Positions 1 to 64,000 of a stretch of 64,000 bases of DNA are shown here, one piece after another. Position 1 is the stretch's first letter. Each line of letters opens with the position of its first letter. Position numbers and translations under genes: made by a program. The notes beneath the pieces are model-generated. The model ran no database searches, had not been told where the DNA came from, and saw only the letters and a list, made by a program, of their open reading frames with translations. Origin of the DNA: a virus; the IMG/VR virus record IMGVR_UViG_3300027736_000020, positions 1 to 64,000 of that record. One strand, 5' to 3'.

Positions 1-19
1 ACCTCCACACCCCAACAAG

Positions 20-349
20 GCACATGCGGGAGCATGTGCATCCCCGCGAAGCGGTGATCCAGCAAGACGATGAAAACGCATCATGTTGACACGTGTCCGC
101 GATGCCCCCCAAGGTGGTAACGGGGATTAAGAGACTTGGGTGGTTGCGCTGGTGTGGGGGAAGTGCGTGCTCGCTCCGTGATTGTGACGTAGCAATGATC
201 GCTCAGGAACGAGATGGCGATATGGCTTCATCGCAGTGATCTTGAAGAACGCACAGAGGGGGTCAGGGGGCGAAGCCCCGTTGCAGGTGGTTTGGAGGAC
301 GGAGTCCTCCAATAAGATGGGGCTACGAGCGCAGCGAGTAGCATCCATC
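20..349. other. Cluster of stem-loops in non-coding DNA, several with C-GNA-G triloops
   Basis: GCACATGC-GGGA-GCATGTGC (20-39); CCGC-GAA-GCGG (44-54); GGGGC-GAA-GCCCC (267-279); TTGGAGGAC-GGA-GTCCTCCAA (292-312); GCTAC-GAGC-GCA-GCGA-GTAGC inside GATGG/CCATC (316-349). Confidence 0.75.
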
Positions 350-461
350 AGCAGTAGAGAGGCAGCAACAAGGAGTGAAGGTAGCAAGGAGGGAAAGTGA
401 AGTGACGCCTTGTGTTGAAGAGTGAGTGATCATCCCCATGGTGGAGAGGGGATAAGTCCTT

Positions 462-610
462 CTTGGTGAACGACAGGCAAGCGGCCTTGGTGAACGGCAG
501 GAAAGTCGGCCTTGGTGAACGACAGGAAAGTCGGCCTTGGTGAACGGCAGGAAAGTCGGCCTTGGTGAACGGCAGGCAAGTCGGACTTGGTGAACGGCAG
601 GCAAGTCGGC
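462..610 (+). repeat. Six head-to-tail ~25-bp direct repeats (iteron-like)
   Basis: Units start at 462 (24 bp), 486, 511, 536, 561, 586. Consensus CTTGGTGAACG(G/A)CAGG(A/C)AAGTCGGC. No spacers, and the period is not a multiple of 3. Confidence 0.95.
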
Positions 611-810
611 AGGCCCAGAGGGGGTCAACAAGCAAGCCCGGGGGGTCTCAGAGCAACGCTTGAGCGTCGTGGTGGTGTGAGGCAAGCCCGCCAAGCGGGA
701 CACCCTAAGGACTACCGTCTAGGGGCCAGCGGCCAGCTGGCCCAGTATATAGGATAAGCCCCCATCACATATCCTTTTCCCCGACACCTCATCTCCCCAC
801 ACATTCCTTC

Positions 811-910
811 CCGTTTTCCGGAAAAAATTTGCAAAAAAAATTTTCAAAAAAAATTCCCGGATAGTAACCCCTGAAGGATACCTGACGGGGAATACGGTAC
901 TATCCGGGAA
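811..910. other. A-tract/AT-rich element followed by a 13-bp perfect inverted repeat
   Basis: A6 (822-827), A8 (833-840), A8 (846-853); TTCCCGGATAGTA (854-866) and TACTATCCGGGAA (898-910). Confidence 0.85.
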
Positions 911-1037
911 GAGGGTAAAGGGGAGAAGCGTCCAGTTCCCGTTACGGAGTATACATGATACCGGGATACCCGTCACATACCGGATGGGCGCACGAAAAAA
1001 TAAAAAATAAAAGGCGACAGTGCAGGATCAACACTCC

Positions 1038-1046
1038 TGTTATACT
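1038..1046 (+). promoter_or_regulatory. Putative extended -10 promoter TGnTATACT upstream of dnaE
   Basis: TGTTATACT about 20 nt before the ATG. The same TATACT word recurs before four other plus-strand genes. Confidence 0.55.
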
Positions 1047-1066
1047 GGGGGAAAAGGGAAGCACCG

Positions 1067-4000
1067 ATGAGTGGACAGGTTGTTCAGCTGCACAATCACA
1101 GTGAGTACTCGATCCTTGATGGGAGGTCACGGATCGGGGAGTTGGTGGGGCGGGTTGTGGAGTTGGGGCAGCCAGCGGTGGCGTTGACGGATCATGGGGG
1201 GATGTACGGAACGATAGAGTTCTACCGGAGTGCGCGTGAGGCGGGGGTAAAGCCGATCCTTGGGGTGGAGGCGTATGTGGCGGCTGGGCCGTTGGATCGG
1301 AAGGATCCGGTGCTGGACAGGCACCAGACGCATCTGACCTTGTTGGCGATGAATGTCGAAGGGTATCAGAATCTTCTCAAGTTGACTTCGCTTGCGCACA
1401 TGAAGGGAATGTATTACAAGCCACGGATTGATCTTGAGGCGCTTGGGCGTCACAGTGATGGGCTGGTGATATTGTCGGGATGCATGGGTGGTGGGGTGGC
1501 GCAATCGTTCCTGCATGGGGATGGGAGTGAGGGCCGTCGATTGGTGGATCGATATCTGTCGATGGTGGGTGCTGATCGGTTCTTCATTGAGGTGCATGAT
1601 CATGGGTTGGATGAGCAGAAGAGACTGAACCCCTTGTTGTTTGCCTTGGCGAAGGAGAAGGGGCTGGGGGTAGTGGCGGCTTGTGACAGTCATTATGTGT
1701 TGCGTGAGGATGCAAAGTCGCATGATGTGTTGTTGGCGATTCAGACTGGATCGACATTGGATGATCCGTCGAGATTCCGTATCCGTCCCTATGGGGAATA
1801 TTATGTCAAGTCCTATGAGGAGATGCGGAAGGCATTCCCTGAGCATGCGTTACGCAACACGGTGCGGATAGCGGAGATGTGCAACGTGGAGCTGGATTTC
1901 TCGAAGGTGATGTTGCCGGAGTTCGAGATTGCGGCTGGACATACGGTGATGAGCAAGCTTCGTGAGGAGGTGCTTGCGGGATTGTCCAAGCGTGGGATCA
2001 TGACGGATGCATGGATGGAGAGAATAGAGTATGAATTGGGAATCATTGGCAAGGCAGGATACGGACGGTATTTCCTGATCGTACAGGATTACGTGCAATA
2101 TGCAAGAAGTCAGGGAATCATGGCAGTTCCTAGGGGTTCGGTTGCAGGATCGCTTTGCATGTATGCATTGGGTATCTGTGACATAGATCCAGTGAAATAC
2201 GATATCATGTTCGAGAGGTTCCTGCATGAGGAACGGAAGGGCATGCCTGATGTTGACATGGATTTTGCTGATGATCGGCGCGATGCTGTTATTTCGTATG
2301 TTACGCAGCGGTACGGAGCAGACCGGGTTGCCCACATCGGCACCTTTCAGACGTTGGGGGCCAGAGCCGCAATCAAGGACGTGGCGAGAGTACTGGGAAT
2401 TGATTACGGGGAAACGAACCGTCTGACGCGAGGGTTTCCGTCCAAGGGTGACGTGACGTTGGCGTCGTTGCGGGAGCTTGATGCGGTACGGGATGCGATA
2501 GTGGCGAACCCGGTGATGGGTGAGGCGTGGGAGATTGCGACGGAGCTTGAGGGGTTGGTGCGGGGGTTCGGGACGCATGCGGCGGGGATCCTGATTGCGG
2601 CGACGGCGCTTGATGAGGTGGTGCCGATCCAGATGCCGCCGGGAAAGCACACCTCGTTGTTGACTGCGGTGACGCAGTATGACAACAACAACCGGACTGC
2701 GGTGATCGAGTCGATTGGCTTGTCGAAGTTCGACTTCCTTGGCTTGGCGAATCTGACGAGCATACGCAGTGCGTGTGCGTTGATCAAGCACCGGCATGGA
2801 ATAGATCTGTACGGGCAGAGCGGAGAGAAGCTCTACAGCGAGTTGCCGGTGGAGTATGCAAATCCGTTGGCAGCAAGGACGTACGACATGCTGGCGGCAG
2901 GGGAGACGACTGCGGTGTTCCAGATGGAATCACCGGGCATGCGCAAGGCATTGCGGTTGGTGAAGCCGACACGGCTTGAGGATTTGCCTGCGGTGGTGGC
3001 ATTGTACCGTCCGGGTCCGATGGAGAACATTCCCGTGTTTGCGGCGGCCAAGGCTGATCCGGGTCTGGTGAGGAAGTATCATCCGGATATTGACCGTTTC
3101 CTTGCCGAGACCTATGGGGTGGTGACGTATCAGGATCAGGTGTTGCTTCTGGCGAGGACGATTGCGGGATTCACATGGGGGGAAGTCGATGTCTTGCGAA
3201 AAGGAATGGGGAAGAAGCTGGCGTCGGTCATCAATGAGCAGAAGAAGAAATTCCTTGAGGGAAGTGTGGCCCGTGGGTACGAGGAGGATCTTGCTGAAAC
3301 GCTTTGGGAAACGGTGGCTCCTTTTGCCGGATACGGATTCAACAAGGCGCATGCGTATTGCTATGGCTATGTGGCCTACATCACGGCGTTCCTGAAGGCC
3401 AATTTTGCGGTGGAGTACATGACGGCAGTGCTGACGCTTGAAGCCGGGAACAGGGAGAAGACGGCAGAGGCGGTGATGGAATGCAAGCGTTTGGGCATCA
3501 TGGTCCTGCCTCCGCGGATCAACGAATCGCTCAAGTCCTATGCGATCCTTGGGGATGACCAGATTCTCTACGGATTGTCTGCCTTGCAGAACATGGGTGA
3601 TGCGCATCTGGATAAATTGCTTGGGAAGAGGGACGAGAATGGCGGGTTTGCCTCGGCGGAGGAGTCCCTTGCAGGGATGAATATCCGTGCGGCGACGGCC
3701 TTGGTGAAATCCGGGGCACTGGACTTGTGGGGTGATCGCAATGCCTTGCTTGATGCGATGACGACGCAATCGGTGAAGCGGAAGCCGGGTCAGATGTCCA
3801 TGTTCGGGGCGGAGGATTTCCGGAATTACGTGCCGATGTCCGATCAGGATTTGATGGCCTATGAGAAGGAGGCGTTCGGATTCTATCTGACCAAGAATCC
3901 GTTGGCGAATGAGGTGTTCGATCAGCGGTGTACTGCTACCAGCCTTTCGATTGGCGACATGGCGGATGAGCAGGTGGTAATTGGCGGCATGGTGACCAAG

Positions 4001-4213
4001 GTGAAGACGCACGTACAGAAGAACGGGAAGCCCATGGCCTTCGTGGACATGGAGGACATGTTCGGCAAACTTTCCTGTGTGTTCTTCGGATCGATCTATG
4101 CGCGATATGCATCGTTCCTGAAACCGGACTCGATGGTGCTGATTGAAGGAACCGTGCGCATGCGCGAGGAAGAGCCAAGCATCATTGCAACAACGCTCAT
4201 GATGGTTGGATAA
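1067..4213 (+). CDS. dnaE: DNA polymerase III alpha subunit (DnaE family, phage-encoded)
   Basis: PHP motifs HNHSEYSILDG, TDHG, GVEAY, SGC, DSHY; RGSVAGSL; catalytic MPDVDMDF; GFNKAHAYCY; clamp-binding QMSMF; C-terminal OB fold (GKPMAFVDMEDMFG). Confidence 0.97.
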   Translation: MSGQVVQLHNHSEYSILDGRSRIGELVGRVVELGQPAVALTDHGGMYGTIEFYRSAREAGVKPILGVEAYVAAGPLDRKDPVLDRHQTHLTLLAMNVEGYQNLLKLTSLAHMKGMYYKPRIDLEALGRHSDGLVILSGCMGGGVAQSFLHGDGSEGRRLVDRYLSMVGADRFFIEVHDHGLDEQKRLNPLLFALAKEKGLGVVAACDSHYVLREDAKSHDVLLAIQTGSTLDDPSRFRIRPYGEYYVKSYEEMRKAFPEHALRNTVRIAEMCNVELDFSKVMLPEFEIAAGHTVMSKLREEVLAGLSKRGIMTDAWMERIEYELGIIGKAGYGRYFLIVQDYVQYARSQGIMAVPRGSVAGSLCMYALGICDIDPVKYDIMFERFLHEERKGMPDVDMDFADDRRDAVISYVTQRYGADRVAHIGTFQTLGARAAIKDVARVLGIDYGETNRLTRGFPSKGDVTLASLRELDAVRDAIVANPVMGEAWEIATELEGLVRGFGTHAAGILIAATALDEVVPIQMPPGKHTSLLTAVTQYDNNNRTAVIESIGLSKFDFLGLANLTSIRSACALIKHRHGIDLYGQSGEKLYSELPVEYANPLAARTYDMLAAGETTAVFQMESPGMRKALRLVKPTRLEDLPAVVALYRPGPMENIPVFAAAKADPGLVRKYHPDIDRFLAETYGVVTYQDQVLLLARTIAGFTWGEVDVLRKGMGKKLASVINEQKKKFLEGSVARGYEEDLAETLWETVAPFAGYGFNKAHAYCYGYVAYITAFLKANFAVEYMTAVLTLEAGNREKTAEAVMECKRLGIMVLPPRINESLKSYAILGDDQILYGLSALQNMGDAHLDKLLGKRDENGGFASAEESLAGMNIRAATALVKSGALDLWGDRNALLDAMTTQSVKRKPGQMSMFGAEDFRNYVPMSDQDLMAYEKEAFGFYLTKNPLANEVFDQRCTATSLSIGDMADEQVVIGGMVTKVKTHVQKNGKPMAFVDMEDMFGKLSCVFFGSIYARYASFLKPDSMVLIEGTVRMREEEPSIIATTLMMVG

Positions 4214-4219
4214 GTGAAA

Positions 4220-4228
4220 TGGTATACT
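4220..4228 (+). promoter_or_regulatory. Putative extended -10 promoter TGGTATACT
   Basis: Lies in the intergenic gap after the dnaE stop, followed by AAAGG RBS and ATG 4242. Confidence 0.5.
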
Positions 4229-4241
4229 TGAAAGGTAGTGC

Positions 4242-4487
4242 ATGATGATTCCGATTGACAGGATTGACAGCCCACGTGATGATGCTTGGTTACGCAGGTT
4301 GCGTGAACCAAACGAATGGTGGGATGCGCAGTATGGAAGGCGACAGCGAAGGAAGCAGCGTCGCATCAAGGAAGAGCGAGTAGTTTCGCGGATCGTTGAT
4401 GTGGACACTTCAAACCTCGAAGGACCTTGCATTCCTCCGATACTCATCATTGCTGCCATTGGAGTGCTCGCATGGATACTTATCTGA
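4242..4487 (+). CDS. Small hypothetical protein with C-terminal hydrophobic segment
   Basis: RBS AAAGGT upstream; fills the gap between dnaE and thyA; ends ILIIAAIGVLAWILI. Confidence 0.55.
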   Translation: MMIPIDRIDSPRDDAWLRRLREPNEWWDAQYGRRQRRKQRRIKEERVVSRIVDVDTSNLEGPCIPPILIIAAIGVLAWILI

Positions 4488-5278
4488 AATTGGCAACATC
4501 GGTGTTGGAGTTCGGTGAACTCCGTGGTGACCGGACAGGTACAGGCACGTACTCGCTGTTTTCTCCGGGTGAGCTTCGGTATTCGCTTCGCAATGGGTTT
4601 CCGATTGTCACGACCAAGCGGATTGCATGGAGGTTCGTGGTTACGGAGCTTCTGTGGTTCCTGCGTGGGGATACCAATGTCACGTGGCTTCAGAACCAAG
4701 GAGTGGATATCTGGGATGAATGGGCGGATGATGAGGGAAATCTCGGGCCGGTCTATGGCAAGCAGTGGCGTTCATGGGAGAATTACGAGGGCGGCACGGT
4801 TGATCAGATCAGCCGGGTGATCCGCAGCATCCGGGAGAACCCGGAGAGCCGAAGGCACATCGTCAGCGCATGGAATGTGGGGCAGTTGCATGAGATGGCC
4901 CTTCCTCCCTGCCATCTGCTTTTCCAGTTTCATGTGTCGGAGAAAAGCGTGCTGCATGTGAAGGTGACCCAGCGGAGTGCGGATGTCTTCCTTGGTCTTC
5001 CGTTCAATATCTCTTCCTATGCCTTGCTGCTTTCCATTGTGGCACGGTTATGCGATCTGATGCCCGGTGACGTGATCATGTCCCTTGGTGATGCGCATGT
5101 CTATCTCACTCATGTCCCGCAAATGCGGGAGCAGATCGGGCGGGCAAGCAGGGTATTGCCCGAGTTGGTGTTGCCAACGTTCCACTCGCTTGATGAGCTT
5201 GTGGACATTGATCCCAAGGAATTCCAGTTGAAAGGATATGAGCCATGGCCGAGTCTCAAGGCAAAAATCGCCGTGTAG
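4472..5278 (+). CDS. thyA: Thymidylate synthase ThyA
   Basis: DRTGTGT, ELLWFLRG, WDEWADDEGNLGPVYGKQWR, MALPPCH, QRSADVFLGLPFN. Start reassigned to ATG 4472 (GGAG RBS at 4461). Confidence 0.97.
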   Translation: MDTYLKLATSVLEFGELRGDRTGTGTYSLFSPGELRYSLRNGFPIVTTKRIAWRFVVTELLWFLRGDTNVTWLQNQGVDIWDEWADDEGNLGPVYGKQWRSWENYEGGTVDQISRVIRSIRENPESRRHIVSAWNVGQLHEMALPPCHLLFQFHVSEKSVLHVKVTQRSADVFLGLPFNISSYALLLSIVARLCDLMPGDVIMSLGDAHVYLTHVPQMREQIGRASRVLPELVLPTFHSLDELVDIDPKEFQLKGYEPWPSLKAKIAV

Positions 5279-6615
5279 CATGGTTCGAGAACTCCGTGCA
5301 TCCTTTGTTACGGAAAAGTGAAGATGAACCTTCGGATCCAGAGATCGGACGTTTCGTGGATCCTCCAAAACGCTTTGTCCCAGATCCGATTACGTATACT
5401 GGGTCAGATGAGGATTATCATGGGCCCGGAAGTAATTGGTTTTCTCAAACGTACGGAAATCCCAGACTTCTCGGTCACGAGGGAGCCAATGTACAGATGT
5501 ATGATGAGCCAAACACACTCGGAGGTGCATCGGTGGTCAAATGGGGAGGCCCACACTGGCCTTTTCGTCATACTACACCAACGGATGGGGTGAAAACGTA
5601 TGAGAATGGCAGGCAAGTCGGAGTGGTGAGCGTCAGTGACCGCAGCAGTGGTCCTTTCAGACAGGCGCAAGTTATTGATCCTCCGGGCGACTTGAAGCGC
5701 GAAGCATCGATTACGGCAGGCCTTGGTGCTCTCGGCCTTGCGCCACAGGTGCTTGGATATTATCCAGATGCTGCTAAGGCCCCATCGAGGTTTGCATTCG
5801 AACGCACAGACGACTACGGCGAGCGAATGTATGGCGATTACCTTGGTAATCAAGCACTCCACACCACACACGCGGGAAATGATGGATTCCGATCCGTTGC
5901 AAAATGGCACAATTGGGATCATTCGGATCCCGAGCAGCATGTGAATGATCTGATTTCCTTGTGGCAATCGGGACTCACGTCGATGCAAAGAATGCATCAG
6001 GCAGGATATGGACATGGAAATCTTTTGGAATTCAAGGATGACCATATCTGGCATAATCCCGAATCGAATGAAGTGCGATTTACCGACTTCGGAGGTAACG
6101 ATAGTTTTGGTCCAAATGATCCCTTTCATCAGAACAGCAGTTGGGGTAAACCCGAAATTGTGGAAAATGGCAAGAAAATGGTACGCCTTCGTGACATGAG
6201 TGGACTGACGAATACCATATTTGGACTGATGACGTTTGGTCGTCAACCCGAAAGAATGAAGCAGTTTGAAGATCAGGCTCGTCGCGAACAGGGAATCAGT
6301 GCCAGCAATATTGTCACGCAATCGGCAAAGAAACAGGCAAGGCAGGAGTTTCTTGAAAACCCTGAAGAGTTTTACGAAACCATGTTGAAGCCGCAAGGAT
6401 ATGGGACAAAAGATCCTGAAAAATTCAAAAAATTCATGGAGGCTCTTCGGTCCTCCATGCTTGATCCAACGGTACTGCAAAGTCCCTTTTCATTAGGAAA
6501 TATTGATTATGACACGTATGTTAAACATGTGCGGAATAGTGTGTCTGAGTTATCACAAGCAAGAAAAAGCATGAAAAAGAGCTGGTTCAGTCTTTCTGTA
6601 CTTGGAAAGAGATAA
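5245..6615 (+). CDS. Protein-kinase-like fold protein with HGN catalytic loop (probable pseudokinase), possibly virion-associated
   Basis: REASITAGLGALGLAPQV (alphaC-like), MHQAGYGHGNL, VRFTDFG; terminal WFENSV and KKSWFSLSV motifs. Confidence 0.6.
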   Translation: MAESQGKNRRVAWFENSVHPLLRKSEDEPSDPEIGRFVDPPKRFVPDPITYTGSDEDYHGPGSNWFSQTYGNPRLLGHEGANVQMYDEPNTLGGASVVKWGGPHWPFRHTTPTDGVKTYENGRQVGVVSVSDRSSGPFRQAQVIDPPGDLKREASITAGLGALGLAPQVLGYYPDAAKAPSRFAFERTDDYGERMYGDYLGNQALHTTHAGNDGFRSVAKWHNWDHSDPEQHVNDLISLWQSGLTSMQRMHQAGYGHGNLLEFKDDHIWHNPESNEVRFTDFGGNDSFGPNDPFHQNSSWGKPEIVENGKKMVRLRDMSGLTNTIFGLMTFGRQPERMKQFEDQARREQGISASNIVTQSAKKQARQEFLENPEEFYETMLKPQGYGTKDPEKFKKFMEALRSSMLDPTVLQSPFSLGNIDYDTYVKHVRNSVSELSQARKSMKKSWFSLSVLGKR

Positions 6616-6992
6616 TGAAAAAACTACTGATGTTCTTTGCCATGATTACGCTGACATTGGTGGTGGTCACCGCAACGGTCAGGATTTTGTCTCACATTGA
6701 TGTGCAGGCACGCGCAACAGAGGATGTGCAATCCGAGTTGGTCCGAATCAAGGAACAGCAACAGTTCCTGTTCGCCTCGTTTTGCAATGAAACCAACATG
6801 CGGGCAAGGAAACCACAGGAACTCAGTTATGCCGAGTGCATGGATTATGCACGCAATACCTACGTGGAAATGAAAAAGGTTCCGACACCGACGGTATTGG
6901 AATACGCGACAACCCGCAGGGGACTTGGCAAACCGGAACCTACTCCTTGCAGTGGTGAATTGCCATGCGGAACCAAGAAACTTGCTTCATGA
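6615..6992 (+). CDS. Hypothetical protein with N-terminal signal/transmembrane helix
   Basis: MKKLLMFFAMITLTLVVVTATV; start overlaps the upstream stop (TAATG). Confidence 0.75.
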   Translation: MKKLLMFFAMITLTLVVVTATVRILSHIDVQARATEDVQSELVRIKEQQQFLFASFCNETNMRARKPQELSYAECMDYARNTYVEMKKVPTPTVLEYATTRRGLGKPEPTPCSGELPCGTKKLAS

Positions 6993-7096
6993 TGAAGCCT
7001 GTTCATTTCCTTGTCATTGGCTGCATGTATCTTTTGGCATCATTGCTCATGCATGCATTGTTTTCATCAATAGCCTTTTCCATTTGATAATCATAT

Positions 7097-7104
7097 TGTA
7101 TACT
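7097..7104 (+). promoter_or_regulatory. Putative -10 element TATACT
   Basis: TGTATACT in the 148-nt intergenic region before the 1529-aa gene; AAAGGA RBS follows. Confidence 0.4.
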
Positions 7105-7140
7105 TGTTCTTGAGGATACATTTCCAAAAGGACAACAACT

Positions 7141-10100
7141 ATGCCATGGTTTGATAAAAGCATACATCCTGATTTTCGCAAAAGCGAAGACCGTGCCAAT
7201 CAGAAGGAAGATCGTGGCCCCGCAACTCCGGGTGACAGGATCAAGCAGGCACTGACCACTCCGCAATCCGCTGAGGATGCCGCTGCCATGAGGGAACGCA
7301 TTCAGTCTGGAATGGCTGGTGCAGGATCGGTGCTTGGCGGAGGGTTGCAGGTAGCAAGAACCGCGGCAACCATTGGCGGACATGTCACCGCAGGCGTTGG
7401 AGCTGCGGCAAAACAGGCAGTGAGGGAAGTCACCTCCCTTCCCGTTGTGCAGCAAACCGCTGCAACTCTTGGCCAAGAAGCGGGTAGACGCATCGTTGAC
7501 GCGGCAGGACGTGTTGGAGCCAAGCGTGTGACCAGAGGTGGATTGCTCGGCATCACTGCCGGACGACAATTTGCTGAATCATTCCCAAAGGGCTCCTCGA
7601 TTGATGGAGCAGAACCGTCTGCGGCTTCAGCACCAGAAGTTGCGTCATCAGCACCAGAAGTTGCGTCATCAGCACCAGAAGTTGCGTCATCCCGTGAACC
7701 GGGTGTTCTTGACGTGTTGCTTGCCCGGGTGCAAAACGCAACAGCCAAGCCCTTTGCCAGACGACAAAGTGGCTCCCTTGCGCGGCAAGCCGTGACGGGT
7801 GATGCTGCTCCGGATGCTGCTCCGGATGCTGCTTCGGAAGGTGATTCGTATGGTACGCGAGTAGCAAGTGTGTACAACAATGCCGTTGGGGCATTGACGG
7901 ACTATCTGCTGAATCAGTTCAGGCGCTCGAAAAGACAAGCCGCAACAGATGTGGGAACAGTGAGAGCACTTGGCCCCATGAATGTCGGCAGGGCAGTCAA
8001 GGATGCGGTAACGGGTCATGTCAAGGAAGCCGTTGGAGAGCTGGGAGAAAACGTTGCGCTTTCTGCCCTTGAAACCGTCGTGGGTCCTGAAGAACAGGTA
8101 CTTGAGGAGGATCTTGCAGGATTCCATGCACAATATCCTCAGTTCCTCAATCAGCATGAACATCTTGAAGTGCTTCGTCATTCTCCGGAAGAAGCTTGGG
8201 AAAAGGGTGTCAGCCAGTATGTCCGCAATCCCCATACCGGAAGAATGGGAAAGATATACAGGATTTCTGATCATCCCGATCAGGAAGATGTCGGAGGAAT
8301 TCTTGAAGGAACCTTTGTTCCGCATGCTAATTTCGAGAATGACACAGATTCATCGCACTATCATGCTTTTTTGGGTGAATCCGTTCGCACCGGGCTTGCC
8401 GATGACGATGAACCTCCATCGTACGATCCCGGACCTGCGGAAAAAAAGAGTATTCAGGCAAGATATGCACTTGAATGGCTTGATGGACATCCTTCCAATG
8501 ACTGGGTACATCCAGACATCATCAAAGGCGCACGAACAGGAATATCTCCTTTTGGCGCAATTCCCCGTGCGCAATGGGATACGTCAACACGTGGTCCGCT
8601 TGGAGGATCGGGAACAAGCGGATTTGAACATAATGTTGGTGAAGCCCTTGACGCTAGTTATTCAGGAGCTTATGGCAGCGATCCTTATAATGAAGGACCG
8701 TCAATGGAGTTTTCCGGGTTTGATGCTCCCGAACATCATGGTCTGAGTGAAAAAACTATTGCGAGGGCTGCAGGTCCTCATGGATGGACACTTCCGGGTG
8801 TTGGTCATGGACCACACGATATTGAAGGATACTTGCATACTGCCGCGCATTCTCCGGAAGAACGTGAACGATATCTTGCCGAAGTGATTGAAGCACGCAA
8901 ACGCGGATTTCTTACTCCTGTCCCCACTGCCAAAGGAACCGGAGGTTGGACCGGATATAATCATCAGGATAGACAACCCTTGTATACCCGATCCCATGTC
9001 AAATTGACACGTGGACAAAGACAATTGCTTGCAGAGCAAAAATTGGTTAATCTTGCAGAATCCTTAAAACCTGCAAGGTTTGATCGCGTTGATGAACCGG
9101 GGCGTATGGACGACCTACGGGCATTGCGCAAGTGGCAGAGGCTTCAACGGAATATCGATCCAGTATCTGGTCTTCCCTTGGGTGATTCAGAAGGCGCGTA
9201 TCCAAATTGGGAACCTGATTATCTTGAAGATGGCAATAATGAAGATGATTTCAAGCCGGGAGCGCGTGGTGAAAATTCAATCCTTAGTCACGGAATCTGG
9301 CGAGGATATCCTGATTATGATGGATCTGAAGGTGGACCATATGGGGCACATGATTTATTGACGCGGAACATGCCTAGAGTCATTGCTACGCTTGCCGATG
9401 ACTATGCTGCTCCAGATGGCATGGATCCCGGACAATGGAACACATTGCTTCAAACAGAATATCGATCAAGAGGCGGCGGCCGGGCACATGCAACAGAATA
9501 TCTTGATTTGGGATTTCTCGTAAAGAAAGAGGATAGAGCCAGAGCCAAAACAGCTATTCAATCAATGGAGACAAGAGTACGAGACCTTATCCCTGATCCT
9601 CCCAATGGAGCAAAAAAGGAAAGATCAGGATACGAAACAAACATGGATGCGCGTTCGGTTGTCGATGCAATCAAACGTGCTCATGAAAGTCCAGTTCCAT
9701 TGCCTTCCGGAACACCATTTGATTCCTCTGCGACTCCAAGTGATTCCGAAATAGCGAGACATCGAAAAACTTCTTTTGGCTTAAGAAGGCAAAGCGAAGG
9801 AATTACCGATGCATCTTCACAATTGGCCGATCCGGATCACTATTGGAAAAGAGGACGGTTTCGTCAAACGGATCCGAACGCCTCTTTTGGTTTTTCTGAT
9901 CCTTATAGTGATCATGATGATTCCATTCCTTATGACCGGCAAGTTCCTTATCCTGATTCCGAAGATTCGTATGGTGCATGGAACGAATCAGGCGAATATG
10001 GGCCAAAAAATGATGGTACATACAATCATCTTGGCGATGAATCATTTAAGCAACGCGAGCAAGAAGGAGTACGAATTCAACATGGGCTTTTGCATATACG

Positions 10101-11730
10101 GGGTTTCAATCACGAGCCAACGGATGGCCCTTATTCCGATACGGCAGTATTGATGCGGGCAATGGAAACAGCGCATTTTTCTCGAACCGCTGGTGAATCG
10201 ACAATAGGAGAAGAATCGAGAAATCGTGCGTTTCTTGATGGATTGCGACAGGGCGCAAGCAATCATGAGAGGGATCGTCGTTATCGTGACGATCCGCTAT
10301 CTCAACGTCAATACGCTAATTATCCCAATCCCGGATTCAGCTCAATAGAGCAAATGCAAGAAAGCAATAAAAAATTTGGAGTTTCATTGGCCAGACATGC
10401 TCCGGAAATATTGAGGAATCGGGCACTAGTACTTCGTGCCCGGTTGGCGGAAATGAAAAAACTTGACGAAATGGGAATCGAAACAAGAAACATGTCAGGC
10501 AGGTATGAGAACATTACTCATGCGTTCAATCCTGAAGAATATGTAAGGACACAAAAAGATCTTGCGTCTGTGCAAAACTTGCTTCAACGGTTTCTCTCCC
10601 CTTCAGTGCGAATATTTGGACAACAAACAGCAGAAGGAACAGTGAAATCATTTTTTCATTTGACAAGAACATCCGCGTTGCGCAAATCCATGGAAAGCAA
10701 GATTCGTGATGAGGAAAACCAGCAAAGACGCAAGATTCACCGGGAAGAAATTGCCGAGGAAGAGCATGGCGTCGAGCATGAATATGATCATGGACAAGGA
10801 CGCCATGAACGCAAGATCATGCGTCTGGTAGAAGACAGCAATGTCTGCCCCAAATGCGGATGCAACCCTTGTCGATGCGAGGAGCGCGGAGAGGCGAAAG
10901 TTCTCCGCCGGATGGATCAGTACGAGAAAAAGACCCGAAAGGTCATCGACAAGGAAGAGGACGCACAGAAAAAGCGCATTCACCGAGACCACACTGGTCC
11001 CGGAGTTCCCAAGTTTGTCGCAAAATATGATCATGGAATCAATCAGCACAAAAGAAAACTGAAGAAGGAAATCACTGAATTGCGTAAAGAGGAAAAGGAC
11101 GAAGTGCAAAAGGACATGGACAAGTCATTGCGGAAATTGCAGAAAGCCGTCAACGCAGTGGACATGAGTCCCGATTTGCTTCCTGCCACTCCGGTGAAAC
11201 CTCCTGTCGTGCCAAAGCTTCCCAAGGCTCCTGCAGTTACTCCGGTGATGAAAAGCGTTGAAGCCATGGAAAAATCAAAAAAACACAAGAAAAAGAGTAA
11301 ATGGCCCAGTTTTGACGTGCAATCCAGTCAGATAGCCAGAAGGGAAGGAGTCAGCGAAAAGGCAGCCGACGCAATGCTTGCTTCCCGCGCCCGTAATCAC
11401 GGAACAAAGAAATCATTGACCGGCAATGTTGATGAAAGCGGATTTGTCATTCCCGGAACAGTTCAGCGCAGAAGTGGCGTAGGATTTGCAGATATGGACA
11501 AACGAGCCAGTGAAATCAAGGCTCGCGCGAATGAGGCGCGTGTCCGCGCTGCGGCTGATGCGGCGGCAGCAACTCCTGTCGTTCCAAGTGGCCCACGAAT
11601 CAGATACGGCGATCCGATTACTGAAACGATTGCCAAAGTACGAGGAAGACAGGCAGCGAGGCAAGCTGGCGGAACATTTGCAGACAGGGACATCAGGGTG
11701 TACCGTCCAGCAAAAAAGAAGGGCACGTAA
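7141..11730 (+). CDS. Very large (1529 aa) hypothetical protein, probable internal head/ejection protein
   Basis: Good RBS; N-terminus WFDKSIHPDFRKSE matches the 5245 protein; many KS/KA motifs in the C-terminal third; CPKCGCNPCRC segment; low-complexity repeats. Confidence 0.8.
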   Translation: MPWFDKSIHPDFRKSEDRANQKEDRGPATPGDRIKQALTTPQSAEDAAAMRERIQSGMAGAGSVLGGGLQVARTAATIGGHVTAGVGAAAKQAVREVTSLPVVQQTAATLGQEAGRRIVDAAGRVGAKRVTRGGLLGITAGRQFAESFPKGSSIDGAEPSAASAPEVASSAPEVASSAPEVASSREPGVLDVLLARVQNATAKPFARRQSGSLARQAVTGDAAPDAAPDAASEGDSYGTRVASVYNNAVGALTDYLLNQFRRSKRQAATDVGTVRALGPMNVGRAVKDAVTGHVKEAVGELGENVALSALETVVGPEEQVLEEDLAGFHAQYPQFLNQHEHLEVLRHSPEEAWEKGVSQYVRNPHTGRMGKIYRISDHPDQEDVGGILEGTFVPHANFENDTDSSHYHAFLGESVRTGLADDDEPPSYDPGPAEKKSIQARYALEWLDGHPSNDWVHPDIIKGARTGISPFGAIPRAQWDTSTRGPLGGSGTSGFEHNVGEALDASYSGAYGSDPYNEGPSMEFSGFDAPEHHGLSEKTIARAAGPHGWTLPGVGHGPHDIEGYLHTAAHSPEERERYLAEVIEARKRGFLTPVPTAKGTGGWTGYNHQDRQPLYTRSHVKLTRGQRQLLAEQKLVNLAESLKPARFDRVDEPGRMDDLRALRKWQRLQRNIDPVSGLPLGDSEGAYPNWEPDYLEDGNNEDDFKPGARGENSILSHGIWRGYPDYDGSEGGPYGAHDLLTRNMPRVIATLADDYAAPDGMDPGQWNTLLQTEYRSRGGGRAHATEYLDLGFLVKKEDRARAKTAIQSMETRVRDLIPDPPNGAKKERSGYETNMDARSVVDAIKRAHESPVPLPSGTPFDSSATPSDSEIARHRKTSFGLRRQSEGITDASSQLADPDHYWKRGRFRQTDPNASFGFSDPYSDHDDSIPYDRQVPYPDSEDSYGAWNESGEYGPKNDGTYNHLGDESFKQREQEGVRIQHGLLHIRGFNHEPTDGPYSDTAVLMRAMETAHFSRTAGESTIGEESRNRAFLDGLRQGASNHERDRRYRDDPLSQRQYANYPNPGFSSIEQMQESNKKFGVSLARHAPEILRNRALVLRARLAEMKKLDEMGIETRNMSGRYENITHAFNPEEYVRTQKDLASVQNLLQRFLSPSVRIFGQQTAEGTVKSFFHLTRTSALRKSMESKIRDEENQQRRKIHREEIAEEEHGVEHEYDHGQGRHERKIMRLVEDSNVCPKCGCNPCRCEERGEAKVLRRMDQYEKKTRKVIDKEEDAQKKRIHRDHTGPGVPKFVAKYDHGINQHKRKLKKEITELRKEEKDEVQKDMDKSLRKLQKAVNAVDMSPDLLPATPVKPPVVPKLPKAPAVTPVMKSVEAMEKSKKHKKKSKWPSFDVQSSQIARREGVSEKAADAMLASRARNHGTKKSLTGNVDESGFVIPGTVQRRSGVGFADMDKRASEIKARANEARVRAAADAAAATPVVPSGPRIRYGDPITETIAKVRGRQAARQAGGTFADRDIRVYRPAKKKGT
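7627..7689 (+). repeat. 3 x 21-bp in-frame tandem repeat (SAPEVAS)
   Basis: TCAGCACCAGAAGTTGCGTCA x3; a 12-bp GATGCTGCTCCG repeat (DAAP) follows at 7801-7833. Confidence 0.95.
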
Positions 11731-11734
11731 CAAG

Positions 11735-11747
11735 GGTATACTGGGGG
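11735..11747 (+). promoter_or_regulatory. Putative -10 element TATACT(GGGGG)
   Basis: TATACTGGGGG is identical to the 11-mer upstream of dnaE (1041-1051); AGGAG RBS follows. Confidence 0.5.
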
Positions 11748-11763
11748 CAGGAGAACTGTCCCC

Positions 11764-12177
11764 ATGAAATTTGACACCGCCGTTGTCGTAATGAAGAAGA
11801 CACCATTGCCGTTGATTTCAATCGAGCCTGTTGCAGTCCCGGTTGTGGAAGAAGTTCCCTACGTTCGCAAGTATTACGATTGCGTGATTCGTTCCCGGCG
11901 CGATGAGCATACACGGGAATGGTGGAAACTCATGGATGATCGGTACATGAAAGAGAAGGATTCGATTCCTTTTCAGATATGGCCAATGATCCGGGGTATC
12001 TCGAATGACTGGAGTGGCCCTTGGCCTTCAGCAGCCGTAGGGGTCACGTATGAGGAGTCTGACATGATCAAGGAATGGGCCAAGGAAACTCCATTGTGGA
12101 CGGTATCCACGCCGAGTCTTTCCTTCATTTACAAGCCACTTTTTGAAGGTGGACCAGTGAGATCTTCCTATAAATGA
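11764..12177 (+). CDS. Hypothetical protein
   Basis: 137-aa ORF with AGGAG RBS, fills the gap. Confidence 0.7.
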   Translation: MKFDTAVVVMKKTPLPLISIEPVAVPVVEEVPYVRKYYDCVIRSRRDEHTREWWKLMDDRYMKEKDSIPFQIWPMIRGISNDWSGPWPSAAVGVTYEESDMIKEWAKETPLWTVSTPSLSFIYKPLFEGGPVRSSYK

Positions 12178-12183
12178 TATACT
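12175..12183 (+). promoter_or_regulatory. Putative extended -10 promoter TGATATACT
   Basis: About 30 nt upstream of the thermonuclease ATG. Confidence 0.5.
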
Positions 12184-12213
12184 TTCATGTAATGAAAAGG
12201 AACGGGAAAAGTC

Positions 12214-12621
12214 ATGTATGAATACAAGGTAAACAAATTGCTTGGAGTCATTGATGGAGATACCATTGATGTGCAGATTGATCTTGGATTCGACGTGTCG
12301 TTTACCAGTCGTGTTCGACTGAGTGGCATTGATACGCCCGAAAGTCGCACCACGGACCTCAAGGAAAAGAAATATGGTCTTGAGGCAAAGGAATGGCTCA
12401 AGCATCGTCTTGAGTCTGCCAAGAAGATTGTCATTCGCACCGAAAAACCTGACTCCAGCGAAAAATACGGAAGGATTCTCGGCACGTTGTCGATTGATGA
12501 TGAGCCGCTTTCCTTGAATGAGCAGCTCGTAAAGGCCGGATATGCGTGGGCATATGATGGTGGCACCAAGCACAAGAGCTTTGAAGATCTTGATGAGAAA
12601 AGAAAGGCGGCAGGGAAATGA
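12214..12621 (+). CDS. Thermonuclease (SNase-like) family protein
   Basis: VIDGDTIDVQIDLGF, RVRLSGIDTPE, KYGRILG, LNEQLVKAGYAWAYDGG. Confidence 0.92.
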   Translation: MYEYKVNKLLGVIDGDTIDVQIDLGFDVSFTSRVRLSGIDTPESRTTDLKEKKYGLEAKEWLKHRLESAKKIVIRTEKPDSSEKYGRILGTLSIDDEPLSLNEQLVKAGYAWAYDGGTKHKSFEDLDEKRKAAGK

Positions 12622-12917
12622 GTTATTCGAATATCAGGAAGTCACTGGAAAGAAATCAGCAGTCCCTTGATACCATGGTTACAGGATTGTTGACGGAGCT
12701 GGTAAAGGGCAAGCGTCGAAAGACAGGAATGGGTCGTCCCAAGGGTGATGGTCATGAGGCAATGAAGGTCAATGGTCCGGTAACGCACGATATTGAGCCC
12801 CAGACTGATGAACTTCTTGACGGTCCTCAAGCCATGGGACTCAATGAATCTGTCACCAAGTCGTTTGGTCGCACGAAGCGTGCACCCAAGTGGTTTGAGG
12901 ACACTGTCCTGTATTAG
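12618..12917 (+). CDS. Small hypothetical protein, possibly head-associated
   Basis: ATGA overlap with the upstream gene; IRKS and VTKSF motifs; C-terminal WFEDTV. Confidence 0.7.
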   Translation: MSYSNIRKSLERNQQSLDTMVTGLLTELVKGKRRKTGMGRPKGDGHEAMKVNGPVTHDIEPQTDELLDGPQAMGLNESVTKSFGRTKRAPKWFEDTVLY

Positions 12918-12929
12918 AAAGGAAATCCG

Positions 12930-13439
12930 TTGATCGAGATGATCGTTGCTTGCGCTGCAGATAGTCAGCAGCGACTGGTTATTGGAAGGGACAACACGTT
13001 ACCGTGGAACATTCCTGAAGAACTCCGTCGTTTTCGCACTGTCACGTCAGGCCGTGCTGTTGTCATGGGAAGGAAAACCTATGAGAGTTTGCCGCGCAAG
13101 CCACTTCCTAACAGAACGAATATTATTCTCAGTTCCCGGCCAGAGTATCCTGCTCCTGACTGCCTTGTGTACAGCAGTATCGCTGACGTTGTGGCGAAAT
13201 ACGCACGTTCAGAGGAAACCTGTGTGGTCATGGGAGGTCAGGAAATCTACCGGATCTTCTGGCCATTCTGCAATACACTTCATATCTCAAGGATTGACAT
13301 GCTCGTTGATGACGGTGATGCGTTCTTTCCGTTCTCTTGGAATGATGTCGAATTGGAATTCTCTCCCGTTTCTTTCGTGGACCGGAGTTCTCAAGGAATA
13401 CAGTGGAAGGAATACACCTATGAGCGAAACCAGCACTGA
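12930..13439 (+). CDS. folA: Dihydrofolate reductase
   Basis: MIVACA, VIGRDNTLPWNIPEELRRFR, VVMGRKTYESLPRKPLPNRTNIILS, VMGGQEIY, GDAFFP; TTG start with AAAGGA RBS. Confidence 0.95.
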   Translation: MIEMIVACAADSQQRLVIGRDNTLPWNIPEELRRFRTVTSGRAVVMGRKTYESLPRKPLPNRTNIILSSRPEYPAPDCLVYSSIADVVAKYARSEETCVVMGGQEIYRIFWPFCNTLHISRIDMLVDDGDAFFPFSWNDVELEFSPVSFVDRSSQGIQWKEYTYERNQH

Positions 13440-13794
13440 AAAATTTCTCATCAGTCCAAAATACATCCTGCGAAAAATGTTGCAGGAAATCCTTGAGGAC
13501 CATTCCCATTTGATGAAATATCCAAAGGATTGCTCTTGTCTCAATCATGATGGTCCGCATGCCATCTGGCAATCCCAGGATCAGCTCATACGGAATTACC
13601 GTTCCATACTCAAGATCATCGACACAGTGGATATTCCACAGGAATTTTATGGAACAATTGCTGATATCATTGCATTTGGCGAGGCAGAAAGACAGCGTCA
13701 ATCAATCCTGATCAAGGATTTGAAATTGTATGCCAATGATTTCATGCCAAAAAAAAGGCAGGAAACCATGCGCCGACAAAAAGTTAGCGAATGA
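13420..13794 (+). CDS. Hypothetical protein
   Basis: Start reassigned to ATG 13420 (GGAAGG RBS). The upstream part of the listed 12946 ORF is an alternative frame over DHFR. Confidence 0.7.
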   Translation: MSETSTEKFLISPKYILRKMLQEILEDHSHLMKYPKDCSCLNHDGPHAIWQSQDQLIRNYRSILKIIDTVDIPQEFYGTIADIIAFGEAERQRQSILIKDLKLYANDFMPKKRQETMRRQKVSE

Positions 13795-13797
13795 TGA

Positions 13798-16410
13798 TTA
13801 TTCAAATCGCCGGATTGACACACTAAACCAACTTCTTCGGAAATTTTCGTTCCATCTATCTAGCTCCCTCTCCAGATTCACCTCTGGTTCATCAAACAGT
13901 CCTTCCCAAGCTTCATATTGACGGTCCCCAGCTGGTTGCGTTGTGTCTATATACGGAGCGGGAGGTTGGGAAGCAACAAACTTTTTCCATTTTTCTACCC
14001 AAGGTCGGAACAATCGATCCCTACGAAGCGGAGTCGTCAGATGCACCTCATCGTCATCTGGGATTGCGATATATGTCAAATTTGGCCCAGTAAATCCCGC
14101 ATTGTACAATGAGTGAAAAACTTGTTGCGTATGATGTGGCGTAACGACTGTTCCGGGTTTTATGTGGATCCATTCAATGTGGGGGTCAACTGGAGGAGGA
14201 ACCGGAGACCGTTGAGGATCAAACGCCATATCAGCTGGCTCAGCATACCACTCGCTCGAAGTTTTTTTCTTACGACTTGAAGCCTCAACAAGCAACTGTC
14301 TATTTTCCCCAAATACACCTCTATATCTGCCACCTAAACCTGCTCTTGAACTTGGACCGCTGACATGAATCATTTTTCCCGTAGGATAATTTTTTTCATC
14401 GTATTGATCAGCGTTGTTATTAAAACGATTACGTGCGTCCTCTCCTCGGCCTTTTTCAAGTCTTTCCATTCCAGCTTTGCTCATTTTCAATCTTGCACTG
14501 ATTGCCTTGGCTTTTCTTCTGGCGTCTGCCTTGCTTGAAGCACCCCACGCCTGAAGCGAAAGCAGCAATCGCGTTGGCTTGCCATGCTCGTCATACTCCG
14601 GCCCCGGAGAATTGCCCATACGCGCGAGGAATGACGCTCGACGTGGGTTATCCCCTGACTTGACCGGAGGCTTCAGGTTGTGGCCCTCAGCCTTCGCAGA
14701 GGCCCTTCCCTTGGCGTTGAGACCACCCTTGGGATTCTGACCTTCCTTCCGTTGCCACGCAGGCGTCTTGTTTGCCTTGGAAAGACGATTGTATATTTCG
14801 TGAAGGGGAATATCGTCATAGAAAGAATTCCTGAGTGGCGCTTCCGGCGGAGGAGCCGCTTGTCCCATGTCCTTCGTTGGGCCTTCTTCAGGCGACATGC
14901 CTCGCCTTTTAGTAATCGTGCTGATATTCGGAGTACGCAGAAAAGCGTCATGAGCAGATTGAATACCGGGATGACCTTCTCCCAATATTGCAGAACTCAA
15001 TGCCATCACGACCGGATTATTCGGCACTTTAGACTTGTACCATTCAAAAAAAGGATGTGTGACCGGCATGGATGGGTTGCGCTTATATGAAGGTTGTCTA
15101 AGATTTTCTATAATATCACGCTGCTCATCTGCAAATGAATCCATTTTTCCAGTTGCATCAAATTCTCTTCCCTGCTCACGCACCCATTGCCGAAAATGAC
15201 GACCAACGCTTAATGCATCTGTTTTTCCCATTGATGCCATCTGTGCAACATGATCGTTTGCACCACGCACAAACTGATCATCAGAAGCTAAGCGTTGATA
15301 CGTTTCGGGCAAATGCTCATTCAAAATGTGAAGCGCCGTAGCTGATGCGATAGCCTGATTATACACTGGACCCAAACTGTGCATGGCATCAGACATAAAG
15401 TTTCTTGTCATCGAACGGTAGCTATCCATTTTTTTGCTTCTGTTGTATTGTCCAACCATTTCCGGGATAAATGCATTGGCTGATTCAGCAGTCTCACCGG
15501 AATCTCCGGTCATTTCTTGCCTTTGCAATTTTTCCCTCATCTCCAAATCTTTCTCGGGAACAACTCTTTCATTCCAATCATCTATTTCTTTTGGACTTGG
15601 TAACAAGCTCATTATCGAAATTCCAAGATTTGCAGGTTTTTCGGCCATAACAAATCTCGGTAATCCGAAACGCGGGTTCCAGAAGTCACGACCATTCGAG
15701 TCGCTCGAACTGTTTACGTCGTTGACAGATGCCTTGGAAAGACGATTATACAAATCATGCAATGATATGCCGTTAAACGCGTCTTGATTTGCAAATGAAT
15801 TTTGAAGGGGTTCAGGATTTGTTACCTCATGTGGAACAGTAAATTGCTCCATTGATTTTGGCAAATCTTCTTCATTACCTTTATCCATTCTTGCATTTGC
15901 CTGATCCTGACTTCCTCCGTCTCTTTCTTGAACCGGCCAATCTTTTTTGCGATTCTTTTCACTAATTAAGGTAGTCGGATCGACACCGCGTTTGTCAGCC
16001 GTTTTGTCTTCGGGATCAAGTTTTTGTTTGGGAACTGGTAGCGTCCATCCTTCTATCCCTCTGGGTTGTCGATCTTTCAAATAGAGAGCATTGTGTTGAT
16101 CGAGCTGTTGCTGCATCAGCATCTGCGCTGTTTCGGCATCCCCTCCTGCAGCATCTAGAAAAATTCTTCTCGCTTCTTCGGTAAAATACCATTCTCCACC
16201 GGGAGCAATAAAATTTTCAGGTGTTGAGCCATTTGAAAAACCATTGTCTGCTGGGCCATACAGAGGTGCTTTTGCGAGTTTATTTTTCTTAAGAAGACTC
16301 AATTGCGATGGAAATGGATTTGATTTCATGATCATGCTCTTTTTTGATTTGGAAAGTTTTGCATATATCTTGCTTAATGACATATCAGCGTACAGGTATT
16401 CTTCCATCAT
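13798..16410 (-). CDS. 870-aa multi-module protein directly downstream of portal, probable head protein; contains a DUF6321-like module
   Basis: Three LxxLY(N/A)(R/K)LSK(A/S) motifs; module PAWQRKEGQNPKGGLNAKGR...RRASFLARMG...LLLSLQAWG (about 14487-14772); C-terminal RRSWFSVSI. Confidence 0.8.
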   Translation of the reverse strand: MMEEYLYADMSLSKIYAKLSKSKKSMIMKSNPFPSQLSLLKKNKLAKAPLYGPADNGFSNGSTPENFIAPGGEWYFTEEARRIFLDAAGGDAETAQMLMQQQLDQHNALYLKDRQPRGIEGWTLPVPKQKLDPEDKTADKRGVDPTTLISEKNRKKDWPVQERDGGSQDQANARMDKGNEEDLPKSMEQFTVPHEVTNPEPLQNSFANQDAFNGISLHDLYNRLSKASVNDVNSSSDSNGRDFWNPRFGLPRFVMAEKPANLGISIMSLLPSPKEIDDWNERVVPEKDLEMREKLQRQEMTGDSGETAESANAFIPEMVGQYNRSKKMDSYRSMTRNFMSDAMHSLGPVYNQAIASATALHILNEHLPETYQRLASDDQFVRGANDHVAQMASMGKTDALSVGRHFRQWVREQGREFDATGKMDSFADEQRDIIENLRQPSYKRNPSMPVTHPFFEWYKSKVPNNPVVMALSSAILGEGHPGIQSAHDAFLRTPNISTITKRRGMSPEEGPTKDMGQAAPPPEAPLRNSFYDDIPLHEIYNRLSKANKTPAWQRKEGQNPKGGLNAKGRASAKAEGHNLKPPVKSGDNPRRASFLARMGNSPGPEYDEHGKPTRLLLSLQAWGASSKADARRKAKAISARLKMSKAGMERLEKGRGEDARNRFNNNADQYDEKNYPTGKMIHVSGPSSRAGLGGRYRGVFGENRQLLVEASSRKKKTSSEWYAEPADMAFDPQRSPVPPPVDPHIEWIHIKPGTVVTPHHTQQVFHSLYNAGFTGPNLTYIAIPDDDEVHLTTPLRRDRLFRPWVEKWKKFVASQPPAPYIDTTQPAGDRQYEAWEGLFDEPEVNLERELDRWNENFRRSWFSVSIRRFE

Positions 16411-16416
16411 TTTCTC

Positions 16417-18138
16417 CTATCCTTGCGGTGGTTGAGCAGGCGGAGCACCACCCGGAGGCGGAGCACCACCGGGAGGCGGAGCACCACCGGGAGGCGGAGC
16501 ACCACCGGGAGGCGGAGCACCACCGGGAGGCGGAGCACCACCGGGAGGCGGAGCACCACCCGCTGCGGGTGCACCGGGTTGGCCGCCTTGACCGAAGTCT
16601 CCTTGTTCATATCCCTGCTGCTGTTGCGCCATCATTTGCTGTTGCATCTTCATGTTGAGAATTTGCAACCAAATGGGATCTGCAATGGAGAATCCTCCCT
16701 CTTCTTCAGTAATAGGAGGAAGATTGCGACGTGAACGAATCTCGTTCTTGGTGCTCCATTGAGATTCGACCTGAAGGTTTCTCAACATGGTTTGTTCATC
16801 TTGAGGGGTAATTCCATCAAAAATGAATACCAAATCATCATAATACGGCTCAATTAACGTTCGAGTAAGCCAATCCGCGTTGCTTTCAAGAATTGAATAC
16901 AAACCTTCTTCGTTTATTGTTTCGGAAATTTCTCCAGTAGCATTGCCAGATCCGACAATAAACCCAGAAGGACCACGATCAGAAAGATTCAATCGGCTTG
17001 GATGCATTCCAAAAAATGCACATTTAATAGAAGACATCAAACGGAAAAATTGTTCAAACTGCATGTCATTAGGTGTTGCAGACAAATCAAGAACTTGAGC
17101 TTTCATGTTTTCTGGACCGGGAAGAACTGGCATTTTACTCTTTGGAGTAGCAGGTCCACCTTGACCAAGAATCTGCCGTTCAAATGAAGCCAAGCCTTCT
17201 GATGAATAATCACCAGATACAACAAGCATTCGACTTGGAAATCCCGGCCTGAACATGTCTTTGTTAAAATTGAACATGTTGAGAAGAGCGGAAGTAGCAT
17301 GCAGTGACTGTTCGAGAACTGATGTGCCAAATCCCCATCTGTTCAGCTCTCCGGAAGGGTTTGTCCACTCAACATCTATTTCGTCTTTTGTCCACGCTCC
17401 AACAATTTGACCGTCAACTTCCTGCACATACGCGGCATTGGTAATGTCAATGGTAAGTCCAGTCTTGGAAGACCACTCTTCACTTAACATCATTCGAGCG
17501 ACACGTTCGTTGGTGATTCCTCGCTTGGTCATCCATGGCATCAACACATAGAGGACAGGCAATACGGTGTCTCCGGGAATCAGATACCAATCTTTTACGC
17601 GTCCTTTGTCATCTTTTTTCAATACCATTGCGCGACGATCAATGATCAATTCTTCTTGTACGGCAATTGTCAGAAAATCCCTGAATGTCTTGTGATACAC
17701 CTTATGAGGATTTGCAACCAATTGCTCCATTTCATTGCAGCGTCTCGAAATTTCTGGCGTATTAGAATCAAAATTTGGATCATCAAAACGTCTGTGCACT
17801 ACTCTCCAGCCACGTTGCTTGCCGGGAACAATAACTTTTCTTGATAAACCTTTTGTGTCTTCAATTCTTCTGGCAATTATTGCCGCATCAATAAGACTTT
17901 CCCGTGCTACTTGACGAAGCAGTCCATATGGAGGTGTATCCATCGGTTTGCGAAGTGCGCCAGAAATGGTTGCCATTTGAGAAACCGAAGGTCCATAATT
18001 TGAAAACCATTGACCTCTGCGCCGTTCTTCTTCTTTTTTCATGTCCTCAACATTGGATTTGCTAAAGACTTCTTTAGGGTCCAATTGCGTTGGCGTTGGG
18101 GCAATGGCCCTTCCGTACATGTCAACAAGCATTGTCAT
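16417..18138 (-). CDS. Portal protein
   Basis: Immediately downstream of TerL; TFRDFLTIAVQEELIIDRRAMVLKKD...WYLIPGDTV, FGTSVLEQ, CAFFGMHPSRLN, TKNEIRSRRNLPP are typical of HK97/Herelleviridae-type portals. Confidence 0.88.
   Translation of the reverse strand: MTMLVDMYGRAIAPTPTQLDPKEVFSKSNVEDMKKEEERRRGQWFSNYGPSVSQMATISGALRKPMDTPPYGLLRQVARESLIDAAIIARRIEDTKGLSRKVIVPGKQRGWRVVHRRFDDPNFDSNTPEISRRCNEMEQLVANPHKVYHKTFRDFLTIAVQEELIIDRRAMVLKKDDKGRVKDWYLIPGDTVLPVLYVLMPWMTKRGITNERVARMMLSEEWSSKTGLTIDITNAAYVQEVDGQIVGAWTKDEIDVEWTNPSGELNRWGFGTSVLEQSLHATSALLNMFNFNKDMFRPGFPSRMLVVSGDYSSEGLASFERQILGQGGPATPKSKMPVLPGPENMKAQVLDLSATPNDMQFEQFFRLMSSIKCAFFGMHPSRLNLSDRGPSGFIVGSGNATGEISETINEEGLYSILESNADWLTRTLIEPYYDDLVFIFDGITPQDEQTMLRNLQVESQWSTKNEIRSRRNLPPITEEEGGFSIADPIWLQILNMKMQQQMMAQQQQGYEQGDFGQGGQPGAPAAGGAPPPGGAPPPGGAPPPGGAPPPGGAPPPGGAPPPGGAPPAQPPQG
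16436..16561 (-). repeat. 7 x 18-bp tandem repeat encoding (GGAPPP)6-GGAPPA at the portal C-terminus
   Basis: Plus-strand unit GGAGGCGGAGCACCACC(G/C). Confidence 0.97.
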
Positions 18139-18151
18139 TGTATTTCTCCCG

Positions 18152-19831
18152 TTAGATAAGGACTACTTCGTCAAAAGCCCGCCTGCCGTTTCTTGAAACT
18201 TCCAAAGCCATTTCCATCGCATCAAGCATATCATCGTTTTCTGATCGAGGATATGTCATAAGTTGTTCATAAAAATTCCAAAACTCAGGATGAATAACCA
18301 CGGATCTAATTTCATCATAATGAAAACCATATTCTGCATTTGGATCATTCGTAAGTTCATCTCTGGTGATCTCGGATTCCGTGCATTTCCTTAAATATAT
18401 TTTACCCTGTTCAAACAATGTTGACATGCCTTCGATACGAATCTGTTTTCTTTTTCGAGAAAGATGACGAATTTCCCGTATTGGAACCAATGATCGACGC
18501 AACACTTGTTGAATCAATACATGTTGAAATCCATTGCCTTCCACACCATTCATCTGTATTTGATATGATTGATTTTGCATGATAATCCTGTTTACTTGAT
18601 TGGCAACATCAATTTTTTCATTGACAATATCAAAAACAATAATGTCGTTGTCTATTGTTTTTCCTATCATGACAATTGAAAAATAATCGGATTGATCATC
18701 TTTTCCTACTGTCCAATCTACTCCAGTAAAAAAAGTCATTGCTTTTCCCCTGAAATACCATTTCTTGTTTGTTGGTCTATATCCAATGTCATGAGCATCA
18801 TACCACTGCATCCAAGAACTCCTGAATGTTCTTGTCGTGTCATCCCGAGGATCATTCATGTATTCTTTTTGAAAAGCAAGCACATTTTTTGCTTTTAACG
18901 AAGATAATCGCTCCAATGAAAATCGTTCTGGCCACAAAGGCACTTGTATTTTTTGCCCAAATTCATTTTCTTCAGAAGTGATCGCCTGATATCTTCGAGT
19001 GACATACAGATCTGTTCTCTGAAGCATTTTGTTGAGTAATGATCCATAATGCAACACCGTTCCGACAAGAATGATCTGTCCGACTGGAGGCGGTTCGATC
19101 ATCGGCTCAACAGCCGAGTCCCACCAGTTTGCCAGTTTCTCCCTTTGTATCGAGGTGTCTACCAACTCGTCGTTTTCCAAATCGTCGGCAATGACCAGAT
19201 CAGGACGCCTGTGCCCGAACCGCAATCCTCTCAATGGATTGTTTGCCATTCGGGCAAGAACTTTTGCCCTGTCCTCCAGCTCTCCGCTCCACATTCCCCT
19301 TGATTTGTCCCACTTCTTGAATCCAATGACAAACTCCTCGTCTGTCCATTTTTCTTTTTCGCCTCGAACGGAACCATCAATTTCGTCCCAATCCTTGCCA
19401 AGAACAATTCCCCAGTCATTTCTGAGTCGATCATTGCTTTCCAGCTCTTCCTTGATATTCCGAGAATGAGAAGTGGAAATTCGAGCGATGTCGGAAATGA
19501 TAACCACAAAGAATTTTCTTTGTGTTACAAGGGACCAGATAACATAAAGAAAACTTATAAGGGTTGACTTGCTGTGATTTCTTGGCGCAGCCAAGACCAA
19601 CGTGTTAAGGTTCATTTTTCCTTCCCACTCTTTCTCATTCTGATGAGTGGCAAGGTTTATGATGTCTTGATGAAAAGAAGGAGATTTTTGAAACCAGTAT
19701 TTTGGAAAATAAATTCGTCCGAATTCAAATGGATCATCAATTGTTTTTTCTATGCGCCACTTGCGCAATCCGTCTTCAAGGGCAACAGGTGCCGGTATTG
19801 CACTGACAAGCGATGGAGATTCGACAATCAT
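18152..19831 (-). CDS. terL: Terminase large subunit
   Basis: Walker A APRNHSKST, Walker B RRPDLVIADDLEND, coupling motif ILVGTVLH, nuclease GVDW...SDYF and NDDMLDA. Confidence 0.95.
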   Translation of the reverse strand: MIVESPSLVSAIPAPVALEDGLRKWRIEKTIDDPFEFGRIYFPKYWFQKSPSFHQDIINLATHQNEKEWEGKMNLNTLVLAAPRNHSKSTLISFLYVIWSLVTQRKFFVVIISDIARISTSHSRNIKEELESNDRLRNDWGIVLGKDWDEIDGSVRGEKEKWTDEEFVIGFKKWDKSRGMWSGELEDRAKVLARMANNPLRGLRFGHRRPDLVIADDLENDELVDTSIQREKLANWWDSAVEPMIEPPPVGQIILVGTVLHYGSLLNKMLQRTDLYVTRRYQAITSEENEFGQKIQVPLWPERFSLERLSSLKAKNVLAFQKEYMNDPRDDTTRTFRSSWMQWYDAHDIGYRPTNKKWYFRGKAMTFFTGVDWTVGKDDQSDYFSIVMIGKTIDNDIIVFDIVNEKIDVANQVNRIIMQNQSYQIQMNGVEGNGFQHVLIQQVLRRSLVPIREIRHLSRKRKQIRIEGMSTLFEQGKIYLRKCTESEITRDELTNDPNAEYGFHYDEIRSVVIHPEFWNFYEQLMTYPRSENDDMLDAMEMALEVSRNGRRAFDEVVLI

Positions 19832-20943
19832 GCGATTATCAAACCTGTTGAGTCAACTACTTCTTGAGATGGCTCAAGACCCAAACGATTGCGAAGTTTC
19901 ATTTGACGCTGATTATCTACAGACAGTTGAAGATCAGAGTACAACCCTGATCGCTCACATTCCAGATAAAGTTCTCGTATCACCAAGGAAAGCCTTCTGG
20001 TGTGCTCCTGATCAGTCTCTCCTGCTTTCTTTCCCCACTCAGCAGCAATACGCGCTTGTGGAGAATTTGGAGGATATGCGCTATTTACAGAAACATTATT
20101 GTTTTCTACTTTTACATTGACGCCGCCTGTGGGTTGCTCCACTGGTGCCAATCCAGTGACGCTACTCAACATTCTGTCAAGCAAGCCACCGAGTTTTGCA
20201 ATTGACTCTGGACTTGCATCATCACGCAAATTTGCAATTGCTTTCGTGAACCAAGTAAGTCCATCTATTCCTGCCTGACGACGTTTCATCATTTGCCAAT
20301 CTTGCAAACGATCTTCTTCCATGGCAATCTTTTCGGCAATTTTTTGTGCTTGCTCTTGACGATATAATTCACGAGCTTCTGGCCATCGTCCTTTTCTTCC
20401 ATACAGGCGGACCAGATTAAACGCAATGTTGCATTCCAACGAGATGCGTTCGTATCCCCATCCTCCATAAACGTAAAGAAGACGCACCAAATGCCAATCA
20501 ATATCCGGGCGACCCTTTTCGTGTCCCTTGCGAATGGCAAGTGCCAATTGCAAGGCAGACTCTTCTGGTGTCAGAGGGGTCTCTCCGGGAGTTCCATCCT
20601 CAAAATCCTCGTAGATTGAGCCTTCTGAGCGCACAGGACTGAATCCATCAGATTCAATTTCTTCAACGACAAAATCTTTTGGATCATCTGGAGGTCCAGA
20701 CGGTTTTTCTTTTTTGGGAAGTCCTCTGATGGACCTCCGACTTTCAAAACCTGTCTTTATCGGAACAGACAGGAATTCCATGTCTTCTGGCAATTGAGCC
20801 GTACGATTCTTGATTTTCTTTCCTGCAAGGATGTTGGTTTCTTCAATAAGTTCCTTTTCAGCTTTTGCCTGAAATTCTTTTTGAACAATTCTTGCAATGG
20901 AATCAAGAGGTGTCTTTGGTAAAAGTGTATTCTTGCTTGACAT
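19828..20943 (-). CDS. Probable terminase small subunit
   Basis: Overlaps the TerL start; HTH-like IDWHLVRLLYVYGGWGYERISLECNIAFNLVRLYGRKGRWPEAR followed by helical region; start at ATG 20943 with GGAG RBS. Confidence 0.6.
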   Translation of the reverse strand: MSSKNTLLPKTPLDSIARIVQKEFQAKAEKELIEETNILAGKKIKNRTAQLPEDMEFLSVPIKTGFESRRSIRGLPKKEKPSGPPDDPKDFVVEEIESDGFSPVRSEGSIYEDFEDGTPGETPLTPEESALQLALAIRKGHEKGRPDIDWHLVRLLYVYGGWGYERISLECNIAFNLVRLYGRKGRWPEARELYRQEQAQKIAEKIAMEEDRLQDWQMMKRRQAGIDGLTWFTKAIANLRDDASPESIAKLGGLLDRMLSSVTGLAPVEQPTGGVNVKVENNNVSVNSAYPPNSPQARIAAEWGKKAGETDQEHTRRLSLVIRELYLECERSGLYSDLQLSVDNQRQMKLRNRLGLEPSQEVVDSTGLIIA

Positions 20944-20970
20944 ATAAACTCCCAAAAGATTATACACTAT

Positions 20971-21000
20971 AAACAAGAAAGCTCCCTTTCGAGAGCTTTT
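20971..21000 (-). terminator. Rho-independent terminator
   Basis: Minus strand GCTCTC-GAAA-GGGAGC followed by TTTCTTGTTT. TGTATAAT (-10 like) lies just downstream, before TerS. Confidence 0.75.
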
Positions 21001-21001
21001 A

Positions 21002-21343
21002 TCATATGATTGAGAGTTCCTGTCTCTCTATTTCTTGTTTTGCGGCAATGAATAGATCAAATCCTACTGATCCACTGACTCGCATCAAATAGACTGCCGC
21101 ACCAGTAAGGTGGACATTGAACGAATTTCTTAGCCCTTGATTTGTTGTCTGATGTCCAGACCAAGGAAATTGTTCTTCAATGTCAGTTTTTTCCCGTATC
21201 CACAAATGTTCTGACGCGGATGCAATTTCCTTGCAAGCAAGCAACAAATCGCGTTGAATGCAGGCAACTCCAGTAGCACCATTTCTCTGAGGATACAGTC
21301 TCCTTCGTTGCGCTTCCTCAAAAGCACGCAGGCTAAGGGACAT
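21002..21343 (-). CDS. Hypothetical protein
   Basis: ORF in a contiguous minus-strand run; start probably ATG 21343. Confidence 0.6.
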   Translation of the reverse strand: MSLSLRAFEEAQRRRLYPQRNGATGVACIQRDLLLACKEIASASEHLWIREKTDIEEQFPWSGHQTTNQGLRNSFNVHLTGAAVYLMRVSGSVGFDLFIAAKQEIERQELSII

Positions 21344-21863
21344 CTTGATGAAGTCCTTCCGCATCGATGATCAATTCATCAGGAGGCGCAGGTAGAAGTT
21401 CGTCTTCATGTTCATGAGGCATGATCTCCGTCACCGATGCAATCATGGGAAACTGAGTAATCCACTTGTGCTCGGTATATACCTGATCAAATGCTTCACT
21501 CACACTGGAAACAGCTTTTTCAAGGCGGTCTTCTCCAACTACATACGATGGAGGCAAACACAACGCTGAATTTATCTTTACGGTATTTCCCTGACGATCT
21601 TTTGTCTCAACTTGCATCCACATCGTGAAATCAAATCCATCATCAAAATTTTCCTCATGATGACGGATCGCACAGACTACATACCGAACTTCCGGCATGG
21701 TCTTGACGTAATCAGGAACAGACTTGGGAATCAATACAGTGGTTATCCGGCGAAACCACCAAGTGTCTCCCTGAGTAAGCCACATCACTGGCCTGCCTTC
21801 AAATGCGGGATGGTCAGGCATTCCCTCATTGATGTTCTCAACGGTGAGCGGTCCATCGTACAT
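21333..21863 (-). CDS. Hypothetical protein
   Basis: 176 aa; start overlaps the upstream stop (TAATG). Confidence 0.75.
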   Translation of the reverse strand: MYDGPLTVENINEGMPDHPAFEGRPVMWLTQGDTWWFRRITTVLIPKSVPDYVKTMPEVRYVVCAIRHHEENFDDGFDFTMWMQVETKDRQGNTVKINSALCLPPSYVVGEDRLEKAVSSVSEAFDQVYTEHKWITQFPMIASVTEIMPHEHEDELLPAPPDELIIDAEGLHQDVP

Positions 21864-22315
21864 TACTGAACAGCCAATTCTGTTTCATTGGCAATTTTCC
21901 TCACCAAGGCAAGAAAATCCTGCTGATCCTGATGCAAGGTTACTCTGGAAACTGAAGTGACCTGATCAAACAAATCAAGAAGACTTCCGAGAAGCAAGAT
22001 TGGATCTTCTGTCAATCCGGCTTGAACGGCTCTGTTTGCTCTCTGCTGCTGAATCCATTGCTGAAGTTTTGTTTGCTGAATCAACTTCACATTTCGTGCA
22101 TGAATCGCCTTGTTGCGCCAATCGCGATACATTTCATTTGTCCAGCCCAGTTTTTCCTGACGCTGAGCATCATTAATCTGTGATCGTATCTTTTGCAATT
22201 CCTCACGCAATTGTGATTGCATGATTTGCGCCTCGGATATGGTTTTTGGCTCCACTGAATGACGTGATGAAAAAACAGCATTGTAAGGTTCAGTAACATG
22301 CATTGCGGTTGACAT
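21863..22315 (-). CDS. Hypothetical coiled-coil protein
   Basis: 150 aa; helical QLREELQKIRSQI...WRNKAIHARN segment. Confidence 0.75.
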   Translation of the reverse strand: MSTAMHVTEPYNAVFSSRHSVEPKTISEAQIMQSQLREELQKIRSQINDAQRQEKLGWTNEMYRDWRNKAIHARNVKLIQQTKLQQWIQQQRANRAVQAGLTEDPILLLGSLLDLFDQVTSVSRVTLHQDQQDFLALVRKIANETELAVQ

Positions 22316-22330
22316 TTAAGTAATCCTTTC

Positions 22331-23059
22331 CTATGAGGTGCGGTAACGTCGTGCTGCTTGTGATCTGCCTTTTCCTACCACTGGTTCGTATTTCTTCAGA
22401 AGGATCTCCTGTCTCTGCATTCGAGATACAACTTCGCCAAGCGCAATCGCATCGCATACATTTCCATTGATTTTACCAGAAGGATTGCGATATTCAGGTA
22501 ACGGAATCTCTGAAGCAACAATCATTTGTTGTACCGCTTCTTTTGATGCGGTAGTAGATCCACACATGATGAGTTTCACATGATTTGTTGAAAACTCAGT
22601 GTAAGGAGTCTTGTGTTGTCCGCAAACATACATGGTGATCCATCGTATGCCGGTAAGTGCTTCCAAGGTGGCCGTACTGGTTGTGCGACCTCCTCTGGCA
22701 AATGGATGACTTTCTCCTACAATGATGTCAGGTTCATGATCTTCGATTAAGGAGGAAAGCCAATTTCCAAATTCCACGCATCTCCGTTGCCTGTCCCAAC
22801 GTGGAGACACTGTCAAAGCCAAACCAAAATCAATTCCTGATTCATCCCTGTTTGGAATGTATTTTCCGTCAATGTACAAGGCAGCACCGCTATCATTCAG
22901 GCTTTCGTCAAGAAAGATAACTTTTCTTATTTCATGCCACTCTTTTTCAGTTTTCAAGAGTGGCGGAAGTGAGATATCTGGAGTAGACGATCTCTTTGGC
23001 TTGGGATAAATGTGATATTGATTTCTGTACATCAACCACAGTGTACCATCAAGATGCAA
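22331..23059 (-). CDS. RuvC-like Holliday junction resolvase
   Basis: VIFLDESLNDSGAALY, PDIIVGES, VKLIMCGSTTASKEAVQQMI, NVCDAIALG. Confidence 0.85.
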   Translation of the reverse strand: MHLDGTLWLMYRNQYHIYPKPKRSSTPDISLPPLLKTEKEWHEIRKVIFLDESLNDSGAALYIDGKYIPNRDESGIDFGLALTVSPRWDRQRRCVEFGNWLSSLIEDHEPDIIVGESHPFARGGRTTSTATLEALTGIRWITMYVCGQHKTPYTEFSTNHVKLIMCGSTTASKEAVQQMIVASEIPLPEYRNPSGKINGNVCDAIALGEVVSRMQRQEILLKKYEPVVGKGRSQAARRYRTS

Positions 23060-25163
23060 CAGTCCTTAAGCCCCAGACTTCTTTCATTTCTCCATTTACA
23101 GCACGGACAGTACGGATGAGCGATTTTGATTCCATCGCGCGAAGTGTAGAAATCAATACTTGTTCAGGAACGTTATGCAATGTATCAGCAAGATCCTCAA
23201 TGGTCATTGGACGGGTTTTCAGCGCCATGCGAATCTGATCACGTGCAGATACAGATGCTGGACCAGTGGTTTCCATGGGAACTTCACCGGGATTTGCCAA
23301 CTGCATCATGACCCGTCCAGTGTCATCATCTTCTGCAGGAAAATCTACCTTGAAGCAAACAGGAGTATGAAGCATTCCACCATTGACTTTTTGATGGGAA
23401 AGAACAATATGAGCAACATTGCTTCCCTCCTCCTGAATTTTCTTGATATTCCATGTAGAGCGGGCTTGATTCTCCCACTGAACACCACCGAAAGCCGTTG
23501 CTGCCACATCTTCGCTTTGACGGTCATATTTGGTGACATGAGCAAGCACCAAGGCACCCACGCGCAACTCGGAAATGGCTTGGAAGAACGCAACGATTTC
23601 ATCATTGTCACTTGCTCGACCGCATGCAGGTGACGCACTATCAATGATGATGTACGTTATTCCCTCTTCGGCAATCATGCGCTTCAACTCGGAGATTTGT
23701 GCACGAAGTGGCCTGCCCCCGCAATGTCGATACAGGATGTTTACGCCACACCGTTCCTGCTCTTCAGGACTGATGATCGCATCAAGACGCTTGGCATGTT
23801 GGCCGACATCCCATTCCCAATCAAGATACGCTACATGGTTTCGAACGAGTGATGGACCAATGCCAAAATCAAGTCCTGTCTCCATCATTGTTCCGAGCAT
23901 GAGGGCAAGATAGCTTTTCATGCCTCCTCCTGCAGAAAACCACAAGGTAGGTTCCTTGGCAAGAAGCAGCGGTTTGTATGCATATCCTTGCGCAACCGCA
24001 CGGGGTGCTTCACGCAAGAGTTGCCACTCGTTTCCTTTGGTGAACTGTGCGATCACAATTCGTGAAAAATCAGTGAGTATCTGCGACCACGGTGGTCCAT
24101 GCATGCGCTTGTCAAGTTCCGTAATCAGTGCAGACTGGGAACGTGCGTCCTTGAATGAATAATCAATCGGTCCGTAAAGATATTTTGGAAGAGACGGAAT
24201 GTTGTTCGTTCGAACTTCGACTTCACCCACGATTCCGTACCGGGTTGATTCCACAAGACGGGAAACTTCAATGGATATCTGGAACTCATCCCATGTGAAT
24301 CTCCACCCTACACCAGTGCTCGTCATGACTGGAGGATCAATTACCCCTCGTGATTTTGCCATTTGCTGATAAGAGCAAACACTTCGAATGACACTGCGAA
24401 GCTCACGGATTTCCAATGGAGGCTGACAGCGCTCGGCCCATGGACTGATGACTTGCTCAATGATGTCCTTGCCAACATTCCTGTTCCAGAAATAGCCGAC
24501 GAGCCGAGCTGCATCAGCGTTCCTGCGCCCTGACGGCGACCCACCAGCAAGAAGATTGCTTACCCACGCTGGTCGAGCCTCTCCAGATATGGGATTGTCA
24601 TTCTGCATGATCTCGCCAGTCCGCTCGCCTCTGGCGACCCAACCCGGACATGAGGCAATCTTTGATTTCGTCGCAAACTTGTATTCACCGTTGATGGTCT
24701 TGGATGGAGGGAGAACAACATATCCTCCGTCTCCTTTTACGTCAACCTTGGTGAGAATGGGAAAGCTCTTGACTGGATTTCCGGGATGAGAGAAAAACAT
24801 GTGAATGCCATTGGGAGTCTTCTGGCAAAGCGTAGGAATTTTCTCAAGTTCAGGATGATGCTCCCGAATGCTCTTGACCCCTTCAACACCATCAATATCC
24901 ACAACGCAGAGATTACTGATCTTTCCGCAAACTACCGCCCAGTTGCAATCAGGATATTGCTCAGCCCATTTGGTTACCATTTCCTTGGTAACCCTGTTGT
25001 ATTGAAACTCTGCCCATTTCAGACGGACATCAAAATGTTCTCCGTCTCCGCCAATTCCACTTGAAACAACAACAGGACGCTTGCCCATTGATTCGACAGG
25101 GAAGATATTCCACCCCCTATCCAGATATCCGTGCAATATTTCAGTCAATTCCTGGATTTCCAT
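23049..25163 (-). CDS. Bifunctional primase-polymerase (Prim-Pol) + PriCT-1 + AAA_25/RepA-like helicase domain
   Basis: NWAVVCG...LCVVDIDG, TPNGIHMFF, DVKGDGGYVVLPPS; GRRNADAARLVG...CQPPL; SAGGGMKS, AYLDWE, IIIDS, LAHVTK. Start probably ATG 25163 (GGAG RBS). Confidence 0.88.
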   Translation of the reverse strand: MEIQELTEILHGYLDRGWNIFPVESMGKRPVVVSSGIGGDGEHFDVRLKWAEFQYNRVTKEMVTKWAEQYPDCNWAVVCGKISNLCVVDIDGVEGVKSIREHHPELEKIPTLCQKTPNGIHMFFSHPGNPVKSFPILTKVDVKGDGGYVVLPPSKTINGEYKFATKSKIASCPGWVARGERTGEIMQNDNPISGEARPAWVSNLLAGGSPSGRRNADAARLVGYFWNRNVGKDIIEQVISPWAERCQPPLEIRELRSVIRSVCSYQQMAKSRGVIDPPVMTSTGVGWRFTWDEFQISIEVSRLVESTRYGIVGEVEVRTNNIPSLPKYLYGPIDYSFKDARSQSALITELDKRMHGPPWSQILTDFSRIVIAQFTKGNEWQLLREAPRAVAQGYAYKPLLLAKEPTLWFSAGGGMKSYLALMLGTMMETGLDFGIGPSLVRNHVAYLDWEWDVGQHAKRLDAIISPEEQERCGVNILYRHCGGRPLRAQISELKRMIAEEGITYIIIDSASPACGRASDNDEIVAFFQAISELRVGALVLAHVTKYDRQSEDVAATAFGGVQWENQARSTWNIKKIQEEGSNVAHIVLSHQKVNGGMLHTPVCFKVDFPAEDDDTGRVMMQLANPGEVPMETTGPASVSARDQIRMALKTRPMTIEDLADTLHNVPEQVLISTLRAMESKSLIRTVRAVNGEMKEVWGLRTVAS

Positions 25164-25184
25164 AAGCGTCTCCATAATGAATGA

Positions 25185-25208
25185 GGGGCGGAGAAAATAT
25201 CCCGCCCC
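25185..25208. promoter_or_regulatory. GC-rich hairpin in the intergenic gap before the primase gene
   Basis: GGGGCGG-(10 nt)-CCGCCCC. No clear U-tract on the coding strand, so an attenuator or weak terminator. Confidence 0.5.
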
Positions 25209-25218
25209 AAAATAATTG

Positions 25219-26712
25219 TTACTCGTGCGAATTGATAACTTGACGAGCTATTGTTTGCTCTGCTATTTCAGCTTCCTTCTGAATGTATTCCCATGCAGCA
25301 TCAAGAAACTCTTCGTCGTCTTTCTGCGAATCAACGATCTTGCGTACTGACTTGCGATCATCATCGGTTGACCAGATAGATTGCAGTATTTCCATGGGGT
25401 TTTCATCCGAATATGTCGTGCGACGAGCTTCGTGGCCAATCATGCCTTCGGCTTCCACGCGAATCATTGCCACTGCCTGAGCGATTGCTTCAGGAAGCTG
25501 CGAATCAGTTGCTCGAAGCCTTGCCTTGCCACCCTTGATCTTGGTCGAGGACATCATTGTCTTATGAACTTCAATGAGGCTTGCGATAGATTCTGCTTGA
25601 TCCCGAATGTTGTCAAAGGAAGAGACACCAGATCCCAGAACACGGATCATGTCCACGACCTTCAGGACAGCATTCAGCTGCTGCGGTGACGGACTGCGGT
25701 CCTTTTCGTCAAGGAAGCTCAGGAAATTCAGGAACACATGTTCTGTGCGCTCAAGAATCGTCTTCACATACGAAACGGTAAGTTCGTGAACCTGTGTGTT
25801 CTGTGTCTGGGAAACTACCGTTGCAATCTCACTACGAACGCGACGTTCGGTGCGCTGGTTGTCAATTTCCCATTCGATTTCCTGCTTGCGGCGGATATCT
25901 TCTGTAATCCGACTTGGAAGTGGAACCCAATAGAATTGTGCTTCAACAGTGAAATTACGGATGATGTCCTCTTTTGTTGGCCAAGAACGAACAACCGCCC
26001 GCTTCCAACGTCGTGTGAACTCCAGTGCCGTGACACCATTGAGTGTCGCAGGCGATGTCTGAAGAAGTCGATTGTAGACATCGAGTGCAATATGTTCGTA
26101 ATGTCGGACAGATGAAGCCATGAGTCTGGCGTAGTTATCGACAATGATATCGGCAGTTTTCATGTGAGTCTCGCGAGCATTGTCATAATCCTTCTTCCAT
26201 CTGGTGAAGGATGACTCCGGAATGAATGTCATGCCATTCATGGGAACTGCCCAAATGCTCGGAGCAGAAATGGAAACAGGATTGCGTGTCTTCGCGTCAC
26301 TGTTTTCCTGATCCTGATCGGCAACAGGGGCATCGTACCGCGTTGGGAAGAGCATGCGAATCTGACGCTCGCTGTTTTCTGGACGAGGAATCGCTACACG
26401 GGCATTGTTCTCATTGAGGTACCACATCTCATCACGAGGGAGGAGCGAGGCACGCTGTGCGCCTCGCAGGACTGCATTGATGGATGCTTGTGTCTTGTCC
26501 TTGGACTTTGAGCGAGTAGGGACGATGCCTAGCTCATTCAGCCGGACAGAGAAACCAAAGCGTTCTGCTCCAATCCTGACGGTTGCAAGAACGCCATTCT
26601 CGAAGATCTCAGACATGCCAGCCAGCGGGGTAACCTTGTCGGTTACCCCTACGCGATTGCGGAATTCTTCGGCTGCCGTGAAAACTGCGCCATCGGTGAG
26701 TGTAAGGGTCAT
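25219..26712 (-). CDS. DUF3150-like protein
   Basis: GAQRASLLPRDEM...WAVPMNGMTFIPESSFTRWKKDY...IVDNYARL pattern, helical C-terminus. Start at ATG 26712 (AGGAAGGA RBS). Confidence 0.5.
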   Translation of the reverse strand: MTLTLTDGAVFTAAEEFRNRVGVTDKVTPLAGMSEIFENGVLATVRIGAERFGFSVRLNELGIVPTRSKSKDKTQASINAVLRGAQRASLLPRDEMWYLNENNARVAIPRPENSERQIRMLFPTRYDAPVADQDQENSDAKTRNPVSISAPSIWAVPMNGMTFIPESSFTRWKKDYDNARETHMKTADIIVDNYARLMASSVRHYEHIALDVYNRLLQTSPATLNGVTALEFTRRWKRAVVRSWPTKEDIIRNFTVEAQFYWVPLPSRITEDIRRKQEIEWEIDNQRTERRVRSEIATVVSQTQNTQVHELTVSYVKTILERTEHVFLNFLSFLDEKDRSPSPQQLNAVLKVVDMIRVLGSGVSSFDNIRDQAESIASLIEVHKTMMSSTKIKGGKARLRATDSQLPEAIAQAVAMIRVEAEGMIGHEARRTTYSDENPMEILQSIWSTDDDRKSVRKIVDSQKDDEEFLDAAWEYIQKEAEIAEQTIARQVINSHE

Positions 26713-26740
26713 TGGCTGTTCCTTCCTGTGGTGATGGATA

Positions 26741-28675
26741 TTACCGGACAGAGCGCTTGCTGGGGCTGAAATCTTCGTCGTCAACCTCTTTCAGCAGTTC
26801 CTTGACCTCTGCTTGCTTGCGGACTTCAAATCCCGGAGGAAGAAGATCCAGATCGCTGGCTTGAGTAGCCGCCAGATAGGATAGCGCTTCGGTTTTTGCA
26901 GTGTCAACACGGTAGGCATTGACAGCACGAAGCAGATACTCAGCCACATTTTCGTTGAAATCTGCTTCATTTCGCGATGCAATGGAAGCTGCTTTTTCGG
27001 CAAGAACAGAAAGTTGCGCTTGGGTATACCAGCGTGTTGACGCATCGGAAACAACATCATCGGGGATGACAATCATGTTTTTCGGAACACCTTGTTCCCT
27101 GACAAGCACATTGATCAGGACTGCCTTGCGATCTTCTGCAAGCATTGGAGGAAGCATTGGAACAACGGTCTGTAAACGTCTGCGCATTGCAGAATCAATA
27201 TTATCAGCGCGATTGGTTGCACCTACAAGAAGAAGCTTTCCCTTGATCTCGTCTCGCTCAAGCCAAGGCATCAGGATGCTCAGCATCTTGCTTCCCACAC
27301 CAGAAGTGTCTACTGATCCGCCATCACGGGAAGTAAGCGCCACATCAATTTCGTCGATGAAAACCATGCAAGGCAGGTTGGCCTCAACCCAATCAAGCAC
27401 TCCTTGAAGCTGCTTCTCGGAATCACCAACCCACTTGCTTTGCGTAAGCGCAGGAGACCAGTACACGCACTTGTATCCAAGCTCATAGGCAAGTGCGTAG
27501 GCAAGCAAGGACTTGCCCGTGCCGGGAGGTCCAGCCTCAAGGATGTTGGCATTCCGCAGTTTTCCTGCACGGAATTGACGCAGGAACCACTCGAAATACT
27601 CGATCAGGTATTCAGGGAACCCGTAGTCTCGAAGCCCCAGCGTGGGATTGATTACGTTCAGGTAATCTGCACCACCTTGTCCTCCAAATTGCTCAGCAAT
27701 GGCATCGTTGATAATTTTCGACACCATGTCGCGAGTGAGGATGGAATTGCGTTCTCCGGTCAATCGAACAACTTCGATCTGACGAATTGACAATCCACCT
27801 GTCGCTCCTGCAAGCCAAGACACATACTCTTCCTGCGCAACATTTGACCCGAAGTCAATTTCAATCTGGGAAATGTATTCGTCTGTCAGAACCTGATTGC
27901 GAATAAAATGCTCTCTCTCCGAAGCACTTGGAAAACCAACATTGATGGGTGTCCAGCCACTTTGTGTAACTCCACGTGAGAGAACGGAATTGATGTCACT
28001 TTTGTCATCACAGATGCCAATGATCAAGTGCCCACCCTTAGTATTGCGGAACTTTTTTCCATGACCGCCAATGTTTTCGAGGTCAAGTCCCCAGCTTCGA
28101 AGACCCAAGATGCACGTCGTGAACATGTTTCCAATGGTGTCCCATTGTCCACGAGGAGCGACAGTCTGGAATTCATCAAAAATGACACAAAGGCGAATGT
28201 CTGATTGGTTGAGCGCATTGTTGATCAGGGAAAAAGCCTGCTCTGGCGTCTTGGAACGCTCTAGGATGTCACCTTCCGTTGATCCACCAGCCATGGAAGA
28301 GATCGGTCCTCCGCGCATGATCGCAGAACCACCTGAAGGCATTTGCGGAGAAGAAGATTCCTGCTTGCGAACGATGCCCTTGAACTTCTCACGATCTTCT
28401 GCCCGTTTCTTTTCCGGGCCCATGAAAGAAAATCCCTTGAATCGGTCATATCGGACAATGATGTCAAAATCGATCCCCGATGGCTTTTCAGGAACAAACT
28501 TGTTTCCAAATACGTGATAGATATTTGCATGCACGTCAAGACCCATGGCATCCATGTCCTTGATGCCTGTTCCGGAAAGAAGGAACGCATGTGATTCGCC
28601 AGTGCGGTATTTCCTGAGCAGAGTCTTCAACCATTCAGGACGAGGTCCAGCAGTTTGCGTAAGTATTGCGCTCAT
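26741..28675 (-). CDS. AAA+ ATPase, Ycf46-like architecture (degenerate N-terminal AAA + active C-terminal AAA)
   Basis: Walker A GPPGTGKS, Walker B VFIDEID, SRH ATNRADNIDSAMRRR; N-terminal remnant CVIFDEFQ; start ATG 28675 with GAAAGG RBS. Confidence 0.88.
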   Translation of the reverse strand: MSAILTQTAGPRPEWLKTLLRKYRTGESHAFLLSGTGIKDMDAMGLDVHANIYHVFGNKFVPEKPSGIDFDIIVRYDRFKGFSFMGPEKKRAEDREKFKGIVRKQESSSPQMPSGGSAIMRGGPISSMAGGSTEGDILERSKTPEQAFSLINNALNQSDIRLCVIFDEFQTVAPRGQWDTIGNMFTTCILGLRSWGLDLENIGGHGKKFRNTKGGHLIIGICDDKSDINSVLSRGVTQSGWTPINVGFPSASEREHFIRNQVLTDEYISQIEIDFGSNVAQEEYVSWLAGATGGLSIRQIEVVRLTGERNSILTRDMVSKIINDAIAEQFGGQGGADYLNVINPTLGLRDYGFPEYLIEYFEWFLRQFRAGKLRNANILEAGPPGTGKSLLAYALAYELGYKCVYWSPALTQSKWVGDSEKQLQGVLDWVEANLPCMVFIDEIDVALTSRDGGSVDTSGVGSKMLSILMPWLERDEIKGKLLLVGATNRADNIDSAMRRRLQTVVPMLPPMLAEDRKAVLINVLVREQGVPKNMIVIPDDVVSDASTRWYTQAQLSVLAEKAASIASRNEADFNENVAEYLLRAVNAYRVDTAKTEALSYLAATQASDLDLLPPGFEVRKQAEVKELLKEVDDEDFSPSKRSVR

Positions 28676-28691
28676 TGTCAATGCCTTTCAA

Positions 28692-29264
28692 TCAAGCGTA
28701 AAGGTTGGAAGCGATTGCACGCTGGGATTCTTCATCGATGTCTTGCTTGATGATGTCAACTGACAAACCAAGGCGACGAAGATACTCAAGTACCCGCCCG
28801 AATTCTCCTCCTGATAGCCACACGCTATCATCATGCAATGCGTCAAGAAAATCAATCTCGAATTGCAAGTCACGAAACAATGTCACACCAATGGTGGCAT
28901 TACGGGTTTCATCCCGAGCTTCGATGATCCACGCACCCTCGAAGTCTGTCGAGAATGTTGCAGTCATCGTGTAGCCATCTGCTTGCAATGCCGCAAAGAT
29001 CTGCGATGCAACATAGGACTGCTGATATCTCTCGACAACAATTGCTTGATCGACTGCAGAGAGCGAAGAGATTCCTGAGATCATCAATGATGAAGAGACA
29101 TCATCGTAGCTGGCGCGATTATTCTGGGTGGTGACATAAAAGCCTGCAGGAATGGTCAGGCCAAGATTTGCAATCTCAGATTCCCAGAACGGGGTTGCTT
29201 TCTGAATCCATTCGTAGCTTGCGTCGGTGATGGCGGTTTTCACCAGAATGTCATGGCACGGCAT
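28692..29264 (-). CDS. Ycf35/DUF1257-like protein, possibly fused to a DUF2997-like C-terminal half
   Basis: HDILVKTAITDA resembles Ycf35 HFSTLRTKITDA; QSYVASQIFAALQADGY resembles QxYAxxxxxxxxxxxG; AAAGGA RBS. Confidence 0.45.
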   Translation of the reverse strand: MPCHDILVKTAITDASYEWIQKATPFWESEIANLGLTIPAGFYVTTQNNRASYDDVSSSLMISGISSLSAVDQAIVVERYQQSYVASQIFAALQADGYTMTATFSTDFEGAWIIEARDETRNATIGVTLFRDLQFEIDFLDALHDDSVWLSGGEFGRVLEYLRRLGLSVDIIKQDIDEESQRAIASNLYA

Positions 29265-29305
29265 CAGGGGTGGTCCTTTCAGGTAAGTGTTGTTGCGCCG
29301 ACCAG

Positions 29306-29335
29306 AGCATACCCCCGACAGTCCGCGGTTGTCAA
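29306..29335 (-). promoter_or_regulatory. Sigma70-type promoter TTGACA-18-TATGCT
   Basis: Perfect -35 (29335-29330) and -10 TATGCT (29311-29306) in the intergenic gap, about 40 nt before ATG 29264. Confidence 0.8.
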
Positions 29336-29344
29336 GGGATGTTT

Positions 29345-29905
29345 TTAAATTCCATGAATGGTGTGCTGGAGCTCACGGTTCCCGATGTGTTTGATACCAT
29401 TGACGGATTCCTGCATGTCTCGCTGGATACCCTTGATCTTTTCTGCGGTGGCACTTACGGTATTGTACTTCCGTTTTGGTTCTTCTCCGGAAACAAGATT
29501 GAGCTTTCTTGCAATACTGGGAAATAGTTCAGAAAACGCTCCAACATTTGATGTTGCAAGTTCCCCTGCGGCTTTTACAGATTCCTGAGTCATTTTCGTA
29601 TCCGTATTGGGATTCTTTCCGGATAGTGTCAATATTACTCTTGCGTATGTTTCATCACACTGAGTCTGATATTCGTTTTTTAATTCTATTGCATCAGCAT
29701 ACAATAATCCGAGTTTATAATTCAACGTTATGAGTTTTGTCAACATTTCTTTTGAAGCATCAATATCCCGTAAATCCAATCGGGAAAATTCATAAAGAAA
29801 CGTACTGGATTCTTCAATAGCCGGAGTAATTTCTGTATCCAGCCAAACCCTTACCGGATCTTCAGTCTCTGTAATGATGTCCACGGAACATCCTTCTCTC
29901 TCCAA
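29345..29905 (-). CDS. Hypothetical coiled-coil protein (weak resemblance to UvsY-like recombination mediators)
   Basis: All-helical 186 aa; the family call is low confidence. Confidence 0.6.
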   Translation of the reverse strand: MEREGCSVDIITETEDPVRVWLDTEITPAIEESSTFLYEFSRLDLRDIDASKEMLTKLITLNYKLGLLYADAIELKNEYQTQCDETYARVILTLSGKNPNTDTKMTQESVKAAGELATSNVGAFSELFPSIARKLNLVSGEEPKRKYNTVSATAEKIKGIQRDMQESVNGIKHIGNRELQHTIHGI

Positions 29906-30462
29906 AGGGAGAGTGTTTTTTTATTATCCTCACTGAGGACGCTAAAGGATTCTACCACGCCACGGGTTATGGCGTAGGAAATCGCCGCGGGAATGTTGGA
30001 TCGCAAAAGAATGCGAGCCATGCTATCCTTCGCTGCAAATGCCAAAAGCGCAACGAATTGTTCTTCGGTCGCCATGATCTCTTCGCATGGGATGGCTTCG
30101 GAAAAATTTTTCCCTGAGATGCCAAGTTCTTCCCAGTGTTTCTTGCCGGGAGTTGCCAAACCATGAAGCGCTTTGTGATGATTATTCGGAAAAAAGTCTC
30201 CGCACAGATAAAGATGATTAGTAAAATCATCAATTCGCGATTTGGATTGAGAACGCGGTATAACATGATGAAGATCCAATGGGTGATCAACGGTGCCACA
30301 TGAGAAACATCGAGGAACGGCGCATTTGCCAAATCGTTCGGCTTGGCTTTCCTGCAAGGAGGAAGGCATTCGCATGCTCAGGAGTTTTCGAAGGCTTTCG
30401 GGGTTCCGATGAACCCCGAAGACCTTGAAAAGCTGAGTTGCCTTTGAAAAACTATCTGCCAC
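29851..30462 (-). CDS. HNH endonuclease-like protein
   Basis: CFSC...LDLHHVIPRS...NHLYLC...HHKALHG. Start uncertain (GTG 30462 or ATG 30375). Confidence 0.75.
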   Translation of the reverse strand: MADSFSKATQLFKVFGVHRNPESLRKLLSMRMPSSLQESQAERFGKCAVPRCFSCGTVDHPLDLHHVIPRSQSKSRIDDFTNHLYLCGDFFPNNHHKALHGLATPGKKHWEELGISGKNFSEAIPCEEIMATEEQFVALLAFAAKDSMARILLRSNIPAAISYAITRGVVESFSVLSEDNKKTLSLWREKDVPWTSLQRLKIR

Positions 30463-31225
30463 CAATGACCTGTTGCTTCTCGTATTCTGTTTCCGGATGA
30501 TCACCAGAATGATCCAATTCAACTTCTTGCGCAGGAGCCAACTGGCTCTTCAATGCTCCGATTTCATTGATCCAGCTTTCAACACTGGTTTCATTTGCAT
30601 TCAATCCTGCCATCAAACGAATTACTGCTTCGGCATTTCCAATGAAATTGAGCTCACGCACCGTGTTGATAAGTGACTTTTCTGCATCGCTTAGCATGTC
30701 ATATTCTCCCTTGTTGTCTTCGCTAGGAACATAATTGTCATAATCTCTGCAAAAATTCAGAGGATTCGTATATGTGGCAAGCATCTGCTCTTTGCTTAAT
30801 CCTCCACCCCAGTAACCCCAATTCTGAGGTCTTTCCTTTTTTACTTCATAATGAAGATGTGCAAATTGCTGACCGCCTGATTTTCCACATTCTCCAATTT
30901 TTTCTTCTCGATTTACGCTTTTTCCAATATCATCAGTGCCATAAACAAAACTGTTTGCATGACAATAATGAACCCAAGATCCAACATGCGGACCTTCCGT
31001 GATTTCCCACCATTGATGTTTTCCGTATCCTCTTGCTGTCTCTTCATGTGCGCGAAGCTCCATCTTGCAGACAGCAACAAGCGTCATACCTATGTCTCCA
31101 TCACCTCCGTTTCCGGCATTGAAATCCAGTCCCGGATGGAACTGGTTTGAATATGTGCTCCATTCACCAAAATCATAGCCACCCATGGTAGGGTTGTTTT
31201 CACGAGCCTCTAACAATGGAAACAT
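30452..31225 (-). CDS. M23-family peptidase, probable endolysin
   Basis: HPGLDF (HxxxD), GYGKH, HYCH, GECGKSG, AHLHYEV (HxH); AAGGAG RBS. Confidence 0.88.
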   Translation of the reverse strand: MFPLLEARENNPTMGGYDFGEWSTYSNQFHPGLDFNAGNGGDGDIGMTLVAVCKMELRAHEETARGYGKHQWWEITEGPHVGSWVHYCHANSFVYGTDDIGKSVNREEKIGECGKSGGQQFAHLHYEVKKERPQNWGYWGGGLSKEQMLATYTNPLNFCRDYDNYVPSEDNKGEYDMLSDAEKSLINTVRELNFIGNAEAVIRLMAGLNANETSVESWINEIGALKSQLAPAQEVELDHSGDHPETEYEKQQVIGGR

Positions 31226-31228
31226 GTG

Positions 31229-31597
31229 TTACTCCTTGTTTTTTCGTAGTTCTTTGGGAACGTCCTGATCAAAATCTCCTTTCTCAATTCGATATTTTAT
31301 AAAATCCCACCTGTTGCGGAGTTTTTGATCTGCCATGTAAGGATTCAGATGTTCTTGAAGAATTTTTTCACTTGTCCATGATTCGCGCAACGCGAGAAGA
31401 GACTTTTTTTGTTCTTCCGTAAGTTCCGTGTTCCATCTCTTTTCGCATGTTTCAAGTGTTGATTTGCGTTCATGAAGAAGCATTTCGAGATTATCTCTGG
31501 CTTCTTCGCTGTCTCTGCCACGACCGATTCCTTGTCCTCGCATTTCCCTGCATGTGCGTGTTCTCTCATGAAACGGGTTTGTCGTATAATTTTGCAT
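31229..31597 (-). CDS. Hypothetical protein
   Basis: 122 aa, RBS AAGGAAAGG. Confidence 0.7.
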   Translation of the reverse strand: MQNYTTNPFHERTRTCREMRGQGIGRGRDSEEARDNLEMLLHERKSTLETCEKRWNTELTEEQKKSLLALRESWTSEKILQEHLNPYMADQKLRNRWDFIKYRIEKGDFDQDVPKELRKNKE

Positions 31598-31619
31598 ACC
31601 TGTTTCCTTTCCTTGAGTT

Positions 31620-31889
31620 TTATTGCAACATCATATTAAGGTTCATTATGAAATCCCAAACAAAATGAATGATTCCGTCTACAAAATCTTCATAAGGCTT
31701 TACATATTCCTCAAGTCCAATTAAATTTAATGCTGTATCTACGGTTCCTGCAGATGCAATTGCTTTTGCAATCCATATTACTATTCGAAGTCCAGCAAGA
31801 ACCGTTGCGGTAGTAGCAACGATTCTTCTCCAATGTTGGATGCAGGATTTCACAAGAAAAGGGAACCGAGACCGAGTGTCCTCTTCCAT
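31620..31889 (-). CDS. Small membrane protein, holin candidate
   Basis: Hydrophobic IVATTATVLAGLRIVIWIAKAIA; two genes upstream of the endolysin; GGAG RBS. Confidence 0.4.
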   Translation of the reverse strand: MEEDTRSRFPFLVKSCIQHWRRIVATTATVLAGLRIVIWIAKAIASAGTVDTALNLIGLEEYVKPYEDFVDGIIHFVWDFIMNLNMMLQ

Positions 31890-31919
31890 GTCTTATCTCC
31901 ATAAGACATTATCGCTTAT

Positions 31920-32966
31920 CTATGTAGAAAAAATTGTCTTGTTGTTTGCCTCATGAAAATCATATAAAAATTGATAACCATTCATGTACTGCACAGCGTC
32001 TTCTGCAGTAGGGAAACAAAGATGCTTGCGCTTGCCTTTTTCCATCGGAAAATAGACAACCGTTGGAGTTCCAATGGAAGGCTGTCCAAAATACCGTTGA
32101 CTGTACGTATCCTTGATCTTGTATGTTCCGGTCTTGATCAGATAGGAGCGACCACCAAATTCATAGCCAAGAGCCTCTGCAATTTCGTAATGAGTATATT
32201 GTTCAAAATCAGGACTGTGCGTATGTCCGGTTGCAACAACATGAGCCGGAAAACGTGTTTGATACAGTCGTTTGTTGCCAGCAAGCTTGTGCGCACTGTT
32301 ATGAGAACGAGACTGATGCATGATCAAATGTGTGTAGAATGTGTCACCAATGTATAATTCAACAAAACCTTCTCCATCGAGAGCAATGGTCTTGCCTTTT
32401 CGGACTCCTTCGCGCCAAATAAAATTGGCTGCTTCATACCCAATGACTCGCTCATCAAACTCAACGGAATGGTTATCCCATGTGATGATCCACAACTTGT
32501 TGGCTTCCACAAGTCGAGAAGCAATGTCTTCAAGAACAAGGTTCTGCAAGTCTCCGGCAAATGCCTGTCCATGTACCGCAGAAACATTCTTGAACGATCC
32601 AAAATTGTCCTTGAGATCACCCACCGTTGCCAGTCCCAATCGTGGAGTATTCAGGATGTAATCCAGATCATGTTGCATCTGGTCGTAATCACATCCAAGG
32701 CTTCCAAGATGCCAGTCAGACGAATACACGATGGCAACAGGACCGTCTGCATGTCGAAGGTCCAGATATGCCCGTTCCGTTCGATACGATGTTTGCTCCT
32801 TGAGTTTCTGGAATTCCTTTGCAACACGAAAAACATCTTCGTATCTGACTTTGCCTTCCGGAGAAAAAGGAATCTGTGGAATGATCTGTCCTGTGTGGTC
32901 ATATCCATTGGAAGACAATGGGATTTCTTGCAAGCGAAGTTTTGGGTTTGCTCCTGCGCTTTTCAT
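31920..32966 (-). CDS. Calcineurin-like metallophosphoesterase
   Basis: SDWHLG, GDLKDN, DNHS, GHTH; start ATG 32966 with AGGAG RBS. Confidence 0.88.
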   Translation of the reverse strand: MKSAGANPKLRLQEIPLSSNGYDHTGQIIPQIPFSPEGKVRYEDVFRVAKEFQKLKEQTSYRTERAYLDLRHADGPVAIVYSSDWHLGSLGCDYDQMQHDLDYILNTPRLGLATVGDLKDNFGSFKNVSAVHGQAFAGDLQNLVLEDIASRLVEANKLWIITWDNHSVEFDERVIGYEAANFIWREGVRKGKTIALDGEGFVELYIGDTFYTHLIMHQSRSHNSAHKLAGNKRLYQTRFPAHVVATGHTHSPDFEQYTHYEIAEALGYEFGGRSYLIKTGTYKIKDTYSQRYFGQPSIGTPTVVYFPMEKGKRKHLCFPTAEDAVQYMNGYQFLYDFHEANNKTIFST

Positions 32967-32990
32967 GTTAACTCCTGTTTTTTGCGGCAA

Positions 32991-33023
32991 ATAAACAAGA
33001 ATCCCCGCAATAAAGCGGGGATT
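32991..33023 (-). terminator. Rho-independent terminator
   Basis: AATCCCCGC-(6)-GCGGGGATT 9-bp stem followed on the minus strand by CTTGTTTATTT. Confidence 0.75.
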
Positions 33024-33053
33024 CAATCACACACTTCAAGAAAGTTTACCAGA

Positions 33054-33452
33054 TTACTTCGGAGTATTGTTCTCGGCTTGCTTGGCAGTTACTGCCTCGT
33101 TGGAGATAAAGAACTTGCCCCAAACTTTTGCACTTGGGAATTCCTGCTCAAGAGCATTCTGCTCACTTACCGCACGGTTCAATCGTTCCGTGGCAGTGCT
33201 CAATCGCTGTTCGTTATTTCGCGTAGACGCAAACCTGACATCAACCTGCGCACGGATCTTCTCGCGCTCAAGTTCTGCCCAGAGTTCTCCTGAGTACTTT
33301 CCTGAAGCAAGAATATCCACGAATTCCTCATACGGCATGTCTCCAGTGCCCTCAGGGGTTTCATCTTCGGGATGTTCCTTGGCAATTCCGTCAATAATCA
33401 TTTCTTCCTCCGAGATCTTGCCATTCCTGTTGTTCTTGGTGAGCGCTGCCAT
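33054..33452 (-). CDS. Hypothetical coiled-coil protein
   Basis: Start ATG 33452 with AAGGAG RBS. Confidence 0.75.
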   Translation of the reverse strand: MAALTKNNRNGKISEEEMIIDGIAKEHPEDETPEGTGDMPYEEFVDILASGKYSGELWAELEREKIRAQVDVRFASTRNNEQRLSTATERLNRAVSEQNALEQEFPSAKVWGKFFISNEAVTAKQAENNTPK

Positions 33453-33487
33453 TGTTCTCTCCTTCTGCCAACACATGTGGCATTTGT

Positions 33488-33517
33488 ATTATAGCAGATT
33501 TTTTTTGATTTCTTGAA
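33488..33517 (-). promoter_or_regulatory. Extended -10 promoter TGCTATAAT (possible -35 TTCAAG)
   Basis: Perfect TGnTATAAT about 36 nt upstream of ATG 33452. Confidence 0.6.
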
Positions 33518-34253
33518 GAACGGCGCATTTAAGCGACGGATTGAACCTGTTGTATCTCCATTGCAAGGTTTGATAATTCTTGAAATGACTTGTTAACGAT
33601 TCACACGCGATAGCAGATGAATGAAGAAAATTATTTGGACGAAACTCTTTAAGAATTATTTTTTTGTCTGTATAAAACTTTACATACATGGATGGATCTC
33701 CATCTTTACATTTAAAGGTTTTAATATTATTCCACAGAAGATACTCAACATTGAGGGCTCGAAACCATTGACCAATATCAAATTTTCCAGTCACTTGTGC
33801 TCCGTATTGAGAAGCAACAGTGTTGTGCAAATATGGAGGTAAAATTTCCATTTCAAGCGAGTCTTCACAAAAAAAGATAGTTTGAAATTCAAAAGATACA
33901 GACATTCTCTGCGACTGTTGATTGTTTGTTAAAGATGGAACGTTTTCAGCGTTATAGTCTGGATTTCCAATACGCAAAAAATGTGCATTTTTTGGGCTTC
34001 CAATAAGTTTTTTTTCTTCGTCAAATTCAAAATCAGCATCAATTGGAAATTTAAAAAATAACATATTTGATTTTGAATCTTGATGAGCAGGACAAGACAG
34101 CAATACTTGAGACCTCGTATCCTTTTGATTCATATCTATATCGTCTTTGTTTAGGAAAACGGGATTCTCTTGAACTAGTCTTCGTATTGCCCAATCGGTT
34201 TCTCTTGCGTGTATTGCCCAATATACAGTAATAGAATTTTCATTGAGGCTCAT
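33489..34253 (-). CDS. Conserved-looking phage hypothetical protein (AT-rich)
   Basis: SCPAHQD, ILPPYLH, GKFDIGQWFR motifs; start ATG 34253 overlapping the upstream stop. Confidence 0.7.
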   Translation of the reverse strand: MSLNENSITVYWAIHARETDWAIRRLVQENPVFLNKDDIDMNQKDTRSQVLLSCPAHQDSKSNMLFFKFPIDADFEFDEEKKLIGSPKNAHFLRIGNPDYNAENVPSLTNNQQSQRMSVSFEFQTIFFCEDSLEMEILPPYLHNTVASQYGAQVTGKFDIGQWFRALNVEYLLWNNIKTFKCKDGDPSMYVKFYTDKKIILKEFRPNNFLHSSAIACESLTSHFKNYQTLQWRYNRFNPSLKCAVLQEIKKNLL

Positions 34254-35238
34254 AGCCAAATCCTTTTTGTGCAAACAAAAACAAATCGGGATGCTTATGC
34301 CGAATAATACCTTCCGGAAGCATTGTCTTGGTTTGGAATGCCGATAATATGTCTGCATCTGAAATATTTCCATATCCAGATCCCGGATTGATAAGCTGTG
34401 AATCGGTTATTTTGCCATTAGAATCTGTATCTGTAACAAATATCTCTGCATGTTGTCCGGTGCTTCCTTGTGCGTCAATCACGTCTCGAACTTTATGATT
34501 TTTGCCTCCATCAACAATTGTGTAATTAACTACAGATCCATCAGAACATTTTAATGTTAGCAAACAACCCGATCCTGCGTCAACATCCTCGGAAAATCTT
34601 GGGAGTCCTGCTGGCCCCCCCAAAGATACAAACTGAACAGGAGGATCAAACGGATCCCAACCCTCAATGTGTAAAGCTACATTTTTAAGCATCCAGAAAT
34701 CCTCAGAAGGAATCTCGTGAGATCCAGTAGAATTTTTTCTTCTTTTGCTTAACAGCGGAATATGTTTAAAATGACTCAACTCCCAGATGTCTTCATATTC
34801 ACTGTCATTATCAATTTCTTTAATTTTTGTTGCCCATATACCGGGACTAAAGTTATTTAAAGATTTACACTCAAAAGTAATATATTTTTCAATATTATTC
34901 CACCATAATTCAGAGGATTTTGGATAATTAATAATAAAATGAAGTTTATTATTATAATTTTTTGGTAAATGTCTTTTGTAATAAACTCCATCTTTTTCTT
35001 GCTCGGAATTTTTCATAAAAAAATCAATAAAAATACTTCTTGAAATGGGATTTGTTACAAATAATACATTTTGTTCAAGATATGTTATGAATTCTTTAAT
35101 TGATCCTTCAAATATTTTATAGGGAGTATGTTGGGTATATGGAGTAGTTTCCCAAAATCTAGTAGAAGCTTTTTCATGACTCAAAAACAACTTCTCTGTT
35201 GACTGTTTTTTTAAATCAAAATCAAACTCTTTTTTCAT
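34240..35238 (-). CDS. Hypothetical protein with C-terminal GSGY-type structural repeat
   Basis: TIVDGGKNH and QLINPGSGY beta-repeats; very AT-rich N-terminal half. Confidence 0.7.
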   Translation of the reverse strand: MKKEFDFDLKKQSTEKLFLSHEKASTRFWETTPYTQHTPYKIFEGSIKEFITYLEQNVLFVTNPISRSIFIDFFMKNSEQEKDGVYYKRHLPKNYNNKLHFIINYPKSSELWWNNIEKYITFECKSLNNFSPGIWATKIKEIDNDSEYEDIWELSHFKHIPLLSKRRKNSTGSHEIPSEDFWMLKNVALHIEGWDPFDPPVQFVSLGGPAGLPRFSEDVDAGSGCLLTLKCSDGSVVNYTIVDGGKNHKVRDVIDAQGSTGQHAEIFVTDTDSNGKITDSQLINPGSGYGNISDADILSAFQTKTMLPEGIIRHKHPDLFLFAQKGFGYEPQ

Positions 35239-36115
35239 ATGAATATTCCAAATCTTCTTCTACTTCTTTGAACCAAAAAATAGCTCCACCAATGGATACC
35301 GCAACCTTTGTCACTGTAACAGTTTGACTACTTGCTGCCCCGCTAACTGGCGGAACAGAAGATGTGTAAATTCTAGCAGAAGAAACTGCACCAGAGGGAC
35401 CAGCCGCTCCACCTCCGTTGTTGCCTGTAGCATTATCGCATACTGTTTCCGTTTTGGGATTATTGTACCAGTCTTTCTGAGATCCACAAGTGCTGGTAGT
35501 GTCAGCACAATTCCAATAGCCACCAGTATATACTGAGCGACAATTCGTCTGATATGTCCAACTGAATGAGGGCCACCCAGTGTTGCCAGTTCCACCCGCC
35601 ATGGAAAGAGTGCCGCTTGTTCCCGAATAATTTTCTGCAAGAATCAATACATATCCTGCACCGCTTCCTCCTTGATTATTGTTGTACGTAACTCCGTTAT
35701 TTCCTCCCCATGTTCCTGTTCCATTGTATCCGCTTGAAATTATCTGCCCATTGTTCACGAATTTTTTTGCCATTATTTTCATGGCATTTGCTCCGTAATT
35801 TGTTCCCCAAGAAGAGGCATAGTTAGCACCATTGGCGCTTGCGGGAAGAACGTCTTGCGGTGAAGCTAACGTGTACGCTGCTCCAGTTCCCGCAGTGTCG
35901 CTAGAAATTAATTGCGCAGATTTAATAACTCCATTATTTGTTAACGTACCAGATACCCTCAAATCAGTTGTCCTACTCAAGGTAATAGTTACCCCTGAAT
36001 TTATTGTCAAATCTCCATAGTAGTATGAAGTATTTGCTGAAAAATCAGTATTTGTGCTGATTGTAACACTATTTGTTGCAGTACCAAAATTTACAACTTG
36101 ATTTGCATAAATCAT
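35222..36115 (-). CDS. Gly/Asn/Thr-rich tail-associated protein
   Basis: YYYGDLTINSGVTITL, GGSGAGYVLILA; follows the fibre gene. Confidence 0.7.
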   Translation of the reverse strand: MIYANQVVNFGTATNSVTISTNTDFSANTSYYYGDLTINSGVTITLSRTTDLRVSGTLTNNGVIKSAQLISSDTAGTGAAYTLASPQDVLPASANGANYASSWGTNYGANAMKIMAKKFVNNGQIISSGYNGTGTWGGNNGVTYNNNQGGSGAGYVLILAENYSGTSGTLSMAGGTGNTGWPSFSWTYQTNCRSVYTGGYWNCADTTSTCGSQKDWYNNPKTETVCDNATGNNGGGAAGPSGAVSSARIYTSSVPPVSGAASSQTVTVTKVAVSIGGAIFWFKEVEEDLEYSYEKRV

Positions 36116-36129
36116 TTTTGTGCACCTTT

Positions 36130-39100
36130 TTATGAAAAGACAAGCGATAAACCTAGAAAATTTGCCGCATTTGTAGCAGTGACTCTAAAATAATACCCTG
36201 TATTAGGAGTTAGGGTAGACAGTGCTGTGTACGTCCCCGTTGATGTTGTGCTAGTAGCAATTGAGGCAGTTATGCCACCAGTTAATGTTGCAGTAACAGT
36301 TCCTCCTGAATAATTTCCGGGAACAACCAAGTATACATACGCGATGTTTCCAATAGCCATGGAGTAATAATACTGTCCGCTTGTCGCGTCAGTTGACAAA
36401 CTCACTGTAGAAGTAAAAGCCGAAGCAGGAATAAAACAACGAGGTGCGAATCCTCCAGTAACCGCTGAACTTGTGCTCACATTGCCTGTAGTATTGTTAA
36501 TTGTAAGTGGCCGGAGAGCCGACCAATTATCTCCCGAAGTTCCAGACGTTCCGAAAAGAAAATACACATTAGTGCCATCATTTCTCAACACAAGTGTGCC
36601 AATTCGAAGTCCATTTGCACCAGTTGTGGTAAATTCTCCGGCAGCTGATATGGCTGATCCACCAGACGTAGAAGAAATAGTTCCACTTGCCGATATCGTG
36701 GAAAACGCTCCAGTACTTGCGGTTGTGGCCCCTATGGTTCCGGTGATTCCTCCGCTAGCGGTGATAAGACCACTTGCCGATATCGTGGAAAACGCTCCAG
36801 TACTTGCGGTTGTGGCCCCTATGGTTCCGGTGATTCCTCCGCTAGCGGTGATAAGACCACTTGCCGATATGGTGGTAAATGCTCCAGTACTTGCAGTACT
36901 CGCGCCTACCGTGCCGTTCCATGCTCCAGTGGTAATTGTTCCAACACCGGTAATTCCAGTGTTTGCCAAAGATGCCCAAGCGGGAACACCTGCTGATGTC
37001 ATTGTAAGCAAAGAAGTAGCACTAGCTGGTTTGGTCAATTTGGCAAGAGTCGTTGTTGAATCAGCGTACAGAATATCTCCAACTGCGTAGCCAGTTGTTC
37101 CTGTGCCTCCACTTGAAGCAGAAACACCTGTTCCTCCTCCGCTAACAACAAAACTTGCTGCGGTAACTTTTCCTTGAACAACAATGCTATCTACATCAGA
37201 TGGTTTTGATTGTGCCGTTCGTCCAATGTAAATGGATCCATTATCATAACCGCGAAAAAATTCAGTCAATGCGGTTGTGCTGCCTGCATTGACCCACAAG
37301 CTTAGATATCCTGCGTATTCATTGATAACAGAAGATGCTTTTCGAGCACTGATTCCACCAAATGCGGTAAATGTAGGCGTTGCATTTACTGCTCCACCAA
37401 GGGCAATTCTTGCTCCAGAATCCGCTGCCCAAGCAGCACTGCTGCGAACGTACAACGAAGAAGCCAAGGAAGTATACGTAGATGTTCCAGAAACATCCAA
37501 AGCATTGCTTATTGTTTGAGGAGAATCACCAAATCCAAAAGCAAGACCTCCTTGTCGAGCAATATATGCAGGAAGTGAATGAGTATGATCTCCACGAGAA
37601 ATATTGACAGTTGTTCCAGCAGTGCCTTGTCCATCATTAGGAAGAGTACTGTAGGAAGTGTAATACCCATCCAGTCTTGGATGAGTATGTTCTCTGTGCG
37701 CCGCAAATTGTTGTGTTGATGAAGGATAAACAAGTCCTGTTCCATAGCCAGAAAAATCCAAAGTGGTTACTGCTGACGAAGCAGTAAATGATGATCCTTC
37801 TATGTACGAAGGAGCTGATGCTCCTGCAATGGTATTCCATTGTGCCGTAGTTGTTGTGCCAAGCCATCCAATAATATAATTATTTCCAGCAACTATGTAT
37901 TTGACAGGAAACATTCCCCAATTTCCCGTATCTCCCGGACTAGAAGGAATAGGCGTAAATGTAGCTTTACCTGCGTATACCGTTCCTGTTCCTGTTCCTG
38001 CTCCAGTAGCAGTAAAAATTGTTCCGATCATGTTTGATGCAGCGCCAACCGAAGTAAAATCAGTTGTTCCACGAGTGTAAATAGTATATGTTGTTCCGTT
38101 CACCATTGATGTTGCATTTACAACAGTATATCCAGACGTTGTTGACCATGTGTCTTGAAATCCTGCAACATTTGCCGAAATAGTAAGATTTAAAAAGTCA
38201 TCACTCCATAAGTCATCAAATGTATAATTTGATCCTGCAACTTGTCCACTTGCCAAGGATAAAGTAATGTTTGCTCCGGCAACAAAATTTAATCTTCTTT
38301 TTTGAACAGCACCTGACAAACCGACCGATCCAGTTGCTGTTCCTGAAGAAGAAGTAATTGAAACCCCTACTCTAGCTGTTGCATCCAGAACATGTGAAGA
38401 AGTAAAAGGATCAGAACCACCTATTGCATGAGTTGCAATGTGTGCCGTAGGATTATATGAGGAAGGTTGCGCGTGCACATGATCAATTCGTGCAACTTCG
38501 AATGACGATCCGGATGAAGCCGTAATAGTTGACGCAGTTCCAAGAAACGAGGCTGGTGTTGTTGTTCCCAAATATCCATATGAATACGTTGTTGTTCCAT
38601 TAAAGCCAACGCGCAAGGATTTGGATGTGGAATCCCATTGAACGTCTCCTGTTGCGGTAGGAGCAGCACCTGCGCTATTTTTTAATGTCAACGTAACAGC
38701 AGAAGAAATTGTTCCTCCAGTTATGGCAACATTTGAGGAACTAAAAAGGGTATTTGAAGTAAGTGTTGGCAATGAATTTGCGGCAGAAGATGTTGAAGAG
38801 ATAAAAGCTCCAGCAGATGTCACGTTGCCTGTCAACGTTGATGTACCAGCTACGGATAACGATCCGTATCCTGATGCTCCAATTGAAAGTCCATACACTG
38901 TTGAAGATGTATAAGAAAAGTTTCCTATTGCATTTCCAGCAACCGAGACGCCTAACGTGCTCGGTGTTCCTGTGGTTCTGTAAAAACCAGTATTTCTTTC
39001 ATTGGAACCACTTTCAAACGTAATTGAAGGATTTGCAGCAGTGCCCTTTTCAATCACAGACAATCTTTTTGCAACAACATAACTTAATATGGTGGAATAA

Positions 39101-40272
39101 TCAAATGAATTCAAAAGAATATCTTGGGAAGCACCCGGAGTTCCAGTAACGGCAATTCCGGAAGCTAGATTTGCTTGTCCGGGATTGTTTGTTGTCGACG
39201 TTGCTCCAGCGTATTGCGCAGTTAACGTAATGCTGGCATTATTTGTTGGCCCCACAACGGTAGTTCCCTGCGTACTTGTTGCAATGGTATTTGCAAGAAG
39301 TGCAGATGTATATGTACTACCAGATTTTGTTACAACAGCCAAGGGGAGTCCGTATACTCGTCCATCAACCGTATTGAGCTGTTGCGCATCATCATCTGTT
39401 CCTCTTCCGGCAATATACAAAGAAGAATCAAGATTGTCGGCAAATTCAAGAAAAGATTTTCGCATGTCTGCACGATAAACCGTATCAGACAAGATGCTCA
39501 CTAATGTTTGTGGACTTGACAAAGCAGTCGTATCATAATTATCGGCTCGATAAAAAGTATATGGATTTGTAGAAGCATTTGTTGATATGAAAGAAGAGGA
39601 TCTTCCTCCTTGAGCTTTTACGCTTGAATTTGCAGGAGTTGATACTGTATAGGAAACACCAGTGATGAATCCAAGGCTAACATCATTGGTAGTTATTGCT
39701 GAGGTGCGCAATCTCCAGCGTAACTGAATTCTGCGTGTTGTTTCTGCGCCAAAAACTGGATCCGTCATGATGTTTGTAATAGCATTATCTGCAGTATCAG
39801 TTCCTCCATATTTGTAAATAGTTGCACTTTTGTTTTCAGTTACTGAAGCATTGCTGCTTATTGTTTCACCTGATGCGGCTGTTGGCACTACTTCTTGATA
39901 CCATGCTTCAAGCCAGACAAAAGTATTCACATTTGTACTATCTACTGTAACAGTCATGGTGGAACCAGATGCAGCAGAAGCAATGGTAAAAATATTTCCT
40001 TGAATGTTCACGAAAGATTTTTGAATAGTTAAGGTATTTGAACTAATCGTAATATTGGGATTTGTCAAGAATCCCGAAGACTTATAGATACTTTGAACAA
40101 ATCTCTGTTGATTTTTTGCAATGATATCCTGCATGACATTCAAGTCAAAATCAAGGATACTCTTGCCCTGTTGAAAAACTACCGACTCCAAGGATTGATT
40201 TGCCGTGTCAATTGACGACACGCGACTTGTTCTTGTGGGGTAAATTCCAAGAGCAGAGTTTATCTTCTTCAT
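36130..40272 (-). CDS. Baseplate-attached long tail fibre / receptor-binding protein (1380 aa)
   Basis: N-terminal SVVFQQGKSILDFDLNVMQD baseplate-anchor-like motif, S/T/G-rich fibre body, immediately downstream of baseplate wedge genes. Confidence 0.8.
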   Translation of the reverse strand: MKKINSALGIYPTRTSRVSSIDTANQSLESVVFQQGKSILDFDLNVMQDIIAKNQQRFVQSIYKSSGFLTNPNITISSNTLTIQKSFVNIQGNIFTIASAASGSTMTVTVDSTNVNTFVWLEAWYQEVVPTAASGETISSNASVTENKSATIYKYGGTDTADNAITNIMTDPVFGAETTRRIQLRWRLRTSAITTNDVSLGFITGVSYTVSTPANSSVKAQGGRSSSFISTNASTNPYTFYRADNYDTTALSSPQTLVSILSDTVYRADMRKSFLEFADNLDSSLYIAGRGTDDDAQQLNTVDGRVYGLPLAVVTKSGSTYTSALLANTIATSTQGTTVVGPTNNASITLTAQYAGATSTTNNPGQANLASGIAVTGTPGASQDILLNSFDYSTILSYVVAKRLSVIEKGTAANPSITFESGSNERNTGFYRTTGTPSTLGVSVAGNAIGNFSYTSSTVYGLSIGASGYGSLSVAGTSTLTGNVTSAGAFISSTSSAANSLPTLTSNTLFSSSNVAITGGTISSAVTLTLKNSAGAAPTATGDVQWDSTSKSLRVGFNGTTTYSYGYLGTTTPASFLGTASTITASSGSSFEVARIDHVHAQPSSYNPTAHIATHAIGGSDPFTSSHVLDATARVGVSITSSSGTATGSVGLSGAVQKRRLNFVAGANITLSLASGQVAGSNYTFDDLWSDDFLNLTISANVAGFQDTWSTTSGYTVVNATSMVNGTTYTIYTRGTTDFTSVGAASNMIGTIFTATGAGTGTGTVYAGKATFTPIPSSPGDTGNWGMFPVKYIVAGNNYIIGWLGTTTTAQWNTIAGASAPSYIEGSSFTASSAVTTLDFSGYGTGLVYPSSTQQFAAHREHTHPRLDGYYTSYSTLPNDGQGTAGTTVNISRGDHTHSLPAYIARQGGLAFGFGDSPQTISNALDVSGTSTYTSLASSLYVRSSAAWAADSGARIALGGAVNATPTFTAFGGISARKASSVINEYAGYLSLWVNAGSTTALTEFFRGYDNGSIYIGRTAQSKPSDVDSIVVQGKVTAASFVVSGGGTGVSASSGGTGTTGYAVGDILYADSTTTLAKLTKPASATSLLTMTSAGVPAWASLANTGITGVGTITTGAWNGTVGASTASTGAFTTISASGLITASGGITGTIGATTASTGAFSTISASGLITASGGITGTIGATTASTGAFSTISASGTISSTSGGSAISAAGEFTTTGANGLRIGTLVLRNDGTNVYFLFGTSGTSGDNWSALRPLTINNTTGNVSTSSAVTGGFAPRCFIPASAFTSTVSLSTDATSGQYYYSMAIGNIAYVYLVVPGNYSGGTVTATLTGGITASIATSTTSTGTYTALSTLTPNTGYYFRVTATNAANFLGLSLVFS
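36683..36894 (-). repeat. Perfect 87-bp tandem duplication plus a diverged partial third copy (29-aa repeat)
   Basis: 36683-36769 is identical to 36770-36856; third copy starts at 36857. Confidence 0.95.
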
Positions 40273-40291
40273 GAGGTTTTCCTTGGATTGA

Positions 40292-42445
40292 TTAAGTCAG
40301 GAGAGGCTCTACCGTAAAGGATACTCCTGCGGGTTTGTATTTGTTTACTAGAGTATAAACAAAATTTTGCAGATTTGGCGACAAAATATTGTTTATCGTA
40401 TCATCAGGAGCAACTTTTACAATAAATGTTCCGGATCCTGTAATTGGCCCGATCCTTGTTGCGTTTGATACAGAATCAGATGGATAAAATGTTGTAGATG
40501 TTGAGCTATTGTATAGTGCCGCGGAATAGGAAATTTCCAATGATCCTAACGTTCCTGCAGTCATTGAAGCTGTTGATTGTATGTTTATGGTGGTCGCAGC
40601 TCCAGATGTAGAGGGTGTTCCTGTAATTGTTACAACTCCAGTTCCTAATGACCCGGTTAAAGGAGTTCCATATATTGTGCTGCTTCCCCATGAAGTTGCT
40701 GGGAAAAAATAAGGCGCAGAACTGCCTATTATTGTAACGTTTCCCAGTATGGTAATAGTTGCGGTGTAATACGTTGCCCCTGATGATACGGTACCAATGG
40801 TTATTGAGTATGGTTTTCCAACTGCTCCTATTGTCGTAGAAGACACTGATTGGCTTGGACTAACAAAATATGTACCGATACCACCAGTACCCGTGCCAAG
40901 GGAGATTATTTGAGTACCTGATGTCACGTTAGTTCCAGATAATGTTTGTCCAATCGCAAGAGAACCAACAATGGACGCTACGGAAACAGTTAACGTCGTT
41001 GTGGAGATGGAACCAGTGACAATTGCTTCTGTAGTATTCCAAGGGGATATGATTTTTGTTTTTGTATACGGCAAAGAACTTGATGTTCGATTAAATGGAC
41101 TGATCTTCAGATCTTTATCCACAGAAGGAAAAATAATCTTGAAAGGAGCAGATCCATCAACTACAGCGGTGGATTGTCCAGTTGCAGAAGAAACCAGCTC
41201 TGCAATAGCCAGATTATTTGATTTTGGAAGTAACGCTTCTCGTTGCATTCTTGATCTGTACATTTCATCCATGTTTATTTCGGAAGTCTGACGGCTAACG
41301 CTAAGGATTTTTCCCCAATATTCCAACCATTCTCCTGTAGCAATATGCTGATTGGTTTGCTGGGTTGCGGCTTGAATTTGCATTTTGTAATCTTTTATCA
41401 TCAATACAATGGGAATCAGAAACCTGAAATTATTATTTGTAAAAATCGGCCAAGAAATTGCATTTGCATCAATATCCAGTCCTCCTTCCAAGAGCAATGA
41501 AGAGGGAATATGTGTGCCATATTCTAGATCATCACTGTATTCAGTTTTTATTCCACCGTACCCGTTGAGGATCTTAGTGTCATATTTTTCTTGAAAATAT
41601 TCAACAAATTCTTTTAGGGAATAGTCAGCAAGATCAATATACTCGGGAGAAAAATAGGAACAGGATGAACTGAGTGAAAAAGATGCATCTGCCACATAAA
41701 TTGAAGGATCTCCTTTGCTTTCTTCCGAAAAAATGGAATATGTGGGGTTTCCAATTAATTCAGAGAATAAAATAGTATTTGCAAAAATTTGTCTTTTCAT
41801 TTTTGCAATATTGATATATCCAGAAACGCACGACGATGTGATCTGTGTGCTTGGTACTGTTTGAATGACATCAAGATAATATGTTCCAGATCCACCACTG
41901 CCAGTTCCCTTGGCAATGATTTTTGTTCCGGAAACTACTCCAACTCCACTCAATACTTGACCAATTGATATTCTTCCTGATGCAATTGAAGCAACATTGA
42001 GAGTACAGACAGTCGTTGACCCTGTCGGTGTCACATACGTATTTTGATAAATATTCGCGGTAAAAACTGCTTGAAGGACAACAGAGGAAAGATCTGGACT
42101 GGATAGTGAGAATATACCTTCTGAAGAATATTCATTGATGTCCCAAATTGCATTGATTTCTTTCATGTTGTTTGACAATGCATACGTCAAATCATATGGT
42201 ATTCCGGATAAAAAAACTGAATCTCCAAGAGCAAAATTCTTGAAATAATTTGTGGTTTTGTGCTTTACAACAATTGTATTATTGTACGGTTTGTCAATGG
42301 AAAGAATTGCAATTGGTTCAGGATGAACTCTTGCAAATGTTATTGCATTTTGAGGAATAGGATCTATGGAAAATAATCCCGGAAGTTCTTGAGAAATTCG
42401 AGACAATATGGTTGAGTTTGGCAAAACATCAAGAGGAGTACTCAT
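40292..42445 (-). CDS. Baseplate wedge protein (P2 gpI / Mu gp48-like) with inserted domains
   Basis: ATGEWLEYWGKILSVSRQ...YRSRM; C-terminal LVNKYKPAGVSF; follows baseplate J; start ATG 42445. Confidence 0.75.
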   Translation of the reverse strand: MSTPLDVLPNSTILSRISQELPGLFSIDPIPQNAITFARVHPEPIAILSIDKPYNNTIVVKHKTTNYFKNFALGDSVFLSGIPYDLTYALSNNMKEINAIWDINEYSSEGIFSLSSPDLSSVVLQAVFTANIYQNTYVTPTGSTTVCTLNVASIASGRISIGQVLSGVGVVSGTKIIAKGTGSGGSGTYYLDVIQTVPSTQITSSCVSGYINIAKMKRQIFANTILFSELIGNPTYSIFSEESKGDPSIYVADASFSLSSSCSYFSPEYIDLADYSLKEFVEYFQEKYDTKILNGYGGIKTEYSDDLEYGTHIPSSLLLEGGLDIDANAISWPIFTNNNFRFLIPIVLMIKDYKMQIQAATQQTNQHIATGEWLEYWGKILSVSRQTSEINMDEMYRSRMQREALLPKSNNLAIAELVSSATGQSTAVVDGSAPFKIIFPSVDKDLKISPFNRTSSSLPYTKTKIISPWNTTEAIVTGSISTTTLTVSVASIVGSLAIGQTLSGTNVTSGTQIISLGTGTGGIGTYFVSPSQSVSSTTIGAVGKPYSITIGTVSSGATYYTATITILGNVTIIGSSAPYFFPATSWGSSTIYGTPLTGSLGTGVVTITGTPSTSGAATTINIQSTASMTAGTLGSLEISYSAALYNSSTSTTFYPSDSVSNATRIGPITGSGTFIVKVAPDDTINNILSPNLQNFVYTLVNKYKPAGVSFTVEPLLT

Positions 42446-42446
42446 G

Positions 42447-45400
42447 TTATCGTATCTCGCAGGTTCCAAGCTTGAGTAATGATCCACGAAGAGGGACAAT
42501 AATATTTTGATCAATTGAGCTGGAATCCAGTGCAGATATTGTTACTGCAGAAATTCCCGGAATTCTCATTATTCTTTTTGTCAATTCAGATTTCTGAAAA
42601 TACTTGAGGCTGGGATTTACAAATTCATATATTACTGCGGAATTGAGATTTGTATCAAATAAATCGGTATAATACCATTGTGCTGAATCGCTTGAATACA
42701 CCTTATTTGTAAGATAAACCCAAGATGATCCATTCCACTTGAGAATGTCTACCGAAGCCAATGTAGGCCCATTTGCTGGTTTGGAAAAAGATATCTTAAT
42801 GCTGGAATACGTTCCAGTAATTGATTTTGATACTGAGGGAAATGATTTGTTCCCCTTGTCATCAATACACACAGCCATGTACTGATGCGTGGTTGATGCT
42901 ATACCTGATCCAATGCCAGCAAGGGTTATCGTTGGGATTCCAAATCCATCACTAATATCAAGTTCATTAATATAGTCAGAAACGGTAATGAAAATCTCTG
43001 TGGAAAGCAAATCTATTTTGTATCCATAATCAACAGTGGCAGAGATTGAAAAATCTTGTGTTTGAAATGCCGCGCTTTGAATGGTTACAGGAATTCCTGC
43101 CGCTTTGTACCCCGGATAAATAATTCCACTTGTGTTGTCCGTATACCCCTCAATGATTGTTTTGCACTTCAAAAGTAAATCGGCACTTACTGAGGAAGAA
43201 GTTCCATTTCCCACATAAAGCAAAATGTTATTGCTGCTTGTTTCTGTTGACAATGATTTGGTAATTTGTTCTGTAATATATCCAGCATTATCGGTAAGTT
43301 GTGCATTTTTTGCACCCTCCTCAATGGATTCTTTTGTTCCACGAGAAAGGGATTTTACAACTTTTTCAAAACGAGTTGTCCACTCTTCCTCTGTTTCATT
43401 ATTTGTGCCATTGGACAGAGAAGAAGCATTTGTTACGGAAGAAATACCATATACAGTAGTAAGTATTTCGGTAATCGTATTTTTTGCGGTGTTAAAAGAT
43501 GTTCCTGAGGAAGTTGCAACGACGGTATCTGTTCCTGAAGTGTAGTTTGAAGTACTCAATAATGTTATTGAATCAGCCAAAGAATACGTTTTTGAAGTGC
43601 TTGGAACGCGAACAATGGTTCCGGCTGGAATGACAAGATCACCCGTTGCAAGTTGCGCAGTGTTTGATGAAGGAAAAGAATTGAAAATTTGGCCAATCGA
43701 AGCTAACGTGGGGAAGAAACCATTATCCTCATAATAATAATATATTCCGTTAAACGCGGATGTCAAACTGGTCGTCAGTTTTTTGTATTCAATAATGCAT
43801 GAGTACGGCCAAACATCTGTCGTCCATGACAGTAAATTCAGGGAATTGATTTTTATGGAATACGAAACTCCACTAAATGCAGTGCTAGACACCAATGAAC
43901 TCAGCGTTAATGATGTAGGACTTGAAATAGAACTAATAGTTCTTTCGGGTGCAAGTGTTGGCGCTGAAGTTGATCTGACAACCAATAATGCTCCCAGCAT
44001 TGAAGTGTTCCATCCAGTCGAAACTCCAGTAACGGTTGTAGCACTTGAAGCTACGCTTATTGTTCCAGCACTATAATTTGTTTGTGTTTTCAACGGCGAA
44101 ATAGTATATGCTTGCGACGTTATCGATGTCGGAGTAGAAGATGAAGTGATGTTCTTGTATGTAGACAATGGAGTCTTTATTGATGCGGAAGAAACCCATT
44201 CTGTAACAATTCCGCCATATCCTTGATCTCCTCCTGATGCATTATCTTCGTCAAAGACAAGCTGGTCACCGATAATGGATTGATCGAAAGGAGAAATACT
44301 TCCGGTAACAACAATTCCGGAACTAACAGAAGGACCGGGACCAGATGTATTGGAGAACACTCCTGATATCTGACCGGAATGCATGTACGCATTTTCATAT
44401 GAAACACAATTTGCCATAGGAGACTGTTGTGTTGGCCAAGAGGAAATTGTTTCCTGAAAATTTCCAGTATCCTTTATCGTTAATCGAGGAGTGGCATCAT
44501 TGCTCGTGACAAGACCACCAACCGTGACTGCTCCCGGAGCACTGGCATTTGAAATGGTAATGGTAGTGGCAGAGCTTGTGTTGACAACGTATGTTCCATT
44601 GTATGCATTTGGAGTAAGTCCCGATAATGTTACTGATGTACCGATAGGAAAGGTATATCCTGCACTATGCGTAACCGTCCAGAGAGTTCCATTTGTTGTT
44701 ATTCCACCTGTGGCAATATTTGCGGCAAAAGAAAGATTTTCTGCGGAGGAAGAAGAACTTGAAAACACACTACCTGAGTCAGTAAGGGAAACAAGTGACG
44801 ATGCAACATCTGCCCACTGATACGTGCCACTGTTTGATGCTGTTCTGTAAACTCTATAATGCGTAACGGCAACATCGGATGTTGCCCCCCAAGATACAAC
44901 AACTTGTTGGCTTGCAGTAAGAGTAACGGTTGATGCGCAAGCAATCTTATCACTTTCAATCTCATAAGGAACAGAAACATATTTGCCATTTGTATATGTT
45001 CCAGTATTTTTTATCACACATGAAACATAATATGCATAGGTTCCTGCAGTATTTGATCCTAATGAATATGGAGTCCCGATGGAAATTGTTCCGGGCGTTC
45101 CGATCAATGGTGAATTGATTGGAACGGAAAATTCGGTTGCATTGCTCATGTCAGGAGATGTTGATTTTGAAAAAACATATTTGTTTGCATATTTTGTCAA
45201 CGGAAGACTGAGCCTTGTGACAAGATTTGCAGATCCTACCGATGATGAAGAAGCAGGTGTTGTTGCATAACTTCTTGACTCCATGAAAGTCGAAGGTACA
45301 GCAGTGGCCAAAGCAGGAAAAATATTGTATGTTCCAATACCTCCGGATCCTGTAAGATATCCAGTAATTGTTGATCCATTGGTTCCATTGATCACAATGG

Positions 45401-46712
45401 TTTGCCCTACTGATAAAAATCCGCTTGATACTGCAGTGACAGTCAATGTTGTTGCGGTAATTGATCCGGTAAAACTTGCAAAATTTGATGTTGGAGGGCT
45501 ATAAATATTTTTTTCTTGTGCGGCAACACTGTAATAGTAGTTTGTGCTTGCAGACAAGGTTCCAATACTATCACCAGTTTGACGAATATCGGTTGAAACA
45601 TAGAGCGCAGACGGCATTGCTGCTGCAGAACGATAAAACTTGTATCTTGTGGCACTTGGAATATGGGGAATATTCATTGAACACCAGTTATCATTGAAAA
45701 GTCTGGCTACGGGATATGTGCCAACGGATTCTTTTCCCAGCGAATCAATGCCAATAATGCTATAGAAATAAATTCCTTTTGCTCCCATATTATCAGAAAC
45801 AGTAAAATTTCCATCAGTGCTCAATGTGCCATCGATAATTGGAGAAGTTGAGGAAATTTGCCGGACAGTTGTGTTTGTTTCAGCAGTAATGCTTACAATC
45901 CCTGAACCAAGACTTCCAGTTCCGTCAATTGTTCCGGAAATAAGACGCATGCTTGTTGCGTTGGCACTGAAAGTGGTTCCTGTAACGGTCAGGGTTGCCG
46001 TGTAGGGTCCTGTCCCGGCAGATGAAGAAATGACAAGCGCTGTCGCTTTGCCACTCAACCCAAAATGCGGAGTTACGCCCGTATATCCAGAAAAAGTAAT
46101 CCCAGTTGTTGAAGGCACTGAGTGTCTCATCAAATCGGCATTGAGAATATTTTGACTTAATGTGGTCGGAATGACTGATGACCTATATATCCTGTATGCG
46201 GAATACCCATCTTGTTTTGACCAATACAATTTTGCAGTGGCGGTCCTGTATTGCCCGGAAGGAGCAAGGTATCTTGTAACAGGCTGGCTTTGATTCGCAT
46301 TATTATCCGGCTGAATTCCTGTGACGGAATAATATAAAGCATTTGTGTTTGCAGCAGGCAAGTTTCCTGCTTGATAGGTAAATGATATTCCGGGAAAAGT
46401 TACATCCTCAGTCGAATTTATTACTGTGGGAGATGGCAACATCAATCGTGAAAATACTACCGGACCGTATGCTTTGGAAGCAGGAAGAAGCGGCTTGTTA
46501 AATGCTTGTTTTACGGCAGTTCGAATCGATGATGCAACACTATCTGCAAATACAATATTATTATTGTATATTTCTGAAGATATGGCTTCAACAAGAGAAC
46601 GAATGACAGATCCTTCTGAAAAATCAGTTACTTGATCCGTATGCGTAATTATATGCGCAATGGCCTTTGCTGCAATATCCGGTTGTCTTTTGAGTCGAAA
46701 TGTTTCAACCAT
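42447..46712 (-). CDS. Baseplate J-like protein (P2 gpJ / Mu gp47), greatly enlarged
   Basis: VTDFSEGSVIRSLVEA, FNKPLLPASKAYGPVVFSR, NGTNNETEEEW...LSRGTKESIE, YKAAGIPVTI. Confidence 0.88.
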   Translation of the reverse strand: MVETFRLKRQPDIAAKAIAHIITHTDQVTDFSEGSVIRSLVEAISSEIYNNNIVFADSVASSIRTAVKQAFNKPLLPASKAYGPVVFSRLMLPSPTVINSTEDVTFPGISFTYQAGNLPAANTNALYYSVTGIQPDNNANQSQPVTRYLAPSGQYRTATAKLYWSKQDGYSAYRIYRSSVIPTTLSQNILNADLMRHSVPSTTGITFSGYTGVTPHFGLSGKATALVISSSAGTGPYTATLTVTGTTFSANATSMRLISGTIDGTGSLGSGIVSITAETNTTVRQISSTSPIIDGTLSTDGNFTVSDNMGAKGIYFYSIIGIDSLGKESVGTYPVARLFNDNWCSMNIPHIPSATRYKFYRSAAAMPSALYVSTDIRQTGDSIGTLSASTNYYYSVAAQEKNIYSPPTSNFASFTGSITATTLTVTAVSSGFLSVGQTIVINGTNGSTITGYLTGSGGIGTYNIFPALATAVPSTFMESRSYATTPASSSSVGSANLVTRLSLPLTKYANKYVFSKSTSPDMSNATEFSVPINSPLIGTPGTISIGTPYSLGSNTAGTYAYYVSCVIKNTGTYTNGKYVSVPYEIESDKIACASTVTLTASQQVVVSWGATSDVAVTHYRVYRTASNSGTYQWADVASSLVSLTDSGSVFSSSSSSAENLSFAANIATGGITTNGTLWTVTHSAGYTFPIGTSVTLSGLTPNAYNGTYVVNTSSATTITISNASAPGAVTVGGLVTSNDATPRLTIKDTGNFQETISSWPTQQSPMANCVSYENAYMHSGQISGVFSNTSGPGPSVSSGIVVTGSISPFDQSIIGDQLVFDEDNASGGDQGYGGIVTEWVSSASIKTPLSTYKNITSSSTPTSITSQAYTISPLKTQTNYSAGTISVASSATTVTGVSTGWNTSMLGALLVVRSTSAPTLAPERTISSISSPTSLTLSSLVSSTAFSGVSYSIKINSLNLLSWTTDVWPYSCIIEYKKLTTSLTSAFNGIYYYYEDNGFFPTLASIGQIFNSFPSSNTAQLATGDLVIPAGTIVRVPSTSKTYSLADSITLLSTSNYTSGTDTVVATSSGTSFNTAKNTITEILTTVYGISSVTNASSLSNGTNNETEEEWTTRFEKVVKSLSRGTKESIEEGAKNAQLTDNAGYITEQITKSLSTETSSNNILLYVGNGTSSSVSADLLLKCKTIIEGYTDNTSGIIYPGYKAAGIPVTIQSAAFQTQDFSISATVDYGYKIDLLSTEIFITVSDYINELDISDGFGIPTITLAGIGSGIASTTHQYMAVCIDDKGNKSFPSVSKSITGTYSSIKISFSKPANGPTLASVDILKWNGSSWVYLTNKVYSSDSAQWYYTDLFDTNLNSAVIYEFVNPSLKYFQKSELTKRIMRIPGISAVTISALDSSSIDQNIIVPLRGSLLKLGTCEIR

Positions 46713-46727
46713 AAAAATTCCTCATAT

Positions 46728-48149
46728 TTATATCCCGATGAGTACAGGATACAGATTTACCACAGTAAAATTTTCAGACAATCGAACATAAATGTTATCT
46801 GCTATTATAGCAGCTGAAGTTGCATCATAACGAACATCCATGCTTACAATGCCGGAAACGCGTTCATCTGACATTATTGTGGAATAAATGCTGTCCTTTG
46901 TCGCCTTGACAATTGACGGCGAATACTTTGATCCCACATATTGTATTGCAGCATTTCCGTACGCAGGAAAGGCTTTCAATGATCCATATTTTGTTTTTAT
47001 TTTGTTGTTCAGCGCCTGAATGACATTATCCCGCCCAGAAATTGTCGTGAGATCTGTGGATGAATTTCCGAGAAAAGTTATTTGTCCGCTTGAATCAATT
47101 TTTATGTCTCTTCCGTAAGAATCAATTTGCGTTGAAGAATAGGCATTCAATATTTGCGAAGAGCTACTTCCGTAAACAGGGATTTGTATCTTGTCTCCAG
47201 TTTTCAAGACATACGTGTCATCATAGATTGCTGGATAAAAAAACATCTTTGTTCCAGAAGGATAATAATCATTTATTCCTTTTTTCGGTTTTCCCAAATA
47301 TGATAAGCTCTCTTGGAGCTGAGGATTCTTTGATCCAGTAACAGGAAGTGATGTATTCAAAAGAGTAATGGAAAGTGTTCCAGACGGTGCAGATATATTC
47401 CCTTGAAAATACAAAGAAGAATTAGAAAAATCTGAAAGAGCATAATCTATTTTTGCCACATAGACATTGACGGAATTTGCTCCGTCTGGCCATACAGAAG
47501 GAGCGGAAAAAACAATAGTGGAATTTGCCGCAGGAATAAAATACTCCTTTGCATACGATTGTCCATACAATTTTTCATTGAAAGGAGCAGGTATTGTTTC
47601 ATTTCCATCACCGGAAACGTATGAGTAAGTGAGGTAATACTTATCAGCAGAAGACGTTGCCTCAGTGTAGGAAAATAAATGTGCATTGATTGCACTTATT
47701 GATGGCGGAATAACAACGGCGCTTTCAAATTCTATGTAAAAATATCCATCAGGAATGTTTGGATAGTCTATGGTTTTCTCAAAATAGACATTTCTTATGG
47801 TAATAGTATCATGAGAGTAATCACCATTTTGAAGATATTTTTTCAAGAATATCTTGTTATCAGAAACCAAAACGCTTTTGCTGATTTTTCCCGCAGAAGA
47901 ACTTTGCTGGCTCGAATATAAATACTTTGGAAGCAAAAGGGAAGTTGTGCCTTTTTTCATTTCTTCTGGAATATAAATGGTTCCGCTTGGATTTCCCAAT
48001 TGATCTTCGGGATTATCTGATATATAGGGATTTCTCAATCTGTTTAATGATGCAATAACTGGCCATTGTTTTTCGTCGCCAAGATATTTTTGTGCAATAC
48101 TTTGGATTGTATCTCCACTGTAAATAACTTCTGTCTTGTATTTGGCCAT
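46728..48149 (-). CDS. LysM + gp25/GpW-like baseplate wedge protein
   Basis: N-terminal SGDTIQSIAQKYLGD...IASLNRL (LysM); C-terminal YGRDIKID...SGRDNVIQAL...PAYGN...SDERV. Confidence 0.8.
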   Translation of the reverse strand: MAKYKTEVIYSGDTIQSIAQKYLGDEKQWPVIASLNRLRNPYISDNPEDQLGNPSGTIYIPEEMKKGTTSLLLPKYLYSSQQSSSAGKISKSVLVSDNKIFLKKYLQNGDYSHDTITIRNVYFEKTIDYPNIPDGYFYIEFESAVVIPPSISAINAHLFSYTEATSSADKYYLTYSYVSGDGNETIPAPFNEKLYGQSYAKEYFIPAANSTIVFSAPSVWPDGANSVNVYVAKIDYALSDFSNSSLYFQGNISAPSGTLSITLLNTSLPVTGSKNPQLQESLSYLGKPKKGINDYYPSGTKMFFYPAIYDDTYVLKTGDKIQIPVYGSSSSQILNAYSSTQIDSYGRDIKIDSSGQITFLGNSSTDLTTISGRDNVIQALNNKIKTKYGSLKAFPAYGNAAIQYVGSKYSPSIVKATKDSIYSTIMSDERVSGIVSMDVRYDATSAAIIADNIYVRLSENFTVVNLYPVLIGI

Positions 48150-48154
48150 CTACA

Positions 48155-48727
48155 TCATATCCTGATAATCATTGTACCATACAGCATTCTTCGCAATATA
48201 TTTTTTGGATTAAAGGAAGGAAGATCCGTTCCACTTGAAAGAATATTGGCAACAAGATCCCAGCTTTCTATGATTTCAAGGCAAGATAGGGCATCAGCGG
48301 TAAAGGTAATTGACGCTGAACCTGATGATCCCTTTTTAGGCAAGTTTTTTTCTGATGCAGTCAATTTCATCTGCAGCATGAGATCATAGACATATTGCAA
48401 GGATTTGGCAAAATATATTTCCTGCTCTATTGTTCCACTGATATTGCTTGTTGATGTTGTCTGATCTATGCCGTTTATTTCAAGCTGAACATGGGAAAGA
48501 CATTTATAGATAGCTCCACAAACACGCGCAGACATGATGCGAAAATCTGCCGTGTGATATTTTTGTGTCGCCCAGCATTTTTTCATGAACAAAACAGTTT
48601 GATCAATTTCAGGATGATATTCAATCAAATCCTGTATTTCTCTTGGAAGATCATTATAAGAAAACGACGATGTTGAGGTGGATGAATTGGCAAATGATCC
48701 TTTGGAAATTCCCATAGATGGCAGCAT
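48155..48727 (-). CDS. Hypothetical protein in the baseplate cluster
   Basis: 190-aa ORF filling the gap between tube-initiator and gp25-like genes. Confidence 0.65.
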   Translation of the reverse strand: MLPSMGISKGSFANSSTSTSSFSYNDLPREIQDLIEYHPEIDQTVLFMKKCWATQKYHTADFRIMSARVCGAIYKCLSHVQLEINGIDQTTSTSNISGTIEQEIYFAKSLQYVYDLMLQMKLTASEKNLPKKGSSGSASITFTADALSCLEIIESWDLVANILSSGTDLPSFNPKNILRRMLYGTMIIRI

Positions 48728-48754
48728 GATGTTACTCCAGAAAAAAAATTATTG

Positions 48755-50629
48755 CTATAGTATGCGTGGTATGCGTAATTCCGTACCCCATTCTAGTTTT
48801 TTCGTGAAGCTTTCTGAAATATTGCTTTGCACAGCAATCCATGTTGCAATTTCATTGATTTTTGATTCAGTCATATTCTCTAGATTGGGATATTTATTTT
48901 TTATGATTTCAAGAATTGTTTCCTTTAGGGCTTCACAATAGCCTTTATATGTATATTGCTGCTGTAAAAATCCATTAATATAGACCGCAGGTGACAATTC
49001 ATCCTCATTAAAGGTTAATTGTTCGTCATAATTCCATAATTTATTAAAAATATTTATGGCAAAAAGCAAATCTGTTCCCGATCCGTTAGGCAAATCTGAC
49101 ATGTTAACACTGTTGATCAAATGAACAGCATTTGAAACCTCAAGCACAACTGGGCCATCTGGATCTAATATGGATCTTGATCCAAGGAATCTGGATCGAG
49201 TCATTGGTCCAACGATTGTCTTGTTATGCAAATAGTCTATTTTCCCCCTGATTTGACTGTTTTTATATGATACATCATCAAGAGTAGTAAAAGGAGCTGT
49301 TGAAGCATTGAAATATATCTCAGAGTTTATTGAAGGTGAATACGCATTACTAGTAGTGGCAACCATTTGATTGGTAAAAACAAATCCTGTTATATTAGTA
49401 TTGTCTTCCGTTGCCGTCGAATGATACGTGTCAATAATATATGTTCCCACTAATCCGCTTCCGCTATTGATTTTCAGTACTTTTGTTCCAACAATGATGC
49501 CTTTGCCAACAAGTGTCTGACCTACCGTCAAAGGACCTGAACCCGAATAAACAACGGATATTGTAGCAACATTGCCTTGAACCGATCCTTGGCCAGCAAA
49601 TGTGTCCGTATACGCATAATCAGCATTAGGTATATTTGATGCTACCGCAGCAGTACTGTTTCCCAAAGACAGTTTTTTGTATGAATTTGGATTTGTACTA
49701 ATGGGAAAACCTGATGATATTGAATCGTAATACCTGAATTCCGAAAATTTCTGTGTGCTGTCAGGAGGATACCCAAAACGTTCCTTATATTCACTTATCG
49801 TTGGTTTGCTCGGTGTTCTATACGTAATATATTTTTCCGGAGAATATAAATCTAATTGATCCCCTTTAAACGTCGGCGAAGAAAATCCACCAGATGCAGG
49901 ACGAGTTGCATATCTTCCTGTATTAAATCCAAGCTGTCTTCCGTTTCCATCATCCTTATTCCAGAGTTGTGTAATCAAGTTTCTTCTTTTTTCCCTGTAC
50001 ACATCAAACTTGTGAAGATTTGTGGGACTTTTTGAATCAAGCGCCGCAAAAGAAAGTGAATACGAATGCGTCAATGGGCCCTTTGCAGAACGCTCCATCT
50101 TGAAATTCACAATGGTGACATCCCATTGTCCAAAATGGGGGCTGTCATTGAAATCAATGGAAAGCACCAGTCTTGTGCCTTGCGCATTGCCCACTTTGCA
50201 ACGTTCATAATAGGTGTCAACAAACTCCCTGAGCATGCTGAATTGAACCCATCCTATCGGTCCCTGAAGAGGGCTTGGTCCAATGGTTCCCGACATGGTA
50301 ATGGTTGGAAGTCCCGCTCCCAGATGATCCACATAGGAATCGCCGGAAAGAGTTTGATACACGCCAACTCTTCCCGGAATCTCAATACTCAATTGCGAAG
50401 GAGTCACATAAAATTCATGAAGCATGATACGTTCATTTTTTGAATCAAACATCGTAAGTTCCATGATGTTTGAGGCTTCAACCTTGATCATGTGATACGG
50501 AGCAAGACTTGCGCTTGCACTTCTTACGGTGCTATTAGGACGCAATACTTCCTTGTTCAATTTTCGATTGCCGTTGGGATCATCTTGCCAATAACTTGGC
50601 AAGTTAAACGGATTTGTTTGTTCGACCAT
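48755..50629 (-). CDS. Probable tail-tube initiator / baseplate hub-associated protein
   Basis: FYVTPSQLSIEIPGRVGVYQTLSGDSYVDHLGAGLPTITMSGT N-terminal domain; LysM-like end LEWGTELRIP; TATACT at 50653-50658 upstream. Confidence 0.65.
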   Translation of the reverse strand: MVEQTNPFNLPSYWQDDPNGNRKLNKEVLRPNSTVRSASASLAPYHMIKVEASNIMELTMFDSKNERIMLHEFYVTPSQLSIEIPGRVGVYQTLSGDSYVDHLGAGLPTITMSGTIGPSPLQGPIGWVQFSMLREFVDTYYERCKVGNAQGTRLVLSIDFNDSPHFGQWDVTIVNFKMERSAKGPLTHSYSLSFAALDSKSPTNLHKFDVYREKRRNLITQLWNKDDGNGRQLGFNTGRYATRPASGGFSSPTFKGDQLDLYSPEKYITYRTPSKPTISEYKERFGYPPDSTQKFSEFRYYDSISSGFPISTNPNSYKKLSLGNSTAAVASNIPNADYAYTDTFAGQGSVQGNVATISVVYSGSGPLTVGQTLVGKGIIVGTKVLKINSGSGLVGTYIIDTYHSTATEDNTNITGFVFTNQMVATTSNAYSPSINSEIYFNASTAPFTTLDDVSYKNSQIRGKIDYLHNKTIVGPMTRSRFLGSRSILDPDGPVVLEVSNAVHLINSVNMSDLPNGSGTDLLFAINIFNKLWNYDEQLTFNEDELSPAVYINGFLQQQYTYKGYCEALKETILEIIKNKYPNLENMTESKINEIATWIAVQSNISESFTKKLEWGTELRIPRIL

Positions 50630-50698
50630 GATTTACAAATTCCTTTTCAATAAGTATAACGAAAGATGAAAGAGTAAAAATGTCTTGATCAAAAATTT

Positions 50699-51685
50699 TT
50701 ACACTTTTGGAAATGCCAAAATCACAATTCCCGATCCTCCTGATCCAGAAGTGCCATAATGAACACCGCCACCGCCAGATCCCGTATTGTCTGTTGCGTT
50801 CGCTGCAGTGGCCTGACCAGATGCTCCGCCCCCACCCGCTCCACCCGCTACCGGATTATTGGGATTTGATGTTCCTCCGTATGCACCGTTACCGGCACAG
50901 GAACCTCCGCCGCCTGCTGCTCGCTGAATGGATGTTCCTGTAATGCTTGAAAATGCTCCAGCTCCACCAACACCCGTTCCTCCACCTCCACCAACATTGG
51001 TGTTCCCGCCACCGCCAGCTGTTCCAGCAGCGCCAGCGCCACCGCCACCGCCAGCAGCGCTATCAGTAGCTGATGAGGCCCCCCCATATCCTCCGTTATT
51101 TCCTTGACCAGCAGTTGCAGATCCGGGAACTCCTGATCCATTTCCGCCAGATCCTCCACCGCCAGATCCTCCCGTCTTTCCGTTGACTCCAGCATTGTTT
51201 CCGCCGCCGCCCCCTCCGCCTACAGAAGTAATTGTTGAAAAAGATGAATCATTTCCATTGGTGCCTCCTATAAAAGTGTTTACCACTTGCGCACCGCCTC
51301 CACCAACGACAACCGTGTAGGTTGTCCCCGATGTTATCCCTATAGTTCCCGTGCGATATCCGCCAGCTCCGCCTCCCCCTCCTCGCCAATTTCCGCCCGA
51401 GCCTCCTCCAGCTATAACAAGATACTCAACATTTAGATTTCTGTTTACGGAAATATTTGTCGTTGTCGAAACTGTTCCTGTGGCATTAAATGAATATGTA
51501 TCATAAAGTACTCCATTTCTAGATATTACACCAAGATATGTTCCCGTGGTTGTAAACACGTTTGGATTTGCATCGCTTAATTTTCTGAATTTTTTTACGC
51601 CTGTTCCTTTGTACAAATTAGAAATTGCGCGTTGAGAAATAGCAGATCGAGATATAGATGAGCGTGATGAAGAACTTATGCTCAT
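50699..51685 (-). CDS. Glycine-rich tail-fibre-associated protein
   Basis: VEYLVIAGGGSGG...GGGGAGGY...GSGGSGIVIL; start ATG 51685. Confidence 0.8.
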   Translation of the reverse strand: MSISSSSRSSISRSAISQRAISNLYKGTGVKKFRKLSDANPNVFTTTGTYLGVISRNGVLYDTYSFNATGTVSTTTNISVNRNLNVEYLVIAGGGSGGNWRGGGGGAGGYRTGTIGITSGTTYTVVVGGGGAQVVNTFIGGTNGNDSSFSTITSVGGGGGGGNNAGVNGKTGGSGGGGSGGNGSGVPGSATAGQGNNGGYGGASSATDSAAGGGGGAGAAGTAGGGGNTNVGGGGGTGVGGAGAFSSITGTSIQRAAGGGGSCAGNGAYGGTSNPNNPVAGGAGGGGASGQATAANATDNTGSGGGGVHYGTSGSGGSGIVILAFPKV

Positions 51686-51689
51686 AGTA

Positions 51690-52019
51690 TCACGGCCCCT
51701 GTAATCCATATGCGGTAATATGCACCGTTGCAGCGCTGGCACTTCCCACCAAATACCTATTGGTTGGATCAAGACAAATTCCCAATTGAAGTGCAACCGT
51801 ATCATTTGCTGCCACCGTTGCGGTGTATGCAATGTACGCTCCATGCGTAGCAGTTGAGTTTGTTCCTGTACTTAGTGTATATGTTGCAGATGTTGACGCA
51901 GTATTACATATTGTTATGCAATTTATTACCGTATAGGTACCGGCTGTAGAGCCATTATCTACAATGTTTGTTACTGCAGTGGCGGCCATGGTTCCTAATC
52001 TTTTAATTACTTCGGCCAT
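51690..52019 (-). CDS. Small beta-rich fibre adaptor-like protein, type 'xKRLG'
   Basis: Paralogue of 57633-57974 (KRLG, ICNTA.. SATY, YIAY..TV.ANDTV.L..G..LD.TN.YL). Confidence 0.8.
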   Translation of the reverse strand: MAEVIKRLGTMAATAVTNIVDNGSTAGTYTVINCITICNTASTSATYTLSTGTNSTATHGAYIAYTATVAANDTVALQLGICLDPTNRYLVGSASAATVHITAYGLQGP

Positions 52020-52031
52020 TTTCTTTTTCCT

Positions 52032-54062
52032 TTACGATGTGAACATGAACTGACGGTAATAGGTTGTTCCAGAAGACCAGCCAAGAGTTCCTGAGGTGTC
52101 TGTAGCGGCGAGGACTTGCCCAACGGTTGGGGATGTGGGTAATGTCATCCTGACTCCAGCATTATTTATTCGCATACGTTCGTATCTTGCATTAAATGTT
52201 TGCATAGAAATTGCAGAGACTGCAGCAGATTGCGTGGAGCTAACAGTATATGTTCCCTTTCCTCCAAGCACAGTTGTTGGTGTTTCAGTGCTTGTTAATT
52301 GATCGAGAATAATAAGTCCGGAAGGAAGTCCAGCAGCATTTACAATTTCTTGAAAAGGTGCAATAGTTCCTGATGTTATTGCGGATACCGTGAGAATTGC
52401 GCTATTTGATGGAATGGATCCAGTAAAACTTGCTGCCGTACCAGCACCATTTATATAAAAAACATGATTTGCTGCTCCTCCTGCTATATAATCAAGTTGA
52501 CTGCCAGATATTCCAAAACCGAAGAAATTTGACGCGTATGTTGATCCTCCATCCCAAAGAATTATTTTGTTTGCAAATCCTGCATAAGGAGCATATGACC
52601 ATGCAGTAACGGAAAGTGGGGGGGTTACTAACGATAGAGACACGGTTCCTGTTTGCAAAGGCCCAATGGTTGTTTTCCCAGCAGCAGTGATGCGCATTCG
52701 CTCCAAACCTTGAGACATACTTCCCGGATTTGTGTAAAACGTAAGATCTGAAGGAACACTCCCCGTTGCCACTGTTCCGTTAGAAATTCCGTATATTCCG
52801 GCACCTTCTATAAAATTTGTTCCATCATATCCTTCCCATGTAATATGACCCAAATAATCCCCATTAACAACGGTTAACTTTGTTGCAACGGTTCCGCGAG
52901 ATTTTCTTATACGAAGATTGGGAGCATTTGAATTTGCCCCGTTGGCACGAAGCAAATACAAAGACTCTGTTGATCCCTGAATATCTAACAAAGCTCCCGG
53001 AGCAGTGGTCCCAATGCCGACGTTGCCGGATGGATTTAAAATAGTTATCCTTGCACTTAATGATGGCGATAATTTACATAGACCAGTGTTATTAGTAGTA
53101 GGATACACAGTTGTTCCGTTATATGTAAAAATATGTCCAACTGCATAGACCGATGCTCCTATATCAGACCACCAAGTATTTCCCACAACGGTAATAGTGT
53201 ATTTTGTTCCGCTCACTAGCCCTGTTGTTGGATTAAATGCAGTTGCGCTATTATCTCCTTTATCATTTCCGTATAGTGTAATGCTAGATGGCTGATATGC
53301 CATGCCACCAAGGTAACTGTCGGGAAGTGTGGTACCACGAGGTGTATAAGGAAAGATAAGCGGCGCCCAAGAAAAATCATCTGTAGATCGCCCAATTGCT
53401 CTATATGCTTGACCTCCCGTATCAGAATATGAACCAATTTCTGTAAAAGCAGCTTTCCCGCGAACGTCAAGTGCTGCATCAGGACCAGTGGTTCCAATAC
53501 CGACGTTGCCAGCAGAAGAAAAATAAACCCTTGAAGTTCCTACTGCGACATTAACTGCAGATCCACTGCGAAACTCCAATCCGCCATTAGCTCCTCGAAT
53601 AGTATAATTATTGCCGCTTGCAGTAATTCCTGTAAATTGGGTTGGGCTAGATACTGATAAACTGGAAGGATTAGTTACGGAATATGTTCCATTCCCACCT
53701 GCTGTACCAGTGAGTTGTCCTGTAATAACTACAGTTGAAGAAAAACCGCTCCAATTAATTGTTTGTCCAACAGCAAGTGTACCTCCTGCTGACACACCTC
53801 CAACTGATAGTGTTGTTCCAGATACTGTTCCTATTCCAAACGCTGCCACAGAATCAAAATACAGCGCTGTTGACAGTGTTGATAATTCAAAACTATCTGT
53901 TCGCCGCTTCATTTGCAATCCAGCAAAACCAGTTCCGGCTATTTCTAATGTAGTTGCCGGACTCGTGGTCCCAATGCCGACGTTTCCCAATGAAACAGTC
54001 AAGCCATTGGGAAAATCGGGCGTAGAATTTACTAAACTTCTTGTTGGTGCATATCTTGTCAT
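52032..54062 (-). CDS. Tail fibre protein with GNVGIGTT repeats
   Basis: Three GNVGIGTT motifs; C-terminal VGQVLAATDTSGT; ATGA overlap with the upstream adaptor, start 54062. Confidence 0.85.
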   Translation of the reverse strand: MTRYAPTRSLVNSTPDFPNGLTVSLGNVGIGTTSPATTLEIAGTGFAGLQMKRRTDSFELSTLSTALYFDSVAAFGIGTVSGTTLSVGGVSAGGTLAVGQTINWSGFSSTVVITGQLTGTAGGNGTYSVTNPSSLSVSSPTQFTGITASGNNYTIRGANGGLEFRSGSAVNVAVGTSRVYFSSAGNVGIGTTGPDAALDVRGKAAFTEIGSYSDTGGQAYRAIGRSTDDFSWAPLIFPYTPRGTTLPDSYLGGMAYQPSSITLYGNDKGDNSATAFNPTTGLVSGTKYTITVVGNTWWSDIGASVYAVGHIFTYNGTTVYPTTNNTGLCKLSPSLSARITILNPSGNVGIGTTAPGALLDIQGSTESLYLLRANGANSNAPNLRIRKSRGTVATKLTVVNGDYLGHITWEGYDGTNFIEGAGIYGISNGTVATGSVPSDLTFYTNPGSMSQGLERMRITAAGKTTIGPLQTGTVSLSLVTPPLSVTAWSYAPYAGFANKIILWDGGSTYASNFFGFGISGSQLDYIAGGAANHVFYINGAGTAASFTGSIPSNSAILTVSAITSGTIAPFQEIVNAAGLPSGLIILDQLTSTETPTTVLGGKGTYTVSSTQSAAVSAISMQTFNARYERMRINNAGVRMTLPTSPTVGQVLAATDTSGTLGWSSGTTYYRQFMFTS

Positions 54063-54673
54063 CCGATCACCTCGAAGCCACAAATAGCATGAATGGCATT
54101 TGTTGTTCCGGCCGAAAGATATAAATAATCTGCTTCTTCCAGATAAATACTTGAATCCTTGGACAAAAGCACAAGGGAGGAATTTCCGGGAACAGTGACA
54201 TTCACAGCCAGTGCCCGTTCAACAGCGGGGTTTGTCCATGACAGTGTGGTCAGGGCACCTGCGCTCGCACTCGTTGTGCCCGTGACGGCAATACTGTAAT
54301 TTGTTCCGGAAATGGTAATCGCACCTACGGTAACGCCCGTTCCGGTGCTGATGGGGCTAATTCCTGACCCAGTGATGGTTATGGAGGCAGCAAGGAATGG
54401 TCCAGCAGACATGGGAACAGTCAACGTGTATGCTCCGCTCGTCACTGTTCCTACTGTTCCACTGGTAGCCGTATACGTTTCCGCAGCGCTATACATGTAG
54501 AGCGTGACGGTAGCCGCTGTTGCCGTGACATTCGAGGCGAGAATGGAATTGATCTTGTAGAGTTGGCCGCTCGAAGCAGGATTGGTCACAATCGTGCACG
54601 AGGTCGTAGGCACAAGAATGCTTGTCGTCTTTCCTCGTATTGCGCTTACTCCCATGATGTTTGGATTGGCCAT
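54059..54673 (-). CDS. Small adaptor-like protein, type 'MAxPNI', with an internal insertion
   Basis: Paralogue of 60678-61043 (GKT, KINS, VP.N..LVLLSK.S.IYLEE.D.L) plus an extra ~80-aa S/T/G-rich insert; TATAAT at 54698-54703 upstream. Confidence 0.8.
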   Translation of the reverse strand: MANPNIMGVSAIRGKTTSILVPTTSCTIVTNPASSGQLYKINSILASNVTATAATVTLYMYSAAETYTATSGTVGTVTSGAYTLTVPMSAGPFLAASITITGSGISPISTGTGVTVGAITISGTNYSIAVTGTTSASAGALTTLSWTNPAVERALAVNVTVPGNSSLVLLSKDSSIYLEEADYLYLSAGTTNAIHAICGFEVIG

Positions 54674-54707
54674 TTTTTTTTATTTCCTTGCGTTTTTATT
54701 ATAAAAA

Positions 54708-55559
54708 CTATTTTGCCACGCGTATGATGATTATGCCTTTTCCGCCGCTACCACCAATCGCTCCTGAACTGCCATTATTGTCATTTCTTGTTCCGTATCC
54801 ACCATTTCCGGTATTTGCTGCTCCTGAAGTAGCAGTGGATGCGCCTGTATGCGCACCGCCATTTCCACCAGCACCGTAAACGACACTATTGATCGCCGAA
54901 GTTTTTCCTGTCCCTCCAGTACCAGCAACCTGATTGCCAGCCGCTCCTCCGGCAGCACCTGCGCCGCCGCCGCCGCCGCCAGCATAGGATGAGGCACTTG
55001 CCGTATATGCAGCGCCACCAGAATTACCCTGTCCTGTTGTGCCTACACCGGCAGCTAACCATGACGGAACACCTTCATTCCCCAAGCTTCCTCCTCCTCC
55101 GCTTCCCACTACTCCATTTCCAGTTCCTGCGTCGAAAACGCTACTGTATGTATAATCTCTCCAAAAACTTGCGCCTTTTCCCCCTCCGTACGCAGTGACT
55201 GAAGCGAATGATGACGCTGTTCCACTTGAGCCATTTGGGTATGCTCCAGCTCCTCCACCACCCACTACGACGTTATACACAGTATTTGCGGAACAAGATA
55301 TGACTTGTTCAAGTACACCACCGCCTCCGCCTCCGCCTCCCATTCTTCCTCCGCCAGCACCTCCCCCGCCAACAATCAGTGCCGTTACCGATGTTGTCTT
55401 TGGAAATTTTATTGTTCCAGTGTCAAGAAAAGTATAGTAATAATATGTTGCGTCGCTAGTCTTCGTTCCTATTGTAAATGATAGTGCTGGACCATATTCT
55501 GCAACATATGCGGCAATAGTGACATCTCTATCTGAGACCTGATTGTATAAATAACTCAT
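54708..55559 (-). CDS. Glycine-rich tail-fibre-associated protein
   Basis: ALIVGGGGAGG...GGGGGGGVL...GSGGKGIIIIRV; start ATG 55559 with GGGAG RBS. Confidence 0.8.
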   Translation of the reverse strand: MSYLYNQVSDRDVTIAAYVAEYGPALSFTIGTKTSDATYYYYTFLDTGTIKFPKTTSVTALIVGGGGAGGGRMGGGGGGGGVLEQVISCSANTVYNVVVGGGGAGAYPNGSSGTASSFASVTAYGGGKGASFWRDYTYSSVFDAGTGNGVVGSGGGGSLGNEGVPSWLAAGVGTTGQGNSGGAAYTASASSYAGGGGGGAGAAGGAAGNQVAGTGGTGKTSAINSVVYGAGGNGGAHTGASTATSGAANTGNGGYGTRNDNNGSSGAIGGSGGKGIIIIRVAK

Positions 55560-55569
55560 GTCATTCTCC

Positions 55570-57633
55570 CTAAATAATGAACCATGTGTTTGTGCCATCG
55601 GAAACAAATGTATATGAATCATATTGCGCCGGAATTGAAAATGCTGCTCCTGCACTGCCTAATTCAATGAACTGTCCAGCTGCTGGAGTAATGTTTACAG
55701 TGCCGGGCGTCAGTCTTTTTATGATGTACACCCTGTTTGCCGCAGTGGCTGCATTAGGCAGTGTATAAACAACATTCCCTGTTGCCGCACTAGTAATAAT
55801 ATATTGCGTGGCATCAAGCGTTGTTCCACTAGCAAGCAAAGGAGAAACTTTTACTGATTGTGATCCTGATACATGAAATGTAGATTTTGGATCACTCGTC
55901 CCAATGCCGACGTTGCCAGCGGTAGTAATTCGCACTCGTTCCGCCCCGTTGGTGTATATTTCCACACCTCCAACGTTGTATGTTCCTCCTGAACCTCTTG
56001 CAACAAACATGCCTGAAGTGGCGGTTGTCGGACCACCTCGCAGAATAAGTGATCCATCGGCAGTATTTACTGGCCGGTCAATGTATACATCGGCTGTGGC
56101 ACCGTTAACGGAAAGAGATGCGGTAGGACTCGTGGTCCCAATGCCGACGTTGCCAGCATTGGTAATTGCCAAGCGGACTAAGCCATTTGGGCCTCCGCCA
56201 TACGTAGTGTCGGTTTTCCAATCTTCGCGGAAAATTCTGAACAAACCGGAGGCGTTATCTATATTCCATATGACTGGAGTACCAGTCATTGTTGCTGCAG
56301 TGGAAACGGTGGCGAGACTTGTGTCAAGATTGACCGTATATGGGCCAGATCCTGACACACTTGTCACAACGGCTCCCGTAGTAACTCCCGCGACAGACAG
56401 CACTTGTCCCGCAGCCCAAGCCCCGGTTACTGTTCCGGAAGTGGTCATGACTGTTCCAAGTATCGTACCTTGAGACGAAGCAGTGTTCGTAGTCTCGGAT
56501 TCAAGGGTCAGCCGTCCGTTTGTTGGTGCACCAGCGAATCCTTGAGGAGATGTGGCTTGCGGTGCGCGAAGGCGAAGATGCCCGTTGATGCTGACAGGAA
56601 CAGAAAATCGCGCAAGCATGGAATATGTTGAATACTGATAAGCTCCGGTAGTGTACACCTCATTGTATGTAGGAAAACTGAGATCAAAAAATCTTTCGGT
56701 AATATTTGTTCCGCCAGAAACTGTTGCATTTCCCCCGGTATCTGTTCGTTCAGGATATCCCCAAATGCTGTATTGTCTTGCACCCGTAATTTTTGTGTCG
56801 CTTAATGTGTCTACATACGTAGCCCAGTGTATGCCGCCCAAATCCGAAAAAGAATATGTGGAAGTTCCCGCCGTGCTTGTTGTAGTGGAAAAAATGACTA
56901 CATCCGTGGCGTTTGTTATTGATTGAATAATGCAAGAAGTGCCAACGGCTCCTGCAGTTGTCCCTGTGGCAACGCTTGTCACTTTCATTCCAATGTGTAG
57001 TGCGGAAGTTGATGCAACCGCCAGTGTTGCAGTCCTAGCCGAACCAGTGCCACCCACAGCAGAAATTGTTCCACCAATACTGGGCACATCGGTATTTTTT
57101 GCAAAAAGCTGAACTGCAACCCAAGGAGCTGTCGTTCTTGTGGCTTGAATATTTATTTGCGACGTATTCATGAAGGCATAAATTCGATTATTTACCAATA
57201 AGTATTCTTTTGATTGATCAATTGCTCCTGCTGCATTTCCATATCCAATAGTCAAATTTGGATTTGGCGTATTCGTATACGTAAATAATTGAAAATTGTC
57301 AGAAGCAGTTGATGTTAATTGCAGTCCATTAATTGTTCCGGTTCCATTAGAAAATGTACCCGTCACAGAAGTATTATTATTTAAAGTGATTCCACCGGGC
57401 GCACCAACCCACAAACTTTTTCCGGCAGTGCTTGTATAAAGTCGTATTTGATTATTCGTCGGATAGTCATCAATGGTGTATCCAATGGTGCCAATTGAAA
57501 GGGATGAAAGGGACTGCGTGGACGAAACACTCAACGTCGTGACGCCATTCGTTGTCGATGAGGTCAGCCCGGTTCCTCCCAGAACTTGGGCCGCAACATT
57601 CAATCCAGAAACCGTTAGCGTCTTGATAGTCAT
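55570..57633 (-). CDS. Tail fibre protein with GNVGIGT repeats
   Basis: Two GNVGIGT motifs; C-terminal YTLPNAATAANRVYIIKR...VSDGTNTWFII; start overlaps the upstream stop. Confidence 0.85.
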   Translation of the reverse strand: MTIKTLTVSGLNVAAQVLGGTGLTSSTTNGVTTLSVSSTQSLSSLSIGTIGYTIDDYPTNNQIRLYTSTAGKSLWVGAPGGITLNNNTSVTGTFSNGTGTINGLQLTSTASDNFQLFTYTNTPNPNLTIGYGNAAGAIDQSKEYLLVNNRIYAFMNTSQINIQATRTTAPWVAVQLFAKNTDVPSIGGTISAVGGTGSARTATLAVASTSALHIGMKVTSVATGTTAGAVGTSCIIQSITNATDVVIFSTTTSTAGTSTYSFSDLGGIHWATYVDTLSDTKITGARQYSIWGYPERTDTGGNATVSGGTNITERFFDLSFPTYNEVYTTGAYQYSTYSMLARFSVPVSINGHLRLRAPQATSPQGFAGAPTNGRLTLESETTNTASSQGTILGTVMTTSGTVTGAWAAGQVLSVAGVTTGAVVTSVSGSGPYTVNLDTSLATVSTAATMTGTPVIWNIDNASGLFRIFREDWKTDTTYGGGPNGLVRLAITNAGNVGIGTTSPTASLSVNGATADVYIDRPVNTADGSLILRGGPTTATSGMFVARGSGGTYNVGGVEIYTNGAERVRITTAGNVGIGTSDPKSTFHVSGSQSVKVSPLLASGTTLDATQYIITSAATGNVVYTLPNAATAANRVYIIKRLTPGTVNITPAAGQFIELGSAGAAFSIPAQYDSYTFVSDGTNTWFII

Positions 57634-57974
57634 TAGCTTATTTCCACGCCAGAAACACTGAATGCCACCGTAACAGCACTCGCAGATACAAGCAAGTATT
57701 TATTGGTCAAATCAAGAGTGGTTCCGACAGTAAGAAAGACCGTGTCATTCGCATTGACGGTTCCTCCGTACGCAATGTATCCCGTATATCCCGAGGCTGG
57801 AAACGTATTTGCGGTAGAAATACACACCCTATACGTCGCACTGGCCCCGGCAGTATTGCAAATGACTATCGTGCTGGCAATGGCCGCAGTGACAGTGCAG
57901 GTATAGAGAACGTCTGCGGTTCCAATGGTTCCACTTGATGTTATTGCGCCCAATCTTTTATATGTTTGCGCCAT
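57633..57974 (-). CDS. Small beta-rich fibre adaptor-like protein, type 'xKRLG'
   Basis: Paralogue of 51690-52019; TGTATAAT (57991-57998) and GGAG upstream. Confidence 0.8.
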   Translation of the reverse strand: MAQTYKRLGAITSSGTIGTADVLYTCTVTAAIASTIVICNTAGASATYRVCISTANTFPASGYTGYIAYGGTVNANDTVFLTVGTTLDLTNKYLLVSASAVTVAFSVSGVEIS

Positions 57975-58028
57975 TATGATGCTCCAATCAATTATACATT
58001 TTTATGAGCTTTTTAATTCGGCATTTTT

Positions 58029-59882
58029 TCATCGAACATATATTTCAAAACGGGCGGATCGGTTGATTCCGGTCGTGTCCTGACAGCAAGCGATGTAATC
58101 GCCTGCGCTTCGAGTACCGTTAGCCATCCCGATGCCTCCAAACACGTCATTCGTTCCGACGTAGATTTGATTAGTGCTTGGCCAAAGACCCTCGCCGTTT
58201 TCGTTCCATCCAAAGCCCCATCGAACAGATCCGGTAACCGAAGGATATAGCGTGTAATTGACTTGAGAATAATTAAATCCATAAAACCTGATATCCGTCT
58301 GACTGGAGAATGAACCATTCGACCACCCAGTAAAGGTCTTGGCGTCTCGCTTGAACAAGCCGCTGCCCCCGTACTGGACCGGATACGACAGGTTGAAGAA
58401 GTTGGTCAGCGATTGACGACTAGTGCCGTTAAAGTCGTTTTCCAACCATGTCCACTGAGTATTGTTGGAGATGCTGCCTCCTGTCCACGTGATCTGGCTG
58501 GTGGTGGTCTTGTAGCAGTAGAAGTCGGCAACGAAGTTGTAGTTCTGACCAGATGCGGCCCATCCGGCGTTGTCAATTCGAAACCTCCCGTGAGTCGTGC
58601 TGGCCGTCGTCGTGAGGGCAATCGTGTTGGCTACACCATCGACCAGAGTTGTCGTCGTCACGATGGTGCCGGACTGAAGTTGCTCGAAGTACATGGCGTG
58701 AGCACTGCCCTTGTTGGTTGTTCCCTTGTTGACGCCAACCGATATGGCCGTATTGGCGGGAACGGAAAATGTCGAGGAGTATGAGCGGTGCGTACTGTTG
58801 TTGGAGATCCACGGCTTGACACCGTTGTCCGTGTTGGCTGTCGGGGAACTGTTGATCGTATACTGGACATTGATGGTGACCGCAGGCGTGACCCGCGCCG
58901 AAATCTCCAAGGGAATCATGGTGACCTGCGTCCCATTGGTGAATGTCGCCGCGGTCGCGCCGCTGAGGTCATCAATGACCACTTCACGGATGTTGGTATC
59001 GGCCTTGACGATCCTGAACGCGTAGTACCGTTCGGCCATGACATTGGCGGGAGTCATGTCGGGCCACAATCCAAGGATATCTTTTGCACCGAAGTAGTTA
59101 AAAGTCTGGTATTTTGCATTTCCAGCATTTGTGGTGGTATCACTGGGATTAAGGGTATTGAAGGTGGTCCAATAGGAAGAAGAATAGGAAAAAGTGGTAT
59201 CACTCAAGGATTTCCCGCCCTTCATTGCTAGCATCCATCCGCCACCGTCGTACGCGGAGTCCATCAGGCAGTAAACCTGCGTTGGACCGACAGTCGGGAG
59301 ATTGATCCAATACACACCGTTAGTATTGGTTCCCGTTAACGTTTTGATGGACATTGCACTGTCTCCGGCAAGGGCAGACGTAGATCCATTACCTGAAGCA
59401 TTTACAGGAGTAATTGTCGATACATTTGCCAATAATATTCCGGAAGAATTTGCAAGTCGTATTTCAATATAAAATGAATCAGTTTCTATTCCATCAGAGC
59501 TTACCAACGTTTTTGTAAATTCTCCCGAAGATGTTGTTCCCCATTCAGAATATGTGGTAAATGTTCCAGTCATTAATCCATCAGTAAAATCTTCTGCTAA
59601 TACTGATCCTGTTAATGGAACAATTGTATAATGTAATGTTAATCCAGCCGTCGCTTTGGATAAATTGATCTTTACGGTAAAAGTCGTTCCTTCGGTGGGA
59701 GTAACTGACGGAGTGACAGATGTCCAATTCGTGCGAATTTGCTGAGGCCACGTCGCCTGCCTGACATGATTGTATGCCTGAAAAGAATCATATATTCCCG
59801 AGATTGACACAGGAGCAAACCCTGTCGCAGATGTTTGCGAGGGAAGATTCTGTGGTCCAATGATTCCGCCGTTTTTTATCAT
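58029..59882 (-). CDS. Receptor-binding-like protein with Calx-beta-like and fibrinogen-C-like domains
   Basis: NGVYWINLPTVGPTQVYCLMDSAYDGGGWML, SYWTT, VRWGFGWNEN; internal GC-richer insert. Confidence 0.7.
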   Translation of the reverse strand: MIKNGGIIGPQNLPSQTSATGFAPVSISGIYDSFQAYNHVRQATWPQQIRTNWTSVTPSVTPTEGTTFTVKINLSKATAGLTLHYTIVPLTGSVLAEDFTDGLMTGTFTTYSEWGTTSSGEFTKTLVSSDGIETDSFYIEIRLANSSGILLANVSTITPVNASGNGSTSALAGDSAMSIKTLTGTNTNGVYWINLPTVGPTQVYCLMDSAYDGGGWMLAMKGGKSLSDTTFSYSSSYWTTFNTLNPSDTTTNAGNAKYQTFNYFGAKDILGLWPDMTPANVMAERYYAFRIVKADTNIREVVIDDLSGATAATFTNGTQVTMIPLEISARVTPAVTINVQYTINSSPTANTDNGVKPWISNNSTHRSYSSTFSVPANTAISVGVNKGTTNKGSAHAMYFEQLQSGTIVTTTTLVDGVANTIALTTTASTTHGRFRIDNAGWAASGQNYNFVADFYCYKTTTSQITWTGGSISNNTQWTWLENDFNGTSRQSLTNFFNLSYPVQYGGSGLFKRDAKTFTGWSNGSFSSQTDIRFYGFNYSQVNYTLYPSVTGSVRWGFGWNENGEGLWPSTNQIYVGTNDVFGGIGMANGTRSAGDYIACCQDTTGINRSARFEIYVR

Positions 59883-59892
59883 TTATTTTCTC

Positions 59893-60675
59893 TTATACCG
59901 GGTAATCTGTTGTGTACAGCGACGGGTATCTATTTTTAAAAACATAATAATTCTGCATTATTTCGGCGTAAGACAACACTCTGTTATATGCTAATACAAA
60001 TGATATATAACAACTTGAGAATTCGGATGTAGCATTAAAAGTTCCAAGATAAAATGCATTTGGCCCTTGCGACCCGTAAGAGTTAGGGCCAAAACTCAAA
60101 GCAAGTCCATCGTATAAAGCCCAACTGTCAGAAGTATAATTTCCAGTGCAAGTAAATATTCTCCAGTTTGTATCGTTGTTTTGATAGGTAATATTTGTGC
60201 CTAATCCTGCACTTAGATCGTTAATCCATCCTTCAGAATAATACCTTTCATATCCTCCGCCATGATATCCCAATAAAAAATTATTATATCTTCCACTCAC
60301 CACGCGCCCCTGAATGGCCGTGTTAAAAATTTTTGTTCCTGCCATAATTGTATGATTTGTCGTGGAAAGATTTGGCCCCGCAGTTCGAATATATTGTCCA
60401 ACTGTACTTGATGTAGCAGTACATATCATTACCCCTCCATCTGTGGTTCCGCTCCAAGTAACCCCATTGACAAGAGTGCCATTATTTCCAGATCCGCTAA
60501 GATCAGTCCATGTTGTGCCAGTGCCTGAATAACTTGCAGTATTTCCCGCATCAAGATGCAACACAAGACCCGAAGAAACAACGCCGAAATTTGCTTTGCC
60601 GACAACGTCAATAGTGTTTGATCTTTTTTGCTGACTTGATCCTATGTATCCTGCGTTATTTGAAAAAAACGACAT
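59893..60675 (-). CDS. LamG / concanavalin A-like lectin domain protein
   Basis: GLVLHLDAGNTASYSGTGTTWTDLSGSGNNGTL...YNRVLSYAEIMQNY; start ATG 60675. Confidence 0.85.
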   Translation of the reverse strand: MSFFSNNAGYIGSSQQKRSNTIDVVGKANFGVVSSGLVLHLDAGNTASYSGTGTTWTDLSGSGNNGTLVNGVTWSGTTDGGVMICTATSSTVGQYIRTAGPNLSTTNHTIMAGTKIFNTAIQGRVVSGRYNNFLLGYHGGGYERYYSEGWINDLSAGLGTNITYQNNDTNWRIFTCTGNYTSDSWALYDGLALSFGPNSYGSQGPNAFYLGTFNATSEFSSCYISFVLAYNRVLSYAEIMQNYYVFKNRYPSLYTTDYPV

Positions 60676-60677
60676 TT

Positions 60678-61043
60678 TTATACACCAATCTCTTCGTATG
60701 AGCAAATTGCTTCCAATTTGCTTACGGTGCTTGCGGTAAGTCTCAAGCTATCATTTTCTTCTAGATATATTGCGCTTTCTTTTGACAACAAAACTAGCGT
60801 TGCGTTGGCAGGAACAGAAATCAAATACGCAATACGATACGCCGTGGTTGCGGCTTTGTAAACATCAGCAGTAATATTATACGCTGTTGTACCGTCAACA
60901 TTTGCAATAATTAATGAATTTATTTTCAATACTTTTCCTGAAGATGACCCGTTGGCTACAATCGCGGTTGCAGTAACTGGAACAGCAAGTCCTGCGGTTT
61001 TTCCGTACATGGTTGCTATTGATACGATATTTGGTGCGGCCAT
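60678..61043 (-). CDS. Small adaptor-like protein, type 'MAxPNI'
   Basis: MAAPNIVSIATMYGKT...VPANATLVLLSKESAIYLEENDSL. Confidence 0.8.
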   Translation of the reverse strand: MAAPNIVSIATMYGKTAGLAVPVTATAIVANGSSSGKVLKINSLIIANVDGTTAYNITADVYKAATTAYRIAYLISVPANATLVLLSKESAIYLEENDSLRLTASTVSKLEAICSYEEIGV

Positions 61044-61054
61044 TTTTTAATCCT

Positions 61055-64000
61055 TTATCTGAATAATATTGAAAATGCAATTGCGCGATTAGCACCTGCC
61101 GCAGTCGTCCAAGCAACCGTCCCCGATGTGTCGGTAGCGGCGAGTACTTGTCCGACTACAGGGGCGGAAGGAAGATTGACCTGCAACGTTCCCGCAGTGC
61201 CAATACGCAAATTTCCATTATCTGTACGCAATGTTGTGGTTCCAATCCCACCATCTCCAGTTCTTGCTGAACTATTGGTAAAGATAACAAATTTTGTTTC
61301 AAGAACGTCATTTCCCATCCTGAATATTGTATAAGAAGTATTTTCTGCGCTTGTATTTCGCAAATAGAAAGCAGCTTCAGTCGTATTGGATTTAACGACA
61401 GAAAGATCACCGGAAGGACTGGTGGTTCCAATACCGACGTTTCCAGCAGAAGTAATTCGCATACGTTCGAGAAATGTGCTTCCGCTCCAAAGCGTATGCA
61501 CCAAATCCGCTGCCCCATTCGTGTTCGTCATTATTGCTTTGATTTGAGCGTTACCCAAATCGCCCGAATACGTAGAACTTTCTAAGGCAAAATTTAATGA
61601 CGCATCATTTCCAATTGTCGCCGTCGCGCCATTGACAATGCTTATTTCTCCGCCTCTTCCTCCCGCAGTATCTTTCCTTACTGAAAGCAAAGATTCTGGA
61701 CTAGTGGTCCCAAGACCCACAAAACCTTCGCGAGAAAAATATATTTTTGATGACCCTCCGCCTGCATTTACCGCAGAATTGTTAAGAAAATCCAAACCTC
61801 CATAAGATGCTCGAATGCTATAATTATTTACGTAGCTAATTGCGGTAGCATTAACTGCGGTGCTTATTGTTTGATTTGTGCTATTTGTTACGGTATATGT
61901 TCCAACACCGCCCGTTCCTCCCGTAGTTGGAATAAGTGCCGTGATAGTCACTACCGAGGTTATGTCGGGTCCGCTAACTACTTGGCCGACTGCCCATGTG
62001 CTGGCAGGCCCAGTTGTCGAAACAACAGTTAGTGTCGTTCCCGAAAGGGTGATTGTTCCATAAGCGGCTACCGAATCAAAATACAGCGCTGTTGACAATT
62101 GAGGATTGTCTGTTCTGCGCTTCATTTGCAATCCGGCGAAACCAGTTCCGGCTATTTCCAAAGTGGTTGCGGGAGTCGTGGTCCCAATGCCGACGTTGCC
62201 ACCAGATTTGAATGTCACCAAGTCGGCAGTGTTAATGCGTATTCGTATATCGTCGGTACTTGCCGTTTCAACACGCAGAACGTTATCTGTTCCTAATCCA
62301 ATGTATGCTTTTGCCACGTCCGCAGCCGAAAATTGCATTAATCGGTTTGTTCCGGCCGCTGCGTTTATTGTCAACAGTTGCCCCGGACTTGTGGTCCCAA
62401 TGCCGACGTTGCCTCCTGTAAAAAGCGCGGAATACGTGGAATTAGAAAACGTCTGTGTCGCTGTCCATGTATTTGCGGTGGAAAGCGAAGCCCCTCCTCC
62501 TCCGCCACTGCCTACTAAAGTCTCTGCTCCAGTCCCTGATTTGTAATACAAGGATCCAGACTTGCTATATAGCGTGAATTTTCCAGTTCCCGGAGCATTT
62601 GGCGCGACAGAAAGATCTGTCAATGTCAACTGGTTGATATTGGAAATCTGTCCGGTAGTACTATCCGGTGCAGGAACTCCAAGGCTAAGACCATCGCTGG
62701 TGATGGAAAAAGAACTTCCGGCCGCAGAAAGACTTCCTCCTGTGATGATCGGCAAATCCGTCCCAAAGATCGTGGCAAACGCCAATGAGGAAGAGCTTCC
62801 TCCCCCGCCTCCACTTCCGCTGCTGAATACCGACTCCGCCCCAGTATCCGTACGCTTGTAGAGGAATCCGTCGTCCTTGAAATACATCTTGATGTACCCA
62901 GTAGAAGGATTGGTAAGAGCCAGTGCTTCCGCTGTCGTATTCAGTTTGTAGGAAATGGACGTGAAAATCTGGTTTGCTGTCCATGTATTTTGTGTTGCCA
63001 ACATCAGGGTGCTTCCTGCACCCCAGCTCAAGTTTCCTGAACCATCAGTGGTTAAAGTCTGCCCATTGCTTCCCGCAGTAGGGGGAAATATATATGTCGT
63101 TGCAGAGGCAGTTGCAGAACCTTGGAAAATTGTGGCTACGGAGTTGCTCAGGAGACCAATGCTCGTCAATCCCGCTATGGTTGCGGAAGTGGCACCCAGA
63201 GCCACCGATGTCGATCCGTATTGCACTGTAGAGCTGACAAGCTTGGCATTCGCTATGGAACCAGCAAGCATGGTGTTTGTTACTGTTGCGCTATCGCCAG
63301 TTCCAATCAATGTTCCCGCAAGAAGAGGCAGTGAAAATGCTCGTGCTGCTGTTTGACTTGCATTTGCCACCAAGGTTGAGGTGTAGGCATTTCCGATCAA
63401 TGACAAAGTAGAACTGCTCAGAACATTTGCCGCGCCAATTTTATATGTTTTTCCGGCCGCAAGATCAAAATTCTCACTCGATGTCCACGAAGCACCTGTA
63501 CTAACCCAATTAAGTGTCTTGTCTGATGCTCCTTTTACGGTTATTCCTGCGCCATCAGCGGTGGTGTCAGTAGGAGACGCAATGCTTGCCAATTCAATAT
63601 TTTTGTCATCTACAGACAAGGTTGTGGAATTTATGGTTGTGGTTGTGCCATTTACCGTCAAGTCTCCGGTTACCGTAAGCGAACTGTTTACGGTAACTAA
63701 TCCACCAGCTGCACTTCCAATATTGACATTTGTCGTTGATGAGGCCGCTCCCCCAGTGCCAATGTTTACGGTCTTTATCGTTGAAGCAGCAACGGCTCCC
63801 GTTGATATGTTTGTCGTACTTGCGGCAGTTCCAGTGTATCCAACGGTCAATGTTGTTGCGCTTGCAAATGCGCCAAAGGTTGCGCCTGAATCCATCGTAG
63901 TCGCGAACGTCGGTGAGGTGGAAAACACCAACGTTCCGCTTCCCGTTTCGTCCGTGACAGCAGAAAGCAAATTTGCACTACTTGGTGTACCAAGGAATGT
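61055..64000 (-). CDS. Long tail fibre protein, 5' end beyond the window
   Basis: Frame is open to base 64000 (TFLGTPSSANLLSAVTDETG); VDDKNIEL, three GNVGIGTT motifs, ends RAIAFSILFR. Confidence 0.88.
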   Translation of the reverse strand, partial: TFLGTPSSANLLSAVTDETGSGTLVFSTSPTFATTMDSGATFGAFASATTLTVGYTGTAASTTNISTGAVAASTIKTVNIGTGGAASSTTNVNIGSAAGGLVTVNSSLTVTGDLTVNGTTTTINSTTLSVDDKNIELASIASPTDTTADGAGITVKGASDKTLNWVSTGASWTSSENFDLAAGKTYKIGAANVLSSSTLSLIGNAYTSTLVANASQTAARAFSLPLLAGTLIGTGDSATVTNTMLAGSIANAKLVSSTVQYGSTSVALGATSATIAGLTSIGLLSNSVATIFQGSATASATTYIFPPTAGSNGQTLTTDGSGNLSWGAGSTLMLATQNTWTANQIFTSISYKLNTTAEALALTNPSTGYIKMYFKDDGFLYKRTDTGAESVFSSGSGGGGGSSSSLAFATIFGTDLPIITGGSLSAAGSSFSITSDGLSLGVPAPDSTTGQISNINQLTLTDLSVAPNAPGTGKFTLYSKSGSLYYKSGTGAETLVGSGGGGGASLSTANTWTATQTFSNSTYSALFTGGNVGIGTTSPGQLLTINAAAGTNRLMQFSAADVAKAYIGLGTDNVLRVETASTDDIRIRINTADLVTFKSGGNVGIGTTTPATTLEIAGTGFAGLQMKRRTDNPQLSTALYFDSVAAYGTITLSGTTLTVVSTTGPASTWAVGQVVSGPDITSVVTITALIPTTGGTGGVGTYTVTNSTNQTISTAVNATAISYVNNYSIRASYGGLDFLNNSAVNAGGGSSKIYFSREGFVGLGTTSPESLLSVRKDTAGGRGGEISIVNGATATIGNDASLNFALESSTYSGDLGNAQIKAIMTNTNGAADLVHTLWSGSTFLERMRITSAGNVGIGTTSPSGDLSVVKSNTTEAAFYLRNTSAENTSYTIFRMGNDVLETKFVIFTNSSARTGDGGIGTTTLRTDNGNLRIGTAGTLQVNLPSAPVVGQVLAATDTSGTVAWTTAAGANRAIAFSILFR

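Follow-up and report, generated by a model that had tools for sequence, protein, structure and literature searches.

ORF5245, a protein of 456 residues from an uncultured freshwater phage with a 184-kb genome, appears from sequence comparison to contain a strongly diverged, very distant protein-kinase-like domain at its centre, in which the catalytic-base aspartate of the HRD motif has given way to asparagine. The homology to kinases holds, on the profile alignments described below, at the catalytic core; a complete bilobal kinase fold is presumed. With moderate confidence, we interpret the protein as a kinase-like cargo module, likely non-catalytic, that is recruited to the procapsid by its terminal tags, trimmed there and injected with the DNA. 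The relevant features of the window (the whole 64,000-nucleotide stretch of viral DNA that was analyzed) are as follows, with arrows marking putative cleavage points.

4427..5278, plus strand: thyA (thymidylate synthase), which forms the conserved left edge of a variable locus of tagged modules
5245..6615, plus strand: ORF5245, tagged kinase-like (HGN) protein, 456 aa (from the ORF list, the translation and the homologues)
5245..5319, plus strand: N-terminal tag MAESQGKNRRVAWFENSVHPLLRK↓S, with the putative head-protease site LLRK↓S at aa 21-25
5281..5303, plus strand: 23-nt word TGGTTCGAGAACTCCGTGCATCC, encoding WFENSVHP
5698..5751, plus strand: REASITAGLGALGLAPQV, aa 152-169, alphaC/beta4-like segment
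5947..6099, plus strand: catalytic core, aa 235-285, comprising alphaE, catalytic loop, beta7-beta8 and DFG (from hhalign and profile alignments)
6013..6021, plus strand: H257 G258 N259 (CAT GGA AAT), with Asn (AAT, 6019-6021) where kinases have the catalytic Asp of HRD
6034..6045, plus strand: K264 D265 D266 H267, with K264 matching the HRDLK lysine and H267 the metal-binding Asn
6085..6093, plus strand: D281 F282 G283 (GAC TTC GGA), the retained DFG motif; T280 is encoded at 6082-6084
6565..6612, plus strand: degenerate C-terminal tag KSMKK↓SWFSLSVLGKR
6615..6992, plus strand: ORF6615, a small protein of 125 aa with an N-terminal hydrophobic helix, translationally coupled to ORF5245
7141..11730, plus strand: ORF7141, tagged giant protein of 1529 aa (MPWFDKSIHPDFRK↓SED)

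ORF5245 comes after dnaE, in the same orientation. Its first 34 nt coincide with the end of thyA, and its stop codon shares bases with the ATG of ORF6615 (TAATG). The open reading frame and the three kinase-like motifs named in a preliminary description of this DNA (REAxI..GLAPQV, HGN and DFG) were all located in the ORF list and the sequence; the first of them, R152-E153-A-S-I..GLAPQV, is read at nt 5698-5751. The glutamate of this segment, E153, varies within the family: its place is taken by His in the relatives that carry HGD and by Ser in the divergent homologue P0004.

Searches with the window protein itself returned little. The whole protein had no match in Pfam, PHROGs or NCBIfam, its core (aa 28-352) had none in PADLOC, tblastn against phages found none, and neither did the Pkinase HMM when run against the phage genome. 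The sole phmmer match of the window protein in the PDB, an acyl-CoA dehydrogenase, was judged to be due to chance. A phmmer search of 1.84-billion representatives recovered only the homologue P0003 and two proteins that share the tag alone; three word-index searches together yielded seven members of the family. A profile built from the HGN sequences only matched no kinase in the PDB.

The kinase relationship becomes apparent through a sister clade of syntenic homologues, which carry HGD. The HGN and HGD clades align over aa 235-285 with an hhalign probability of 99.25% (E 5.5e-20). The HGD-clade profile matched 452 PDB sequences at E<=1 (best 6.7e-5), and the 60 of these that were listed are all Ser/Thr protein kinases, the best including MAPK, CDPK, MELK, ROCK and PknA; a profile of the whole family reached the PDB with an E of 3.6e-4. 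p38gamma is co-linear with the sister-clade profile across alphaE, HRD, beta7-8 and DFG, with 17 identities in 33 residues. Among the relatives, Pfam Pkinase was matched by four of eight family members (best E 9.6e-6), with Kdo and RIO1 weaker and all below the cut-off, while NCBIfam gave sub-threshold matches to LanKC, MAD6 (2.9e-5 for P0004, an HGN member), Bud32 and PknB, and PADLOC a match to PD-T4-6 at 2.1e-7. These kinase matches cover mainly subdomains V-VII; the LanKC alignment of the homologue on contig L001 runs from the REASITAGLGALGLAPQV segment through DFG. Neither the window protein nor any relative reached a curated family threshold (Pkinase PF00069 or the PKL clan), the best relative scoring 22.7 bits against a Pkinase cut-off of 31.7. 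Additionally, tblastn of the L001 homologue against phages gave E values of 0.01-5 to phage kinases, the language-model neighbours of both this homologue and the window protein are Pkinase, RIO1, Kdo and ABC1 clusters, and the alphaC/beta4-like, hinge-like and catalytic segments are ordered and spaced in keeping with small RIO/Bud32/Kdo-type kinases. The kinase-like domain of the preliminary description therefore stands for the alphaE, catalytic-loop and DFG core, which is homologous by way of the HGD sister clade, and not for the window protein taken alone, which is unmatched.

The asparagine at the catalytic position is a conserved feature. Its codon, AAT, is one transition away from GAT, and the preliminary description had raised the possibility of a sequencing error at 6019. 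HGN is found in four distinct sequences of the homologue alignment (P0001-P0004), where P0002 and P0003 are 87% and 83% identical to the window protein and P0004 is divergent. Metagenome contigs from four runs were also compared, base 6019 being read in only one of them (X1), a 1225-nt contig from an independent 2017 freshwater run that spans 5319-6546 with 7 listed differences, none at 6019. An error is ruled out, because P0002, P0003, P0004 and this independent contig all carry HGN. The window clade conserves HGN, and the syntenic sister clade has HGD. Since the eight-sequence tree does not place P0004, one or two Asp-to-Asn events are both possible. On sequence grounds, ORF5245 would be classed as a pseudokinase, combining homology to kinases with a missing HRD Asp whose loss is conserved among orthologues.

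Other parts of the active site are altered as well. Of the HRD Asp, the metal-binding Asn and the DFG Asp, only D281 is present in the window protein; the metal-binding Asn position is occupied by His in all members except P0004, which has Ser. A three-residue insert (L261 E262 F263) directly precedes K264 D265 D266 H267. Neither a Gly-rich loop (GxGxxG) nor the beta3 VAIK Lys was recognizable N-terminal of the alphaC-like helix in any member, and no alphaC Glu is conserved across the family. Nucleotide binding is uncertain because these three elements cannot be identified, and the ATP binding proposed in the preliminary description accordingly found no support. AlphaFold2 gave pLDDT values of 32.3 from the single sequence and 30.6 from eight sequences, both too low for a usable model.

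Both ends of ORF5245 carry a WFxxS[VI] peptide that is set off from the body of the protein by a hydrophobic-[R/K]-K↓[S/A] site. The N-terminal tag recurs in ORF7141 and in homologues and other modules on four contigs (L001, L002, L003 and L005); the C-terminal tag, degenerate in ORF5245, is intact (KSMKKSWFENSVHPALSKKIS) in P0002, and six proteins have the WF peptide at their C-terminal end. Modules that are otherwise unrelated carry the tag, at either terminus or at joints within a protein. WFENSVHP and the adjoining site delimit swappable kinase-like, HD and JAB-like modules. The site itself is enriched among head proteins: [LFIM][NRK]K[SA] occurs 6 times in the major capsid protein (MCP), scaffold and protease against 0.87 expected, and 13 times within the first 35 residues of proteins against 3.5 expected. 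Candidate cleavage sites of this kind are PLNK↓S at aa 17-20 of the MCP and RLKK↓S at aa 276 of the protease. The earlier observation that the termini share motifs with other proteins is therefore real, the adjoining motif being the one enriched in head proteins.

Recruitment of ORF5245 into the procapsid is probable because its site is of the type also borne by the major capsid, scaffold-like and prohead-protease proteins. ORF5245 would then be a cargo-type module, encoded in the hypervariable locus that follows thyA in this small freshwater myovirus lineage; after uptake by the procapsid it would be cut down to about aa 25-445 and delivered alongside the DNA, with an ORF7141-type giant protein (fused to the domain in a relative) probably co-delivered. 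We infer the cleavage, packaging and injection of ORF5245, as well as its loss of activity; of these, packaging is a reasonable inference.

The locus is variable both in gene content and in gene structure. Single-ORF fusions of modules are found in L002 and L003, and in L002 a domain of ORF7141 type (C-terminal, aa 1181-1336) is fused directly behind the HGD kinase-like module. The points at which metagenome contigs branch coincide with the tags, and in one lake population the ORF6615 homologue directly follows thyA, with no kinase-like gene in between. The tags are sites of recombination in natural populations. All intact copies of the 23-nt word, on four phage contigs, agree even at synonymous sites, although the kinase cores are only about 32-41% identical. 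In the viral collection the word occurs on one other viral contig only, and scans of the viral and metagenome collections added only tag-sharing loci. The gene is present in runs of 14 studies. Metatranscriptome run X16 covers part of the gene, which gives no evidence of transcription, and a scan of positions 1-14000 for promoters and terminators found no excess over chance.

These observations also accommodate an ordinary accessory protein of the cytoplasm, co-expressed with thyA and dnaE and never packaged, for which the WFENSVHP word is mainly a DNA recombination joint and not a capsid address. The identity of the word at synonymous sites despite the divergence of the cores, the branching of contigs at the tags, the population that lacks the gene and the overlap with thyA would all be expected of such a protein. 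The exact DNA identity of the word across contigs fits a recombination joint as well as it fits a peptide signal, and ORF5245 may be expressed with the replication genes rather than late with the head genes, because it overlaps thyA behind dnaE on the same strand. A pure DNA joint, however, leaves unexplained why the peptide is in frame at protein termini, why the amino-acid pattern is kept in diverged copies whose DNA differs (ORF7141 and an 870-aa post-portal protein), and why capsid, scaffold and protease proteins are enriched in the K↓S site. The two roles of the tag are mutually compatible, and we consider an unpackaged accessory protein possible but doubtful.

If ORF5245 is instead injected cargo, as we prefer, the question becomes what it does. 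Because the catalytic-base Asp is gone from the window clade (HGD to HGN), ordinary phosphotransfer is most likely beyond the protein, even though K264, H267 (His for the metal-binding Asn) and D281 are kept. It would probably work by binding, as a scaffold, sensor or inhibitor, or else by a nucleotide-dependent reaction that is very weak or atypical. Asp-to-Asn at the HRD position is the standard kinase-dead change. Moreover, P0004 lacks, besides the HRD Asp, the Lys and the His of the catalytic loop and the Asp of DFG (DFG to HLG), which suggests that catalysis is dispensable in the lineage.

An active but atypical enzyme, which binds nucleotide and carries out phosphotransfer or another transfer (e.g. 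AMPylation) with a relocated base such as D265, D266 or E262 in the enlarged loop, seems unlikely to us. Some supposed pseudokinases have later proved active through a relocated base, weak activity persists in HGN/HRN proteins such as JAK2 JH2 and HER3, and the kinase folds of SelO and SidJ serve other chemistry. Conservation within the protein is highest in the catalytic core (49-50 of 51 residues identical within the clade, 41% across clades), K264, H267 and D281 are among the retained residues, and the HGN-clade loop is one residue longer and more acidic than that of the HGD clade (LLEFKDDH vs LRGKPDH). This conservation, together with the extra acidic residues E262, D265 and D266, could point to residual catalysis. 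Against it stand the further losses in P0004 and the unrecognizable ATP-binding residues of the N-lobe in every member.

The preliminary description had also suggested a decoy. In an extended form of that idea, an injected dead kinase-like protein would bind and block a host defence based on Ser/Thr kinases (such as those of PD-T4-6 or MADS type), or titrate its trigger, and the kinase-like, HD and JAB-like modules would be a swap-in counter-defence arsenal that phages exchange at the frozen 23-nt word. The evidence bearing on this idea is the generic similarity to PADLOC defence kinases, which is expected of any kinase-like sequence; nothing specific speaks for it, and we regard it as quite improbable. 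Least probable is a fold unrelated to kinases in which HG[DN]...DFG arose by chance or convergence: the unmatched window protein and HGN-only profile, the lack of a usable AlphaFold2 model and the uniformly sub-cut-off matches would fit it, but the listed PDB matches of the sister clade and the p38gamma identities, the agreement of four independent libraries with the language-model search, and the RIO/Bud32/Kdo-type segment order and spacing all argue against it.

Kinases have been described from phages, and eukaryotic pseudokinases have been studied in depth. The 15 top matches of a full-text literature search on pseudokinases and bacteriophages included no described phage-encoded pseudokinase. 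If packaged and injected, ORF5245 would act within the first seconds of infection as a kinase-fold effector without catalysis, and the orthologues with HGD and with HGN at one locus would provide a natural experiment on what survives the loss of catalysis. With the same peptide at N-termini, C-termini and polyprotein joints and a frozen DNA spelling, the tags would amount to a sequence code, open to testing, by which cargo is loaded and modules are exchanged in a phage lineage that is uncultured but widespread in lakes.

Compared with eukaryotic-like Ser/Thr kinases and small atypical PKL kinases (PF00069, RIO1 PF01163, Kdo/WaaP PF06293 and Bud32), the ORF5245 family has a co-linear alphaE, H-x-[D/N]-L..K loop, beta7-beta8 and DFG, an alphaC/beta4 segment of E...L..L...G..P type, and a small domain. 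It differs from them in the 2-3-residue insert in the catalytic loop, in the His (Ser in P0004) for the metal-binding Asn, in lacking a recognizable Gly-rich loop or VAIK Lys and, in the window clade, in the Asn for the catalytic Asp. The HGN/HRN pseudokinases (JAK JH2, the receptor guanylyl cyclase KHD and HER3) have Asn at the catalytic base, keep DFG and conserve the substitution among orthologues. The ORF5245 clade likewise has Asn at this position with DFG retained; unlike them, it is phage-encoded and stands in a different domain context. The preliminary comparison with JAK JH2 and guanylyl-cyclase KHD domains did not extend to specific sequence kinship, as neither is among the 60 listed PDB matches of either profile.

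Among phage Ser/Thr kinases, the catalytic segment of the L001 homologue has weak tblastn matches (E 2-3) to the 'serine-threonine kinase' of Escherichia phage Flotzy and the 'protein kinase' of Planktothrix phage PaV-LD. Kinases of the T7 gp0.7 and PaV-LD types carry the full set of catalytic residues, and T7 gp0.7 acts early and in the cytoplasm; ORF5245, in contrast, lacks the catalytic Asp and bears terminal tags. The polyvalent proteins of phages and conjugative elements (Iyer et al. 2017) reportedly consist of unrelated enzymatic modules strung together or split, presumably co-delivered with the DNA. The kinase-like, HD and JAB-like modules are similarly fused or split in different relatives, but they are punctuated by one conserved tag and are separate genes in the window phage.

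The nearest parallel for the tags is found in T4, whose internal proteins of the head core are injected with the DNA (PMC9958956), and where a capsid-targeting sequence (CTS) on IPI-III and Alt is removed by the prohead protease gp21 (PMC9958956, citing Mullaney and Black 1996). The ejection proteins of SPN3US and P1 DarB (PMC9024508, PMC10052503) provide a further comparison. Like the T4 sequence, the tag described here is a short terminal peptide shared by unrelated, non-essential proteins; it ends at a putative cleavage site of the type found in capsid, scaffold and protease. It differs in its consensus, WFxxS[VI]HP..[R/K]K↓[S/A], in its additional placement at C-termini and internal polyprotein joints, and in a DNA spelling that is frozen across phages.

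The phage contig (184,088 bp, with the window as its first 64 kb) has genes for a portal, a large terminase, a major head protein, a head maturation protease and a tail sheath; its capsid protein shares 22–25% identity with the capsid proteins of SPO1-like Bacillus phages, Bacteroides DAC phages and Thermus phages. ORF calling and translation placed all three motifs named in the preliminary description of ORF5245 where it had located them. The residue register was set by HMM alignment to p38gamma.

5245–6615, + strand: ORF5245, 456 aa, starting within the last thyA codons; its end overlaps (TAATG) the start of a small ORF with a hydrophobic helix
ORF5245 aa 152–169, + strand: REASITAGLGALGLAPQV, first of the three named motifs
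6019–6021, + strand: AAT, Asn codon of H257 G258 N259, at the kinase position HRD
L260: the L of HRDL
L261 E262 F263: insert
K264: the HRDLK lysine
H267: metal-binding Asn position
6085–6093, + strand: D281 F282 G283, DFG motif, at the kinase position DFG

Searches of 5.8 billion clustered proteins and of 1.84 billion cluster representatives yielded only a handful of relatives of ORF5245. HGN is present in homologues P0002 (87% identical) and P0003 (83%), and in the divergent P0004 (290 aa); in a freshwater contig from an independent run of 2017, which spans 5319–6546, seven differences are listed, none of them at 6019. The Asn is therefore real and not a sequencing error. Homologues are divided at this position, since HGD is found in a second clade consisting of L001:640–1704 (354 aa, syntenic, behind thyA), P0005, P0006 and a module inside L002. 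The ORF5245 gene was detected in runs of 14 freshwater or lake studies from 2017 to 2025.

ORF5245 alone has no match in Pfam, PHROGs, NCBIfam or the PDB, its core (aa 28–352) has none in PADLOC, and a profile built from the HGN clade only found no kinase in a PDB search. The HGD members, which carry IHAAGYSHGDLRGKPDHLWVN..VKFIDFGQAR, are all matched by Pfam Pkinase (4/4, best E 9.6e-6, under the gathering score), and the clade also matches the NCBIfam models LanKC, MAD6, Bud32 and PknB and the PADLOC models PD-T4-6 and mad6. The HGD-clade profile retrieved 452 PDB sequences at E<=1, led by p38gamma (6.7e-5), and the best 60 of the 452 are all Ser/Thr kinases; a whole-family profile reached PDB kinases at 3.6e-4. 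The HGN and HGD clades align profile to profile over aa 235–285 (99.25%, E 5.5e-20), an alignment that does not depend on the N-terminal tag common to both. P0004 matches the MAD6 kinase model directly (2.9e-5), and language-model neighbours of ORF5245 and of its L001 homologue are Pkinase, RIO1, Kdo and ABC1 clusters. By sequence comparison, ORF5245 is kinase-like at its catalytic core, through the bridge of the HGD clade, and is a new, highly diverged, Asp-less variant of the kinase-like superfamily.

In the family alignment, neither a Gly-rich loop nor a beta3 Lys is recognisable in any member, E153, the alphaC Glu in the window clade, is replaced by His or Ser in other members, and the metal-binding Asn position is His in all but P0004 (Ser). 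AlphaFold2 gave ORF5245 a pLDDT of 32 from the single sequence and about 31 from an eight-sequence alignment. Because the N-lobe residues are unrecognisable and the pLDDT values stand at this level, we can only infer a bilobal fold and nucleotide binding; of the kinase fold originally proposed, it is the homology of the catalytic core that stands.

The terminal motifs said to be shared by ORF5245 were borne out. The tag, a WFENSVHP-type peptide with an adjoining putative cleavage site, has the form MAESQGK(D/N)RRVAWFENSVHPxLRK or (KS)M(K/E)KSWFENSVHPALR(K/Q); within this phage group it stands in front of each module of the post-thyA locus, and it is common to modules in four other viral contigs (L001, L002, L003 and L005). 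In L001 it closes ORF1 and, in tandem, opens ORF2. One 1031-aa ORF in L002 comprises tag, module A, tag, HGD kinase-like domain and the C-terminal domain that closes the 1529-aa ORF7141 in the window (E 2e-31). L003 and L005 hold more modules bounded likewise, and weak HD and JAB-like domains occur among the other tagged modules. A 23-nt word, TGGTTCGAGAACTCCGTGCATCC, is identical in all intact copies on four contigs, synonymous sites included; diverged copies, in ORF7141 and at the C-ends of ORF5245 and an 870-aa post-portal protein, keep the amino-acid pattern only. Metagenome contigs from runs X4 and X1 branch exactly at both tags (window 5277–5299 and 6555–6587), so in natural populations the tags are recombination joints. 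In one lake population (run X4), a homologue of the small ORF6615 (MKKSLMFFAV) comes directly after thyA; the kinase-like gene of this run opens with MKKTWFSHSV, a tag of the internal type, which places it elsewhere or downstream of another module.

Some phages encode these modules as separate genes, others as a single ORF (L002:186–3281, L003:6001–9732, L001:640–5048). Each joint between them bears an internal KSM(K/E)KSWFENSVHPALRK tag with the in-frame ATG kept, and the two tandem copies in L001 span an ATGA stop/start overlap. ORF7141 (7141–11730, +) has a degenerate internal tag, GTVKSFFHLTRTSALRKS, at aa ~1160–1184, just ahead of its conserved C-terminal domain (motifs HGVEHExDHG, CPKCGCNPCRC and HTGPGVPKF), the one fused to the kinase-like module in L002. 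A 135-aa staphylococcal-nuclease (SNase) homologue is encoded at window 12214–12621 (+, Pfam E 2e-19), and a similar ORF follows the giant protein in L001 (5017–5451). The tag-sharing protein P0008 (764 aa) has a near-identical 31-residue tag at both ends and, in its second half, a JAMM-like HSHTPSAFSSQPSGSD motif, where Prok-JAB gives a weak match (E 0.007). In P0002, the closest homologue, an acidic DEPSDPEIGGFVDPP segment is tandemly duplicated directly after the tag (aa ~25–55), and the C-terminal tag, degenerate in ORF5245, is intact.

The tag closes with hydrophobic-[R/K]-K|[S/A]. The phage proteome contains the pattern [LFIM][NRK]K[SA] 35 times; 6 of these fall in the capsid, scaffold-like and protease proteins, for which 0.87 would be expected (for example, PLNK|SFDM at aa 17–20 of the major capsid protein and RLKK|S in the protease), and 13 lie within the first 35 residues of proteins, versus 3.5 expected. 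The pattern is a candidate prohead-protease site. A WFxx[STA][VIL]-type peptide ends six proteins, directly preceded by basic residues in four (KK|S, RR|S or PK|W); therefore, the same tag appears to be used at C-termini too. Besides ORF5245, five proteins carry a terminal WF/FFxx[STA][VIL] peptide in their last 30 residues, which in three of them directly follows basic residues (RR|S, KK|S or PK|W).

Genome (L006) 91521–93266, 93288–94886 and 94898–95944, − strand: genes of the major capsid, scaffold-like and protease proteins, the motif-enriched group
Window 12618–12917, + strand: WF/FF-ending protein
Window 13798–16410, − strand: WF/FF-ending protein, 870 aa, downstream of the portal, DUF6321 (E 1.3e-18), ending in RRSWFSVSIRRFE
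Genome 161383–162321, − strand: WF/FF-ending protein
Genome 163777–165039, − strand: WF/FF-ending protein
Genome 165043–166176, − strand: WF/FF-ending protein

That the tag word is a recombination joint and not a packaging signal fits equally well, its frozen DNA spelling suiting a joint as well as a peptide signal. ORF5245 may also be expressed with dnaE and thyA, behind which its gene sits, and this counts against packaging; a promoter and terminator scan of window 1–14000 gave no more than chance. ORF5245 is a tagged, swappable module that is probably head-loaded. The WF peptide would then serve as address and K|S as release site for the prohead protease, leaving a mature protein of about aa 25–445.

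With kinase homology and a conserved loss of the HRD Asp, ORF5245 is a pseudokinase by the usual sequence definition, and the original call was sound at that level. P0004 has gone further: its loop Lys, His and DFG Asp are missing too (HGNV-GPESLW ... FTHLG), as would be expected once selection for catalysis has ceased. Within the window clade, no segment is more conserved than the core (49–50 of 51 positions identical, versus 73–89% in the N-terminal part), and the site is therefore still used for something. These patterns make it fairly likely that ORF5245 lacks conventional kinase activity; an atypical activity seems improbable. The eight-sequence tree fits one or two Asp-to-Asn events alike. 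No described phage pseudokinase was among the matches listed in a full-text literature search for 'pseudokinase' and 'bacteriophage'. The suggested role as a decoy for host Ser/Thr-kinase defence found no specific support, because PADLOC is a defence-only library in which any kinase-like sequence would resemble PD-T4-6 and MAD6.

We infer every functional step for ORF5245, and the tag architecture is worth an experiment. The fusion in L002 links the kinase-like domain to an ORF7141-type giant protein, and the module set (kinase-like, HD and JAB-like) resembles polyvalent injected proteins. The proposed address and release by the ORF5245 tag would parallel the head-core internal proteins of T4, which go in with the DNA at injection (PMC9958956, citing Mullaney and Black 1996 for the capsid-targeting sequence).

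What the first reader, a model, noticed from the sequence alone, without database searches (positions are those of the whole stretch)
53005..62413. A 23-bp DNA word conserved at synonymous sites across three fibre genes: candidate module-shuffling crossover site
Seen: minus-strand GGCAACGTCGGCATTGGGACCAC (GNVGIGTT) is perfect at 53005-53027, 56132-56154, 62178-62200 and 62391-62413, 22/23 at 53965, 21/23 at 53488 and 55895, and 20/23 at 61422. All eight copies use AAC-GTC-GG(C/T)-ATT-GG(G/A)-AC, although surrounding codons look A/T-ending-biased (AAT, GTT, GGA) and most flanks diverge within a few bases. All copies are direct repeats at domain boundaries. Protein-level selection cannot fix third positions. 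Inference: these are homogenised recombination joints through which inter-repeat fibre modules are swapped, deleted or duplicated, a combinatorial receptor-binding diversification system needing neither an invertase nor a reverse transcriptase.
Basis: partly seen in the sequence, partly recalled or inferred. Interest (0 to 1): 0.8.

Follow-up and report, generated by a model that had tools for sequence, protein, structure and literature searches.

The report
Recombination joints in phage fibre genes
Three tail-fibre genes of an uncultured 184-kb phage are built from modules separated by one short Gly-Asn-Val-Gly-Ile-Gly motif whose DNA spelling is kept almost identical, and related phages have swapped modules at these spots, a new example of the known way phages reshuffle their host-recognition fibres.

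Summary
There are eight in-frame copies of a 23-nt word (GNVGIGT) in three minus-strand fibre genes. Flanks diverge at once. The word uses minor codons (AAC 32%, GTC 20%, GGC 18%, GGG 10%). Mean pairwise codon identity is 0.78 against 0.36-0.38 expected, reached in 0 of 200,000 simulations. Equally conserved neighbouring T, P and L codons are not homogenised (0.19-0.24).

In eight relatives with fibre homology (nine screened), 22 of 49 homology-block ends inside the fibre genes lie within 25 nt of a motif site, against 7.9% expected. One distant phage shares a single 987-nt block that begins and ends inside two word copies. Others carry this window's modules in other orders, and adjacent blocks overlap on a word. 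One fibre gene combines modules from all three window genes.

Not supported: a dedicated or high-frequency system. The same phage in two other samples has the identical arrangement where their contigs overlap (42,032-57,006). No reverse transcriptase, invertase or recombinase domain was found with the eight Pfam families searched. The read test was unavailable.

Within-genome spelling uniformity is general (46 of 58 unrelated viral loci).

The mechanism matches conserved-motif recombination in T-even fibre and adhesin genes. This scan noted the same thing earlier on other DNA (e1-5711522).

The parts
53005..53027 (-). Word copy (perfect), third GNVGIGT of fibre gene F1; right end of the A+B cassette and left end of module C
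   Evidence: Homology blocks of L129, L226, L225 and L222 end or start 0-9 nt from it.
53488..53510 (-). Word copy (GGT..GGA variant), internal to the A+B cassette of F1
   Evidence: The same variant sits at the orthologous place in L129 and L225. A 70%-identical block of L230 (4267-4769) ends 6 nt from it at 53482, but that block was filtered out of the tally as redundant. A protein-level block of P0011 ends just after it.
53965..53987 (-). Word copy (1 mismatch), first GNVGIGT of F1, directly after the 26-residue N-terminal anchor
   Evidence: Seven relatives have a block end 0-14 nt from it. The paralogous F1/F3 module starts here.
55895..55917 (-). Word copy (2 mismatches, GNVGIGTS), second motif of F2, in front of the C-terminal domain
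   Evidence: The L232 cassette (word + F2 C-terminus + following gene, 94%) starts 5 nt before it, and the L226 block ends 9 nt after it. The AlphaFold model puts it on strands just before the well-predicted C-terminal domain.
56132..56154 (-). Word copy (perfect), first motif of F2
   Evidence: Block ends of L226 (0 nt), L233 (18 nt), L230 and L231 (24 nt).
61422..61444 (-). Word copy (3 mismatches), last motif of F3, in front of its C-terminal module
   Evidence: Blocks of L230 and L231 (92-93%) start 4 and 13 nt before it.
61704..61726 (-). Variant motif GFVGLGTT with other codons (not a copy of the word)
   Evidence: The L230 block 62413-61698 ends 6 nt past it.
62178..62200 (-). Word copy (perfect), second motif of F3; start of the module paralogous to F1 module A
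   Evidence: 80-83% blocks of L129, L225 and L226 start at 62200/62201.
62391..62413 (-). Word copy (perfect), first motif of F3
   Evidence: The L222 block ends inside it and the L230 block starts at its first base.
52032..54062 (-). Fibre gene F1 (676 aa from the ATG; the ORF is open from TTG at 54083): N-anchor, modules A, B and C, conserved C-terminal tail
   Evidence: PHROG tail-fibre families. A 676-aa product is on record. Mosaic homologues.
55570..57633 (-). Fibre gene F2 (687 aa)
   Evidence: Mosaic homologues. Fold resembles phage tailspikes and Bdellovibrio MAT fibres.
61055..64000 (-). Fibre gene F3 (1404 aa; continues to 65269 beyond the window)
52087..52132 (-). Conserved C-terminal tail of F1 (VGQVLAATDTSGT region), a second kind of recurrent joint; its F3 counterpart is at 61119-61156
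   Evidence: F1 and F3 tails are 82% alike over 38 nt. Blocks of L222, L230 and L231 start at 52132, and blocks of L222, L230 and L231 end at 61119 (L232 at 61109). In L230 the two blocks overlap on this tail.
54708..55655 (-). Gly_rich_2 (PF21722) gene after F2; in L232 it travels with the F2 C-terminal module. Its paralogue after F1 is at 50699-51844

Best explanation
The window holds the tail-fibre region of an uncultured 184-kb contractile-tailed phage. Three fibre genes are chains of unrelated stalk and tip modules. Each module begins with the strand motif (R-I-T-x-x)-G-N-V-G-I-G-T-T-x-P. The roughly 20-nt stretch that encodes the motif is the only DNA the modules share.

I propose that this short identical stretch serves as the crossover point for ordinary homologous recombination. 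The recombinase could be the host's RecA or an unrecognised phage enzyme. The partners would be fibre genes of co-infecting phages or prophages, and in principle also the paralogous genes of one genome. A crossover in the word is automatically in frame and falls on a structural module boundary, so the chimera folds.

Modules that keep the majority spelling can be moved and can spread. Modules whose word drifts drop out of the exchange pool. This, possibly together with short-tract gene conversion, would keep the spelling uniform within a genome and within an exchange community, even at synonymous sites and against the genome's codon preference.

Shown here: the spelling excess, the module mosaicism, and the clustering of breakpoints on the words. 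Inferred: that the exchange is homology-driven, that it causes the uniform spelling, and which enzymes act. It is an evolutionary-scale process, not a programmed switch.
For: 1. The spelling is not explained by codon usage. In 0 of 200,000 simulations did identity reach the observed value. The codons used are minor ones. Neighbouring conserved T, P and L codons are not uniform.

2. There is no recent duplication. Flank identity is at background level.

3. L129 is a distant phage: its syntenic tail proteins are 22-52% identical in amino acids, and there is no other block above 150 nt in 21 kb. It shares one 987-nt block at 86% that runs from the first base of word 53965-53987 to the last base of word 53005-53027. 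Identity drops to random within a few nt outside.

4. L226 carries that cassette followed directly by F2's inter-word module (56154-55886, 88%). The two blocks overlap by exactly one word.

5. In L230, one fibre gene joins window modules from F3, F2, F3 and F1 at 82-98% identity. L231 is similar. L232 has a 95-97% identical backbone and carries [word + F2 C-terminus + next gene] at the F1 locus.

6. 22 of 49 block ends inside the three genes lie within 25 nt of a motif site, against 7.9% expected (binomial p about 3e-12). They hit 7 of 9 sites. Protein-level block ends also fall at motif positions 33, 192 and 353 in F1 and 494 and 573 in F2.

7. The pattern is general. Unrelated viral contigs also show homology ending at GNVGIG. 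In 58 independent loci, motif codon identity is 0.67 against 0.48 for same-residue flank codons; 46 of 58 loci go in that direction, p = 3.7e-6.

8. Relatives share the spelling: 23 of 26 words, against 30 of 310 in a random viral sample.

9. Orthologous words are no better conserved than the rest of the cassette: 48 of 62 codons against about 0.83. This fits turnover or homogenisation better than purifying selection on a fixed sequence, but the evidence is weak.

10. The mechanism has precedent in T-even gp37/gp38 (PMC3157838).
Against: - No recombination event was observed directly. The read test could not be run.
- The same phage in two other samples has an identical arrangement over the part their contigs cover, 42,032-57,006.
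- Block ends are not independent events, because the relatives share ancestry. BLAST also extends a block through a conserved word, which sharpens ends by up to about 10 nt.
- Structural selection alone would also place surviving breakpoints at module boundaries.
- Some joints lack a word on the partner side (L222 and L233 after the N-anchor; L232 at 62447). Some carry a differently spelt G(R/K)VGIG (L230, L231, L233). Other recurrent joints exist (52132/61119, 57157, 57515).
- No RecA, RecT, ERF, Rad52, Sak4-type or YqaJ domain was found in the genome.
- A 23-nt identity is at or below the usual minimum for efficient RecA-dependent exchange (my own knowledge).
Confidence: 0.72

Rival explanations
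1. Structure-only explanation. Recombination happens anywhere, by illegitimate or micro-homology events. Only chimeras joined at the module boundary fold into a working trimer, so surviving breakpoints pile up at the motif. The DNA identity of the word is then a by-product of something else.
For: The motif sits on strands directly before a well-predicted domain. Some joints have no word on the partner side or a differently spelt one. Other recurrent joints exist.
Against: This does not explain why third positions are uniform while the adjacent conserved T, P and L codons are not. It does not explain why minor codons are used, or why 10 of 49 ends fall within 5 nt of the word with adjacent blocks overlapping exactly on it. 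The second joint type (the C-terminal tail) is also a stretch of shared DNA.
Confidence: 0.13
2. Translational explanation. The particular codons are selected for decoding speed or accuracy at a structurally critical turn, for example a rare-codon pause that helps co-translational folding or trimer registration. Every copy therefore converges on the same spelling.
For: The word is made mostly of minor codons. AAC and GGC are over-used at these positions in many AT-rich phages. Within-genome uniformity is widespread.
Against: GTC, GTG and GTA are about equally rare in this genome, yet 8 of 8 copies use GTC. The three Gly codons of the motif differ from one another. Equally conserved neighbouring residues show no preferred codon. 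Different phages of similar G+C content use different spellings. Orthologous words drift as fast as the rest of the cassette.
Confidence: 0.08
3. A programmed, high-frequency intragenomic shuffling system. Direct repeats in one genome recombine often, so a phage population carries many fibre combinations at once.
For: There are eight direct repeats in three co-oriented genes. A DprA (RecA-loader) domain is encoded in the genome. Close relatives differ in which cassette sits at which fibre locus (L232).
Against: Contigs from two other samples are 99.97-100% identical over 42,032-57,006, with the same arrangement there; they end inside F2 and do not reach F3. Recombination between direct repeats in different genes would delete the genes in between. 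No dedicated recombinase, invertase or reverse transcriptase was found. No reads were available.
Confidence: 0.05
4. An RNA or DNA signal (a structure, protein-binding site or overlapping gene) constrains the word. Alternatively, the mosaics are assembly chimeras formed at the repeat.
For: One copy (53965) lies in a strong hairpin, z = -4.2.
Against: The other seven contexts fold no better than shuffles, and the predicted structures differ. Plus-strand ORFs overlap only some copies. A 23-33-nt repeat is shorter than the final k-mers of the assemblers named in the contig labels (k141; this point is my own knowledge). The mosaic proteins recur on several independent contigs and samples.
Confidence: 0.02

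Closest known systems
Conserved-motif recombination in the distal tail-fibre locus of T-even phages (gp37 and the glycine-rich motifs of gp38; Tetart et al. 1996, 1998; Trojet et al. 2011, PMC3157838)
   Same: Short, highly conserved, glycine-rich motifs separate variable segments of the receptor-binding proteins. Natural and laboratory chimeras have their exchange points in or near those motifs. A C-terminal module travels together with the next gene, here a Gly_rich_2 gene, as gp37 does with gp38.
   Different: There is no sequence relationship: no gp37 or gp38 family hit in F1-F3. Here the units are whole stalk or tip modules of 80-370 residues, not loops inside one small adhesin domain. 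The same motif is used across three genes and in many unrelated uncultured phages. Synonymous-site uniformity was measured here. No crosses were done.
Mosaic adhesive trimer (MAT) fibres of Bdellovibrio bacteriovorus and S74-type phage tail fibres (Caulton et al. 2024, PMC10769870)
   Same: The fold search of the F2 C-terminal part hits Bd1334, Bd3182, Bd2439 and Bd2133 fibres and phage tailspikes. Relatives of F1 end in a Peptidase_S74 domain (PF13884). The architecture is mosaic, with a conserved presentation end and variable tips.
   Different: The window's three proteins have no S74 domain. That paper describes protein mosaicism, not DNA-level joints; my term search of it found recombination mentioned only in the methods. 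TM-scores are low (0.15-0.38) because a monomer model of an intertwined trimer was compared.
Linker-sequence model of modular phage evolution (Susskind and Botstein; boundary sequences in lambdoid phages). From my own knowledge, not checked here
   Same: Short conserved DNA between exchangeable modules acts as the homology for recombination.
   Different: There the linkers lie between genes. Here they lie inside coding sequence and double as a structural motif.
Diversity-generating retroelements and invertase-driven fibre switches (Cin, Gin, Min, shufflons)
   Same: All diversify phage receptor-binding proteins.
   Different: No reverse transcriptase or serine recombinase is present. The repeats are direct, not inverted. 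There is no adenine-specific variation pattern. This is not a member of either class.

Membership tests
Conserved-motif recombination joints in phage receptor-binding genes (T-even gp37/gp38 type) | Short conserved motifs separate otherwise unrelated or hypervariable segments of fibre or adhesin genes | tested here: met
   Eight words plus one variant in three fibre genes. Flanks are at background identity.
Conserved-motif recombination joints in phage receptor-binding genes (T-even gp37/gp38 type) | Exchange points between natural relatives fall in or next to the motifs | tested here: met
   22 of 49 block ends lie within 25 nt of a motif, against 7.9% expected. Word-to-word cassettes occur in L129, L225 and L226. 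Adjacent blocks overlap on one word.
Conserved-motif recombination joints in phage receptor-binding genes (T-even gp37/gp38 type) | Recombinants recovered in crosses map to the motifs | not testable with these tools
   The phage is uncultured. The read-level test was unavailable.
Conserved-motif recombination joints in phage receptor-binding genes (T-even gp37/gp38 type) | Sequence homology to gp37 or gp38 | tested here: not met
   There is no Pfam hit in F1-F3, and the PHROG hits are generic tail-fibre families. The case works like the T-even one without being homologous to it.
Diversity-generating retroelement | Reverse transcriptase with a template/variable repeat pair | tested here: not met
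   No RVT_1 match in the 184-kb genome. The repeats are 23 nt long and identical rather than A-variable.
Invertase-driven fibre switch or shufflon | Serine (or tyrosine) recombinase plus inverted crossover sites | tested here: not met
   No Resolvase match. All copies are direct repeats on one strand. Tyrosine recombinases were not searched.
Recent tandem or segmental duplication | Identity extends through the repeated modules | tested here: not met
   Identity is confined to 20-52 nt, except for one 79%/68% paralogous module. Third-position identity in the flanks is 0.30-0.34.
MAT / S74-type trimeric fibre stalk | Fold similarity to solved fibre stalks and tips | tested here: inconclusive
   Foldseek E-values are 1e-7 to 7e-4 against tailspikes and Bd1334, but TM-scores are only 0.15-0.38 for a monomer model with mean pLDDT 77. 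There is no S74 domain in the window proteins, though one is present in relatives.

The most novel reading that the evidence does not exclude
The spelling of the GNVGIG word may be a community 'dialect'. Across many unrelated phage lineages the roughly 20-nt joint evolves in concert within a genome and within a set of phages that exchange fibre modules. It drifts between sets. The spelling would then mark, and perhaps delimit, who can trade receptor-binding modules with whom. That would make host-range exchange networks readable from metagenomes. It could mean the joint is maintained by second-order selection for exchangeability, or by a dedicated, still unrecognised nuclease or annealing activity.
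Probability: 0.3. Interest if true: 0.7.

Novelty: new member of a known kind. Interest (0 to 1): 0.5.

Why it matters
Tail fibres decide which bacteria a phage can infect. This case shows a very common fibre motif doubling as an in-frame DNA joint. It also shows modules passing at 82-98% nucleotide identity between phages whose core tail proteins are only 22-52% identical.

That gives a concrete rule for reading fibre mosaics in metagenomes: cut at GNVGIG. It also gives natural splice points for building chimeric fibres in laboratory phages.

The principle itself is not new. Recombination at conserved motifs has been known from T-even phages since the 1990s. What is added is the measured synonymous-site uniformity, its generality across 58 unrelated viral loci, and the breakpoint statistics.

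Tried and rejected
- **Read-level test.** I did not pursue it another way.
- **Phage records.** A blastn search of GenBank phage records with 52000-57700 found no match.
- **F2 in IMG/VR.** A related-loci search with F2 found no relative.
- **F3 in IMG/VR.** The same search with F3 found 329 loci, but they match only its N-terminal, word-free domain.
- **Metagenome scan.** A scan with F1 returned only the contig already known as L129.
- **Solved structures.** A sequence search of the PDB with F1 gave nothing at E up to 1.
- **Literature.** Full-text searches for GNVGIG, NVGIGT and VGIGTT found no relevant paper.
- **Recombinases.** The families RecA, RecT, ERF, AAA_24 (Sak4-type), YqaJ and Rad52_Rad22 had no match in the genome, and neither did RVT_1 or Resolvase. 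PHROG scans of nine proteins in that region gave only an HNH/DUF559-type endonuclease.
- **RNA structure.** No shared structure was found.
- **Right-hand cassette boundary.** No shared sequence marks the right-hand boundary of the L232 cassette (54560-54800 against 50580-50800).
- **Prokaryote genomes.** The exact 20-mer occurs in 17 contigs from many phyla, but only the word matches there. This gives neither a host clue nor evidence of cross-phylum conservation.
- **First all-against-all breakpoint test.** It was uninformative, because most loci lacked related partners.
Full report
**What is there**

The window is the first 64 kb of a 184,088-bp IMG/VR virus record, estimated 97% complete. 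From about 13.8 kb onward, minus-strand genes encode portal, terminase, primase, baseplate and tail proteins.

Three minus-strand ORFs match PHROG tail-fibre families and have no Pfam family:
- F1: 52032-54083; a 676-aa product starting at the ATG at 54062 is on record.
- F2: 55570-57633.
- F3: 61055-65269; it runs beyond the window.

An AlphaFold model of F2 residues 480-687 has mean pLDDT 77, and about 90 for the last 130 residues. Foldseek matches it to phage tailspikes and to Bdellovibrio MAT fibres with E-values from 1e-7 to 7e-4. TM-scores are low, as expected for one chain of an intertwined trimer.

**Check of the observation**

The 23-nt word occurs eight times at up to three mismatches. 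All copies are on the minus strand, at the stated coordinates and with the stated mismatch counts. Shuffled sequence gives none. Every copy reads GNVGIGT in frame. The whole genome has no other copy. One further motif, GFVGLGTT at 61704-61726, is spelt differently.

Genome and fibre-gene codon usage are AAC 0.32, GTC 0.20, GGC 0.18, GGG 0.10-0.13, ATT 0.50-0.56 and ACC 0.19-0.20. The word is therefore built mainly from minor codons.

Drawing codons from either usage table gives a mean pairwise codon identity of 0.36-0.38 and never more than 0.73 in 200,000 trials. The observed value is 0.78.

The sharpest control is internal. Codon identity among copies is 1.0 for N, V and I, 0.57 for each G, and 0.75 for T. 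For the next, equally conserved T, P and L it is 0.19, 0.21 and 0.24.

DNA similarity among the genes is limited to 20-52 nt around the word. The exception is one paralogous module that begins at the word in both genes: F1 nt 97-283 against F3 nt 3070-3247 at 79%, then 68% further on. Recent duplication is therefore excluded, and codon usage does not explain the spelling.

**Relatives: the natural experiment**

A peptide-pattern scan with F1 found one viral contig, L129. Its tail and baseplate proteins are syntenic with this phage but only 22-52% identical. At the DNA level it shares a single 987-nt block at 86%, plus one 144-nt block at 81% that starts at word 62178 and a few 29-38-nt matches to word copies. 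The large block runs from the first base of word 53965-53987 to the last base of word 53005-53027. Outside both words the ungapped identity is random.

A search of 5.8 billion proteins gave many partial, high-identity homologues of F1 and F2. Their alignment ends sit at the motif positions: residues 33, 192 and 353 in F1, and 494 and 573 in F2.

I fetched the DNA for seven of these and compared it with the genome:
- **L226** has the same word-to-word cassette (53988-53004, 85%) followed directly by F2's inter-word module (56154-55886, 88%). The two blocks overlap by exactly one word.
- **L225** has the cassette in yet another context.
- **L230** belongs to the distant L129-like group. Its single fibre gene strings together F3 62413-61698 (82.5%), the F2 central module 57157-56108 (91%), the F3 C-terminal module 61448-61119 (93%), and the F1 tail plus the two following genes 52132-50657 (98.2%).
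- **L231** is a similar patchwork.
- **L232** is a 182.6-kb contig with a 95-97% identical backbone. At the F1 locus it carries [F1 N-anchor + word] ... [word 55895 + F2 C-terminal module + the Gly_rich_2 gene that follows F2 here].
- **L222 and L233** are further relatives with block ends at the words.

I screened these seven loci together with L129 and L134, nine in all. L134 contributed only two block ends, both far from any word, so the breakpoints near words come from the other eight. In total, 49 ends of homology blocks fall inside the three fibre genes. Ten lie within 5 nt, 19 within 15 nt and 22 within 25 nt of one of the nine motif sites. The expected share at 25 nt is 7.9%, giving a binomial p of about 3e-12. 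Seven of the nine sites are hit.

Two caveats apply. The ends are not independent events. BLAST also runs a block through a conserved word, which can sharpen an end by about 10 nt.

Assembly chimeras are unlikely. The repeat is far shorter than the final k-mer of the assemblers (this point is my own knowledge), and the mosaic proteins recur on several contigs and samples.

**Other joints and exceptions**

A second recurrent joint is the conserved C-terminal tail, at 52087-52132 in F1 and 61119-61156 in F3. It is also a stretch of shared DNA.

Some joints have no word on the partner side: after the N-anchor in L222 and L233, and in L232 at 62447. Three relatives spell one joint as G(R/K)VGIG with different codons.

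**Generality**

Third-position identity among motif copies averages 0.67 within a locus. It is 0.35 between loci and 0.3-0.45 in the flanks.

In 58 independent loci, after removing recently duplicated pairs, motif codon identity is 0.67 against 0.48 for same-residue flanking codons. It is higher in 46 of 58 loci (Wilcoxon p = 3.7e-6).

Spellings differ between lineages, whereas this phage's relatives share its spelling: 23 of 26 words, against 30 of 310 in the random sample.

In that random sample, homology between different contigs also stops at the motif in several independent pairs: L033/L125, L122/L126, L132/L133, L132/L137 and L131/L132.

**Mechanism and rivals**

The best reading is homologous recombination at a short in-frame identity that coincides with a module boundary. 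Uniform spelling would then be kept up because only modules with the common spelling stay exchangeable, possibly helped by short conversion tracts.

A small test fits this. Orthologous words in the shared cassette are no better conserved than the cassette's other synonymous codons (48 of 62 against about 0.83). The spelling does not look like a fixed sequence under purifying selection, yet paralogous copies stay alike. That is the pattern of concerted evolution. The sample is small.

The rivals fare as follows:
- **Structure-only selection** explains the breakpoint positions but not the third positions.
- **Translational selection** does not explain why GTC is used 8 of 8 times when GTG and GTA are equally rare. 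It also does not explain why neighbouring conserved codons are free to vary.
- **RNA structure** is not shared among the copies.
- **A programmed, frequent intragenomic system** is not supported. Contigs of the same phage from two other samples are 99.97-100% identical over 42,032-57,006 with the same arrangement there. No reverse transcriptase, serine invertase, RecA, RecT, ERF, Rad52, Sak4-type or YqaJ domain was found.

A DprA domain, a RecA-loading mediator by established knowledge, sits in a 2222-aa protein outside the window.

**Comparison with what is known**

[quoted passage not shown] 1996 and 1998. This locus works like that but is not homologous to gp37 or gp38.

The fibre type resembles the MAT and S74 fibre family (PMC10769870).

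No paper in the held library mentions the GNVGIG motif in this context.

This scan had already reported the same phenomenon on another genome (e1-5711522). The present case is therefore a further, well-documented member of a known kind.

Noticed in passing
window 50657-52132 (F1 C-terminal tail, the 109-aa gene 51690-52019 and the Gly_rich_2 gene 50699-51844): A 1476-nt block is 98.2% identical to L230 6272-7747. L230 is a phage whose neighbouring genes show no nucleotide similarity to this one, so this looks like a very recent transfer. Its left end is the conserved C-terminal tail shared by F1 and F3.
   Followed up: partly
window 54708-55655 and 50699-51844: Each of F2 and F1 is followed (directly after F2; one small gene later after F1) by a paralogous Gly_rich_2 (PF21722) gene, 39% identical in amino acids. 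In L232 the F2 C-terminal module and its Gly_rich_2 gene moved together to the other fibre locus, reminiscent of gp37 with gp38.
   Followed up: partly
window 53925-54027 (minus strand): Only the copy at 53965 lies in a strong predicted hairpin (-35.9 kcal/mol, z = -4.2), formed by TTTTCCCAATGG...CATTGGGAAA. The other seven contexts do not fold better than shuffles.
   Followed up: no
G000:C1:107471-114139 (outside the window), DprA match at 111041-111571: A 2222-aa protein contains a DprA (DNA_processg_A) domain, E = 7.5e-22. No RecA-type or single-strand-annealing recombinase was found in the genome with the families tried.
   Followed up: partly
window 1067-4213 (+): A full DNA polymerase III alpha subunit (PHP, NTPase, finger, HhH and OB domains) lies in the first 4 kb. 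G+C there is 55-56%, against 37-49% in the fibre and tail region.
   Followed up: no
L252 and L253 (= window 42032-57006 and 42079-56686): Contigs of the same phage from two other samples are 100% and 99.97% identical. Both end inside the central module of F2, which may mark population heterogeneity upstream of that point.
   Followed up: no
L234-L250 (prokaryote MAG contigs): The exact 20-mer AACGTCGGCATTGGGACCAC occurs once each in 17 contigs. They come from Pyrinomonadaceae, Bdellovibrionaceae, several CPR groups, Omnitrophota, Elusimicrobia and one Thermoplasmata bin. In the 15 contigs where the match passed the BLAST threshold, only the word matches the window.
   Followed up: yes
L230 about 5990-6010, L231 about 2560-2580, L233 about 4470-4490: At the joint after the F2 central module, three relatives carry G(R/K)VGIGTT spelt GGA ARA GTG GGA ATA GGA, unlike the window's word. 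Homology to the downstream window module starts in the last third of the word.
   Followed up: partly
G000:C1:99140-99688 (outside the window): A 182-aa protein matches HNH/homing-endonuclease PHROG families (E = 2e-14). No link to the words was tested.
   Followed up: no
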